From Piromyces finnis finn (taxonomy: Eukaryota; Fungi; Neocallimastigomycota), in assembly GCA_002104945.1 (NCBI GenBank), contig MCFH01000036.1, positions 503,929-567,928 on the forward strand: DNA of 64,000 nt, written 5' to 3'. Both the position numbers and the translations under genes were made by a program. How positions within the stretch are numbered: position 1 is the stretch's first letter; each line of letters opens with the position of its first letter. The notes under the pieces were generated by a model. That model was given only the letters and a program-made list of their open reading frames with translations, was not told where the DNA came from and did not search any database. Positions 1 through 64,000 of this stretch are shown here, piece by piece.

Positions 1-1496
1 TATTGGATTTAATTGGATTATATATAAAAACAATTACCATTAAATTAATTACTTATATAGTATATATTGTTTTATTTCTTTATTAAAATGTTAGATATAT
101 ATTACATTGATTGTATTTTTCATCTTTTTTAATATTATGAAACATAAGGATTGTTTTGTTTTCACTTTTTATTACTAATATACTAATTATATAATAAATT
201 ATGAATGGAATATATTTTCTAATATAAATAATATATTGAATATAATTTTTATCTAAACAAACTTTATTCATTATAAAATAAATATTTATTAAATTAAATT
301 ATTTAGTAAATGAAAACAATTATTCTATTATACTACCTATATATAAATACTATATATTATAGTTAAATTTAAATATTATTATTAAACTATTAAATATTAA
401 TAAAAATATAAATTTTATATGTATTTTTGACTTTGATGAAGTAAATAATATAATAATAATATATAAGACTTATTAATTATTAATAAAATTTTTATAATTA
501 TGGATGTTGAAATATATTTTAATTTTTTTTTAAACTATTAATATATATATTACTAATTTACCATTTTTTTTTTTAGAAAATTTTTGAAGTTTTTGTTTTT
601 TTATATTTAATTTTGTTTTTTTTTTTCATTATAAAAAAATTATATGTGATTTTAATCTAAAGTTATAATTATTAACTAAATATTAAGGAATTAAACATAT
701 TTAATTTCAACGTATCATATAATCAAAGAAAAATAACTGAAAAAACATTTATAAGGTTTACAAAAATAATTTTAAAAAGATTTATAATTGTAAACAAATG
801 TACTTTGAAAAATACACTTTCTTTTAAACAAAATAATTTAGTATTATTACCAATAGAAAAAACACTTTTATTTTATATAAGTCGTTTTTGATTTTTTTTA
901 TAATTCTATTAGTGAAACAATTTTTTTTTTTTTTTGAAAAATATTAAAGTCAGTTTAATCTTAACAAAACTTTTATATATTTAATTGATAATTGCGATAA
1001 ATAAAAACAAATATTGAATAATTTGTAAAAAGGAAATAAATATATATGAAAATCAACGAGAAGCAAAACAAAAAATAAAATATTAAAAAAGTGTAATTTG
1101 AAAATAAAACAGTAAACAAGCTAATTTTAATATTTAGTAAAAAGAAAATTATTTTTATAAACTGAAAGTATAACTTTTATACAATTTTTATAGAAATAGT
1201 AATTAATATTGTAAATCAATAATGATAAAAATATTAAGAGCAAATAATAGGTAAAAAAAGAATATATATAAGAGTTACTTTGATATATATTATCTATCAA
1301 AGAAAGGGAAATGTAAAAATTTTAAATGATTTCCCAAAGAAATAATTTTGTTAGACTTTAAAAATAAAAGTAAAAAATATATAATAAAATAATGATAAAG
1401 TATTTTAAGTAAAAAAAAAAAAAACAAATATAAAAAAAAGTAAATATAAAAAAAAAACAAAATTCAATATTATTTTTATTAAATTTATATATAAAA

Positions 1497-3321
1497 ATGA
1501 CAGCATATAGTGTAACGTATAATGAAGATGATATCAATTCATTTGAAAATAATATGGATATCAATACATTTAATAATAATAATGATTCATTTGAAAATGA
1601 TATAAATCCAGATACAATGTTCAATTCGGATAATAATGAAAACAAATATATTGATTTTAAAGGAAAATTCATTATTTCACCGGAAAAATTTTTAGATAAT
1701 AAAATTTTTTTGGGTAAATATAATGTTAACCTTGATGAATGTAAAACCAAATGTGACGAAAATATAAAGTGCCATTGGTTACAACACAGTAATAAAGAAA
1801 ATTCATGTTATTTATATTCATTGGAAAATAATAGTAATGTTGTACTTCAATTACGAAAAAGCAAAAAAATAATTTCAGGGTATTCGGTTAATCAAAATAT
1901 AGATTCAGAAGGCATAATAATACCTGCTAACAGTCCAGAGGAATGCCATAGTCAATGTAATAATAATTTATGTTTATATAGTGAATTCAATACAAGTTTA
2001 AATATACCACAATGTAAATTATTTTACATGTTTGAAGATAATATCTATACAGTATCTTTTAATAATCTTGGAAAAAAAAAGGTAAGATTTTTATAATAGT
2101 ATTGTATTCATTATATATTAATATAAAAAATAATAGTATATAATTCTTACGATCAATTTTAATTGTCAATATTAATGTATATAGTTAACGAGTGATGAAT
2201 TAGAAGTTAGTACTAATATTATGGGAAATGAAAATGAAAATGAAAATATTCGTACAGGTTCTCACGGGGAATACTATATTAGTGTTTATACATTATATGG
2301 TTTAACAATAATTATACTAGTACTAGTAGCAATAATATTATGTATTTTCAAAAAAAGAAGTGATAATGAAAAAATGCTATTGTATACTTTAAGTAATATA
2401 ACGGCAAATTCTCAATCAAGATCACGGTCAAAGTCAAGTCCAAGTGAAAATATGAGTTATTTAAATAGTGGATCTTATTTTCAAAATACCTTTAATGCTT
2501 CTAGTATTACAATAAACCCAGATACAATAGAAAACTTTAGTCAAAAGCATTCTAAAGGTACTAGTCATACTGGAACAAGTATAAAAAAGTCTAAGAGGAA
2601 AAGTTCTAGTTCCAAAGCACCTTCAATACATTCAATATCAACTTTATGTAACGGTAATAGTTCTCCAAATAATGTACAAGATAATTCACAAAATGATAAA
2701 AGTTATCATAATCTTTCCCTTTCTACAAAAAAATCTTCCTATAATTATTCTATTAAAACTTTTTCTGCAAAGGATCCATCTCTTACTGGATTATCTCAAA
2801 ATATTAAAACATTATTTGCAAATTCATATAATGGAACAAGCGATACAAATAGTTATTACGAAACATTTAGTACCCTTCCAACAAATTCTCCAAAAATTGA
2901 TTCATCCTATGATAATGTACTCTATAAAGATAATGTAACTTCATCCTCAATAAAAACTATGTATGGTCAACATAAGAAACAAAATTCATCAATATCCATC
3001 ACTATACCAAAGATTTCTAATAGCAATACTATAAATGTCTCACCCAAAAACAGTTATTCAGCTGGTGGTAATTTAATAGCTGTTAGTTCACCGCAGCAAC
3101 AAAGAGTTATTAAGATTAAAAAGCCAGTACATACCAAACAATTTTCTGTTTCAAAAAGTGTATACTCAGAACCAATGTTACCCATAAATACAGATAATTC
3201 AGAAATATTGTTGCATGATGATCTTGATGGAATAAGTTATATTGAACCACAAGATCAAATTTCTTTTAATGGTAATTCAATTCCAAGTGTAACTATTGTT
3301 AATACTACCAAAGTAAAATGA
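1497..3321 (+). CDS. Two-exon single-pass membrane protein with two Cys-rich PAN/apple-like modules and a Ser-rich cytoplasmic tail
   Basis: Exon 1 1497-2081 ends at AAG|GTAAGA; exon 2 starts at 2185 after TAG and is in frame with ORF 2221-3321. Cys modules ECKTKCDENIKCHW and ECHSQCNNNLCLY; hydrophobic helix LYGLTIIILVLVAIILCIF followed by KKR. No signal peptide seen, so an upstream exon is possible. PAN call is from Cys spacing only. Confidence 0.6.
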
Positions 3322-3462
3322 ATAATATAAAATATTTATTTAATTTATTTACTGTATTTTATATTAAAAAAAAAATTATTTACTTTTTTTTTTTTTTTTT
3401 GAAAATTAAAGTAATATTTGTATTAATAGATAAAAAATACATAAACATTTTTCATATATACG

Positions 3463-3498
3463 TACATACATACATACATACATACATACATACATACA
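3463..3498. repeat. (TACA)9 microsatellite
   Basis: Read directly. Confidence 0.9.
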
Positions 3499-3852
3499 AG
3501 TTTATATAAAAATTTAAATAATTTTTATATAAACATTTTTTTTAATCCTCATTTCATTATCATTCATTTAATTTATTTATAAGTCAAAATAATAATTCTA
3601 ATAAACATCCTAAAATTATATATATATATATATATAAAATGAATAAATATAAAAAGAAAAAATTCTTTTTATATTATACATATTATTTTTATGTTTTACA
3701 TATATAATGTATATATGCATTTTTTTTATATATAAAATATTCATTAGTTTTAAAATTATATTTTTTTTTTTTTTTTTTTATGGATTATTATTTTGAAATC
3801 ATCATAACTTAACTTTATATCAATAATATAAAAATTAACAAATAATATAATA

Positions 3853-3854
<2 letters not shown>

Positions 3855-3883
<29 letters not shown>

Positions 3884-3928
3884 CAAAACAAAACAAAAAA
3901 AAAAACAAAACAAAACAAAAAAACAAAA
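3855..3928. repeat. (AAAAC)n microsatellite
   Basis: Read directly; imperfect at the right end. Confidence 0.85.
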
Positions 3929-4463
3929 GATTACTATTTTATAAAGTAAAATAAAATAAAAATTTTAACAATTAAATATATAAAGTTTTTTTTTTTTTTA
4001 AAAGTGATAAATATAGATAGAACTTAATATAATTTTTTTTGATGATAGAAATTACTATAACTAAATTTTAACGTTTTAAAAAACGATATATCACAAATTT
4101 AAAAGTAGCAATTTATAAGTATTTTTATTAAAATGGAAATGAAAAAAAAAAAAAAAAAAAGATGGCTTTTTAACAGTATTGCTTTTATTTAAACTATTAA
4201 TTTCAAAATAGCAAAAGTTGTGGGAATATAGATATTGTAAGATATTATTATTATAAAGCATCAGCATATAAAATATTAGTAAATATTCTGCTAAATTATC
4301 GGTTTTTAAAGATGGTCTGGCATGATTTCAATGATTTTTATTGTCTTTCTTGGTAAAAATTTAAAAATTATTTTTAAAAAAAAATTCTACAAATTGGTGG
4401 AAAAATTAATATAAAAAATTTTTTAAAAAAATTTTTTTCTATAGAAAAATCGACATTTAAAAA

Positions 4464-4493
4464 TTTCTACAAAATTCTATAATTTTATAGAAA
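4464..4493. promoter_or_regulatory. Degenerate heat-shock element array upstream of Hsp20-A
   Basis: Six in-phase pentamers tTTCt aCAAa aTTCt aTAAt tTTAt aGAAa (3 perfect, 3 with one mismatch) against the HSF consensus of alternating nTTCn/nGAAn. AT richness raises the chance-match rate. Confidence 0.6.
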
Positions 4494-4950
4494 AAGAATA
4501 ATTTTAATTTTTTTTCTGTTTTTATAATTCATTAATAAAATAATAATAAAATAATTTAACGAAAGAAAGAAAGAAAGAAAAAAAAGAGACTTTTTATTTT
4601 ATATGAAAAAATATAAATACCTCAAACATTCTTTTTTTTTTTTTTTTAAATAATCATTATATTCATTATTTAATTATTAAATAAATAATATTAAAAATAT
4701 TAATAAATAAAATATTATTAAATATAAATAAAATAAATATTTAATATAAAAGTGTTATAACTATACAACTATTCAACTATTCAACTACACAACTATATAA
4801 CTTATATAACTATATAACTATATATTATATATTATCAATAATTTAAAATTAATATATAAAATTAAAACCAGTTATAACATAACAATTATAAAATAACAAT
4901 CATATAATTAAAATATATATTTAAAAAAAAGAAATATCAAAATATCAAAA

Positions 4951-5595
4951 ATGTCTTTATTCTTTTTAAATGATCCAATTCGTGAAAGTGACCGTTCTAT
5001 CTTAAATAATTCTATCTTGGATGATAACAAGTGTGATTTATCTGATGACGGTGAAGATTATTCTCATCCTTTCACTTCCGCTGCTTTCCCTGGTTTCTTC
5101 TTTGGTTATCCTCCTTATGCTTATCCTACTCATCTTCATTCTAATGCCGCCACCACTGCTAAACCAAATACAAAAACTACCGCCGGTAAATCAAATACAA
5201 AATCTAGTGTTAAAGGACAATCATCCTTTCATCCATTTGATAAAGATGTTTATAAATTAGTTGATTTTCGTCCAAAGAATAATTTATGCGAAGATGAAAA
5301 GAATTATTATATACAAATTGATTTACCAGGAATGAGTAAAGAACAAATTCATATGGAACTAACAGAAGATAATATTATTAGTATTTCAGGAGAAAGAGCA
5401 AAGAAAAATAATGTTGAAGGAATGAAATATTCAAAAATGGAATGTGAATATGGTAAATTTTCAAGATCCTTTAGTATTCCTGAAACAGGAGATATTGAAA
5501 AGATTGAAGCTAAAATGGAAAATGGAGTATTAGAAGTTATTATTCCTAAAATTTCAATACCAAAAACTCAACGTCGTACAATTTTAGTACAATAA
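4951..5595 (+). CDS. hsp20: Small heat-shock protein (alpha-crystallin domain), copy A
   Basis: 214 aa, intronless; YYIQIDLPGMSKEQI, ISISGER, YGKFSRSFSIP, IEAKMENGVLEVIIPK; C-terminal ILV (IXI/V-type) motif. Confidence 0.95.
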   Translation: MSLFFLNDPIRESDRSILNNSILDDNKCDLSDDGEDYSHPFTSAAFPGFFFGYPPYAYPTHLHSNAATTAKPNTKTTAGKSNTKSSVKGQSSFHPFDKDVYKLVDFRPKNNLCEDEKNYYIQIDLPGMSKEQIHMELTEDNIISISGERAKKNNVEGMKYSKMECEYGKFSRSFSIPETGDIEKIEAKMENGVLEVIIPKISIPKTQRRTILVQ

Positions 5596-6356
5596 CTATA
5601 ATAAAATAAAATAAAATAATTAAAAAAATAAATGAAACCAACAACAAAAAAAAAAAAAAAAAAAAAAATGAATAATAACCAAATATAAATTCTATCTTAA
5701 CTTATTATCATTATAATTAATATGTATATAACTATTATAAATATAACATATCTTAAAATATTAAATATATTACATATCTTATATTTTATTTAATAAAACA
5801 TATTTTACTTTAATACTTCATTCACCTCCTACTACTATAAAATGAACTATATAATATTATAAATAATAAATAATATTAAATGATATTATAATATTATATG
5901 TAAATTAATTAATTCTTATATATATCTGTTATTAAACTAATTTCAATTTCATGTAAACGATTATAAAAAATAAAGTTAATAATTATAATAAAAAAAAGAA
6001 AAAAGATTAAAATTTAGATAAATTATAAAGTGTGTTTGTATTTAAAGTGTATTTAATGTGTATCTAGTATATAATGTGTTTTTAAAATTGAAAATGTTAT
6101 TAGAAAATTTAAGCATAAAATAATAAATATATAAATAAAAGATGAATTTAATATTTATTTTATTAAATACTTATAATAGTATTAATTGTCTTTCTTAATA
6201 AATAGAAGAATTAAGATACTTTAAAAACCAATAGTAAATGCTTATTTGATTTTTCATTAATGTCACTTTTGACACTTTTGAAAGAGAAAATTTTAAATAT
6301 AAACATCTTATATACTTTTATAAAAACATTATTATTATTATTATTATTATGTTGTT

Positions 6357-6369
6357 AATGTCAAAATAT
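6357..6369 (+). repeat. Left 13-bp target-site duplication of LINE copy 1 (AATGTCAAAATAT)
   Basis: Repeated at 11939-11951. The empty site with a single copy is visible in the paralogous spacer at 20562-20574 (- strand). Confidence 0.92.
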
Positions 6370-9300
6370 CCCTCTTGGGAACGTGCCTTCATTTATTTAA
6401 TAAATGTAGTTTCTCAAGGGGGTCTACTCATGCTCATGGTACTGAGAGAGTAGAAAGAATTAAATCCAAGTATTGCGCAATGGATGCTTGGTTAGTCTTT
6501 AAGGGAAAATTATTAGGACTAAGCTCATGGTACTGAGCGATTAAAAAACATTTTATTCATCGAATTAAGTATTTGATGAATAAGTTGAATGTTTGATATT
6601 CAGGTAAGTTTGTATAGTATTTAATTAGAAGAGTAATACATTTTGTTGCTGTATTTTTTCTTTTATTCATGTATTCATGTAGTACTACTCTTCTCTTGTA
6701 AGAATCCAATGTAGTCAACTTTAGCATTTGCATTGTATTTTTATATTCATGTAGCTATTGTTGTATTGTTTCTTGTAAGAGACTGATTCACTCTACATCA
6801 TGTAAAAATACTATTCACAAGCTTTCTGGTGTCGACATTCTTGATTCAAATTTTTTACCAATTTAAATATTTAATGAAAAGTAAGTCAAACAAGTTTAGT
6901 GTCAAAAAGCGATTCGAATTTACTAACAACAAACCAAAACTAGAATTTTTAAAGAAAATTTACAACTAGAATTCAAAAAAAGAAACTTTAAACAAAGCAT
7001 CGTAACAATTTTTGTACTATCCAGTACTTTTAAGAAGAGAGAGAGAGACAGATTTTTTTTCCATATACGTTATATTTATAATTTTTATTAGTATTTATTT
7101 TATATTCAATATTTTTAATTAGAATTTATTATCATGTCAGTCCTTTATATTAAAGATAAGAATTATATCAGACGTGGTACCCGGTCTTATGGTATCCCCT
7201 TAGATGATATTCGCTCCTTCTTTATCCGTGGTATTCGATCATGGTCAGTAAATATGCTATGGGAAAAACTCGAGGTTATTCTAGAAGATAAATTTAATTC
7301 AGTTATTAGTGTTAAATATTTTCAGACTTTCAATGATCACTTTTTCTTAGTCAAGGTTCATGGTTCATCGAAAGATTGTATTAAAATCTTACACATGTTA
7401 AAGAAGAAACTTTCAGTTACCTCAATTTCCTTTTCAGCTCGTAGTAGAAGGAATCACAAATACGCTTTTTCCACTCTCAAACGTAAAATTTTAGTTTCTA
7501 ATAAACATCAACATTCTATTCAACAATCATTTCAACAATCAGTTCAACAATCTCATCAACAATCCGATCTTCAACTAGATCTTCAACAAGATCTTCAACA
7601 AGTTTCCAATCATGAAAATATTCCAGATCTACAGCAAACACAATTTCAATCTCAACATTCAACAATTAATTCTAATAGCTCTATCAACTCTGATAACAGT
7701 TCAATAGTTGATAGTTCTTCAGTTTCACAGCCATCTAGTAATAGTTCTACTTATTCCTCTGATGCATCATCCATTAATAACGATGACTTTAATAATAATA
7801 ATAATAGCAACGATTCTTCCTCATCCAACAAGCCTGATAACTTTTCTTTTTGTCTTAGTTGGAACACCAATGGGTGGAATCACGAAAAGAGAGATAGTAT
7901 TAGCTATTTCACAGCTATTTTCAAACCATTATTTTTATGTTTCCAAGAAACTGGTAATGGTTCTGGATCGAATACAGATTATCCTTGTCGTGTTACTTTG
8001 CGAAACTATAGACACTTTTTCAAGAAAGCTGACGAATCAGTTCCGGGAATGAGAGGTTTATATTTAGGTTTTCACAATTCATGTCAAGCCTCACTTGAAA
8101 ACTTCTCTGGAAAGTATATTATTTCTATTTATACTTTTAGTCTCTGGAATAGATTCAAATGCTCGATTGGTAATGTTTATATGCCTCATAGTCATCACAA
8201 CATCTATGTTGATCATGCAAAGTTAGAAGTTCGCTTGTGGTTACAAACTCATTCATCCCATCCATCGATTCTTGTTGGTGATTTTAATATGTCTAAAGTA
8301 AAATTATCCAACTGGTTATCAACTAATGGATTAGGAGATTGGGAAATTCTTCCGCTTAGAGGGTCTACTATCTCTTGGACTCGAGGTGATCAATCTTCCG
8401 ACATTGACCATGCTCTTATCAATTCGAAGATGAAAGATCTTATTCACTCAGGATCATTTATAAATAATTTTTATCCTGTATCAGACCATAAGCCACTTCT
8501 TATTAATGGTAAAATTATTCCTATGGAAGGTTTTTCTAATGACTTTAATGTTCCTAAGAAAATTCTGAAATGGAATAGATTAAAATGTATTGAGGAAAAG
8601 GAATCTATTCTCAGTCATAATAAATTCCAAATACTTTCAGCAAAATTCAACGATCCTAATGTTTCTACAGATGAACTTTCCAAAGAGTTTACTTCAACTG
8701 CTTTTTCAATTGCAGACGAGCTCAGTATTACCTCAGCAAATAATGTAATAAAGTCTTCATTTCATATTTCACAACAAATTTTTAATCTCCAAAAAATCAA
8801 AATGAAGTTGTATAAGAGATTTAAAAAAGAAAGAATTTATGATATAGATGAATTTATTAAAAGAATTAAAATCTACCGTAAGCTCATTGATTACATCCAC
8901 AAAAGATGTAATGAATTTAGGAAACAAGAATATCTTCATTGGATTAAAACAGGATGTGAGTATATGAAGAGTCATAATCCTAAGAAGGCCTGGAAATGGA
9001 TCAAGAAAACTGCAAAAATTGGAAAAGATTCTTTCTTTATTGCTCAACCAATTAAAAATAAAAATGGAGAATTAGTTGTTGCTACGGAAGAACAACTAGA
9101 TGTGTGGCATGATCATTTCGAAAACCTTGCATCAGATCCAAGTGGTGTAAGTCTTGATTTGGAGCATTTGTATGAAGAACCAATGAATAAACGTTTTTCA
9201 CTTCCTATGCTTGATGAGTGGGATATCAACCAAGATATTAGTATTGATGAAGTCAAGTCAGCTATCCTCACTACTCCAAATTATAAAGCATCAGGTCCGG

Positions 9301-11940
9301 ATGGTATTCCAATTGAATTTTACAAAGCATTAATTCCATCAAGTAATGATTCTAATAATGCTACAGATAATAATTCTTCCGGTAATACCACTTCAGATAA
9401 TGATGCTCATGGTTTAAATTTTATTCTTAAATTATTCAACCGTATTTGGGATGGAGACTTCCCCAACTCATGGAATGAATCCAGTATTGTTTCTATTCCT
9501 AAGAAGGGAGATTTGACAGATTGTGATAAATATCGAGGTATATCACTTATCAATAATGGCATTAAGTTGATTTCCAAAATTGTCACCACTAGAATCTCAG
9601 AATATGGTCTAAAGAATAATTTCATTAGACCTGAACAATTTGGTTTTCGAAAAAAGGAAGAAAGTATCAGTCTTTTCATTTCAATCCAAGAAATATGCCG
9701 TAGACGTCAATTAGATAATAAAGAGACATATTTGGCCTTTTTAGATCTCAGGAAAGCATACGATTCAGTCCCAATCGGTAATATTCTCCATAAATTAGAT
9801 TGTTTAGGAATCCGAGGGTAAGAGTTTACAATTTATCAAAAATTTATATTTAACATCTAAGGCTAATGTCAAATTAGATGGACAATTCTCGAAATCTTTT
9901 GATGTGAAGAAAGGAGTCCGTCAAGGATGCCCTCTTTCTCCTATTCTCTTTAATCTCTTTATTAATGATATATTTAAAGAGTGCGAAGATCTTGGAGTCA
10001 GTTTAGGTGACACTCGATGCTGTGGTGGACTTTTTGCAGATGATATAGTTATTTGTGCTCCAACAAGAGGATGCTTAAAAAAGATGCTTAGAAGAGTTAA
10101 TGAATGGGCCTTGTATAATGAAATGGAATTTGGTATCCAGAAATGTTCAACGATGGTGATTCGTCCTGAATCAATAGAAAATCAGATCAAGAGAGATCCA
10201 ACATTTTACTTAGCAGGACAACCCATTCCAACTACTGATTGTTATACTTATCTTGGTGTTCCATTTGATAAGAATCTGTCCCTTAAACCAGTAATTAAAG
10301 CTCTTAATAACAAGGTTTTGAAAGGACTTTTTTCAGTCAGTAAATTCTTAAGAAATCCTAATATTCCTATTCCCTTCAAAAAGCTAGTACTTAACTCACA
10401 AGTGATTAGCAGAGTTTCATACTTTGCACCATTACTTGGATCCAACAAAGCTAGGTCTAGAATTGCTCAGAAGCATGTTAACAAAGGAATACGATGGGTT
10501 GCCGGAGTTCATAAAGCTGTATCGTTTATATCTTTATACTCTATCTCAAAAGATTTGAATATTCCTCCATTGTCAGCCAAATGTGCATTAGCTCAGGTTA
10601 GATGTTTTAACAAATGGAAAAACTCAAATTGTATTATCTCACACCTTGTCAATTACATTCCTAAATTTAGAAAATACACGTGGTGCAAATCAAGTAGGAC
10701 ACTTGATAAAAAATTAAAGAAACATGGAGATGTTAAAGCAGTTAAAAACTTTTATTGGAAAGATCTCAAAGGAAATTCAATCAAAGCGCAATATTATGAT
10801 GATAATAAATTTATTGAAACTAAAGATTTTATTAAATTATGTTATGAGTACCCAGAGTTTGCCTATGGCTTCTACTGGCTCTTGAAAGCAAGAAGCGGAT
10901 ACAAGTTGGATGCTAGAGTTGCCAAAGCTGCTAAATTTGTTGATCCAGTTTGTCCTAACTACTGTCCATGTTGCAAGTGTGGTGTTCAAAGTATTAAACA
11001 TTGGTTATTAGATTGTCCAACATTTAGAGATATCCGTATTAAACATTATGATTCCATAGTCCAGCTACTAAATTTTTTCAGTCAACGTAATTCCAATAGT
11101 CCTATCAATAATAATGAAAATGTTAATATCAGTAGAGATAGCAATAACATTAATAGTAATAGTAACAATAGTAGTAATAACAATAGTAATAGTAACAATA
11201 GTAATAATAACAATAGTAGTAATAGAAATAGTAATAATAACAATAGTAGTAATAGAAATAATAATATTAGTAATGATAGCTATAGTGAAGATAATAATTC
11301 TAATTTAGATAGTAATTTAGTTAATGATAGTAATAGTTCTAATAATCCGGTGAATATTAATGTGTATGATTATTCTAGTGTGTGCAGTAAAATATTTAAA
11401 TTCCTTCTTGGGGGAAGAAGTTTTAACAATATTAATTACAATTCAAGGGAATGGAAAGAACTTTGTAAGCGTCAGATTCAATCTGGTACTAATGAAGGAG
11501 CACCATTCTTGACGGTAACCGCGGAACTTCTAACCAAAATCATGCCTTTTGCTATTGGCCAGCAATGGTCAATGTTCAAAAGGTTTGAAGCAACATCCAA
11601 GAGCGTCAATGCTGAAGAAACAGTAAGACAGGCCAGGAGGGCCAGCGCAACCAATGGAGATCATAATTTTGTTCCATGACAAATTTTTGATCTTTGGCTC
11701 GGTGTCCCATTGGAAGTCAAATACAATTATTATACTTTAGTATGATAGTGGCTTTCTTACTTTAATTAAAATTACTAGAATACATTATACCCAATTTTTA
11801 TTCATTTGTGTTTATTTAAACATATTTTTTTTTATTTTTATTTTAATTTTAATTTTTTTATTACATATATTATAATTTTAATTAAATTAATAATAAAGTT
11901 TAAAATATTTGATGCCGTTAAAAAAAAAAAAAAAAAAAAA
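6370..11940 (+). mobile_element. Full-length non-LTR retrotransposon (LINE), copy 1
   Basis: Starts CCCTCTTGGG, 764-nt 5' UTR, EN-RT coding region, 240-nt 3' UTR ending GATGCCGTT plus A21, flanked by a 13-bp TSD. Confidence 0.97.
7134..11679 (+). pseudogene. LINE copy 1 polyprotein (RRM-like, APE, RT, CCHC) split by a +1 frameshift
   Basis: ORFs 7134-9821 and 9904-11679 are collinear with the intact copy-3 ORF. Copy 1 reads CGAGGGTAAG at ~9812-9821 where copies 2 and 3 read CGAGGTAAG (one extra G). Real mutation or homopolymer error. Confidence 0.9.
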
Positions 11941-12513
11941 TGTCAAAATATATAATAGAGTTTAATGAAATGTATATATAAAAAACATTTATGGAGAAAA
12001 GTTATATGTAAGTAATGGTTTATTACCATATTAAAATATATTTATTTTTGATAGTTTCTGATATTTAAACCATTTTAATTAAGGAATATATAAATATATA
12101 AGTATATATATCTAAGATAATTAATGAAAAAGAAAATAAATAAATAATAATGATTCATAAATCAATTAAAAGCATTATTCCTCATTATTATAAATGAAAT
12201 TATTTAATATTTTAAAATAATGTAATATTCGTATTAAGATTATTCAAAAAAGTATACATTTATTATAAAATGCTGTAAGATATTGTAAGATATCATTATT
12301 ATAAAGGATCAGCATATAAAATATTAGTAAATATTCTGCTAAATTATCGGTTTTTAAAGATGGTCTGGCATGATTTCAATGATTTTTATTGTCTTTCTTG
12401 GTAAAAATTTAAAAATTCTTTTTAAAAAAAAAAATTCTACAAATTGGTGGAAAAATTAATAAAAAAAATTTTTTAAAAAAATTTTTTTCTATAGAAAAAT
12501 CGACATTTAAAAA

Positions 12514-12543
12514 TTTCTACAAAATTCTGTAATTTTATAGAAA
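12514..12543. promoter_or_regulatory. Degenerate HSE array upstream of Hsp20-B
   Basis: Same six-pentamer array as at 4464. Confidence 0.6.
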
Positions 12544-12994
12544 AAGAATAATTTTAATTTTTTTTCTGTTTTTATAATTCATTAATAAAATAATAATAAA
12601 ATAATTTAACGAAAGAAAGAAAGAAAGAAAAAAAGAGACTTTTTATTTTATATGAAAAAATAAAAATACCTCAAACATTCTTTTTTTTTTTTTTTAAATA
12701 ATCATTATATTCATTATTTAATTATTAAATAAATAATATTAAAAATATTAATAAATAAAATATTATTAAATATAAATAAAATAAATATTTAATATAAAAG
12801 CATTATATATAACTATATAACTATATAACTTATATATTATCAATAATTTAAAATTAATATATAAAATTAAAACCAATTATAAAATAACAATTATAAAATA
12901 ACAATTATAAAATAACAATTATAAAATAACAATCATCATATAATTAAAATATATATTTAAAAAAAAGAAATATCAAAATATCAAAATATCAAAA

Positions 12995-13639
12995 ATGTCT
13001 TTATTCTTTTTAAATGATCCAATTCGTGAAAGTGACCGTTCTATCTTAAATAATTCTATCTTGGATGATAACAAGTGTGATTTATCTGATGATGGTAATA
13101 ATTATTCTCATTCTTTCACTTCCGCTGTTTTCCCTGGTTTCTTCTTTGGTTATCCTCCTTATGCTTATCCTACTCAACTTCATTCTAATGCCATCACCAC
13201 TGCTAAACCAAATACAAAAGCTACCGCCGGTAAATCAAATACAAAATCTAGTGTTAAAGGACAATCATCCTACCGTCCATTTGATAAAGATGTTTATAAA
13301 TTAGTTGATTTCCGTCCAAAGAATAATTTATGTGAAGATGAAAAGAATTATTATATTCAAATTGATTTACCAGGGATGAGTAAAGAACAAATTCATATGG
13401 AACTAACAGAAGATAATATTATTAGTATTTCAGGAGAAAGAGCAAAGAAAAATAATGTTGAAGGAATGAAATATTCAAAAATGGAATGTGAATATGGTAA
13501 ATTTTCAAGATCCTTTAGTATTCCTGAAACAGGAGATATTGAAAAGATTGAAGCTAAAATGGAAAATGGAGTATTAGAAGTTATTATTCCTAAAATTTCA
13601 ATACCAAAAACTCAACGTCGTACAATTTTAGTACAATAA
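12995..13639 (+). CDS. hsp20: Small heat-shock protein, copy B
   Basis: 214 aa, near-identical to copy A. Confidence 0.95.
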   Translation: MSLFFLNDPIRESDRSILNNSILDDNKCDLSDDGNNYSHSFTSAVFPGFFFGYPPYAYPTQLHSNAITTAKPNTKATAGKSNTKSSVKGQSSYRPFDKDVYKLVDFRPKNNLCEDEKNYYIQIDLPGMSKEQIHMELTEDNIISISGERAKKNNVEGMKYSKMECEYGKFSRSFSIPETGDIEKIEAKMENGVLEVIIPKISIPKTQRRTILVQ

Positions 13640-13690
13640 CTATAATAAAATAAAATAAAATAATAAAAAAAAATAAATGAAACCAACAAC

Positions 13691-13721
<31 letters not shown>

Positions 13722-14382
13722 TAATAACCAAATATAAATTCTATCTTATCCTTATTATCATTATTATTATACATTACTATTCTAAATATAACATATCCTA
13801 AAGTATTATATATCTTATATATATATACTAATAAAATCATAAAGATAAAATTACTTGTTAATTATTAACTCTTATTTCATGTAAATATCATATTTATGAA
13901 TAAACTTAATTTAATAAAATAAATAAAAAAAGTTTTATTATAAAATATATTTTAATTTATTTTCATTTTTCTTTATTTGATTTTGGAATTTTTATTTACT
14001 TTTATAGAGTCAAAATGTATATAGATTTTTTCTTATAATAGTGGAATTAATAGTGGTACCTTTATAGAATCTTGTTAGTTTTATTTTATATTTTTAAGCA
14101 CTATAAACGATACTTTTAATAGAATAATTTATTTATAAATTTATTTATTTGCTTGTTAGTTTATTATTCTTTCAATTTTTATTTTATGTATTATTAATTA
14201 ATATATTTTTGTAATGATTTATATAATTTTTATTTTAATAAAAATAAAAACTAAACTATGAATATATAATTAAGTATTTTACATAGCACTTTTTTTCTTT
14301 GTATATTTATTTATTATTTTTATTTTCACTATGCATATTATGTATACTATGTATTAATATTGTTATTATTAAATTTTTATTT

Positions 14383-17553
<3,171 letters not shown>

Positions 17554-18797
17554 TATTTATAACAATAATCCTTATTAATAATAAAAAATGCTACAATTAT
17601 TAAAGCAAAGAATTAAAGAATTAATAGTTATTAATAAATAATTAATACAATAATGAATTATAATCATTAAATATTTAAATTAGATAATTTTTACACTTAC
17701 AATTATACAGTTTTATTTATTTTAATTATTAAATAATTATTCTTTTCTTTATATTTAATAATAAAAATAAATGTAATTAATTTTATTTTATTTTATTTTA
17801 TTTTATTTTTTATAATTACAGTTTTAAATTCGAAATAAAATGTTTGCATATATATATCTCAATATGGAAAAAACCTTTTTCAGGGACATTTTCCTTGTGT
17901 AACCTTTATCATTTTGAAATGATATTAATTAAAGTTTTATTATTAAAATTTTGTACTATTTAACGTTAAAAATGGTAGAGTTGCTTATCATAATTATATT
18001 TATTAATCTTGTTAAAAATGAAAGCTTAATAATTATTAATCTATTAACTGTTATTTTAAGAAAAGATTGATCATACCTTAATAATAATACTTGAATATCA
18101 TCTTTTATTTGGTTGATTGAATAACTATTAGAAGACAATTTTTATAAAATCACTCTTTTAAATATTAAAACAAAAAAGAAGAAGACTATTTTCATTACTT
18201 TCATATAATTTTATAATTATATATATATAATTATAAAATATTCTTTTCTTTTGTCTTTTTAAAATGTTAAAAAAGTTTGATAAAATTTGATCAGTATTTG
18301 TTAATCTAAAGCCAATAAATATTTTACAATAATTTTAATAATAATTAAAATTTTTAATACATTAAATAATAAGATTTAAGTTACAGATAAATATTTTATT
18401 ATAATTATTAACTTTATTTTTTATAATCGTTTACATGAAATTGAAATTAGTTTAATAACAAATATATATAAGAATTAATTAATTTACATATAATATTATA
18501 ATATCATTTAATATTATTTATTATTTATAATATTATATATAGTTCATTTTATAATAGTAGGAGGTGAATGAAGTATTAAAGTAAAATATGTTTTATTAAA
18601 TAAAATATAAGATATGTAATATATTTAATATTTTAAGATATGTTATATTTAGATAGTTATATATATTAATAATAATGATAATAAGGATAAGATAGAATTT
18701 ATATTTGGTTATTATTCATTTTTTTTTTTTTTTTTTTTTTTTTTGTTGTTGTTGGTTTCATTTATTTTTTTAATTATTTTATTTTATTTTATTGTAG

Positions 18798-19442
18798 TTA
18801 TTGTACTAGAATTGTACGACGTTGAGTTTTTGGTATTGAAATTTTAGGAATAATAACTTCTAATACTCCATTTTCCATTTTAGCTTCAATCTTTTCAATA
18901 TCTCCTGTTTCAGGAATACTAAAGGATCTTGAAAATTTACCATATTCACATTCCATTTTTGAATATTTCATTCCTTCAACATTATTTTTCTTTGCTCTTT
19001 CTCCTGAAATACTAATAATATTATCTTCTGATAATTCCATATGAATTTGTTCTTTACTCATTCCTGGTAAATCAATTTGAATATAGTAATTCTTTTCATC
19101 TTCGCATAAATTATTCTTTGGACGGAAATCAACTAATTTATAAACATCTTTATCAAATGGATGATAGGATGATTGTCCTTTAACACTAGATTTTGTATTT
19201 GATTTACCGGCGGTAGTTTTTGTATTTGGTTTAGCAGTGGTGGCGGCATTAGAATGAAGATGAGTAGGATAAGCATAAGGAGGATAACCAAAGAAGAAAC
19301 CAGGGAAAGCAGCGGAAGTGAAAGAATGAGAATAATCTTCACCGTCATCAGATAAATCACACTTGTTATCATCCAAGATAGAATTATTTAAGATAGAACG
19401 GTCACTTTCACGAATTGGATCATTTAAAAAGAATAAAGACAT
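18798..19442 (-). CDS. hsp20: Small heat-shock protein, copy C
   Basis: 214 aa, same motifs as copy A. Confidence 0.95.
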   Translation of the reverse strand: MSLFFLNDPIRESDRSILNNSILDDNKCDLSDDGEDYSHSFTSAAFPGFFFGYPPYAYPTHLHSNAATTAKPNTKTTAGKSNTKSSVKGQSSYHPFDKDVYKLVDFRPKNNLCEDEKNYYIQIDLPGMSKEQIHMELSEDNIISISGERAKKNNVEGMKYSKMECEYGKFSRSFSIPETGDIEKIEAKMENGVLEVIIPKISIPKTQRRTILVQ

Positions 19443-19946
19443 TTTTGATATTTTGATATTTCTTTTTTTTAAATATATATTTTAATTATATGATGATTGT
19501 TATTTTATAATTGTTATTTTATAATTGTTATTTTATAATTGTTATTTTATAATTGATTTTAATTTTATATATTAATTTTAAATTATTGATAATATATAAT
19601 ATATAGTTTTATAGTTATATAAGTTATATAGTTATATAGTTGTATAGTTGTGTAGTTGAATAGTTGAATAGTTGTATAGTTATAACACTTTTATATTAAA
19701 TATTTATTTTATTTATATTTAATAATATTTTATTTATTAATATTTTTAATATTATTTATTTAATAATTAAATAATGAATATAATGATTATTTAAAAAAAA
19801 AAAAAAAAGAATGTTTGAGGTATTTATATTTTTTCATATAAAATAAAAAGTCTCTTTTTTTTCTTTCTTTCTTTCTTTCGTTAAATTATTTTATTATTAT
19901 TTTATTAATGATTTATAAAAACAGAAAAAAAATTAAAATTATTCTC

Positions 19947-19976
19947 TTTCTATAAAATTACAGAATTTTGTAGAAA
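19947..19976. promoter_or_regulatory. Degenerate HSE array upstream of Hsp20-C
   Basis: tTTCt aTAAa aTTAc aGAAt tTTGt aGAAa. Confidence 0.6.
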
Positions 19977-21363
19977 TTTTTAAATGTCGATTTTTCTATA
20001 GAAGAAATTTTTTTAAAAAATTTTTTTTATTAATTTTTCCACCAATTTGTAGAATTTTTTTTTTTAAAAAGAATTTTTAAATTTTTACCAAGAAAGACAA
20101 TAAAAATCATTGAAATCATGCCAGACCATCTTTAAAAACCGATAATTTAGCAGAATATTTACTAATATTTTATATGCTGATGCTTTATATGCTGATCCTT
20201 TATAATAATGATATCTTACAATATCTTACAGCATTTTATAATAAATGTATACTTTTTTGAATAATCTTAATACGAATATTACATTATTTTAAAATATTAA
20301 ATAATTTCATTTATAATAATGATGAATAATGCTTTTAATTGATTTATGAATCATTATTTTTTATTTATTTTCTTTTTCATTAATTGTTTTAGATATATAT
20401 ACTTATATACTTATATATTTATATATTTCTTAATTAAAATGGTTTGAATGTTAAAAAATTATCAAAAATAAATATATTTTAATATGGTAATAAACCATTA
20501 CTTACATATAACTTTTCTCCATAAATGTTTTTTATAAATACATTTCATTAAACTCTATCATATATTTTGACATTAACAACATAATAATAATAATAATAAT
20601 AATAATAATGTTTTTATAAAAGTATATAAGATGTTTATATTTAAAATTTTCTCTTTCAAAAGTGTCAAAAGTGACATTAATGAAAAATTAAATAAGCATT
20701 TACTATTGGTTTTTAAAGTATCTTAATTCTTCTATTTATTAAGAAAGACAATTAATACTATACAACAATAAATATATAACAATAAATATATAATAAAGAA
20801 ATAAATAAAAGATGAATTTAATATTTATTTCAAATATTTATGATACTTAAAATTTTTAATAACATTTTCAATTTTAAAAACACATTATATAATAACATAC
20901 TAGATACACATTAAATACACTTTAAATACAAAACACACTTTATAATTTACCTAAATTTTAATCTTTTTTCTTTTTTTATTATAATTATTAACTTTATTTT
21001 TTATAATTATTTACATGAAATTGAAATCAGTTTAATAACAAATATATATAAGAATTAATTAATTTACATAATAATATCATTTAATATTATTTATTATTTA
21101 TAATATTATATATAGTTCATTTTATAATAGTAGGAGGTGAATGAAGTATTAAAGTAAAATATGTTTTATTAAATAAAATATAAGATATGTAATATATTTA
21201 ATATTTTAAGATATGTTATATTTAGATAGTTATATATATTAATAATAATGATAATAAGGATAAGATAGAATTTATATTTGGTTATTATTCATTTTTTTTT
21301 TTTTTTTTTTGTTGTTGTTGGTTTCATTTATTTTTTTAATTATTTTATTTTATTTTATTGTAG

Positions 21364-22008
21364 TTATTGTACTAAAATTGTACGACGTTGAGTTTTTGGT
21401 ATTGAAATTTTAGGAATAATAACTTCTAATACTCCATTTTCCATTTTAGCTTCAATCTTTTCAATATCTCCTGTTTCAGGAATACTAAAGGATCTCGAAA
21501 ATTTACCATATTCACATTCCATTTTTGAATATTTCATTCCTTCAACATTATTTTTCTTTGCTCTTTCTCCTGAAATACTAATAATATTATCTTCTGTTAG
21601 TTCCATATGAATTTGTTCTTTACTCATCCCTGGTAAATCAATTTGAATATAATAATTCTTTTCATCTTCACATAAATTATTCTTTGGACGGAAATCAACT
21701 AATTTATAAACATCTTTATCAAATGGATGATAGGATGATTGTCCTTTAACACTAGATTTTGTATTTGATTTACCGGCGGTAGTTTTTGTATTTGGTTTAG
21801 CAGTGGTGGCGGCATTAGAATGAAGATGAGTAGGATAAGCATAAGGAGGATAACCAAAGAAGAAACCAGGGAAAGCAGCGGAAGTGAAAGAATGAGAATA
21901 ATCTTCACCGTCATCAGATAAATCACACTTGTTATCATCCAAGATAGAATTATTTAAGATAGAACGGTCACTTTCACGAATTGGATCATTTAAAAAGAAT
22001 AAAGACAT
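21364..22008 (-). CDS. hsp20: Small heat-shock protein, copy D
   Basis: 214 aa; tandem with copy C at a 2566-bp offset. Confidence 0.95.
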   Translation of the reverse strand: MSLFFLNDPIRESDRSILNNSILDDNKCDLSDDGEDYSHSFTSAAFPGFFFGYPPYAYPTHLHSNAATTAKPNTKTTAGKSNTKSSVKGQSSYHPFDKDVYKLVDFRPKNNLCEDEKNYYIQIDLPGMSKEQIHMELTEDNIISISGERAKKNNVEGMKYSKMECEYGKFSRSFSIPETGDIEKIEAKMENGVLEVIIPKISIPKTQRRTILVQ

Positions 22009-22343
22009 TTTTGATATTTTGATATTTTGATATTTCTTTTATATATATATTTTAATTATATGGTTGTTGTAAGAATAACTGGCTTTAATTAATATAAATA
22101 CTATATAGATAACACAATATATATATATTATTTTTATACTTTTTAAAAATTGTTTGAATATTTATATTATTTATAAATATTTTTAAAATAAAATTAATGA
22201 ATTAAAAAAAATGCAAGTTTTTCAAAGGTATTTATAGAAAAACCTCCATTATTGAAAAAAAAAAAAAAAAAGAAAGAGTCTTTCAATGTAACCTCTTTTT
22301 TATAGATTAAATTTGATGACTCTTAATTATTAAACCAAAGAAA

Positions 22344-22392
22344 ATTCTTGAAATTCTATAATTTTCTACAATTTTATGGAATATTGTAGAAT
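22344..22392. promoter_or_regulatory. Long HSE array in the divergent D/E intergenic region
   Basis: aTTCt tGAAa, then eight in-phase pentamers at 22353-22392: aTTCt aTAAt tTTCt aCAAt tTTAt gGAAt aTTGt aGAAt (4 perfect). Confidence 0.7.
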
Positions 22393-22733
22393 AATGTATA
22401 CATTAATTATATTTCTTTTATATATTAAAAAATTCTGTAACATTATTTCCACATTATTCGACCAAGAAATTTTTTAAAATTTTAATTAACCAAAACTTTA
22501 TTAATTAATATTTTTAATAAGATAGTTATTTTAATTTTTTTTATTTAAATAGACCAAAAAAGTTCATCAAAATTTTATTTTTAATCATTGTAATTTTTTA
22601 AATAAGTATTTCAAAGTTAAAAATTCAAATACTTTTTTTCTTTTAAAAGAATATAAAAAAAGAAAAATATAAGAATAAAAAGTTAAAAAAAAAATATTTA
22701 AAAATAATCTTATTATATAAAATAATATCAAAA

Positions 22734-23297
22734 ATGTTAAACATTAATAATTATCCATTTTATGATATTGACCGTTCTATTCAAAATAACTCGGCTCTAG
22801 AAGATAATAATAATTATGAAGAAGATTTAAATAACTTATATAATCATCCTTTCTTCTATCCTAATACTCATTCACGTTACAATAACAAAAAATATAACAA
22901 AAAGAATAGAAATAATATTAATAACGGTCAAGCCTCAAATGATAAAGATGTATATAAATTAGTTGATTTTAGTCCAAATGTAAACCTTGGAGAAGATACA
23001 AACAATTACTATATTGAGTTTGACTTACCAGGAATGACTAAAAATCAAATTAATATCGAGTTGGATGATAATGAAAAAGCTATTATTATTTCAGGAGTAA
23101 GACCAAAAATGAATACTAATGGAATGAAAATAACAACTATGGATTGTCAATATGGAAGATTCTCAAGAACGTTTAGTCTTCCAGAAATAGCTGATTTTAA
23201 TAAAATTGAAGCTAAAATGGAAAATGGTGTATTACAAATTGTTATTCCTAAAAATGAAACATTGAGGAGTCAAAGTCGTACAATTGAAATACAATAA
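22734..23297 (+). CDS. hsp20: Diverged small heat-shock protein paralog, copy E
   Basis: 187 aa; YYIEFDLPGM, YGRFSRTFSLP, IEAKMENGVLQIVIPK, terminal IEIQ; shares DKDVYKLVDF with the other copies. Confidence 0.93.
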   Translation: MLNINNYPFYDIDRSIQNNSALEDNNNYEEDLNNLYNHPFFYPNTHSRYNNKKYNKKNRNNINNGQASNDKDVYKLVDFSPNVNLGEDTNNYYIEFDLPGMTKNQINIELDDNEKAIIISGVRPKMNTNGMKITTMDCQYGRFSRTFSLPEIADFNKIEAKMENGVLQIVIPKNETLRSQSRTIEIQ

Positions 23298-25053
23298 AAT
23301 AAATAAATATATATATATATATTTTGTAAAAAAAATATTAAATACCATTATATTATTGATGTATAAAGATATCATAATATAATAGCATTTACTATCTTTA
23401 ATTAATATTAATGTTTTTTAATATTATTATTTACTATATACCAATTCTAATATACCATAAAAACTTTCTATATTTATTTTTTTATTCTTTAAATTTTATA
23501 TATCCATGTAAATAAAAAATTATCTGTTTTTTTTAAAAAATAATAATAATAATAAAAAGTAAATAAATTTCTCACTTTTTATATATTAATAGATTTAACT
23601 TGAAAAAAAAAAGTAATAAATAAAAAAGCAACTTAAAATGTTTATAATATTCAAAATCACCTATTTGTTTTTAAAATTTTAAAAGATTTAGTGTAATAGT
23701 CAAAAAAATTTTGAAAATTCCATTTGGATAAATAAAAAAAATAGTTTATATATAAAGCTTTCAAACATATACACAACAATGTTCATTCAAAATGGTAAAA
23801 AATATTAAATTTTACAAATGTATTTTTCTTATATATTTTTTAATATTGATATAAACACATTTAATAAACCATTAACACACTCTATAATTATATATTTTAC
23901 AATTTTTTTGGATTTTTTATTATTTTTTTTTTTTTTTGATATTTTATATTAAATAAATAATAATTAATAATAATTACTATTATTAAAATTCTATAAATGT
24001 TTGACGTTCGATTATGAATAAAATTAAAATATGAAATGATTGTTATATTAAAAAATTAAATAATGAATTATATTAAAAATGAGATTCAATATATGTTTTT
24101 AGTCAAAAATAATATTAAAATTAATTTTAAACTAAAGGCGCGAATTAATTATTCTTATATATGTTATATATTTTATAATATGAAAAGATATTATAAAAAT
24201 AAATACAAATTATGATTTTAAAATTACTTTAAATTTTTTTATAAAAAAATAGTTTTGCTTTAATATTTTGTTTAATTTAAGTTTTATGTTTTATAATTTA
24301 ATGTTTAGTTATTTTTAAAAAATAATTTTTACTATTTATTTTTAAAACAATTTATTATGCTCGACTAATTTCATAAATGGAATATCACATTAGTAGATGA
24401 TGATTATTTACTGATATATGATTATTAGTGTAGTTAATAAATTTCCTTAGCAATATGTAGTTGTTATGTTTATTGCCTTTCATATATTTGAAGATTCTTA
24501 AAATCTTCCTTTATGATAAATCAGATATGTTTGTTAAATACTATTTGTATTTGCAATTTATTTATCAATGTTGTTCCGTAATGCTCAAATAGCAGGATAG
24601 AAATTATCTTTCATAATTTAATAATATTAAATTGAGATATATTTCTTATTTTATTTTATATTTAGTTTAAAACTTCTATTTATATAAAATAATTTCAATG
24701 ATTGAGGTTTTTTTTTATCCTGTAAAGAATATAGTTTAAGTACTCTCTGAAAAAATTTAAAATTTTGAATTATTTTTTTTATAATATACATTAAAATCAT
24801 ATTTTGAGGAATATAAAAAGTGTAATTACTTTGACCTTAAAAGTTTATAATTCCATTCTAGTTTATACTTAAATCTAAAAATGTAATTTTCTTTTGAAAA
24901 GAGAATTAAATAATTATAAATATCATTTTCACTTATATTAAATCACGGAGTTTGTTTATACTTCTTCATTATATAAAATGAATTATAAAAACATTATCAT
25001 AGACTAAATCTTATTCACAATGTTATATTCTGTTAATTAATAGAGATTTTTTT

Positions 25054-26964
25054 TCAGTTCTTAGCTTGTCTTAATCTAGCTTCTAAGGCATCTAATTCAG
25101 ATGAAAGTTTAGCAGGTAAACGATCACCAAATTGTGAATGATATTCACGAACCTTTTCAACTTCGCCTAAGTAAGCATCAATATCTACAGTTAAAATTTT
25201 TTGTAAATCTTCTTTTGGAATATCTAATCCAGTTAAGTCAAGAGATTCTACTGTTGGTAAATAACCAATAGGAGTTTCTACAGCAGAATTTTCTTTACCT
25301 TCAATTCGATCAATAATCCATTTTAATACACGAGAATTTTCACCATAACCAGGCCATAAGAATCTTCCATTATCCTTACGGAACCAGTTTACATTGAAAA
25401 TCTTTGGTAATGTATTTGGATCCTTGACCTTATCTACAAAGGATAACCAATATCCAAAGTAATCACCCATATTATAACCACAGAATGGTAACATTGCAAA
25501 TGGATCAAATCTAAGAGTACCTTGTTTACCTTCAGCAGCAGCTGTACGTTCAGAAGCTACTGAAGAACCCAAGAGTACACCGTGACACCAATCGCGAGAT
25601 TGTAAAACTAATGGAACAGTACTTTCTCTTCTTCCTCCAAATATAAATGCGGAAACTGGAACAGCTTTACATCCATTTCCATAATATTCCTTATCAGCAA
25701 CAGGACAATTTTCTGCACAAGCAGTAAATCTAGAGTTAGGATGAGCTAATGGTAAAGCATCAGTTTGATTAGTCTTAGAATCAAATTCCTTTCCTAACCA
25801 ATTGATAATTTTACCACTTGGATATTCCTTGCTCATTCCTTCCCACCAAATATCACCATCTTCAGTTAATGCAACATTTGTAAAGATAGTATCCTTAGAA
25901 CAAGACAACATAGCATTAGGATTTGATTTCATTGATGTTCCTGGAGCAACTCCAAAGAAACCAGCTTCAGGATTAATAGCATACAAACGACCATCTTCTT
26001 TATTAAGTTTTAACCAAGCAATATCATCACCTACACATTCTACCTTCCAACCAGGTAATGTTGGATTTAACATAGCTAAATTAGTCTTACCACAAGCACT
26101 AGGGAAGGCAGCACAAACATAATACTTTTTATTTTCTGGACTTGTTAAGCCTAAAATTAACATATGTTCAGCTAAAGCATCACCTTCTTCATTACACATT
26201 TTAGTAGCAATACGTAAAGCAAAACATTTTTTACCAAGTAATGCATTACCACCATAACCAGAACCAAATGACCAAATTTGATGAGTTTCTGGGAATTGAA
26301 CAATATATTTAGTTTCATTACATGGCCAAGAAAGATCTTTTTCACCCTTCTCTAATGGATGACCAACACTGTGAACACATGGAATAAATTCTTGATCATC
26401 CTTTAATGATTCTAATACAGTCTTACCCATCTTAGTCATGATACGCATATTAACTACGACATAACCAGAATCAGTTAATTCAATACCAATACGAGAAAGA
26501 TCACCACCTACTGGACCCATAGAAAATGGAATAACATAAAGAGTTCTACCCTTCATACATCCATTGAATTTTTCATTAAGAATTGCTTTCATCTTACTTG
26601 GTTCCATCCAATTATTGGTTGGACCAGCATCCTTTTCATTTTCAGAACAAATATAGGTACATTTTTCAACTCTAGCAACATCTGATGGATCAGATCTAGC
26701 TAAGTAACAGTTTGGTCTCTTTTTATCATTCAATTTAGTAAAGACACCTGACTTTACTAAGCTATCAAGAATTTCTTGATTTTCTTCAAGAGAACCATCA
26801 CAAATCCATACATTTTCTGGCTTTAAAAGTTCAACTTTTTCGGCAACCCAGTTCTTAAGCTTATCATTCTTTTCAATTAAATGGTAGTTACGGTAGCTTA
26901 AGTTTCCAATGGTAGTGAAAGTAGCAGAGGTAGAGTTAACAGAGGTAGCAGTAGCAGAACACAT
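25054..26964 (-). CDS. pckG: GTP-dependent phosphoenolpyruvate carboxykinase
   Basis: 636 aa, intronless; [83 protein letters not shown]. Confidence 0.97.
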
Positions 26965-29900
26965 TTTTGATTTGATTGAAAATTAAATTTAAAAAATAAG
27001 TTGTTTTAAAGTTTAATATAAAAGATTGTACAGTTGTAAATGTAAATAGTAAAAGTAAATATTAAAACAAAGAGTTTTAAATATTAATAATTTAAAAAAG
27101 TTTTTTAATTGTAGTATAAAACTAATCACGAAAAACGAATTGGGATTAAAAGAATATCTTTCTTTTAATTTAGAGCTTTTTTTGTTTGAATTTTATTGTT
27201 TAAAAATAAAATGTAAATTGGCAAAGAATAAAAGTAAAGCGAAATTTTACTTCTATTTATATTTTTTTCACTACAATCTCAATATATTATTATTACTATT
27301 ATTACTATTATTATTATTATTTATTTATTATTTTTAAGCAAGTATGAATTAAATAATTAATTCATATATATTTAAATTATATTGGAATTTTGGTATATAT
27401 TAATATTAATATTCTATTTTATATTTAATCACTACTCTAAAAACTTAAAATAAAAAGGAATATTTATTAATATTTTGTATTAAATAAAATTAATTCATAT
27501 ATTTAATTAAAATATTATATATATTAATATACTATATATATATTAATAATATATATTAATAATATAGAAAATTGTAATTTCTTTGTTTATACTTTAAGAG
27601 TCAAAATATAAATTAATATATATAAAAATATATATAAGATCATATTTTATATATAAATAATAAAGAAACTGTGCATTTATATTATTTAATATATAATTAT
27701 TATAGTCAAATTACATTCCATACATATATCAGTTATATACGTATAATATATTTATTGTATATTATAAAAAGTTAACTTTATTTGAAGCACAGTAAAATCT
27801 TAATAGCGAAAAATATAAAATGGCATTATTTATAGTAGCATAGTTGAATTTACTATATAATATTTTAATATGTTCTTAATATTTTTAATATAAAAGTGCT
27901 TTAAATAACAATAATAATAACTATAAATGATATGTAGGATCAAAGAATTACATGTAATAATTTGATTGCTTACTGCAAAAATAGGTTATTTCTTTTTTGT
28001 TATTAACTAACATTTAATTTTAAATGCTAAAAAAAAATAAATAAAATTATTTTAATATGAAATAAAAAAAAAAACTATATAATATATAATATAATATTTA
28101 TTAATAAACTTTTTATTATTGTTTTAAAAAGATTGTTTATTCATTATGTTTTTTTTCGATGTTTAGAACTTTATTCTAATAAAAACTGTAAATCCTAGTA
28201 AAATGAAGAGCATTATTTGTTTATATTATTTTACAAATATAATTAATAAAAATATTTAAATTGAAAGTATATGAAAAAGAGTATATAAAATAAATATAAT
28301 AAATATGAAAATTTATGATAATTTTAATTTTAATATTTTAATAGAATAAATTTTTTTTCCATCTTTAATAAATGCAATATACTAATTCATTTTGATAATA
28401 GAATACATTTATAATATATGATATTATGATATTAATACTATATTTTAATTGTTAATATAATCATCAAAGATAATTTAAATGAGTATTTTTTTGCATTAAC
28501 AGTTGAAAATAAAATAAAAATTAATCATGAGTTCTAAAAAAAAATTCTATTTTAATATAACTTCATTAAACTATAAAAGTTAAAAATTCAATCACTATAA
28601 TCAATAATATACTTTAATGTTAATATAATAGGATTAAATTATAATTATTATATTTTCAAATATGAAAGTACATAATTTATTAATCAATATATTATAATAA
28701 CATTCATACTATATTTCATTTCGTATTTATTTTAATAATTTTTATATATTACTTTGTTTATTTATTATTATTATAAACTGTGTAAACATTGTAATACATC
28801 CTTTAAAAATAAATTAATTTTCTTTTAATAATATATATTTGTAAATTTATATTAATTATTAATCCTTTTCCAATAATTTATTAAATTTCTTTTAAAAGAT
28901 ATATTATATAAAACTTTAGTTTAAAAATTCATTATTTTAGTCACTTTTTCTTTTACACACTGTAATACTTGTAATATTGTTTATAAAGGTATTATACGTT
29001 TCACAAAAAAAGTAATCGAAAATATTTAAATTAAAAGCATTATAATTAAATTTGCAAAGCACGAACAGTGCTAGATCAATAATTCAGCCAATCAAAAATT
29101 AAAATCTTTAATAATAGAATATTAATAATATTATACTATTATTATTTACTATTAAAATTTAATAAATTTTAAAATTTATATAAAATATATAAAATATTAC
29201 AATCAAAAAAGGAAATTTTTTATTATAACTTAATTAGCACTAAGCACAATAATAATGACTTTAATAAAACTAACATTATATATTATTACTTAAATAGCAA
29301 TTAAATATTAAATACATTATTACTTAAATAATGTAAATAATATTTTTATTGTGTATATTTATTTTTAACACATTAAAATTAGTTATAGCATAAATGTAAT
29401 TGTTTTTACCTCTTCATACCTTTTATATACTAAAATATATAATGAAATAATTTTATAAAAACATTAAATATAGTATATCGTTTTTATATAAAATAAAAGT
29501 AGTAATGAATCTGAAAGAAAAAAAAAAGAAAAATAAAAGATTTTATTATATATTTTCATTAAATTATTTATATACACATGTTTAAGTATAAATATATAAT
29601 ATTTTGATAAATAATAAATTATAATATTATATAAAAGTGTTCTTATTGATGTTATTACATTTTAAACCTATAATTCTATAATCATATAAAATATATTTTT
29701 TAGGTTTTATTAAATATAAAAATCAAATAATTTAAAAATATACTCTATAATATTATTTATGGAAATTATAATATATTTATATATATATATAAAAGAAAGA
29801 AAACTATGAGAAATTATTATAAAGTCGATATATAAAATCACTTAATCTTTATTTTATTTTATTATATTTATATAAAACCCATTCACATGGATAAAAAAAT

Positions 29901-30799
29901 GAATATTATATAATATTTTTTTATTATCAATATTATATTTGATAAAATGACTTTAAAATAAATATAAATTAATGAAATATCTTTTGATTTATGGATTAGA
30001 TTAAAAAATAAATAGAAAATGTGAAAATAAAATGCATTCCAAAAATAATATTTATGTTTACTTTATGTATTTGTATTTTATAAAATTATAAATTAATATT
30101 GTACCACATTTCTTTATTCTTTGGTTATTTTAAAAGGATTTAAAAAATTTACAATATTTATATTATAAAAAATAAATATAAATAAAACCCATTATAAATA
30201 AATTTAAAGTGTAAATTTATTTCTTACAGAAAAAATCATTATTTCTAACCCTAAGTGTAATTATCTAAAATATTGTAATAAAAATATATACTTATTTTAC
30301 TAGATAATTATTAAAATATTATACTATAAATCATATATATTTATTTTTATTGTTACTATTGATAAAACTAAATTATCATAATATTTTATACTTTTATAAT
30401 TAGAAATTTAAACTAAATAATTTCAATATTTATTATGAATATCGTTAAATATGAGATTTTCAAGTTGGTCAGTGTTGAAAACTTTTATTAATACCTACTT
30501 TAATAAAATTAATAAAATAAAACAAAAAATATTTTTTTATATATTTGTTGAAATTACTACAGAAGTTTTTTTATACATATATATATATATATATAATTTT
30601 ATAAAGTTTATATCATTTTATTTTATTTTTATTTTTTAGTATTTGATATAGCTATTCTTTCTTCTTAAATTATTAAGTATTTGTAATATCAATAACAACC
30701 ATAAATTTATTCATTATGTTTTTTAATCTAACAATCAAATTGATGAATTACTAATTAAATGTAAAAAAACTTTTTTTTTTTATTTTTATTTTTATTTTT

Positions 30800-31035
30800 G
30801 TTTTATTTTATTTTATTTTATTTTATTTTATTTTATTTTATTTTATTTTATTTTATTTTATTTTATTTTATTTTATTTTATTTTATTTTATTTTATTTTA
30901 TTTTATTTTATTTTATTTTATTTTATTTTATTTTATTTTATTTTATTTTATTTTATTTTATTTTATTTTATTTTATTTTATTTTATTTTATTTTATTTTA
31001 TTTTATTTTATTTTATTTTATTTTATTTTATTTTT
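30800..31035. repeat. (TTTTA)n microsatellite, ~240 bp
   Basis: Read directly; forms the outer end of the left inverted-repeat arm. Confidence 0.92.
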
Positions 31036-31298
31036 TATTTTATTATTGAGCTTATTTAATTTATATATATTTATATATTTTTTATAGAAATATATATAAA
31101 AATTTTTTAATTTTATTTTATTTTTTCTTTCAAGTAATAAATAAAACGATAGAATATTACATTTATATTTACAAAATTTATAAAATTTTAATATTTATAT
31201 AATTATTTAATTATTTAATATTTAAAAGTAAGATTTTAAAAAATATATACAATTCAAAACTCAATAAAATAATTATAGTTTATTATCCACATATTAAT

Positions 31299-31943
31299 TT
31301 ATTGTACTAGAATTGTACGACGTTGAGTTTTTGGTATTGAAATTTTAGGAATAATAACTTCTAATACTCCATTTTCCATTTTGGCTTCAATCTTTTCAAT
31401 ATCTCCTGTTTCAGGAATACTAAAGGATCTTGAAAATTTACCATATTCACATTCCATTTTTGAATATTTCATTCCTTCAACATTATTTTTCTTTGCTCTT
31501 TCTCCTGAAATACTAATAATATTATCTTCTGATAATTCCATATGAATTTGTTCTTTACTCATTCCTGGTAAATCAATTTGAATATAGTAATTCTTTTCAT
31601 CTTCACATAAGTTATTCTTTGGACGGAAATCAACTAATTTATAAACATCTTTATCAAATGGATGATAGGATGATTGTCCTTTAACACTAGATTTTGTATT
31701 TGATTTACCGGCGGTAGCTTTTGTATTTGGTTTAGCAGTGGTGGTGGCATTAGAATGAAGATGAGTAGGATAAGCATAAGGAGGATAACCAAAGAAGAAA
31801 CCAGGGAAAGCAGCGGAAGTGAAAGGATGAGAATAGTCTTCACCGTCATCAGATAAATCACACTTGTTATCATCCAAGATAGAATTATTTAAGATAGAAC
31901 GGTCACTTTCACGAATTGGATCATTTAAAAAGAATAAAGACAT
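31299..31943 (-). CDS. hsp20: Small heat-shock protein, copy F
   Basis: 214 aa, same motifs. Confidence 0.95.
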   Translation of the reverse strand: MSLFFLNDPIRESDRSILNNSILDDNKCDLSDDGEDYSHPFTSAAFPGFFFGYPPYAYPTHLHSNATTTAKPNTKATAGKSNTKSSVKGQSSYHPFDKDVYKLVDFRPKNNLCEDEKNYYIQIDLPGMSKEQIHMELSEDNIISISGERAKKNNVEGMKYSKMECEYGKFSRSFSIPETGDIEKIEAKMENGVLEVIIPKISIPKTQRRTILVQ

Positions 31944-32249
31944 TTTTGATATTTTGATATTTTGATATTTTTAAAATTTTTAAAAATTTTTATAATTAAT
32001 AAAACTTAATATTATTTTATATTATTTTATAACTTTATTTTTTATTTTTTATTATTATTATTATTATAATATTTATAATAAATATCTATTATAATTAATT
32101 AAATCAATTGATGATTTTTTTAAAACTTTAGAGAATTTTAATTATTTTTATATTGGATTTATGATTAATATGAATAATAAGTATTAATAAAAAGCATTTT
32201 ATTAATAAAGAAAAATACAGAAATAAAACATATAGTATAATGTAGAAAT

Positions 32250-32269
32250 AATGTAGAACATTGTAGAAA
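32250..32269. promoter_or_regulatory. Short HSE-like element in the F/G spacer
   Basis: aATGt aGAAc aTTGt aGAAa, within a triple TGTAGAA direct repeat. Confidence 0.4.
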
Positions 32270-33448
32270 AATATATTACATTTACATTATGGAATTTTTT
32301 TTAGTTTTATGGAAAAGTTTTTTTATAGACCTTATAATTACATGATATATCAATTTTTAAATGTATAATATAAATTTAAAATAAAATCAAATAAAAAGAG
32401 ATAATTAATTAAAAAAAAATTAGCAGTAGATGATATATCTGTTAAAAGGTAAAATTAATATGAAACTAATAAAATATATTTATCAAATCTAATGAAAAGA
32501 TTTACAAAAATACTAAAGCGAAGACTAAAATGTTATGTTAAAAAGCCATTTAATTTTTTTAAATTTCATAACTAAAATAGTTCTTTATAATATTAAATTA
32601 CATAGTGAAATGTAAAGTTTTCTAATTCTATATTAAATTTTTAGTCATCATTAATACGTTTTTAAACAATAATTTGTATTATGTTATTGATTATCAAATT
32701 ACAATTTCCATTAATAACTCTGCTTAAAAGAATAATGCATATTCATTTAAATAGAACTATTTTTAGTATAAGTTAAGAATAAAATAATTGAAGACTTGTA
32801 TTTTTTATTGTACTATTAATAAATTTTCTTGAAACGAACTATTATGAATATATTATCTTATTGTTTTTATCATATTTCTTTTTTTATTTATTAAATATGT
32901 ATATAATATAATAAGTTGATGCATCTTATTAAATAAACCTGTATCATGTTAAAAAGAAATCTATTTATTTCTGTCTTATTATTTTTCAATCTTTCTATAT
33001 TTTCTTTAAGAAAAAAAAATATATAAAGTTCTATTAATACATATTTAGTAAATACATTACATTATTACATTAATGTAAAATTAAACGTTTCCTTTAATTT
33101 CTTCATTTTAGAAAAATCAAGAATAAAGAAATTTGTAGAAGGAGTTGTAAGAATTTTATTTTACATTAATTTAAAAAATAATTAAATTGTTATTATTTTT
33201 ATTTATGAAATATATTTTGTTTTTTAATCATAAATCCAATATAAAAATAATTAAAATTCTCTAAAGTTTTAAAAAAATCATCAATTGATTTAATTAATTA
33301 TAATAGATATTTATTATAAATATTATAATAATAATAATAATAAAAAATAAAAAATAAAGTTATAAAATAATATAAAATAATATTAAGTTTTATTAATTAT
33401 AAAAATTTTTAAAAATTTTAAAAATATCAAAATATCAAAATATCAAAA

Positions 33449-34093
33449 ATGTCTTTATTCTTTTTAAATGATCCAATTCGTGAAAGTGACCGTTCTATCT
33501 TAAATAATTCTATCTTGGATGATAACAAGTGTGATTTATCTGATGACGGTAATAATTATTCTCATCCTTTCACTTCCGCTGCTTTCCCTGGTTTCTTCTT
33601 TGGTTATCCTCCTTATGCTTATCCTACTCAACTTCATTCTAATGCCACCACCATTGCTAAACCAAATACAAAAGCTACCGCCGGTAAATCAAATACAAAA
33701 TCTAGTGTTAAAGGACAATCATCCTATCATCCATTTGATAAAGATGTTTATAAATTAGTTGATTTCCGTCCAAAGAATAACTTATGTGAAGATGAAAAGA
33801 ATTACTATATTCAAATTGATTTACCAGGAATGAGTAAAGAACAAATTCATATGGAATTATCAGAAGATAATATTATTAGTATTTCAGGAGAAAGAGCAAA
33901 GAAAAATAATGTTGAAGGAATGAAATATTCAAAAATGGAATGTGAATATGGTAAATTTTCAAGATCCTTTAGTATTCCTGAAACAGGAGATATTGAAAAG
34001 ATTGAAGCCAAAATGGAAAATGGAGTATTAGAAGTTATTATTCCTAAAATTTCAATACCAAAAACTCAACGTCGTACAATTCTAGTACAATAA
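33449..34093 (+). CDS. hsp20: Small heat-shock protein, copy G
   Basis: 214 aa, same motifs. Confidence 0.95.
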   Translation: MSLFFLNDPIRESDRSILNNSILDDNKCDLSDDGNNYSHPFTSAAFPGFFFGYPPYAYPTQLHSNATTIAKPNTKATAGKSNTKSSVKGQSSYHPFDKDVYKLVDFRPKNNLCEDEKNYYIQIDLPGMSKEQIHMELSEDNIISISGERAKKNNVEGMKYSKMECEYGKFSRSFSIPETGDIEKIEAKMENGVLEVIIPKISIPKTQRRTILVQ

Positions 34094-34455
34094 ATTAATA
34101 TGTGGATAATAAACTATAATTATTTTATTGAGTTTTGAATTGTATATATTTTTTAAAATCTTACTTTTAAATATTAAATAATTAAATAATTATATAAATA
34201 TTAAAATTTTATAAATTTTGTAAATATAAATGTAATATTCTATCGTTTTATTTATTACTTGAAAGAAAAAATAAAATAAAATTAAAAAATTTTTATATAT
34301 ATTTCTATAAAAAATATATAAATATATATAAATTAAATAAGCTTAATAATAAAATAAAAAAATAAAATAAAATAAAATAAAATAAAATAAAATAAATAGC
34401 TATAAAAGAATAATTTGGAGTTTAAAATTTATTAGTGTCATTTAAAAAATTTGAT

Positions 34456-34527
34456 TGGAGTTGGCGGGAATCGAACCCGCGGCTTTTCGCATGCGAAGCG
34501 AACACTCTACCACTGAGTTACAACCCC
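34456..34527 (-). tRNA. trnA-CGC: tRNA-Ala, anticodon CGC
   Basis: 72-nt cloverleaf GGGGTTG-TA-ACTC AGTGGTA GAGT-G-TTCGC TT CGC AT GCGAA-AAGCC-GCGGG TTCGATT CCCGC-CAACTCC-A. It has the G3:U70 Ala identity pair and A73, and a T6 run follows (Pol III terminator). Confidence 0.97.
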
Positions 34528-35197
34528 AAAACAATTTTTGAATTTTAATAATAATAATAAATATATTGAAAGTTTAATACTCGTGGAAAATTTGTCATGA
34601 ATATTAGTGGATTCATGATTATTTATTTAATTAGTGTTTTATTCGTTTAATTAATTAGAAATATTTTATTATAAAACATAATTAAATAATATTTTAAGAA
34701 ATATTAATTAATTATAATTATTAAGATTTTATATTTATTAAAGTTTGAATTAATATTTCTTTGTTCATTTGATTAAGAAGGAAATTAAAACTAAATTATA
34801 AAATAATCATTCCTTCTACAAATGATTGATAATATGACTTTTATAATTATTAAATTTAACACGAGTGAAAAGTCATATATAATTAATATATAATTAATTT
34901 ATAGAATAGTTAATATAAATAATTAGTCATGTATTAAATTTAAAATGTATTCCTTAATATTAGAGATAGGATAAATACTCGAGAAAATTCCTATCATTAG
35001 GAATTTCGAGAGTTCATTACATTTAATATTTACTCTAATTATAATAATAACTAATAAATAAAGATTTTTCTTTAAATAAAAATTTATTAATAAATAAAGT
35101 TAATAAAATATTATTTATTTAAAAATTTACTAATTCATTTATTTAATTAATTAATAAACTTAGGGTAAATATGTACGTTCCGACCTAACTGAAGTGA

Positions 35198-36314
35198 AAT
35201 CCTTAACAAAATTTGTGAAGATATTAACTGGATTTAAAACAAATTCAGATAATATCTATAATTAGTTAAACATAAAAATTATAATTAAATAATAATTTCA
35301 ATTATTATTTTAAAATATCTTTAACTTTTGATATTTGATTTAGTGAAAGGGTTATGACTTCAAAAATTTTATGTCAATACACTATAACCCTTAACAGAAA
35401 ATAAATAAACAAGGCTCAACTTGCTAAAATGAAACCAAGCATATTAGATAGTTTAAGGGAAAGCTGCATTTTGGTACAATCGCGATCCTTCTAGTTGGAT
35501 ATTTGAGGAATATATGATTATTTAAATATTTTAATAGGTAAATTAAAATCAGTATGATATCAAATATTTCTTATACCTTTATAAAAATTAAAAATATATC
35601 GATAAGAATTCTAGTTATATTAAATTAATAAAAATGATTGTTACTAAAAATAGAACTAATTTAGGTGTAGCAGTTATCATACATAAATGAAATAATTTTA
35701 GTTGCAAGTTTCAATATTAAAAAATAATTTTTAAAATAATAATTATTTAGTTATAGCAAACATATTATTATCAATTAATAATGATGAATTATTAATTGAA
35801 TAGTTTTTATAATTATTAATTATAATCAAATGATTAATTATATGGTTATGTTATTTTATTTTAAACAGTTTTAATAATTTATTGTATTATATATATTATT
35901 TATTAATTACATGTAATACTTTATTCTTGTCAATTTAACAATTTTAGCAAAAGATATAAAATAGAATGAATTGAATTCGATTTTAATTCTTTGTAAAAAT
36001 AATTATAATCTTAATTATATAGTTATTATATATATATATATTATTAAATAATTAAAATTTATAATAAAGTTATTTTAAAAACAAATATTAAATTTACTCA
36101 TTTGAATGTTATATTATAATTAAATTTAATTTTTTAAAAAACATTTTTACTATATAACCAAACCCTAAAACTTAACAAAATTTGTTAGAGTACTATAACT
36201 GGATTCAAAACAACTTCCAGATAATATTATTACTAATTCAATACATAAATTACATTAAATAATTAAAATAGTTATTTAAGTATGTTAATTTTAATACTCA
36301 AATTTAAAGGGTTA
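35198..36314. repeat. Diverged ~155-bp element present twice (35198-35354 and 36161-36314)
   Basis: Shared core CTTAACAAAATTTGT..AACTGGATT(T/C)AAAACAA(A/C)TTC(C)AGATAATAT and shared end AAAGGGTTA. Confidence 0.65.
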
Positions 36315-37057
36315 GAGGGATAAATGCTTAATATCAAGAAAACATAATTCTTTATAAAATATATTACAACAACTATAAATAAAATTTGTTATTAAAAAAA
36401 AAGTGGCGGCTTTTTGGCCAAGTAGATGATAACTTAGGAAAGTTTTTTTTTATTAATTTGAACTTTTTAATTATTTAAATTAATTTTCATAATAATTTGT
36501 AAAATTGTTCATACATCAAATAATTATATATGAATATAATTATTCATTAAAACTATTATTACAATTAAAAATAATATTTATTGGTATTTTCTTCACAAAA
36601 TAAATGTGATGTAATTATATTATTCATAATATTATATTTGCATTTAAATATCCTGATATATATAAAAATGAAATTATAATTATTTAAAAAATAATAGTTA
36701 AATTTATATTTATATTTTTGTCATTATATTAATAAATTATTCTTCAATAATGAAATAAACATTATTTATTATGTGTAACATTTCAAAAAAATTAATATAT
36801 AATTTTATTTGTTTTATTTTTCTTTATTAAAAGTGAACATTGTTCAATATACGAATTCTACTTCCATTGACAATAAATTTCAAAAAAAAAAAAATTTTTT
36901 TATTATTTTAAATAAAAAATTATTCTTTAATTTAATCTTTAGAAATTATAGAAAATTAGATTATTTTTTTCATTAAAAATAAAATTAAAAAAAAAAAAAA
37001 AAACAATTTTATTGTTACTGTACAATATAAAAATATTAATAATGAGATATAGTTAAA

Positions 37058-40000
37058 ATGGTTCTGAATGAATTACATAATTGGAATAAGTAAGTATGAA
37101 TGTATAAATTGTTTATTAATGCTATATATATATTTTAAAATAAAATAAAAAATTATAATTTATTTATTTATTATTTTTTTTAATAAAGAATCAATGATAC
37201 TTGTAAATTTATAGTTAATAACCCAGACATTGGTATTATTAATATTTAAAAAATATAAAAATAATATTAAGTAAAATAAATTATATACATTATATTTTAT
37301 TTAATTATTATTTTTTGAAATAACAATTAATTATATTTTTATATGTTACTAATGATATAGATTCAATATATATTGAGATGAATGGATTAATTAGCGATAC
37401 ATTACATTATTCTGGAAAGGCTATGGATACATATATATATGATGAAAGAGAATTCGCAAATATTGTTTTTGATAAAATTAACAATATTGTTAATAAATTG
37501 AAACCTAAAAAGTTTTTAGGTATATTTTTCGATGGAGTTTCCCCAAAGGCTAAGATGAATTTACAAAGACAACGTCATATACGTGAATACTATAAATATA
37601 CTAACCAATATTCTTTAAAATATAATTCAATTTCTATTGGAACTGAATTTATGAAAACACTTTCTGATATAATTGAAGAAAAAATAAAAGAGATAAAAAT
37701 TAAGAAAGATTTATCTTGGAAAAAAATCAAAGTTATTTTTTCAGGACCTAATGTAGTTGGCGAGGCAGAATATAAAATACTTGATTATATAAAACGAAAT
37801 AAAACAGCAAATTCCAATAATGGATGTTATTACGAAAGAGGATGTATCTACTCTTCCAATAATAATTTTTATTTACTTTTGTTAGCTAATCATCAATATA
37901 CCTTTTCAATATATAATGAGTCCAATAATATGAACAGCAAATCAAGAAATAAAATTTTCTTTTCGATAAAAAGGTTTCGTCAGGCTATTTTAGATATGTT
38001 GTTTCCAAATTCAAATAAGGAAGATCACGACAGAATTATTGATGATTTTATTTGTCTAAGCTTTTTATCAGAAAATAACTGCTTACCTGGAGTTTATGAT
38101 GTTCTTTTTGATGATATTATTGATGTATATAGAGAAAATTACAAAACATTTGGATTTATTAATGACAAAGGAAATTTAAAGGAAGAAAATCTTAAAATGT
38201 ATTTAATTGAATTGAAAAATAAAATTAATTTTATTAATAAATTAATTTATTATTTTGATAATAAATTAAATAAAAAAGAAGATGATACATCAAATAATGA
38301 TAATGATATATATCATGATAATAAGGATAATAATTATATCGTTAAATTTGGTATGATTATAAATATTAAAGAATAGGAATAGAAATACACCTAGAGTAAT
38401 AATTAATAAAAATTAATTATTTATATAATATATTGTTAATACTAGATTTTGTAGATAATTATATTATTAAAAGGAATATCCTTTCTGATGTCTTAAGTTT
38501 CATAAATGACTCAAATTCAAAATCAATAGCTATTAATTATAAAGATCCGATTTCCATCAAATATCTAGAATTTATTTGTTCTAAATTTAACTTAGAATGT
38601 CATGTAGGAAAGTATCAAATCAAAATTATCGATTATGTTAATCAAAGAAAAACACATGATATTAATGAATTTGAGAATTATTGTAAGCAAAATAATTTAA
38701 ATATTAATGACCTTAAAAATTTAAGCAAAGAAAGTGCTTATGAAATCAAATCACACTGTAAAAACTTAAATATTAATTTTATGGAAACAATTTATTCAGC
38801 TATTTCAAAAAATCCAGAAAATGATTATTCTCATATTATGGTGCAAATTAAATTAGAAATTGATTATAGGCATAATCTTTTCTTAAAGAAAAAGAAACAT
38901 TATTATAAGGTTATAATTAAAAATCAATAAATTTCTTTTTTTTTACAATAGATAATATAAATGTAGTAGCTTATATAACATTTTTTATATTATTGCCTTT
39001 TTATATAATTATTAATATATGAATTTAAAGAAAAATATTCCAAATTGTAATAAAAAAGAATTAGTTAATCAATATATTGAAGGTATTAAATGGATGCTTA
39101 AAACCCATTATGATAAAATTCCATCGTGGAGCTGGTATTACAAATATCGTTGCTGGAAAAATGATTGCAATAGTTATGGTCCTTTTATTTCTGGTATTTG
39201 TTAATGTGTTAAATCATTATGATTATAATTTGTATTTTCTTTAATAAATTTCATTAAACATACCAATAATCAATAATACTAATACATATGTATTTTAAGA
39301 TCTTTGTGAATTTCAAGAAAATCCGGATTTTAAATTTTCACAAGATGAACCTCTTAGCCCATTTATTAATTTATTAATAATTTTACCATTTGAAAGTTTT
39401 AGTTTACTTCCAAGTTCTTATAGAAAGGTATATCTATATTATATTATTATTATTATTATTATTTTTATATAATAAATATTAAATATAACTATAACAATAA
39501 AAAAAGTTTTTGAATTCAGAAGAGTTACAAAAATTATATCCAAAAATAGATAGTTTTCCAGATAAAAGCTCAATGTTTAAAAGTCTTTCATCGCTTCCAC
39601 TTTTTGATGCGACCATTTATAATGAAAAAATTAAAGGTATTATTAAAGTATAAAATGAATAGAAGTAATAATATTTTTATTAAAGAAAATTAATTATTAA
39701 TATTAGAATTAAATGACTCTCTTACAAATGAAGAAAAAGCAAGAAATAGTTTTGGTTCAAATAAAGAATATCATTATTACAAGTATTTTTTTTATAATAT
39801 TTCATAATTTTATATAATTAAATAATTAAAATTCTAAATTAATTTATGTTATTTATTCTTATAACAACAATAATAATATTTATTTAAATAGCGATATAAT
39901 TCAACTCAGTATAAATAGTCAGATTGAGAAATTAATTGAAGATAAAGATTATAAAAGTGCTCTCAATAAAATAAATAATTTAGTAATTATTTTCTCCTTA

Positions 40001-43000
40001 TTAAATAATATATTTTATATTTATTATTATTTAATAAAATTAATGTATAATTATCATTTAATATTAAAATATAATACTTTTAATTTTTTTGTTTATATAT
40101 TAATATTAACAAAAGATAAAAATAAATCCTAGTACAGATAATCTTTGTTGTCGTGCAAATATATATCTAAAAATGTATAAACATAAAGATGCAATGAATG
40201 AATGTAAGAAAGTACTTGAAAAAAATAATAAATGTATCTCAGCTATTTTAATTCTTGCAAAATGTAACAAACGCTATGGCTATATCAATGATGCGAAGGA
40301 AAATATTAAGAGAGGATTAGAGGTATCCAAAGAAAATATCCATTTAGCGAATCACATTCCGACTTTAGAAAATGAAGTAAATAATAAATCTAAATATTAT
40401 TCATTAAATATGAATTTGATAAAACTTAGATTTATATTTTATTTGTATAGAAACTATAATAATAAATTTTTTTAAAATTAATATTTACTTTAATATTATA
40501 CTATAAATAAATAGTTAAATAATATTTATGAAATAGAAAATTCAGTTAGTGAAGTAGACCATTTAATAAGAGAAGAAAAGTATAATGAAGCACTTGTAAA
40601 GTTAGAAAATGTAATGTTAAAATATGATATGGAACTTAATTCAATCATCCCATCCAATAATACATTAAGTATTTTAAAGAGTGATGAATTATGGAAAATT
40701 CCAATTAAATGGAGATTGTTAAGGGCTGAGCTATTACTTATGAATAATGATTATTATGAAGCATTGAACGCTGTTGAAATTTTACTTGATTCAAATAAAC
40801 CTTTTAAAAATTCTGAAGCTTTAACATTAAAATATAAATTATTATATATTATGGGTAAAAGTAATATGAAGGAAACGTTTGATGGTTTTCGTGAAGCCAT
40901 TAGTATTTTTAAAGGAAATAATAGAGCAAAAGTACTAATGAAAAAAATTCCCGAATTTGAAGAAAGAAAACAAAACATTCATGATGATTTTTTTGCAAAA
41001 GGAAAGTATGAAGAAGCTATCCAACAATATGATACATTAATAAGAGAACAAAAAGAAATTTATTTAAATGGAATAGGACGAGCTATTTTATTAAGAAATA
41101 AATGTACATGCTTATTGATGGTATTAAAAGAAATAATATTTATTAATTTACTCTTTTTTTTCTTTAAAGTTTATACAACTTTGTAAAATTTTAAAATATA
41201 TAACTAATATATTATAAATCTTTATTATTCTTTAATTATCAATGAAATTAAAAGTTAAGTAAATATCAAGAATGTATTAATAATGCTAGTGCAGCTATTG
41301 AAATATTAAATCATATTGTATTTTTAGAAGGAAAACCAAAAAGCATTAAAGATTATCAAGATTGTAATCAACATTCAATTTTCTTTGAGCTTTTTAAAAA
41401 AAGATCAGAAAGTTATATGAAAATCGAAGAATTCCGAAATGCAAGAGAAGACTATGAAATTTTAAAAATAATGAAGCCATATGATAAAAGTATATTAATA
41501 GAAAAATCATTTTAATAGATATTAATAAATTAAATACTATAATTTATTTATTTTCAAGTAATATATATTTAAATTTATCCTCTCTCTTTTTTGTTTTTCT
41601 TTATATAATATCAAATTAGAATTCAGATTTGAAGAATTATACGTAAGAATGGATAAGTAAATATTTTTCTGTGAATTATATATTAGTTATATTATAAAAA
41701 AAAAATAAATAATAATTTATTTATTTATTAAAAAAAAAATGATAGAGCTCTTATTTCTGAAGATAAAAAGGAGGAAGGAAATAAATTTTTCAAAAATGGA
41801 AACTATGAGGATGCATTAAAATATTATAATGATTCATTAGGTATAGTTAATATTCTTATACTATTATTACAATTATAATAGAAAACTTATTAAAATTGAT
41901 TTTACCTTTATAAAACAATAGAATTAAATTGGAGGAATAGTAAATCTCATTTTAATAAAGGATTACTATATATGAAACTTTTAAAATATAGTGAGGCTAT
42001 CAGAAGTTTTAAAAATGCATATAAATGGAATAATAAATATTATAAAGCTATTATTAATATTTCAAAATGTTACCTTCAAATGCTTCAACCAGGAAATTCC
42101 ATAAATGAGCTTCGTAAATTGAATATTAATAGCGATAACGAATTTTATATGGAATATAATAAGAAAGTAAATATATTTCTAATTTTATTTTATTTTTAGA
42201 AATTTCTATTTATTATAGTGTCATAGCATCATAGCACTAATATGAGCGATTGATTTTCTAATATTTATTTATTTTTGTATATTAAAAATTTTATAGTTAA
42301 ATTCCTCGAAAATAATTAATCAAATTTTTAATAGAATTAAATTCAGCAAGAAAATAACGGATTATAATGAACTTTTAGAATCCTACAAAAATGCTGATTT
42401 ATCTGGCTACTGTGAAGTTCTTATTCTCAAAAAACAAATTGAAATTTTAATCGTAAGTAGTTTATTTTCTTTTATATAATGAATCATATTTTTATTTTTT
42501 TTTATTAAAAAAAAAAAAAAAAAAGTAAAATTAAAATATATATCTTTTTTTTATTAAAAAATTTTATCTGACAATAATATTTTATTTCTCTAGAAAAATA
42601 AATCTTACGATGATGGTTTTACCTATTGTACAAAAGCTATTAATATATTGAATAATATATTGAATAATAATGATCAAGAATATAATTCAGAGACTCCACA
42701 TAAAGATATGTACGAAAATTTATTGAATAGTAGAATAAAATGCTCCAAAAATTTAAGAAAATATAATGATATTGTTTCTGATTATGAAATATTAATAAAA
42801 TTAGATATTGAAAATGGTAAAAGTATGTATATTTAAATAATTAATGAATAAAAAGTATATATAAAATTATATAGTTAAAATATTTATTACTTTATACTAC
42901 CAATAGATTCTAAAAAAGTAAATTATCATAAAGAAATAGCTGAAGCAAAAGAAAATGCAGAAAAGTAAATTTATTGTATAAATAATAATATATTTTAGAA

Positions 43001-44440
43001 AATCCTATTTAACTATAAAAAAATCATCATAACAAATTTAAGAAATAAATAATTTTATTAATATTAGTTTTTTTTATTTTAAAACTATTTTTTTATTTTT
43101 CATAAAATAAGGCTAAAACGGGCGGAAGAGTTAAGAAGTGAAGGAGTAAAAGTGTATAATAATAAAGACTATAAAAAAGCTAATCTTTTATTCACACTAG
43201 CTATTTGTACAGTATACCTTTAAATACTAATAAAATTACTTTATTAAAATACTAAAAACGATTCAATTTTTTAAAATTATAGATGCATGTCCATTTCCAA
43301 ACCCTACATATTATCATAATAGAGCAGCGACAAATATGATGATGTATATATATGAAGATGCAATTGATGATTGTATGAAAGCTCTAAATTATGATGAAAA
43401 ATACGTTTCTGTTTATAAAAAAATAGCAACTTGTTGTTTCCAACTAAACAAGCCAGATAATGCTATAAATATTCTTAAACAAGGAATTGCCTCATGCCCT
43501 ACAGATGATGAATTGAAAGAAAAAGTAACTTTTTTTTTTTTAAAAAAAAATACTAAAATAATTATATTCATACTACAACAACTACTACCACTACTATTAC
43601 TAATAATAATACATTTTCTTTCGTATATATTAATATATATTAGTTAAAGCAGGCTAAAATATTAAGCAATACAAAAAAGTCTATTAATAATACTTCATAT
43701 AAAAAGACTAAAATTAGATTATATAAGCAATTACTGAAAAAATATAATGACTATGGTATATTAGGATATGTTGATGTTTTAATATATAAAGAAATTTCAT
43801 TGAATTATAGAAATGTAAGTATTAAACATGAAAGTTATACTAATAAAAAAATAAAAATAGGAAAAAATAAAAGTATAAGTTTAATAATGGTGATTATTAT
43901 TTATTATTCATTATCTATTTAAAAAATTTATAGATAAATAATGTAGATGAATGCATTTCCAATATTACAAATTCTATAAACATATTATCAATATTATTAT
44001 GTAAAAGCGAAAAAGTTTCAGCTGAAACATATAAACAATCTTCTAAATGTCAATTATTTATTGAACTTTTTACTATTAGAACCAAAGCTTTAGTTTCTGG
44101 TAAATATTATGTTGATGCCCTTAACGATTGTTTCTGTTTACATACTATGGATCCAGATAATAATGGTAAATTGTTTCTTTTTTTTTTTTTTTTTTTTGTT
44201 TTGTTCTAAATAATTAAATAATTATACTAACTTTTTTTTTTTTTCCTTTTTTTTCTGAAAATACTTGTAAAACTATATATTAAACTTTTAGAAACTGAAA
44301 GATTGTTAATAGATTTACTTCGTATGAATGATTCATATCCACCCAGACAATACAGACGTTTTAAATTTAATGATACATCATTTAATAAGTCATCATATTA
44401 TAATAATTTCTCGAATAATAATTCATCAAATAATAATAGC

Positions 44441-44538
<98 letters not shown>

Positions 44539-45148
44539 CAACAACAACAACAACAATAATAATTCGTCATCATCACATAATTATGAATATAAAAAATCAA
44601 GCAAGAAATATAACAAATTAAGTAATTATGAAATTCTTGGTTTAAATCAAAGTAATAAACCTTCTCTAAAAGAAATTAAAAATGCATATCATAAACTTGC
44701 ACTTAAATATCATCCAGACAAATGTAAAGATAAATTTATGAAAGAAGAATACGAAGAAAAAATGAAAGAAATTAATATTGCTTATGATGAATTAAAGAAA
44801 AATCATAGCAATGAAAATAATGAAAGTAATGATGATGACTATTCTTATAATAAGAATACTTCTAAAGATGCCTATAATGACTATGATGATAATAAATATA
44901 ATAATTACACTTATAATGACTATGATGACGATGAAGATGATGTTGACAATAATTATAATTACACTTATTATGATTATGATGACGATGAAGATGATGTTGA
45001 CAATAATTATAATTACACTTATTATGATTATGATGACGATGAAGATGATGATAATGATACTTATAATAATAATAAATATAATGCATATGATGATGATGAT
45101 GATGATGATTCTATTAATGATTTTTATTATTATTCTAATTTCTTTTAA
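37058..45148 (+). CDS. 23-exon XRN-like pseudo-exoribonuclease, TPR array and DnaJ-domain fusion protein (~1,870 aa estimated)
   Basis: Hand-spliced GT-AG exons stay in frame throughout, e.g. 37058-37089, 37189-37232, 37361-38349, 38446-38909, 39031-, 40116-40376, 40515-41120, 41255-41489 ... 44292-45148. XRN motifs YIEMNG, DGVSPKAKMNLQRQR, IGTEFM, GEAEYKILDYI, DDFICL, YIEGIKW, PSWSWYY, LTNEEKARN. TPR motifs such as KEEGNKFFKNGNYEDALKYY and YYHNRAA. J-domain NYEILG..YHKLALKYHPDK..MKEINIAYDEL. Confidence 0.85.
44433..44562 (+). repeat. (AAT/AAC)n poly-Asn tract in the last exon, just before the J-domain
   Basis: Read directly; in frame in ORF 44303-45148. Confidence 0.9.
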
Positions 45149-46627
45149 AAATTTGATTCTCATCGTTAGAATTAAAAAAAACATACATACATATATATAG
45201 ATTGTACATATACCATTTAGATTTAATATTTTTATCTATTACTTTAATATATAATACAGATTATATCAATAATTTTTTTAATTTTCTTTTTTTTTTTTTT
45301 TTTAAAAAAAAAAAAAGATAAAGATATAATAAAATATTAATATAAATATTAACATCAAATCATTCTTTGAAAGATTTTATTATCAAGATTTTTTTTTCTT
45401 TATGCAATATAAATTTTAAAAAATATTTATTGTAAAATAGAATCAATAAAATATTCTTTATTTTATATTAATGAGATTTATATACTAACATTATATGATT
45501 TTTATATATTCTTCTCATTTTATTTCATTATATTTCATTTCGTAATTACTGTTTAAAGTACAAGAATTTTTAGTCCGTGTGACAAGATTTTTAATTGGAA
45601 CAGTCAATAAAAATGTAAGAGAGAAAAAATATTGAAGTGTTATAACAAACTTTAAAAATTATTATTTTAATGCCATATTTAAATTTTAAAATTTAAAAGT
45701 TAATTCATTATTTTATCACAAAACAATACAATGTAATTCAACAATACTTTTTTTTTTTTCTTTTATTTGAAAATATATGTATAATATTTATAAAATAATA
45801 GGTTTTGAGAAATATTTTATGTTTGAATTATTATTATTTTTTTTTTTTACTAATAAAATTACAATATAATTGTCCTTTTATTATTAATGTTAAATATTTT
45901 TTTGTTGCTTTAAATTAATTTAATATATCTTGTATTGAAAATAAATTAATATGAAAATTTTATTATATAATTAAAGTTTATTATTAACTTTATAACACAT
46001 TTCTCTAAAATATATATAAAAAATAAAAGTTGACATTAAAGTTTTTAAGTAGTATTGACTATAACGTTAGACTCTAAATAATAAAAAATATTCTATTAAT
46101 TACTCAATTTATAAGACTTCATATAACAATACATAAAAAAAAAATATATTAATAATATTAATATTAATATTATATTTTTATGATCAATATATTTTTTTCA
46201 AGAATAGTGTTAAGTCCAGATCAAATCTATTAAAAAAGAAGATTCTTTATATGTATCTACAATATGTATACATTTTCTACATTTATTGAAAATTATTAAA
46301 AACAATATATAATTTATTAAAAGAAAAAAAGTATTAGAGAAAACGACATAAACAGTCTGAAATATGACAATTAAAAAGTAATACATCTTAAAAAATTAAA
46401 ATATTATAATAACATTTTGACTATGAATGCATTATCAATTCAAAAATTGAATCCTTTAAACATTTAAAAAGTATTAAAAAATTATCATAAAAAATCTAAT
46501 TATAAAAAAAAAGCATTCCTTTTACGATAATATTAATTTAAGAAAACTAATTTAGTTTTGCTTTATGAAAGGGTGTCTTTTTTTTTTTTCATATTGTGAT
46601 ATTGAGTTTAGAAATAAGACATATAAC

Positions 46628-46637
46628 TAAAAAATAA

Positions 46638-46641
<4 letters not shown>
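46628..46641 (+). repeat. 14-bp TSD of LINE copy 2 (TAAAAAATAATATA)
   Basis: Repeated at 49937-49950; the first T overlaps the truncation point. Confidence 0.85.
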
Positions 46642-46681
<40 letters not shown>

Positions 46682-49600
46682 GGCATCAAATATTTTAAAC
46701 TTTATTATTAATTTAATTAAAATTATAATACATGTAATAAAAAAATTAAAAATAAAAATAAAAATAAAAAAAAATATGTTTAATTAAACACAAATGAATA
46801 AAAATTGGGTATAATGTATTCTAGTAATTTTAATTAAAGTAAGAAAGCCACTATCATACTAAAGTATAATAATTGTATTTGACTTCCAATGGGACACCGA
46901 GCCAAAGATCAAAATTTTGTCATGGAACAAAATTATGATCTCCATTGGTTGCGCTGGCCCTCCTGGCCTGTCTTACTGTTTCTTCAGCATTGACGCTCTT
47001 GGATGTTGCTTCAAACCTTTTGAACATTGACCATTGCTGGCCAATAGCAAAAGGCATGATTTTGGTTAGAAGTTCCGCGGTTACCGTCAAGAATGGTGTT
47101 CCTTCGTTAGTACCAGATTGAATCTGACGCTTACAAAGTTCTTTCCATTCCCTTGAATTGTAATTGATATTGTTAAAACTTCTTCCCCCAAGAAGGAATT
47201 TAAATATTTTACTGCACACACTAGAATAATCATACACATTAATATTCACCGGATTATTAGAACTATTACTATCATTAACTAAATTACTATCTAAATTAGA
47301 ATTATTATCTTCACTATTGCTATCATTACTAATATTATTATTTCTATTACTACTATTGTTATTATTACTATTGTTACTATTACTATTGTTATTACTACTA
47401 TTGTTACTATTACTATTAATATTATTACTATCTCTACTGATATTATCAATTTCATTATTATTGATAGGACTATTGGAATTACGTTGACTGAAAAAATTTA
47501 ATAGCTGGACTATGGAATCATAATGTTTAATACGGATATCTCTAAATGTTGGACAATCTAATAACCAATGTTTAATACTTTGATCTCCACACTTGCAACA
47601 TGGACAGTAGTTAGGACAAACTGGATCAACAAATTTGGCAGCTTTGGCAACTCTAGCATCCAACTTGTATCCGCTTCTTGCTTTCAATAGCCAGTAGAAG
47701 CCATAGGCAAACTCTGGGTATTCATAACATAATTTAATAAAATCTTTAGTTTCAATAAATTTATTATCATCATAATATTGCGCTTTGATTGAATTCCTTT
47801 TGAGATCTTTCCAATAAAAGTTTTTAACTGCTTTAACATCTCCATGTTTCTTTAGTTTTTTATCAAGTGTCCTACTTGATTTGCACCACGTGTATTTTCT
47901 AAATTTAGGAATGTAATTGACAAGGTGTGAGATAATACAATTTGAGTTTTTCCATTTGTTAAAACATCTAACCTGAGCTAATGCACATTTGGCTGACAAT
48001 GGAGGAATATTCAAATCTTTTGAGATAGAGTATAAAGATATAAACGATACAGCTTTATGAACTCCGGCAACCCATCGTAATCCTTTGTTAACATGCTTCT
48101 GAGCAATCCTAGACCTGGCTTTGTTGGATCCAAGTAATGGTGCAAAGTATGAAACTCTGCTAATCACTTGTGAGTTAAGTACTAGTTTTTTGAAAGGAAT
48201 AGGAATATTAGGATTTCTTAAGAATTTACTGACTGAAAAAAGTCCTTTCAAAACCTTGTTATTAAGAGCTTTAATAACTGGTTTAAGGGACAGATTCTTA
48301 TCAAATGGAACACCAAGATAAGTATAGCAATCAGTAGTTGGAATGGGTTGTCCTGCTAAGTAAAATGTTGGATCTCTCTTGTTCTGATTTTCTATTGATT
48401 CAGGACGAATCACCATCGTTGAACATTTCTGGATACCAAATTCCATTTCATTATACAAGGCCCATTCATTAACTCTTCTAAGCATCTTTTTTAAGCATCC
48501 TCTTGTTGGAGCACAAATAACTATATCATCTGCAAAAAGTCCACCACAGCATCGAGTGTCACCTAAACTGACTCCTAGATCTTCGCACTCTCTAAATATA
48601 TCATTAATAAAGAGATTAAAGAGAATAGGAGAAAGAGGGCAACCTTGACGGACTCCTTTCTTCACATCAAAAGATTTCGAGAATTGTCCATCTAATTTGA
48701 CATTAGCCTTAGATGTTAAATATAAATTTTTGATGAATTGTAAACTCTTACCTCGGATTCCTAAACAATCTAATTTATGGAGAATATTACCGATTGGGAC
48801 TGAATCGTATGCTTTCCTGAGATCTAAAAAGGCCAAATATGTCTCTTTATTATCTAATTGACGTCTACGGCATATTTCTTGGATTGAAATGAAAAGACTA
48901 ATACTTTCTTCCTTTTTTCGAAAACCAAATTGTTCAGGTCTAATGAAATTATTCTTTAAACCATATTCTGAGATTCTAGTGGTGACAATTTTGGAAATCA
49001 ACTTAATACCATTATTGATAAGTGATATACCTCGATAGTTATCACAATCTGTCAAATCTCCCTTCTTAGGAATAGAAACAATACTGGATTCATTCCAAGA
49101 GCTGGGGAAATCTCCATCCCAAATACGGTTAAATAATTTAAGAATAAAATTTAAACCATGAGCATCATTATCTGAAGTAGTATTACCAGAAGAATTATTA
49201 TCTGTAGCATTATTAGAATCATTACTTGATGGAATTAATGCTTTGTAAAATTCAATTGGAATACCATCCGGACCTGATGCTTTATAATTTGGAGTAGAGA
49301 GGATAGCTGACTTGACTTCATCAATACTAATATCTTGGTTGATATCCCACTCATCAAGCATAGGAAGTGAAAAACGTTTATTCGTTGGTTCTTCATACCA
49401 ATGCTCCAAATCAAGACTTACACCACTTGGGTCTGATGCAAGATTTTCGAAATGATCATGCCACACATCTAGTTGTTCTTCCGTAGCAACAACTAATTCT
49501 CCATTTTTATTTTTAATTGGTTGAGCAATAAAGAAAGAATCTTTTCCAATTTTTGCAGTTTTCTTGATCCATTTCCAGGCCTTCTTAGGATTATGACTCT

Positions 49601-49937
49601 TCATATACTCACATCCTGTTTTAATCCAATGAAGATATTCTTGCTTCCTAAATTCATTACATCTTTTGTGGATGTAATCAATGAGTTTACGGTAGATTTT
49701 AATTCTTTTAATAAATTCATCTATATCATAAATTCTTTCTTTTTTAAATCTCTTATACAACTTCATTTTGATTTTTTGGAGATTAAAAATTTGTTGTGAA
49801 ATATGAAATGAAGACTTTATAACATTATTTGCTGAGGTAATACTGAGCTCGTCTGCAATTGAAAAAGCAGTTGAAGTAAATTCTTTGGAAAGTTCATCTG
49901 TAGAAACATTAGGATCGTTGGATTTTGCTGAAAGTAT
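46642..49937 (-). mobile_element. 5'-truncated LINE, copy 2
   Basis: A37 tail (T run 46642-46678) and the same 3' UTR as the other copies. RT and CCHC are intact; the element is truncated at ILSAK just after the endonuclease domain; TSD present. Confidence 0.96.
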
Positions 49938-50518
49938 AAAAAATAATATAAATTTATAAATAATCATACCTTTAACCAATTAACAATACTATTATATTAT
50001 TGTATATATATTTTTAATATATATTATGATATGACAAACTCTAATAATAATAATAATAATTACAATAATAATAATACAATAGTAAAAAAAAAATAGTATA
50101 TAATTATGAATAAACTTTATTGTTTTATTTTTTAATATAATAATGAAGTTTTTGTTAATATTTTATAATGGATTATTTAATAATATTTTACATTTATCGT
50201 TTTTTAAATATTTATATATTTTTTGATATTTTTAATTAATATATGCTTATTTTTATATGTATTATTTTTATAGTTAATATATATCTTTAATATTTTTTTT
50301 TTCTATTTTATAATTTTTAATTTCTATTAGTAAGTAAATATAAATTTATTTATATTTATATTACTTTTGATTCCTTAATTTAATGTTATGAAATCTTAAT
50401 TTTTCATTATGTATGTAATAAAAAATTAAATATCTCATTTTTAATTAATAATTTTCTTTTTCTTTTTTTTCTTCCTAAAAACACAATTATAATTATGTTT
50501 ATAATATTTTTAACATTC

Positions 50519-51634
50519 TTATGAGTTAATAAGAATGAAGAATGCTCTTTGATATTTTTCTACACCATCTCTTGCACCCATCATAAGAGTGTCATGAGTA
50601 CTATGATATCCTTCATCATAATAATATATAATTTCGGTACTAGGTGATACACGATTAATTTGATTCATAAGATCTGTAGCTGAATTCTTTGGAATAAGCT
50701 GATCTTCATCAGAGTAATAGAATATCATTTTTGGCATACCAAAGTCAATATTTGCATTATTCCTTATAAGATCTTGTAGAATGGTTGTTGGACTGACATA
50801 TGGTGAATTAAAGAGATTATCAAATATTTTCTTTATAAGACCACTTTCTAAGTCACGTCCAATTAACATTTTTGTAACTTGATTCAAATTATTTAAATCG
50901 TATGGACCACTAATTAATACTAATTTTTCAAGTCTTGGTAAGATACCAATGACTTCACCCTTATTATACATTTTAAGAGCAGTTTTAACAATGGTCAAAG
51001 CAGTAATATGAGCACCAGCAGAATAAGCAACTAAATGAATTCTATCTCTATCACCACCATATATATAACCATAGTACCATACCCATCTAATAATTCTATG
51101 AATATCATCTACCATATCTTCTATATTACCTTCTGGGAATAAAGTATAATTTGGTAGAAATGCAACATAATTATTTCTAGCAAGAGCAGCACCAACTTCA
51201 ATGAAATTATATTTATCACCTTTAACCCAAGCACCACCGTGAATAAAGATAACAACAGGTTTTAAAGTTTCGGTATCAAGTTTATTATAATAAACATCAA
51301 CTAAATTTTTACTTCCTGGACCATATCTTACATTTGAACTATTATTAGTGAAAAAAAAAAAATAAATAAAACAGATATATTAATTTTTCTTATTTTTTGT
51401 ATTTCTTTTATTATTATCTTTTTATTATAATAATTATATAATAAAATAAAACTGATGCTAATTTTTTTTATATAAAAATATAATTTAATAAAATACGTAC
51501 GCAGTAGTCATTTTGTTATTTAATGTTCCTGAATTTTTAGCCCATGATATTAAATCTTCAATTGGACCAGCTTGAGTTCCATTTAATAAAAGAACTGAGA
51601 AAATTATCAAAGATAATAAGGATAAGAATTTCAT
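50519..51634 (-). CDS. Secreted alpha/beta hydrolase (HGG-type esterase/lipase), two exons, 317 aa
   Basis: Exon 1 51634-51501 (signal peptide MKFLSLLSLIIFSVLLLNGTQA; donor GTACGT), exon 2 51338-50519. Motifs VVIFIHGGAW, nucleophile elbow AYSAG, DQLIP and HSTH. Confidence 0.88.
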
Positions 51635-52589
51635 ATTTGCTTTATTTTATTTATTTAAATTTTATTTTACTTTATTATTTTTTTTTGTTTTATTTTATTT
51701 TTATTTTTATTTCTTATTTTTTTTTATTTTTTAAAGTTTTTTATTTTATTTATTTATTATTTTTGTGATATTCCCCTTTCACCGAATATACACACACACA
51801 CTTTTTTTGCAAAAGAATAAATACTATTTTTATTAATGTTATTAAAATAAATAATAAAAAAAATAAAATTAGTAAAAAAAAAAAAAGAGACAAAAAGGTT
51901 CCTTTTATATTTTATTATTTTTTTATTACTTGTATTACTTTAATTAAAACAATAGAATTTTTTTTTTTGCATTGTTATTGGTATTGTTTTTTCATATAAA
52001 AATGGGTATAATGCTTTTATTATTTGTATTGTTAAATGAGATATTACGTTACACGATCCATTTATTATTTGTACAACTCATGTTTTAATTTCTATGTTAA
52101 TAAATACTTTTGAATTTAATTTATTAATAACTTGAGCTGAAACTTTATTTCTATTAAAAATGTATTTGAGTAACCTTAATTTAATTAAGAAATGTTTTAG
52201 AAACATAATGGCTAGAAAGATGTCATTTTTTCTATGACAATAAAATAATCACTAAAATAATAAAAAAAAGTTTCAAATTTAATTATTAATAAAAGGTTAA
52301 ACTATACATATTTGTGTTATAAAAGATTATTATTAATTATTATTATTTATATTTCTTGATGGTTTTTTTTTTTTCAAAACACTTATTTTGACAATCTATT
52401 ACCATTATAAAAAATACTTTAAAAAAAAAAAAAAACATAAAAGTATATACGGATATACTATTGATAACAATTTAATAAATTATTATGAAAAAGGAAAGAT
52501 AATTTTTAATTGCATTAAAAAGGAAAGATTAATTAAAAGATAAAGTTAACTCTATAGAAATTACAAATATTATTAATAATTTATAATTA

Positions 52590-52665
52590 AAAAAGAACAT
52601 TTTCTATAATTAATAGAAAAAAGAACATTTTCTATAATTAATAGAAAAAAAAACATTTTCTATAA
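52590..52665. repeat. ~28-bp tandem repeat, about 2.7 copies
   Basis: Unit AAAAAAGAACATTTTCTATAATTAATAG. Confidence 0.75.
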
Positions 52666-52851
52666 TAAAATAAATATTAAAAAAGATAACATAGATCATC
52701 TAGAATTTAATAATTATATAGCCAACGCATAATAAATATATAATAAGCCACAAAGAATTAATTAAAACTATAAATCTATTATTAGAAAATATTATTATTT
52801 ATATTATTTTTTTTTTCTAATAATAACTTTGAAAAATAAAATAGAATGGCA

Positions 52852-53019
52852 AATTAAATGGTTTAATATAACAATAGAAAAAGATAAAATAATGGGAATT
52901 ATTAGAATTAAATGGTTTAATATAACAATAGAAAAAGATAAAATAATGGGAATTATTAGAATTAAATGGTTTAATATAACAATAGAAAAAGATAAAATAA
53001 TGGGAATTATTAGAATTAA
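52852..53019. repeat. 54-bp perfect tandem repeat x3
   Basis: Units start at 52852, 52906 and 52960; no spacers. Confidence 0.92.
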
Positions 53020-53486
53020 TTTCTTTTATTGTAGTAAGTAATGTCTTTAGTTTCATTCTTTAGAATGAAACTAATATTAATATAATTATGATTTCTACAA
53101 AAAAATAATTTGTAATTTATTGTATACAATTTCAACTTTCCTCAAAGATAAAATAAATTAAAGAAAAAACCAAAAAAAAAAATTTAATATATTTTCTTTA
53201 TATTTAATAATAATTAATATAAATTTAATTTATTTAATAAAAATAATGTTTTCTAATTCATTTTTTTTATACTTTAAATAGAAATGAATCTAGTCATTTT
53301 TAATTCGTTCAAATGGGATACATATTTCCATTTTACTCCTAAAATTTAAAAAAAAAAAAAATCGAAATACATTAATTTATGATATATTTATGTAAAAACG
53401 TGATTTAAATAACAGTTTATTCTACAAAAAAAAAAGATATTTATAGTTGTTTTTTGACAAAAAAAAATTATTATTACTATAATTAC

Positions 53487-53835
<349 letters not shown>

Positions 53836-55287
53836 CCTTGAAGTAGATTTAATGATATATAAGAAAAATTACTTATTACCAGTGTAATTGAAATATTAAA
53901 ATTTTTTATTAATTGTTAAATTCAAATAATATTGAAATATTATAAAAATTATATTTTTCTATATAAAAATTATATTTAATGTTTTATATAGAAAAATGAA
54001 ATATGATAACAAAAAGTTTAATCTATGAAAACTTATATATATATGTATATCATTCTACACTCAAAATCAAAAGGCTATTTATTTGAATTTCTATAAAATA
54101 AATAAATATATATATATATTTTTTATAATAATCACTTTGCTTAACCACGCTATATTAAATTTATCCCAGAAAACAAAAAACCATAATCTCTGGGAAAAAA
54201 AAAACAGTTATTTTTATGTATAGTTTACTTTAAAATTTTTTAATATAAAATTTAATTTATATTTGATTTCTACTTTTTTGTAAAGCGACTTTTTTTTTTA
54301 TGGATGCAACATCATTTAAATATTGGCTTCTATAGTTATTTTAAGTAAATTTAAAAGAAAGTGTTTTAAAAAATTTTAACAAAAATAAAAGTTCATTACA
54401 TCGTATCATTAATAATAAGAAGCAATAATAAATAAAAAAGAAATAAGTAATAATACTAGACAAATAAATAATAATAATATTAGATTTATAGAATAAAAAT
54501 AATTGTAATTTAGGGTATTATCTATTATATTATACTTTTTTACTATATAGTTAATAATAATTTATTTAACTATAATAAAGATAAATAACAATAAATAATA
54601 ATACCAAATTAAAAGTTGTTTGTATTGTTATGTTATTTCATTATAATATAATATTTATATAATATTTTTATAATTATTTTAGTTGTATTGATCCATATAA
54701 AACTACAGATTATATAAACTGATTGTACCATTTTTGATATATTATGGAATTAGTAAACATAAATTTATTATTATGAATTTTAAGTAACTTAAAATAAGTT
54801 AGAGCTTAATTATTTTATCAAAATTTTATAATAAAATTAAACTTTAACACTGCTAATATTTTGATTATTGAAAGAGATCAAAATATATAACTTTTGTTAA
54901 ATTAATGGCTAACTTTAATATTCAATAACTTCTTTATTAAATTACACTTTAAAAGTAAAAAAAAATAAATGCTTCTATTAAATAAAACTATTTTGATGTT
55001 TAATGTAACAATCCATATTATTTCTTATAAATCATTTTATAAAAATATAGCTTATACAATTATATAGTAAGATATAATAATATAATAATATTTTTTTTTT
55101 GAACTAACATTCGAAATTAAGGTTTTATCAAATTATATCAATTTTTCTTCGAACTGGAGAATCAAAATAAAGTAAGGTAAATATATAATTTTTATAAAAT
55201 ATTATAAAAGAATAGTAATATATTTCATTAAATTAAATAATTAACCCTAGAATAAATATTTAATATATTATCTAAATATTCTTAATA

Positions 55288-55490
55288 TTTCTTTAGTAAT
55301 AACACTCATGGTTATTGCTTTATACCTTTTGAACATTGATCATTATTTGCCAATAACATAAGTGACCGTCAAAAATGAAGAGATTCTACGTATTTTGTTT
55401 AATATTTAATATAACACTTTTAAAAGTTCTTTTCATTCCCTAGAATTATCATTATCGTTATTTAGAGTTATCAAAAATAAATATATTTTA
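55288..55490 (-). pseudogene. Decayed LINE C-terminal relic
   Basis: Translates as NSRE*KELLK..FLTVT..IGK**SMFKRYKA, versus NSREWKELCK..FLTVT..IGQQWSMFKRFEA in the young family. Confidence 0.8.
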
Positions 55491-56163
55491 ATATATTAAT
55501 AAATTATTTCTTAATATTTTTTAATACAATTTAACATTATCAATATAATATTACAATTTAGAAATATTTTTACATAAATTATATAAAAGGATTATTATTA
55601 TTTTTTATATCATTATAGTTATTCTATTAATCAAGAAGGATGATTAGTATTATGGTATTATTTTTTATGAAATAAATATTAAATCCATCCTATATTGTTA
55701 ATGCAATTTTAATTTTTAAAATGAATTATATAATATTTTATTGCTTATACACATTAAATACACATTAAATACACTTTATAATTTATCTAAATTTTAATCT
55801 TTTTTCTTTTTTATTATAATTATTAACTTTATTTTTTATAATTATTTACATGAAATTGAAATTAGTTTAATAACAAATATATATAGGAATTAATTAATTT
55901 ACATATAATATTATAATATCATTTAATTTTATAATAGTAGGAGGTGAATGAAGTATTAAAGTAAAATATGTTTTATTAAATAAAATATAAGATATGTAAT
56001 ATATTTAATACTTTAGGATATGTTATATTTAGAATAGTAATATATAATAATAATGATAATAAGGATAAGATGGAATTTATATTTGGTTATTATTCATTTT
56101 TTTTTTTTTTTTAGTTGTTGGTTTCATTTATTTTTTTAATTATTTTATTTTTTTTTATTATAG

Positions 56164-56808
56164 TTATTGTACTAGAATTGTACGACGTTGAGTTTTTGGT
56201 ATTGAAATTTTAGGAATAATTACTTCTAATACTCCATTTTCCATTTTAGCTTCAATCTTTTCAATATCTCCTGTTTCAGGAATACTAAAGGATCTTGAAA
56301 ATTTACCATATTCACATTCCATTTTTGAATATTTCATTCCTTCAACATTATTTTTCTTTGCTCTTTCTCCTGAAATACTAATAATATTATCTTCTGATAA
56401 TTCCATATGAATTTATTCTTTACTCATTCCTGGTAAATCAATTTGTATATAATAATTCTTTTCATCTTCACATAAATTATTCTTTGGACGGAAATCAACT
56501 AATTTATAAACATCTTTATCAAATGGATGGTAGGATGATTGTCCTTTAACACTAGATTTTGTATTTGATTTACCGGCGGTAGCTTTTGTATTTGGTTTAG
56601 CAATGGTGGTGGCATTAGAATGAAGTTGAGTAGGATAAGCATAAGGAGAATAACCAAAGAAGAAACCAGGGAAAGCAGTAGAAGTGAAAGGATGAGAATA
56701 GTCTTCACCGTCATCAGAAATATCACACTTGTTATCATCCAAGATAGAATTATTTAAGATAGAACGGTCACTTTCACGAATTGGATCATTTAAAAAGAAT
56801 AAAGACAT
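56164..56808 (-). pseudogene. hsp20: Hsp20 copy H with a nonsense codon
   Basis: CAA (Gln132) is TAA at 56415-56413; otherwise collinear with the other copies. Confidence 0.85.
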
Positions 56809-57295
56809 TTTTGATATTTTGATATTTCTTTTTTTTAAATATATTTTAATTATATGATTGTTATTTTATAATTGTTATTTTATAATTGTTATTTTATAAT
56901 TGATTTTAATTTTATATATTAATTTTAAATTATTGATAATATATAATATATAGTTTTATAGTTATATAAGTTATATAGTTATATAGTTGTATAGTTGTGT
57001 AGTTGAATAGTTGAATAGTTGTATAGTTATAACACTTTTATATTAAATATTTATTTTATTTATATTTAATAATATTTTATTTATTAATATTTTTAATATT
57101 ATTTATTTAATAATTAAATAATGAATATAATGATTATTTAAAAAAAAAAAAAAAAAAGAATGTTTGAGGTATTTATATTTTTTCATATAAAATAAAAAGT
57201 CTCTTTTTTTTCTTTCTTTCTTTCTTTCGTTAAATTATTTTATTATTATTTTATTAATGAATTATAAAAACAGAAAAAAAATTAAAATTATTCTC

Positions 57296-57325
57296 TTTCT
57301 ATAAAATTACAGAATTTTGTAGAAA
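57296..57325. promoter_or_regulatory. Degenerate HSE array upstream of Hsp20-H
   Basis: Same array as at 19947. Confidence 0.55.
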
Positions 57326-57850
57326 TTTTTAAATGTCGATTTTTCTATAGAAGAAATTTTTTTAAAAAATTTTTTATATTAATTTTTCCACCAATTTGTA
57401 GAATTTTTTTTTAAAAAGAATTTTTAAATTTTTACCAAGAAAGACAATAAAAATCATTGAAATCATGCCAGACCATCTTTAAAAACCGATAATTTAGCAG
57501 AATATTTACTAATATTTTATATGCTGATGCTTTATATGCTGATCCTTTATAATAATGATATCTTACAATATTTTATAATATTTTATAATAAATGTATACT
57601 TTTTTGAATAATCTTAATACGAATATTGCATTTATTTTAAAATATTAAATAATTTCATTTATAATAATGATGAATGATGATTTTAATTGATTTATGAATC
57701 ATTATTATTTATTTATTTTCTTTTTCATTAATTGTCTTAGATATATATACTTATATATATTTATATATTTCTTAATTAAAATGGTTTAAATGTCAGAAAC
57801 TATCAAAAATAAATATATTTTAATATGGTAATAAAACATTACTTACATAT

Positions 57851-58397
57851 GTATGAATGTCAGAACACTTTGTGTTACAGATGTAACTTGACCACTTAAA
57901 GGTCTTCTTAGGCTTTTTGAAACCACCAGAAGTGTCTTTTTTACAAGACACAAGGATCGGTTTGTGATCAGAAACATCGTGAAAAATTTCACAAACTGAA
58001 GATTTGTTTATGTGTTCTGTCATAGCTTTGTTGTATATAACATGGTCAATGCATGAAGATTTAGATCCTTTTTCCCATGTAAAATTATTACCAGTTAGCT
58101 CAGCCATAGTTCAATCAGGGAAGTGTTGTGATATATAAGATTTGATTTTAATAGCAGATGTATTGAAGTCTCCTACAAGGATAGTTGGGTGGTTGAATTT
58201 GTTATGTGTTGTTAACCACTTATTAAGTTCATCAAAGGCAATTAATCTAGCATCCGGCCATCTAGTTTGCGGAAATTAAATATTACCTATGGTACATCTC
58301 TGGTTCCAAAATGACAGTATTGTAACTTAAATAATGTACTTATATAGAAGAGGTTCAGGAGTAAAGGAACAAGAGTTATGAACACATGTAATATAAA
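57851..58397 (-). pseudogene. Decayed APE-endonuclease fragment of a diverged LINE family
   Basis: HNSC..KYII*VTILSFWNQRCTIGNI*FP..HPTILVGDFN..PD*TM..CIDHVI..VSDHKPIL; three in-frame stops; homologous to but clearly distinct from the young family. Confidence 0.85.
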
Positions 58398-58411
58398 AAA
58401 TTAAAAATAAA

Positions 58412-61400
58412 TTTTTTTTTTTTTTTTTAACGGCATCAAATATTTTAAACTTTATTATTAATTTAATTAAAATTATAATACATGTAATAAAAAAAATTAA
58501 AAATAAAAATAAAAATAAAAAAAATATGTTTAAATAAGCACAAATGAATAAAAATTGGGTATAATGTATTCTAGTAATTTTAATTAAAGTAAGAAAGCCA
58601 CTATCATACTAAAGTATAATAATTGTATTTGACTTCCAATGGGACACCGAGCCAAAGATCAAAATTTTGTCATGGAACAAAATTATGATCTCCATTGGTT
58701 GCGCTGGCCCTCCTGGCCTGTCTTACTGTTTCTTCAGCATTGACGCTCTTGGATGTTGCTTCAAACCTTTTGAACATTGACCATTGCTGGCCAATAGCAA
58801 AAGGCATGATTTTGGTTAGAAGTTCCGCGGTTACCGTCAAGAATGGTGTTCCTTCGTTAGTACCAGATTGAATCTGACGCTTACAAAGTTCTTTCCATTC
58901 CCTTGAATTGTAATTAATATTGTTAAAACTTCTTCCCCCAAGAAGGAATTTAAATATTTTACTGCACACACTAGAATAATCATACACATTAATATTCACC
59001 GGATTATTAGAACTATTACTATCATCAACTAAATTACTATCTAAATTAGAATTATTATCTTCACTATTGCTATCATTACTAATATTATTATTTCTATTAT
59101 TGTTATTATTACTATTGTTATTATTAATATTATTACTATTACTATTACTGTTATTGCTATCTCTGCTGATATTAACATTTTCATTATTATTGATAGGACT
59201 ATTGGAATTACGTTGACTGAAAAAATTTAATAGATGGACTATAGAATCATAATGTTTAATACGGATATCTCTAAATGTTGGACAATCTAATAACCAATGT
59301 TTAATACTTTGAACACCACACTTGCAACATGGACAGTAGTTAGGACAAACTGGATCAACAAATTTAGCAGCTTTGGCAACTCTAGCATCCAACTTGTATC
59401 CGCTTCTTGCTTTCAATAGCCAGTAGAAGCCATAGGCAAACTCTGGGTATTCATAACATAATTTAATAAAATCTTTAGTTTCAATAAACTTATTATCATC
59501 ATAATATTGCGCTTTGATTGAATTCCCTTTGAGATCTTTCCAATAAAAGTTTTTAACTGCTTTAACATCTCCATGTTTCTTTAGTTTTTTATCAAGTGTC
59601 CCACTTGATTTGCACCACGTGTATTTTCTAAATTTAGGAATGTAATTGACAAGGTGTGAGATAATACAATTTGAGTTTTTCCATTTGTTAAAACATCTAA
59701 CCTGAGCTAACGCACATTTGGCTGACAATGGAGGAACATTCAAATCTTTTGAGATAGAGTATAAAGATATAAACGATACAGCTTTATGAACTCCGGCAAC
59801 CCATCGTATTCTTTTGTTAACATGCTTCTGAGCAATTCTAGACCTGGCTTTGTTGGATCCAAGTAATGGTGCAAAGTATGAAACTCTGCTAATCACTTGT
59901 GAGTTAAGTACTAGTTTTTTGAAAGGAATAGGAATATTAGGATTTCTTAAGAATTTACTGACTGAGAAAAGCCCTTTCAAAACCTTGTTATTAAAAGCTT
60001 TAATAACTGGTTTAAGGGACAGATTCTTATCAAATGGAACACCAAGATAAGTATAGCAATCAGTAGTTGGAATGGGTTGTCCTGCTAAGTAAAATGTTGG
60101 ATCTCTCTTGTTCTGATTTTCTATTGATTCAGGACGAATCACCATCGTTGAACATTTCTGGATACCAAATTCCATTTCATTATACAAGGCCCATTCATTA
60201 ACTCTTCTAAGCATCTTTTTTAAGCATCCTCTTGTTGGAGCACAAATAACTATATCATCTGCAAAAAGTCCACTACAGCATCGAGTGTCACCTAAACTGA
60301 CTCCTAGATCTTCGCACTCTTTAAAAATATCATTAATAAAGAGATTAAAAAGAATAGGCGAAAGTGGGCAACCTTGACGGACTCCTTTCTTCACATCAAA
60401 AGATTTCGAGAATTGTCCATCTAATTTGACATTAGCCTTAGATGTTAAATATAAATTTTTGATAAATTGTAGACTCTTACCTCGGATTCCTAAACAATCT
60501 AATTTATGGAGAATATTACCGATTGGGACTGAATCGTATGCTTTCCTGAGATCTAAAAAGGCCAAATATGTCTCTTTATTATCTAATTGACGTCTACGGC
60601 ATATTTCTTGGATTGAAATGAAAAGACTAATACTTTCTTCCTTTTTTCGAAAACCAAATTGTTCAGGTCTAATGAAATTATTCTTTAAACCATATTCTGA
60701 GATTCTAGTGGTGACAATTTTGGAAATCAACTTAATACCATTATTGATAAGTGATATACCTCGATAGTTATCACAATCTGTCAAATCTCCCTTCTTAGGA
60801 ATAGAAACAATACTGGATTCATTCCATGAGTTGGGGAAATCTCCATCCCAAATACGGTTGAATAATTTAAGAATAAAATTTAAACCATGAGCATCATTAT
60901 CTGAAGTAGTATTACCAGAAGAATTATTATCTGTAGCATTATTAGAATCATTACTTGATGGAATTAATGCTTTGTAAAATTCAATTGGAATACCATCCGG
61001 ACCTGATGCTTTATAATTTGGAGTAGTGAGGATAGCTGACTTGACTTCATCAATACTAATATCTTGGTTGATATCCCACTCATCAAGCATAGGAAGTGAA
61101 AAACGTTTATTCGTTGGTTCTTCATACCAATGCTCCAAATCAAGACTTACACCACTTGGGTCTGATGCAAGATTTTCGAAATGATCATGCCACACATCTA
61201 GTTGTTCTTCCGTAGCAACAACTAATTCTCCATTTTTATTTTTAATTGGTTGAGCAATAAAGAAAGAATCTTTTCCAATTTTTGCAGTTTTCTTGATCCA
61301 TTTCCAGGCCTTCTTAGGATTATGACTCTTCATATACTCACATCCTGTTTTAATCCAATGAAGATATTCTTGCTTCCTAAATTCATTACATCTTTTGTGG

Positions 61401-63928
61401 ATGTAATCAATGAGTTTACGGTAGATTTTAATTCTTTTAATAAATTCATCTATATCATAAATTCTTTCTTTTTTAAATCTCTTATACAACTTCATTTTGA
61501 TTTTTTGGAGATTAAAAATTTGTTGTGAAATATGAAATGAAGACTTTATAACATTATTTGCTGAGGTAATACTGAGCTCGTCTGCAATTGAAAAAGCAGT
61601 TGAAGTAAACTCTTTGGAAAGTTCATCTGTAGAAACATTAGGATCGTTGAATTTTGCTGAAAGAATTTGGAATTTATTATGACTAAGAATAGATTCCTTT
61701 TCCTCAATACATTTTAATCTATTCCATTTCAGAATTTTCTTAGGAACATTAAAGTCATTAGAAAAATCTTCCATAGGAATAATTTTACCATTAATAAGAA
61801 GTGGCTTATGGTCTGATACAGGATAAAAATTATTTATAAATGATCCTGAGTGAATAAGATCTTTCATCTTCGAATTGATAAGAGCATGGTCAATGTCGGA
61901 AGATTGATCACCTCGAGTCCAAGAGATAGTCGACCCTCTAAGCGGAAGAATTTCCCAATCTCCTAATCCATTAGTTGATAACCAGTTGGATAATTTTACT
62001 TTAGACATATTAAAATCACCAACAAGAATCGATGGATGGGATGAATGAGTTTGTAACCACAAGCGAGCTTCTAACTTTGCATGATCAACATAGATGTTGT
62101 GATGACTATGAGGCATATAAACATTTCCAATCGAGCATTTGAATCTATTCCAGAGACTAAAAGTATAAATAGAAATAATATACTTTCCAGAGAAGTTTTC
62201 AAGTGAGGCTTGACATGAATTGTGAAAACCTAAATATAAACCTCTCATTCCCGGAACTGATTCGTCAGCTTTCTTGAAAAAGTGTCTATAGTTTCGCAAA
62301 GTAACACGACAAGGATAATCTGTATTCGATCCAGAACCATTACCAGTTTCTTGGAAACATAAGAATAATGGTTTGAAAATAGCTGTGAAATAGCTAATAC
62401 TATCTCTCTTTTCGTGATTCCACCCATTGGTGTTCCAACTAAGACAAAAAGAAAAGTTATCAGGCTTGTTGGATGAGGAAGAATCGTTGCTATTATTATT
62501 ATTATTAAAGTCATCGTTATTAATGGATGATGCATCAGAGGAATAAGTAGAACTATTACTAGATGGCTGTGAAACTGAAGAACTATCAACTATTGAACTG
62601 TTATCAGAGTTGATAGAGCTATTAGAATTAAATGTTGAATGTTGAGATTGAAATTGTGTTTGCTGTAGATCTGGAATATTTTCATGATTGGAAACTTGTT
62701 GAAGATCTTGTTGAAGATCTAGTTGAAGATCGGATTGTTGATGAGATTGTTGAACTGATTGTTGAAATGATTGTTGAATAGAATGTTGATGTTTATTAGA
62801 AACTAAAATTTTACGTTTGAGAGTGGAAAAAGTGTATTTGTGATTCCTTCTACTACGAGCTGAAAAGGAAATTGAGGTAACTGAAAGTTTCTTCTTTAAC
62901 ATGTGTAAGATTTTAATACAATCTTTCGATGAACCATGAACCTTGACTAAGAAAAAGTGATCATTGAAAGTCTGAAAATATTTAACACTAATAACTGAAT
63001 TAAATTTATCTTCTAGAATAACCTCGAGTTTTTCCCATAGCATATTTACTGACCATGATCGAATACCACGGATAAAGAAGGAGCGAATATCATCTAAGGG
63101 GATACCATAAGACCGGGTACCACGTCTAATATAATTCTTGTCTTTAATATAAAGGACTGACATGATAATAAATTCTAATTAAAAATATTGAATATAAAAT
63201 AAATACTAATAAAAATTATAAATATAACGTATATGGAAAAAAAATCTGTCTCTCTCTCTCTTCTTAAAAGTACTGGATAGTACAAAAATTGTTACGATGC
63301 TTTGTTTAAAGTTTCTTTTTTTGAATTCTAGTTGTAAATTTTCTTTAAAAATTCTAGTTTTGGTTTGTTGTTAGTAAATTCGAATCGCTTTTTGACACTA
63401 AACTTGTTTGACTTTACTTTTCATTAAATATTTAAATTGGTAAAAAATTTGAATCAAGAATGTCGACACCAGAAAGCTTGTGACTAGTATTTTTACATGA
63501 TGTAGAGTGAATCAGTCTCTTACAAGAAACAATACAACAATAGCTACATGAATATAAAAATACAATGCAAATGCTAAAGTTGACTACATTGGATTCTTAC
63601 AAGAGAAGAGTAGTACTACATGAATACATGAATAAAAGAAAAAAATACAGCAACAAAATGTATTACTCTTCTAATTAAATACTATACAAACTTACCTGAA
63701 TATCAAACATTCAACTTATTCATCAAATACTTAATTCGATGAATAAAATGTTTTTTAATCGCTCAGTACCATGAGCTTAGTCCTAATAATTTTCCCTTAA
63801 AGACTAACCAAGCATCCATTGCGCAATGCTTGGATTTAATTCTTTCTACTCTCTCAGTACCATGAGCATGAGTAGACCCCCTTGATAAACTCCATTATTA
63901 AATAAATGAAGGCACGTTCCTAAGAGGG
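58412..63928 (-). mobile_element. Full-length LINE, copy 3 (intact)
   Basis: A17 tail; 5' end CCCTCTTAGG matches the start of copy 1; uninterrupted ORF. No TSD could be identified. Confidence 0.97.
58670..63163 (-). CDS. LINE polyprotein, 1497 aa: RRM-like, Q/S/N linker, APE endonuclease, RT, CCHC knuckle, Asn-rich insert, C-terminal domain
   Basis: EN: WNTNG, FQET, GNVY, GDFN, IDH, SDH. RT: YRGISL, QFGFR, LDLRKAYDSV, RQGCPLSPILFN, FADD, YLG. Knuckle: CPCCKCGVQSIKHWLLDC. Confidence 0.96.
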   Translation of the reverse strand: MSVLYIKDKNYIRRGTRSYGIPLDDIRSFFIRGIRSWSVNMLWEKLEVILEDKFNSVISVKYFQTFNDHFFLVKVHGSSKDCIKILHMLKKKLSVTSISFSARSRRNHKYTFSTLKRKILVSNKHQHSIQQSFQQSVQQSHQQSDLQLDLQQDLQQVSNHENIPDLQQTQFQSQHSTFNSNSSINSDNSSIVDSSSVSQPSSNSSTYSSDASSINNDDFNNNNNSNDSSSSNKPDNFSFCLSWNTNGWNHEKRDSISYFTAIFKPLFLCFQETGNGSGSNTDYPCRVTLRNYRHFFKKADESVPGMRGLYLGFHNSCQASLENFSGKYIISIYTFSLWNRFKCSIGNVYMPHSHHNIYVDHAKLEARLWLQTHSSHPSILVGDFNMSKVKLSNWLSTNGLGDWEILPLRGSTISWTRGDQSSDIDHALINSKMKDLIHSGSFINNFYPVSDHKPLLINGKIIPMEDFSNDFNVPKKILKWNRLKCIEEKESILSHNKFQILSAKFNDPNVSTDELSKEFTSTAFSIADELSITSANNVIKSSFHISQQIFNLQKIKMKLYKRFKKERIYDIDEFIKRIKIYRKLIDYIHKRCNEFRKQEYLHWIKTGCEYMKSHNPKKAWKWIKKTAKIGKDSFFIAQPIKNKNGELVVATEEQLDVWHDHFENLASDPSGVSLDLEHWYEEPTNKRFSLPMLDEWDINQDISIDEVKSAILTTPNYKASGPDGIPIEFYKALIPSSNDSNNATDNNSSGNTTSDNDAHGLNFILKLFNRIWDGDFPNSWNESSIVSIPKKGDLTDCDNYRGISLINNGIKLISKIVTTRISEYGLKNNFIRPEQFGFRKKEESISLFISIQEICRRRQLDNKETYLAFLDLRKAYDSVPIGNILHKLDCLGIRGKSLQFIKNLYLTSKANVKLDGQFSKSFDVKKGVRQGCPLSPILFNLFINDIFKECEDLGVSLGDTRCCSGLFADDIVICAPTRGCLKKMLRRVNEWALYNEMEFGIQKCSTMVIRPESIENQNKRDPTFYLAGQPIPTTDCYTYLGVPFDKNLSLKPVIKAFNNKVLKGLFSVSKFLRNPNIPIPFKKLVLNSQVISRVSYFAPLLGSNKARSRIAQKHVNKRIRWVAGVHKAVSFISLYSISKDLNVPPLSAKCALAQVRCFNKWKNSNCIISHLVNYIPKFRKYTWCKSSGTLDKKLKKHGDVKAVKNFYWKDLKGNSIKAQYYDDNKFIETKDFIKLCYEYPEFAYGFYWLLKARSGYKLDARVAKAAKFVDPVCPNYCPCCKCGVQSIKHWLLDCPTFRDIRIKHYDSIVHLLNFFSQRNSNSPINNNENVNISRDSNNSNSNSNNINNNNSNNNNNRNNNISNDSNSEDNNSNLDSNLVDDSNSSNNPVNINVYDYSSVCSKIFKFLLGGRSFNNINYNSREWKELCKRQIQSGTNEGTPFLTVTAELLTKIMPFAIGQQWSMFKRFEATSKSVNAEETVRQARRASATNGDHNFVP

Positions 63929-63929
63929 C

Positions 63930-63996
63930 ACCAAGCATCCATTGCGCAATACTTGGATTTAATTCTTTCTACTCTCTCAGTACCATGAGCATGAGT
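63930..63996 (-). repeat. 67-bp duplicate of the LINE 5' UTR placed directly upstream of copy 3
   Basis: Matches 63807-63873 (1 mismatch) and 6426-6492 (identical). Confidence 0.9.
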
Positions 63997-64000
63997 TTTT

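What the first reader, a model, noticed from the sequence alone, without database searches (positions are those of the whole stretch)
37058..45148. One gene fuses an XRN exoribonuclease fold, a long TPR array and an Hsp70-recruiting J-domain
Seen: the ORF track shows only fragments, but GT-AG exons join in frame from MVLNELHNW (37058) to the stop at 45148. At the key junction the last XRN exon (LTNEEKARNSFG..YYAA|gt, ~39781) is phase-compatible with the first TPR exon (ag|C GAT ATA, ~39891), with no stop or new start between them. Established: TPR plus C-terminal J-domain is the DNAJC7/Tpr2 and DNAJC3 co-chaperone layout, and XRN1/XRN2 are stand-alone nucleases without such domains. Inference: this is a fused RNA-end-binding co-chaperone that could bring Hsp70 to RNPs such as decay intermediates, stress granules or retrotransposon particles. 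I know of no described protein with this architecture, but I cannot search.
Basis: partly seen in the sequence, partly recalled or inferred. Interest (0 to 1): 0.92.

Follow-up and report, generated by a model that had tools for sequence, protein, structure and literature searches.

The report
XRN nuclease fold fused to co-chaperone
An anaerobic gut fungus makes one long protein that joins an RNA-degrading enzyme fold (its cutting site disabled in this copy) to a helper module that recruits the Hsp70 protein-folding machine. This layout has not been described, and it hints at a direct link between RNA decay and chaperones.

Summary
Window 37058-45148 (+) holds one 23-exon, all GT-AG gene (CDS 5637 nt, 1878 aa).

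- **Layout:** XRN_N/XRN_M core, then three diverged TPR modules, a 41-Asn run, a J-domain with an intact HPD motif, and an acidic tail.
- **Transcript evidence:** Intron-free contigs from three runs (two studies) cross the key XRN|TPR joint 39782->39892 and 14 other joints. One 5023-nt contig spans the XRN exons, the whole TPR array and the start of the last exon.
- **Conservation:** The genome is Piromyces finnis. A second paralog (contig C156) and metagenome contigs show the same colinear layout. In C156 and one metagenome contig the junction intron has the same position and phase. A public Piromyces sp. E2 model already joins XRN and TPR. Relatives of the XRN part occur in Anaeromyces, Neocallimastix and Pecoramyces.
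- **Catalytic site:** The whole family has H41S and D291N. Only this copy also has D35E, D206N, D208N and R101H, so it is very probably nuclease-dead while keeping most of the 5'-phosphate pocket.
- **Origin of the tail:** The TPR-J part is homologous to a standalone TPR-J gene in the same genome.

The most likely function is an RNA/RNP-directed Hsp70 co-chaperone; this is inferred, not tested. No paper describing the architecture was found. The scan had already noted the same architecture on another piece of this genome (s1-183576, probably the C156 paralog).

The parts
37058..37089 (+). Exon 1: start codon and residues 1-11
   Evidence: ATG followed by a GT donor. The N-terminus aligns from residue 1 with public spliced models P0152 and P0154. 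The length of the X1 contig leaves about 70 nt of 5' UTR.
37189..37232 (+). Exon 2: residues 11-26
   Evidence: AG..GT signals, in frame. Same N-terminal length as paralog model P0001.
37361..38350 (+). Exon 3: XRN_N domain, tower helix and start of XRN_M (residues 26-356). Catalytic-site codons: E31 at 37375-37377, D83 at 37531-37533, E160 and E162 at 37762-37770, N192 and N194 at 37858-37866, N265 at 38077-38079. 5'-phosphate pocket K90, Q94, R97, H98 at 37552-37578.
   Evidence: Pfam XRN_N 1.9e-36. Residue-by-residue alignment to K. lactis Xrn1 3pie. Residue tables. Codon coordinates.
38446..38909 (+). Exon 4: family-specific insert between the two conserved XRN blocks (residues 356-510). 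Its first ~66 residues are R3H-like.
   Evidence: Contig piece 38445-38906 and joint to 39028/39031. AlphaFold2 mean pLDDT 71.6. R3H domains take ranks 1-4 and 6 in the wide structural search, Z 7.3-8.9.
39031..39193 (+). Exon 5: XRN_M conserved block with the SWSWYY motif
   Evidence: Pfam XRN_M 3.1e-08, 33.5 bits. PDB alignments to Xrn1 and Rat1. Joints.
39300..39427 (+). Exon 6: XRN_M
   Evidence: Joint 39192/3->39299/300. Weak XRN_M hit.
39507..39636 (+). Exon 7: XRN core
   Evidence: Record arithmetic of the X1 contig (297 nt = exons 7+8+9) and joint 39634/6->39705/7. Conserved in the paralog and in L018.
39707..39782 (+). Exon 8: last XRN exon (LTNEEKARNSFG...), ends in phase 2
   Evidence: Joints on both sides. 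The same exon end and phase occur in C156 and L018 gene 1.
39783..39891 (+). Junction intron between the XRN part and the TPR part (109 nt, GT..AG, phase 2)
   Evidence: Removed in contigs of X1, X2 and X3. No in-frame ATG lies in exon 9. Exon 9 DNA is single-copy in the genome, so there is no retrocopy.
39892..39982 (+). Exon 9: first TPR-part exon
   Evidence: Joints 39782->39892 and 39982->40116.
40116..40376 (+). Exon 10: TPR module 1
   Evidence: Contig piece and joints. TPR_2 hit at 0.001.
40515..41120 (+). Exon 11: TPR module 1, the largest TPR exon
   Evidence: Contig piece. 53% identity to the paralog and 36% to the standalone TPR-J gene on C189.
41255..41489 (+). Exon 12: TPR module 1
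   Evidence: Contig piece and joints.
41620..41656 (+). Exon 13: 37-nt micro-exon
   Evidence: Joints 41489->41620 and 41656->41746 in X1-X4.
41746..41840 (+). Exon 14: first TPR of module 2 (KKEEGNKFF...)
   Evidence: Joints. TPR_1 6.7e-05.
41922..42166 (+). Exon 15: TPR module 2
   Evidence: Contig piece. TPR_1 27.6 bits.
42297..42452 (+). Exon 16: module 2
   Evidence: 156-nt side of joint 42452->42594, plus record arithmetic.
42594..42822 (+). Exon 17: module 2
   Evidence: Joints 42452->42594 and 42822->42907.
42907..42964 (+). Exon 18: 58-nt exon
   Evidence: Joints on both sides in X1-X4.
43112..43206 (+). Exon 19: first TPR of module 3
   Evidence: Joints 42964->43112 and 43206->43283.
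43283..43524 (+). Exon 20: TPR module 3
   Evidence: Contig piece 43283-43519. TPR_1 31.3 bits and TPR_2 28.1 bits, both over their cut-offs. The donor at 43525 is inferred from GT and reading frame.
43644..43814 (+). Exon 21: module 3
   Evidence: 171-nt side of joint 43814->43934.
43934..44165 (+). Exon 22: module 3
   Evidence: Joint 43814->43934 and X4 pieces reaching 44165.
44292..45148 (+). Exon 23: linker, 41-Asn run (44441-44563), J-domain (about 44621-44806, HPD codons 44711-44719), 113-aa D/N/Y-rich tail, stop TAA at 45146-45148
   Evidence: One open frame. Pfam DnaJ 1.5e-13, 51 bits. Coordinates. The length of the X1 contig puts its end at about 44460, inside the Asn-codon repeat.

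Best explanation
**Shown.** This is a real, expressed single gene of Piromyces finnis that encodes a 1878-aa protein. It belongs to a family so far seen only in anaerobic gut fungi (Neocallimastigomycota).

- In full-length members an XRN-type 5'-3' exoribonuclease core is joined in one reading frame to one or more TPR modules and a C-terminal J-domain.
- The core carries a family-specific insert whose first part is R3H-like.
- The TPR-J tail is homologous to a standalone TPR-J co-chaperone gene in the same genome.

**Inferred.** In this copy three of the seven metal-binding acidic residues are Asn (D206N, D208N, D291N) and one is Glu (D35E). The base-stacking His41 is Ser. Three of the four 5'-phosphate-pocket residues and the conserved Trp motif remain.

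The XRN part therefore most likely no longer cuts RNA but can still dock on 5'-monophosphate RNA ends or RNPs. The HPD J-domain would then switch on Hsp70's ATPase at that site. The TPR modules would hold clients or the tails of Hsp70/Hsp90. The protein would thus work as an RNA/RNP-directed Hsp70 co-chaperone that remodels or disassembles RNPs.

Other family members keep six of the seven acidic residues and may still be nucleases coupled to the same chaperone tail.

**My odds.** Single fused gene: 0.95. This copy is nuclease-dead: 0.85. The RNA-directed co-chaperone mechanism as stated: about 0.5.
For: - **Gene model:** 23 GT-AG exons, open for 1878 aa.
- **Transcripts:** Spliced contigs of 5023, 3467 and 2540 nt from three runs (two studies) cross the XRN|TPR joint and all other laid joints. 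A fourth run from a third study supports eight TPR-part joints. Exon 9 DNA is single-copy, so the contigs are not a retrocopy.
- **Domains:** XRN_N 1.9e-36, XRN_M 3.1e-08, DnaJ 1.5e-13, TPR_1 31.3 bits against a cut-off of 27.8.
- **Active site:** Alignment to Xrn1 3pie and residue tables against 24 canonical XRNs and 11 family members.
- **Most conserved family block:** The DGVSPKAKMNLQRQR pocket and the GEAE motif are invariant.
- **Family clade:** 100/100 support on a long stem.
- **Same layout elsewhere:** Colinear XRN-TPR-J in paralog C156 and on metagenome contigs L002 and L018. The phase-2 junction intron is conserved in C156 and L018.
- **Public model:** Piromyces sp. E2 (855 aa) joins XRN and TPR.
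- **Origin of the tail:** Standalone TPR-J gene on C189, E 9e-27 to the TPR part, with HPD.
- **Insert:** R3H-like fold.
- **Organism:** Identified through ORX59232.1, which sits on a contig of the same length as C156.
Against: - No RNA binding, Hsp70 stimulation or nuclease assay exists. The function is inferred from residues and homology.
- Contigs cannot exclude additional shorter isoforms or internal starts.
- The pocket is not perfect: R101 is His here and His41 is lost family-wide.
- The Hsp70/Hsp90 'carboxylate clamp' of the TPRs was judged only by eye. It looks complete in none of the three modules (4 of 5 residues at best).
- The J-domain motif is degenerate in two relatives (HLD in C156, HLN in L002), so Hsp70 recruitment is not a constant of the family.
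- Extra contigs that overlap short parts of the gene and then diverge remain unexplained.
Confidence: 0.6

Rival explanations
1. The XRN part is not an RNA binder at all. It is a protein-protein scaffold, for example one that pairs with the paralog on C156, which keeps the catalytic Asp residues but has lost HPD. The two copies would then split nuclease and Hsp70-recruiting roles in one complex.
For: The losses in the two P. finnis paralogs are reciprocal. The window copy has D35E/D206N/D208N with HPD intact. C156 keeps D35/D206/D208 but has HLD. Both keep the same overall layout.
Against: Nothing shows that the two proteins interact. The 5'-phosphate pocket block is the most conserved stretch of the family, this copy included, which argues for retained ligand binding. 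L018 gene 1 has both the Asp residues and HPD, so a split of roles is not a family rule.
Confidence: 0.15
2. This copy is still an active 5'-3' exoribonuclease. The chaperone tail serves to clear proteins from the RNA ahead of it or to fold and regulate the enzyme.
For: D86, E176 and E178 are kept and position 35 is still acidic. The other 11 family members keep six of the seven acidic residues wherever the sequence covers them, which implies selection for catalysis in the family.
Against: D206 and D208 are both Asn and D291 is Asn. To my knowledge, D206A and D208A alone abolish yeast Xrn1 activity. His41 is also lost.
Confidence: 0.1
3. The copy is a relaxed, slowly decaying duplicate with no specific role of its own. 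The dead active site is drift in an AT-rich genome (GAT to AAT).
For: It is the only one of 12 family members with these substitutions. Each Asp-to-Asn change is a single G-to-A step.
Against: The frame is open for 1878 aa across 22 correctly spliced introns. The gene is expressed in runs of three studies. The HPD motif, the pocket block and the TPR modules are conserved at about 50% identity to relatives, as elsewhere in the family.
Confidence: 0.1
4. These are two neighbouring genes (an XRN-like gene and a TPR-J gene), and the fusion is a read-through or assembly artefact.
For: The tool warns that a contig across two genes shows no single transcript. Public models of relatives stop after the XRN part.
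Against: The joint is a GT..AG splice that removes 109 nt in three runs. There is no stop at the end of exon 8 and no ATG in exon 9. The same phase-2 intron occurs in the paralog and in L018. The gap of about 110-130 nt is too short for a terminator plus a promoter. An independent public model joins XRN and TPR. The truncated public models end inside introns.
Confidence: 0.02

Closest known systems
DNAJC7 (TPR2/TTC2) and the TPR-J layout in general (also DNAJC3/p58IPK)
   Same: TPR repeats followed by a C-terminal J-domain with an HPD motif. The TPR-J part is homologous (E 9e-27, 36% identity) to a standalone TPR-J gene in the same genome, and that gene's TPRs hit Hsp70/Hsp90 co-chaperone-type TPR proteins in the PDB. 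DNAJC7 is described as a co-chaperone that binds Hsp70 and Hsp90 and also binds clients directly (PMC8429438, PMC9025444; abstracts only).
   Different: A 676-aa XRN core sits at the N-terminus. There are three diverged tandem TPR modules instead of one set, a 41-Asn run, and a D/N/Y-rich tail after the J-domain. The carboxylate clamp is not verified. Strict orthology of the standalone gene to DNAJC7 rather than DNAJC3 was not established.
XRN1 and XRN2/Rat1 5'-3' exoribonucleases
   Same: XRN_N and XRN_M domains. The 5'-phosphate pocket residues K93, Q97 and R100, the acidic residues D86, E176 and E178, and the SWSWYY block are all present.
   Different: The family forms a separate long-stem clade. 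H41S and D291N occur family-wide, and D35E, D206N, D208N and R101H occur in this copy. The core ends right after the LT.EE..RN.FG motif, so it has none of the Xrn1 C-terminal domains. It carries an R3H-like insert between the conserved blocks and a TPR-J tail.
Ssd1, an RNase II-fold pseudonuclease of fungi (own knowledge; the term appears in PMC8552689 and PMC8783092, which I did not read in full)
   Same: An exonuclease fold that lost catalytic residues and is used as an RNA-binding module. This is the closest working analogy for this copy.
   Different: Unrelated fold (RNase II/RNB, 3'-5'), and no chaperone module.
J-domain proteins with nucleic-acid or ribosome-binding modules (Zuotin/DNAJC2, DNAJC17 with an RRM, DNAJC21); own knowledge
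   Same: The same principle: a J-domain is brought to RNA or an RNP by a separate binding module so that Hsp70 acts locally.
   Different: None of them uses an XRN fold or combines it with a TPR array.
R3H domains (SPAG7, Smubp-2, PARN, Fap1)
   Same: The first ~66 residues of the insert superpose on R3H domains: Z 8.9, 8.4, 7.7, 7.5 and 7.3, with rmsd mostly 1.4-2.8 A over 55-66 residues (4.8 A over 74 residues for PARN 1ug8).
   Different: The R-x3-H signature is K-x3-F in the family. The model has only moderate confidence (pLDDT 71.6), and the Z values are near the tool's stated noise ceiling.

Membership tests
XRN 5'-3' exoribonuclease family | XRN_N domain (Pfam PF03159) over the curated cut-off | tested here: met
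   126.1 bits against a cut-off of 22.9, E 1.9e-36 on exon 3.
XRN 5'-3' exoribonuclease family | XRN_M helical domain (PF17846) | tested here: met
   33.5 bits against a cut-off of 23.8 on exon 5, with further pieces on exons 3 and 6. Only exon-sized pieces could be scanned.
XRN 5'-3' exoribonuclease family | Seven conserved acidic residues of the two-metal site (D35, D86, E176, E178, D206, D208, D291; K. lactis numbering) | tested here: not met
   The residues here are E, D, E, E, N, N, N. All 24 canonical XRNs keep all seven.
XRN 5'-3' exoribonuclease family | 5'-monophosphate pocket (K93, Q97, R100, R101) and base-stacking His41 | tested here: inconclusive
   K, Q and R are kept and R101 is His. 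His41 is Ser in the whole family. Binding was not measured.
XRN 5'-3' exoribonuclease family | 5'-3' exonuclease activity on 5'-monophosphate RNA | not testable with these tools
   Needs an enzyme assay.
J-domain proteins (Hsp40/DnaJ) | J-domain (PF00226) over the curated cut-off | tested here: met
   51 bits against a cut-off of 27.8, E 1.5e-13.
J-domain proteins (Hsp40/DnaJ) | His-Pro-Asp motif between helices II and III | tested here: met
   HPD at residues 1734-1736, codons 44711-44719. The motif is HLD in paralog C156 and HLN in L002.
J-domain proteins (Hsp40/DnaJ) | Stimulation of Hsp70 ATPase | not testable with these tools
   Needs a biochemical assay. I did not run a complex prediction because a pass would not have changed my odds.
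DNAJC7/TPR2-type co-chaperones | TPR repeats N-terminal to a C-terminal J-domain | tested here: met
   TPR_1 31.3 bits and TPR_2 28.1 bits over their cut-offs on exon 20, near the cut-off on exon 15, and weaker hits on exons 10, 11 and 14. The J-domain is in the last exon.
DNAJC7/TPR2-type co-chaperones | Homology of the TPR-J part to a bona fide standalone TPR-J gene | tested here: met
   C189 locus: TPR E 9e-27 and J-domain E 1e-10 with HPD. The model's XRN part found no match in the ~8 kb fetched upstream, and the own-genome XRN_N search found no hit on C189.
DNAJC7/TPR2-type co-chaperones | Two-carboxylate clamp (K, N, N, K, R) that binds the EEVD tails of Hsp70/Hsp90 | not tested
   Inspected by eye only. 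Module 2 has about 4 of 5 residues; modules 1 and 3 have fewer. No alignment-based or binding test was made.
DNAJC7/TPR2-type co-chaperones | Stand-alone protein of about 500 aa with nine TPRs | tested here: not met
   1878 aa, with an XRN core in front and three tandem TPR modules.
R3H domain | R3H fold (three-stranded sheet packed against two helices) | tested here: inconclusive
   R3H domains take ranks 1-4 and 6 in the wide structural search, Z 7.3-8.9. Foldseek found no hit at E <= 0.001. Model pLDDT is 71.6.
R3H domain | Conserved Arg and His spaced by three residues | tested here: not met
   The family has K-Y-L-[EK]-F at that place.

The most novel reading that the evidence does not exclude
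Anaerobic gut fungi have a chaperone-coupled RNA-decay machine. An XRN-type enzyme is welded to a DNAJC7-like Hsp70/Hsp90 co-chaperone, so that Hsp70 strips or remodels proteins on the RNA at the 5' end where decay proceeds. In P. finnis the two paralogs have split the job. The window copy is nuclease-dead with HPD intact. The C156 copy keeps its nuclease residues but has lost HPD. They would work together, which would make them a natural separation-of-function pair.
Probability: 0.12. Interest if true: 0.85.

Novelty: new variant of a known kind. Interest (0 to 1): 0.66.

Why it matters
- **A possible new link.** A natural covalent fusion is strong 'Rosetta-stone' evidence for a functional link. 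Here the link is between 5'-3' RNA decay (or 5'-end recognition) and the Hsp70/Hsp90 chaperone system. Such a link is discussed for stress granules, P-bodies and co-translational decay, but I know of no dedicated adaptor for it.
- **Ready-made variants.** The family offers natural variants for dissecting the link. This copy has a dead nuclease and an intact J-domain. The C156 paralog has its nuclease residues intact and a degenerate J-domain. One metagenome member has both intact.
- **Annotation.** Public gene models of the relatives I could see are truncated at 155-855 aa and named only 'Xrn1 N-terminal domain-containing' or 'hypothetical', so the architecture is invisible in current databases.
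- **Limits.** The function is untested, and the family is so far confined to one fungal phylum.

Tried and rejected
- **Metagenome scan.** A scan of JGI metagenome contigs with the family alignment found no confirmed locus.
- **Contig look-ups.** Exact-protein contig look-ups for P0001 and P0006 returned nothing.
- **No full-length annotated fusion.**
  - The representative-protein search, which has no length filter, found no full-length annotated XRN-TPR-J protein. The longest family hit was 535 aa.
  - A search with the 855-aa Piromyces sp. E2 model, which can see proteins of 470-1496 aa, found none longer.
- **PDB sequence searches.** Searches with TPR pieces gave only generic or designed TPR hits and could not tell DNAJC7 from DNAJC3.
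- **Foldseek.** The search with the insert model gave no hit at E <= 0.001. The R3H reading rests on the wide structural search.
- **Assembly numbers.** A paper I checked for P. finnis assembly figures did not hold them. The organism was identified through ORX59232.1 instead.
- **Literature.** Searches for the architecture and for XRN pseudonucleases found nothing relevant.
- **Rejected readings.** I rejected two separate genes or read-through, and a processed retrocopy (exon 9 DNA is single-copy).
- **Not attempted.** I did not run a complex prediction of the J-domain with Hsp70. I made no carboxylate-clamp alignment. I placed no reads on exons 1-3 or on the J-domain itself, because only one call of 6000 letters was allowed and I avoided the long Asn-codon repeat.


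Full report
**What is in the sequence.**

The window has 21% G+C. Between 37058 and 45148 on the + strand, 23 exons join in one reading frame. Every intron begins GT and ends AG. The CDS is 5637 nt and the product is 1878 aa with no internal stop.

Exon 8 ends at 39782 in phase 2. A 109-nt intron follows. Exon 9 starts at 39892. Exon 9 holds no ATG, and exon 8 has no stop.

**Transcript evidence.**

Four public runs of the same organism hold 21-59% of the sampled words of the stretch, which is what an intron-free copy would give. I laid them on 38401-44400.

- Three runs from two studies each have one long contig (5023, 3467 and 2540 nt). These lie on exons 4 onward with every intron removed.
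- The joint 39782->39892 is among them, together with 14 other GT..AG joints.
- The record numbering between the listed pieces leaves room for exactly the predicted exons:
  - 297 nt for exons 7+8+9.
  - 129 nt for exons 13+14, after allowing for a 3-nt ambiguous cut.
  - 538 nt for exons 16-19.
- The 5023-nt contig extends 1139 nt upstream of 38445. That equals exons 1-3 plus about 70 nt of leader.
- It extends 577 nt beyond 43519, so it ends at about 44460, inside the Asn-codon repeat of the last exon. Both extensions are inferences from lengths.
- A fourth run from a third study supports eight joints of the TPR part but does not cover the XRN part.

The runs are labelled only as a guess at RNA, but intron-free contigs can come only from spliced RNA or from a retrocopy. 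Exon 9 DNA occurs once in the genome, so a retrocopy is excluded for this assembly. A GT..AG splice that joins exon 8 to exon 9 means one pre-mRNA spans both parts.

Contigs cannot show transcript ends, so additional shorter isoforms are not excluded.

**Domains.**

I could scan exon pieces only.

| Domain | Exon | Score |
|---|---|---|
| XRN_N | 3 | 126 bits, E 1.9e-36 |
| XRN_M | 5 (pieces on 3 and 6) | 33.5 bits, cut-off 23.8 |
| TPR_1 | 20 | 31.3 bits, cut-off 27.8 |
| TPR_2 | 20 | 28.1 bits, cut-off 27.0 |
| TPR_1 | 15 | 27.6 bits, just under cut-off |
| DnaJ | 23 | 51 bits, cut-off 27.8 |

Weaker TPR hits fall on exons 10, 11 and 14. The HPD motif is intact at residues 1734-1736.

The TPR region (residues 676-1600) consists of three diverged tandem modules. 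Module 2 aligns with module 3 over its whole length (E 1.5e-13), and module 1 aligns with module 3 in two blocks. After the modules come a run of 41 Asn, the J-domain, and a 113-aa tail made mostly of Asp, Asn and Tyr.

**The XRN part is divergent, and in this copy it is probably inactive.**

Residue-by-residue alignment to K. lactis Xrn1 (3pie) gives the following.

| K. lactis position | This copy |
|---|---|
| D35 | E |
| D86 | D (kept) |
| E176 | E (kept) |
| E178 | E (kept) |
| D206 | N |
| D208 | N |
| D291 | N |
| K93, Q97, R100 (pocket) | kept |
| R101 (pocket) | H |
| H41 (base stacking) | S |

- In an alignment with 24 diverse canonical XRNs, all seven acidic positions are kept in every canonical protein.
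- Across 12 family members, H41S and D291N are universal.
- The members include Anaeromyces robustus, Neocallimastix sp., Piromyces sp. E2, the P. finnis paralog and metagenome or Logan sequences.
- D35E, D206N, D208N and R101H occur only in the window copy.
- The other members keep the remaining six acidic positions wherever their sequence covers them. P0153 lacks that stretch, and two members have D at the E178 position.
- The pocket block DGVSPKAKMNLQRQR and the GEAE motif are the invariant core of the family.
- The SWSWYY block of XRN_M is kept.
- To my knowledge, D206A or D208A alone inactivates yeast Xrn1.

I therefore read this copy as a pseudo-nuclease that may still dock on 5'-phosphate ends. 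The family at large may still cut RNA.

**A family-specific insert.**

Exon 4 (residues 356-510) sits between the two conserved XRN blocks. It is conserved at 38-48% identity among family members.

- An AlphaFold2 model built from five sequences reaches pLDDT 71.6, and above 80 for most of residues 11-60.
- In a search against 48,161 representative chains, R3H domains take ranks 1-4 and 6: SPAG7 Z 8.9, Fap1 8.4, Smubp-2 7.7, PARN 7.5, 1whr 7.3.
- Foldseek alone gave no hit at E <= 0.001.
- The R-x3-H signature is K-x3-F in the family.

I treat this as an R3H-like fold of moderate confidence. It would be a second possible nucleic-acid-binding element.

**Organism and family.**

The best database relative of exon 3 is P0001. 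This is ORX59232.1 of Piromyces finnis, and it lies on a contig of 1,653,768 nt, exactly the length of contig C156 of the window's genome. The window is therefore from P. finnis, an anaerobic gut fungus.

The genome has four XRN loci: two canonical ones (C124 and C171), the window (C163), and a paralog on C156.

- **C156 paralog.** It shows the same colinear order of XRN, TPR modules and J-domain within about 8 kb. Its phase-2 intron sits at the same place between the XRN and TPR parts. It keeps D35, D206 and D208, but its J-domain motif reads HLD. Its public model stops at 535 aa, running into an intron.
- **Metagenome contigs.**
  - L002 has XRN, a short TPR part and a J-domain whose motif reads HLN.
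  - L018 gene 1 is colinear with the window model from residue 25 to the J-domain. Its Asp residues and HPD are intact, and it has the same junction intron.
  - A second family gene follows L018 gene 1 in tandem.
- **Named species.** The family search returned Anaeromyces robustus (582 aa), Neocallimastix sp. (591 aa), Pecoramyces ruminantium (a 155-aa fragment) and Piromyces sp. E2 (855 aa).
- **The E2 model.** It already joins XRN_N, XRN_M and TPR in one 'hypothetical protein'. It aligns with window residues 28-158 and 261-998 at about 50% identity.
- **Tree.** The family is a 100/100 clade on a long stem, apart from the canonical XRNs.
- **Database gap.** Outside this clade the search of 1.84 billion representative proteins gave only canonical XRNs, with a jump from E 1e-81 to about E 1e-30.

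**Origin of the tail.**

The largest TPR exon also finds a third locus in the genome, on C189. That locus is a compact TPR-J gene with an HPD motif. It matches the window's TPR part at E 9e-27. The model's XRN part found no match in the ~8 kb fetched upstream of it, and C189 is not among the genome's XRN_N hits. Its TPRs resemble Hsp70/Hsp90 co-chaperone TPR proteins in the PDB, including TOM70, DNAJC3, Tah1 and RPAP3.

The fusion thus looks like an XRN paralog joined to a DNAJC7/DNAJC3-like co-chaperone gene, followed by internal duplication of TPR modules. The number of modules differs between members.

**How it most likely works.**

Shown: one gene, one spliced transcript, and the domain order and residue states above.

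Established for the families (abstracts of PMC8429438 and PMC9025444; the rest is my own knowledge):
- An HPD J-domain stimulates Hsp70 ATPase.
- DNAJC7-type TPRs bind Hsp70/Hsp90 tails and clients.
- The XRN basic pocket recognises a 5'-monophosphate.

Inferred: this copy docks through its XRN part, and perhaps its R3H-like insert, on 5'-monophosphate RNA ends or RNPs. It then activates Hsp70 there to remodel or clear proteins. Its relatives may do the same while degrading the RNA.

The working analogies are pseudonucleases such as Ssd1 and RNA- or ribosome-tethered J-proteins such as Zuotin or DNAJC17 (own knowledge).

The rival explanations are listed separately. The most interesting one is a division of labour between the two P. 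finnis paralogs, whose losses are reciprocal.

**Novelty and verdict.**

I found no paper that describes an XRN-TPR-J protein or an XRN pseudonuclease. No annotated full-length protein of this architecture turned up in the collections I could query.

It is a new combination of well-known domains, so I class it as a new variant of a known kind. It is real, expressed, and conserved across several genera of one phylum.

A first-stage note had recorded the same architecture on another piece of this genome (s1-183576, probably the C156 paralog). Another note had recorded the dead active site (s1-190358). I tested both points independently here.

Noticed in passing
window 33449-34093 (+): A single-exon small heat-shock protein gene (Pfam HSP20, 1.5e-19) lies 3 kb upstream of the XRN-TPR-J gene on the same strand. 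A chaperone neighbour may be coincidence.
   Followed up: partly
window 46920-49979 (-): A 1019-aa open frame with a reverse transcriptase domain (RVT_1, 6.8e-36) and an Asn/Ser-rich tract. It is a non-LTR retroelement directly downstream of the gene.
   Followed up: partly
window 38446-38909 (exon 4): The family-specific insert in the XRN core has an R3H-like fold in its first ~66 residues (Z 7.3-8.9 to five R3H domains), but K-x3-F stands in place of R-x3-H.
   Followed up: yes
G000:C156 about 1083167-1091184 (L012+L013): This is a second XRN-TPR-J gene in the same genome. Its catalytic Asp residues are kept but its J-domain motif is HLD. Its public model ORX59232.1 stops at 535 aa inside an intron.
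   Followed up: yes
L018 77-7164 and 9896-12240 (also L014): Two family genes lie in tandem on one 12.7-kb metagenome contig (19% G+C). Gene 1 has the full long TPR array, the Asp residues and HPD. Gene 2 is cut by the contig end.
   Followed up: partly
G000:C189 about 99900-101700 (L025): A compact standalone TPR-J gene with HPD. It is the likely source type of the fusion's tail.
   Followed up: partly
window 39806-39929, 40601-40800, 41832, 43041, 43627: Several runs (all four at most of these places) hold extra contigs that match short parts of the gene at >=95% and then continue with unrelated sequence. One example is the loose end before 39929, shared by X1-X3. Exon 9 DNA is single-copy in the genome, so their origin is unexplained.
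   Followed up: partly
window 44441-44563 and 44807-45145: A run of 41 Asn codons (mostly AAT) lies before the J-domain. A 113-aa tail of Asp, Asn and Tyr with three near-repeats (DYDDDEDD...) follows it. The RNA contig breaks inside the Asn repeat.
   Followed up: no
window 41620-41656: A 37-nt micro-exon (exon 13) is spliced correctly in all four runs.
   Followed up: yes

Follow-up and report, generated by a model that had tools for sequence, protein, structure and literature searches.

A gene of the gut fungus Piromyces finnis raises the question of what an XRN-type nuclease domain becomes once four of its seven catalytic acids have been replaced: a module kept for something other than catalysis, a passenger in decay, or an enzyme that still cuts. 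XRN enzymes rank among the most conserved RNA-decay enzymes. Two catalytic Mg2+ ions are held by seven acidic residues, D35, D86, E176, E178, D206, D208 and D291 (PMC9512700). Activity of Xrn1 is abolished by D206A and by D208A (PMC11088878), as a preliminary description of the locus had also stated. The 5'-phosphate pocket of Xrn1 is formed by K93, Q97, R100 and R101; its E178Q variant is inactive and its H41A variant still degrades 5'-P RNA (PMC8850482). In the literature we found no paper that describes an XRN pseudo-nuclease of the kind reported here, deals with XRN in Neocallimastigomycota or mentions a fusion of XRN with TPR and J-domains.

The gene, hereafter the window copy, lies on contig MCFH01000036.1 of assembly GCA_002104945.1, within a stretch of 64,000 nucleotides that was analysed as a whole and is called the window. 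From the letters of this stretch, the preliminary description had proposed a selected pseudo-nuclease that binds or senses 5'-monophosphate RNA rather than degrading it. Here we place the domain in its gene, compare it with canonical XRNs and with its own relatives, and weigh this proposal against other readings of the same substitutions.

Results

Structure of the gene and its surroundings

The window copy is a spliced gene that carries an XRN-type fold, a TPR array and a C-terminal J-domain in one frame. Ten exons between 37058 and 40400, separated by canonical GT-AG introns, encode 801 stop-free residues running from the N-terminus through the XRN core to the first TPR repeat; all features of the gene given below are on the forward strand. 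Exon 1 (37058..37089) holds the start codon and the onset of the protein, MVLNELHNWN-, and ends on a GT donor with an in-frame join. This N-terminus matches the annotated one of the paralog P0005 (MVFRELTSWKN), and the family-specific sequence stands in place of the canonical MGVPKFFRW helix. Exon 2 (INDTCKFIVNNPDI; 37189..37232) was assigned from its AG/GT signals and frame, and similar upstream exons are present in the loci L002 and L005. Exon 3 (990 nt; 37361..38350), in which the altered motifs sit, encodes the XRN_N catalytic domain (CR1) and the start of the helical domain. It is followed by a family-specific insert of ~150 aa between CR1 and CR2, encoded by exon 4 (38446..38909, with an alternative in-frame acceptor at 38455) and 38-43% identical in L001, L002 and L005; this insert had no credible match in Pfam and no usable match in a Protein Atlas search. 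Exon 5 (39031..39193) encodes CR2 with its PSWSW tryptophans and a family-specific insertion, RCWKNDCNS. The remaining XRN core is attributed to exons 6-8 (39300..39782) from a weak XRN_M match, homology to L001, L002 and L005 and in-frame GT-AG joins. The TPR array (39892..44250) is spread over many exons with TPR_1/TPR_2 matches and, through the exon 8-9-10 joins, is in frame with the XRN core. The last exon (44303..45148) holds the J-domain (Pfam DnaJ, PF00226, E=1.5e-13, 51 bits against a cut-off of 27.8), with its HPD motif at 44711-44719.

The public annotation gives the window copy as a single gene with an 1847-aa product starting at 37378. That start omits the two short 5' exons (37058-37232) coding for the conserved family N-terminus MVxxELxxW. 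The ten in-frame spliced exons, the annotated product and a crude dN/dS below 1 bear out the earlier view that the gene is open. As an indirect sign of a spliced transcript, three presumed-RNA runs from two further studies contain 0.63, 0.55 and 0.52 of all 31-mers between 37000 and 40000, against 0.62 expected under the exon model if every intron is removed.

With a GC content of 13-32%, the window is extremely AT-rich; besides the window copy it contains LINE elements, a gene for PEPCK and several for HSP20. Six HSP20 ORFs of 214 aa lie on both strands within 30 kb (4951-5595, 12995-13639, 18798-19442, 21364-22008, 31299-31943 and 33449-34093); two of them were found in the protein collection, in the same 90%-identity cluster. 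This local array adjoins the chaperone-linked window copy. Three LINE-type elements, each with endonuclease and reverse transcriptase ORFs (7134-11679, 46920-49979 and 58670-63163), correspond to the GC-richer blocks of the window.

XRN identity, active site and phosphate pocket

The XRN assignment rests on both halves of the core. Exon 3 matches XRN_N in Pfam at 126.1 bits against a cut-off of 22.9 (E=2e-36) and XRN1/XRN2 chains of the PDB at E about 1e-26, and exon 5 matches XRN_M at 35.3 bits against a cut-off of 23.8 (E=8.4e-9). An AlphaFold2 model of exon 3 alone reached a pLDDT of 80.9 and a pTM of 0.77; when submitted to Foldseek, its best 27 matches were all XRN1/XRN2, with TM values of 0.68-0.76.

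The window segment 37363-38373 was aligned by HMMER with K. lactis Xrn1 (3pie), C. elegans XRN2 (5fir) and human XRN1 (9e70). The alignment is unambiguous and pairs YSSNNNF with YGLDADL, ENNCLP with GNDFLP and YIEMNGLIS with YLDMNSILH, the D35 and H41 assignments being confirmed by chain numbering in the structure alignment. The substitutions that had been read by eye (DxD to N-N-N, GNDF to ENNC, D35E and H41S) were all recovered in this way, and the codon positions given for the two asparagines at DxD (37858 and 37864) and for the one in the GND motif (38077) are exact. Glutamate occupies the D35 position (37375..37377) and serine the H41 position (37393..37395). D86 (37531..37533) and E176/E178, in the triplet E-A-E (37762..37770), are retained, as previously noted, both in the structure-based alignment and in that with canonical XRNs. 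The DxD motif reads AAT AAT AAT (37858..37866), and the GNDF motif has become E-N-N-C (38071..38082). Three of the seven metal-binding acids (D86, E176 and E178) are thus unchanged and four are altered (D35E, D206N, D208N and D291N); the alignment revealed no compensating acid beside the altered motifs. Of the His41/Trp540 stacking pair, the histidine is replaced by serine and the tryptophan is present, in line with the earlier remark that the PSWSW tryptophan is kept; it lies in exon 5, within the XRN_M match. The phosphate pocket (KMNLQRQRH, 37552..37578) had been described as kept. This is so for K93, Q97 and R100 but not for R101, which is a histidine in the window copy (37576-37578) and had been overlooked, so that three of the four pocket residues are left.

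At the DNA level, the loss of DxD amounts to three G-to-A transitions in nine bases when compared with GAT AGT GAT in the relatives. D291N is also a single G-to-A transition, and this is the direction favoured by the AT bias of the P. finnis genome.

A family of XRN-like proteins in gut fungi

A word search gave eight close relatives, P0001-P0008, at 51-58% identity. The named ones come from P. finnis (P0005) and Anaeromyces robustus (P0008, a fragment); the rest are from metagenome or run assemblies. P0005 is a paralog of the window copy and not an ortholog, because its gene lies on another contig, MCFH01000003.1, of the same assembly. The succession XRN, TPR and DnaJ is common to this P. finnis contig (L001) and to two metagenome contigs (L002 and L005). 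A sample of canonical XRNs was obtained by a profile search over 1.84 billion representatives, yielding 182 aligned rows. Family members scored 480-540 bits and single-domain canonical XRNs at most 173 bits; P0011, a tandem-duplicated canonical XRN, reached 251 bits summed over three stretches. The family is monophyletic (100/100) in a maximum-likelihood tree, its stem measuring 2.7 changes per site, and the profile search detected it only in anaerobic gut fungi. The most AT-biased long match, P0067, was considered as a canonical Xrn1 from an anaerobic fungus and rejected, being a budding-yeast-type Xrn1; no cluster name among the other profile matches came from anaerobic fungi. Scanning metagenome loci with the family profile returned distant canonical XRNs only (24-32% identity).

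The window copy carries the full signature of this family: H41S, G289E, D291N, the MVxxELxxW N-terminus and XRN, TPR and DnaJ in one locus. Among the family sequences covering these positions, H41 is replaced by Ser (9/9, the window copy included), G289 by Glu or Arg and D291 by Asn; F292 is Tyr in the relatives. The corresponding residues are close to invariant in the canonical rows covering them (H41 in 100/100, D291 in 145/146, as are D206 and D208 in 148/148 each and R101 in 147/147; D86, E176 and E178 are invariant as well), and H41S, G289E and D291N are essentially absent from about 146 canonical XRNs. Conserved across genera, these three family-wide changes are therefore under selection. 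The six other acids and the whole phosphate pocket are otherwise kept in the family, despite AT pressure. By sequence, the active site is non-canonical in every member, with the Asp of GNDF changed to Asn, His41 to Ser and the N-terminal helix replaced; as a whole, the family may well still be able to bind both metal and RNA, and even activity is possible.

The remaining changes behave differently. The preliminary description had named conservation of the Asn substitutions in orthologs as a check, and at DxD they are not conserved: the motif is D-S-D in 8/8 relatives and D-N-D in the second tandem copy on L002, so that aspartates are kept in 9/9, the P. finnis paralog P0005 among them. Because all nine keep D-x-D, its loss is specific to the window paralog. 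Asp35 (6/6 relatives reaching the position) and Arg101 are likewise kept by every relative covering them. D206N, S207N, D208N, R101H, D35E and the Tyr-to-Cys change after ENN are thus private to the window copy. Relatives with intact acids, which had been named beforehand as evidence against a selected pseudo-nuclease, therefore exist for D206, D208 and D35. The closest relative of the window copy is at 58% identity, none nearer being available for dating the loss of DxD.

Two family sequences deserve separate mention. The metagenome contig L002 has two XRN-like/TPR/J genes in tandem. The second (10387-12213), starting ~2.5 kb downstream of the first, reads T-D-N-D-F at DxD and has a frame change between GEAEYK and DxD, from either a frameshift or an assembly error. 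P0012, a divergent family fragment of 155 aa, ends in IYIYTNYSD where relatives read CIYTTDSD, and may be another member in which the first Asp of DxD is replaced. An exact look-up of this fragment found no entry, nor did those of the PEPCK ORF and the exon 3 ORF of the window.

The second P. finnis copy (copy B; P0005, L001) keeps DxD. Its exon 5, with a SWTW motif, is split by an insert of 556 bp (L001:12127-12682), a retroposon with 40% GC, a tail of 17 A and a 10-bp target-site duplication (TTTATTAAAG); ~50 bp of its sequence correspond to the 3' ends of the LINE elements found in the window. In the public annotation the XRN gene of copy B ends inside the insert, and the TPR/J part is a separate gene. 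Neither P. finnis copy in assembly GCA_002104945.1 combines an intact frame with DxD. The AU test did not reject a Piromyces-specific duplication as the origin of the window copy and copy B (p=0.27).

Selective constraint on the XRN domain

We counted private changes at columns that are invariant in the relatives. The window copy has changed at 16/87 of them, compared to 7/78 for copy B and 23/449 for the others pooled (p=1e-4). Its rate of private change is nearly the same at invariant (18.4%) and variable (19.9%) columns, in contrast to invariant/variable ratios of 0.18-0.41 in relatives. These changes are not enriched in the active-site motifs (8/40 inside vs 8/47 outside, p=0.79), and on this ground we abandoned the idea that the active site had been remodelled in a targeted way. 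The excess over the whole domain looks like a shifted or relaxed constraint rather than a targeted redesign, and its even spread would fit a general relaxation as well as a new function.

Substitution rates give a different impression. Pairwise dN/dS of exon 3 is 0.29-0.36 in pairs that include the window copy vs 0.34-0.48 in other pairs. On the terminal branch of the window copy, dN (0.139) and dN/dS (0.24) are both the lowest of the three group II branches (window copy, copy B and L002), and the other terminal branches have dN/dS of 0.33-0.43; these branch values are crude, coming from a least-squares fit on five sequences with dS near saturation. Neutral accumulation of the private changes at conserved columns would have brought with it about 5.5 nonsense mutations in exon 3, whereas the exon contains none (P about 0.004). 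Similarity to relatives is about the same for the XRN exons as for the TPR exons. A plain pseudogene is rejected by the integrity of the frame across ten exons, the absence of nonsense mutations and a dN/dS below 1. Selection for the open frame could nevertheless stem solely from the downstream TPR/J-domain part.

Discussion

Comparison with known systems

The window copy shares with Xrn1/Xrn2 (Rat1; Pfam PF03159 and PF17846) the fold and the order CR1-linker-CR2, with TM values of 0.70-0.76 for the CR1 model, as well as D86, E176, E178, K93, Q97, R100 and the SWxW tryptophans. It departs from them in that only three of seven acids are unchanged, H41 is Ser, R101 is His and the MGVPxFF helix is replaced, and in that it carries the insert of ~150 aa and an insertion after SWSW. 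Where Xrn1/Xrn2 have C-terminal domains of their own, the window copy has a TPR array and a J-domain. This half of the protein resembles the co-chaperones DNAJC7 (Tpr2) and DNAJC3 (p58IPK), in which a TPR array is also followed by a C-terminal J-domain with HPD; to our knowledge, co-chaperones of this type contain no nuclease-like domain. The likeness to the family members P0001-P0008 is closest, extending to the exon layout, the order XRN-TPR-DnaJ, the N-terminus and H41S/G289E/D291N. These nevertheless differ from the window copy in having D-S-D (D-N-D in the second L002 copy), D35, R101 and a Tyr after ENN.

A probable paralog-specific pseudo-nuclease and its rivals

We consider it probable, at roughly 60%, that the XRN domain of the window copy is a pseudo-nuclease peculiar to this paralog, retained without catalytic function within a TPR/J-domain co-chaperone. 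Of the two P. finnis paralogs, it alone has lost both Asp residues of DxD, together with the changes of R101 to His and D35 to Glu, and two-metal phosphodiester hydrolysis should then be impossible for it, judging from what is established for Xrn1. The window copy is no decaying pseudogene, since it has maintained its reading frame, its splice signals, its fold and an overall dN/dS below 1. The proposal of a selected pseudo-nuclease thus stands in part. D291N, H41S and G289E are conserved in the family and the frame has been kept, but the loss of DxD is private and the excess of private changes extends over the whole domain. The DxD part of the dead signature is confined to one paralog of one species, so it is not readable as a conserved, selected design.

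The most serious competitor, which we hold to be possible though clearly the less probable account, is that the XRN domain has been drifting by missense changes under AT pressure since the duplication, its frame being protected only by selection on the TPR/J part. Several observations favour this account: the three changes at DxD and D291N are all single G-to-A transitions, private changes strike invariant and variable columns at nearly equal rates (18.4% and 19.9%) without concentrating in the active site, and a pocket residue, R101, has gone too, at the same time as the HPD of the J-domain is intact. The terminal-branch estimates speak against it, crude as they are, with dN and dN/dS the lowest of group II and not raised; so do the alike identities of XRN and TPR exons to relatives, the conservative nature of many private changes (F/L, F/Y, K/R, C/S) and the confidence of the fold model.

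That the domain might instead still be a nuclease, acting through E35, D86, E176 and E178 with, for instance, one metal ion or another substrate, seems improbable to us. Four carboxylates, three pocket residues and the stacking Trp would be left for it, and the conservation of six of seven acids by the family despite AT pressure suggests that metal binding matters. Yet either D206A or D208A on its own abolishes Xrn1 activity (PMC11088878), both residues are invariant in 148/148 canonical XRNs, and there is no compensating acid next to the DxD motif. Least of all do we expect the altered motif to be an assembly or sequencing error, or the gene to be an unexpressed pseudogene. The genome does hold retroposon-hit copies of the XRN-like/TPR/J family, but the motif change in the window copy is accompanied by several independent substitutions elsewhere in exon 3, neither stop nor frameshift occurs over ten exons, an 1847-aa product is annotated, and the three presumed-RNA runs from two further studies hold about the share of 31-mers expected from exons only.

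Possible role and significance

That the window copy binds or senses 5'-monophosphate RNA ends is possible but speculative, and its pocket is only three-quarters intact. A broader scheme, which we regard as unlikely, starts from the D291N and H41S changes conserved in the family and from its intact phosphate pocket: the whole family would not degrade RNA but recognize 5'-monophosphate ends and recruit Hsp70, by way of the J-domain and TPRs, to RNPs that have been decapped or cleaved or to stalled ribosomes. The window copy, lacking DxD as well, would then be the form of this adaptor in which catalysis is wholly lost. A eukaryotic lineage in which an XRN fold with a remodelled active site is fused to a co-chaperone module for Hsp70 would naturally connect the recognition of RNA 5' ends with protein quality control, and the two P. 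finnis paralogs, one having lost DxD and the other having kept it, offer a ready comparison of binding versus cutting.
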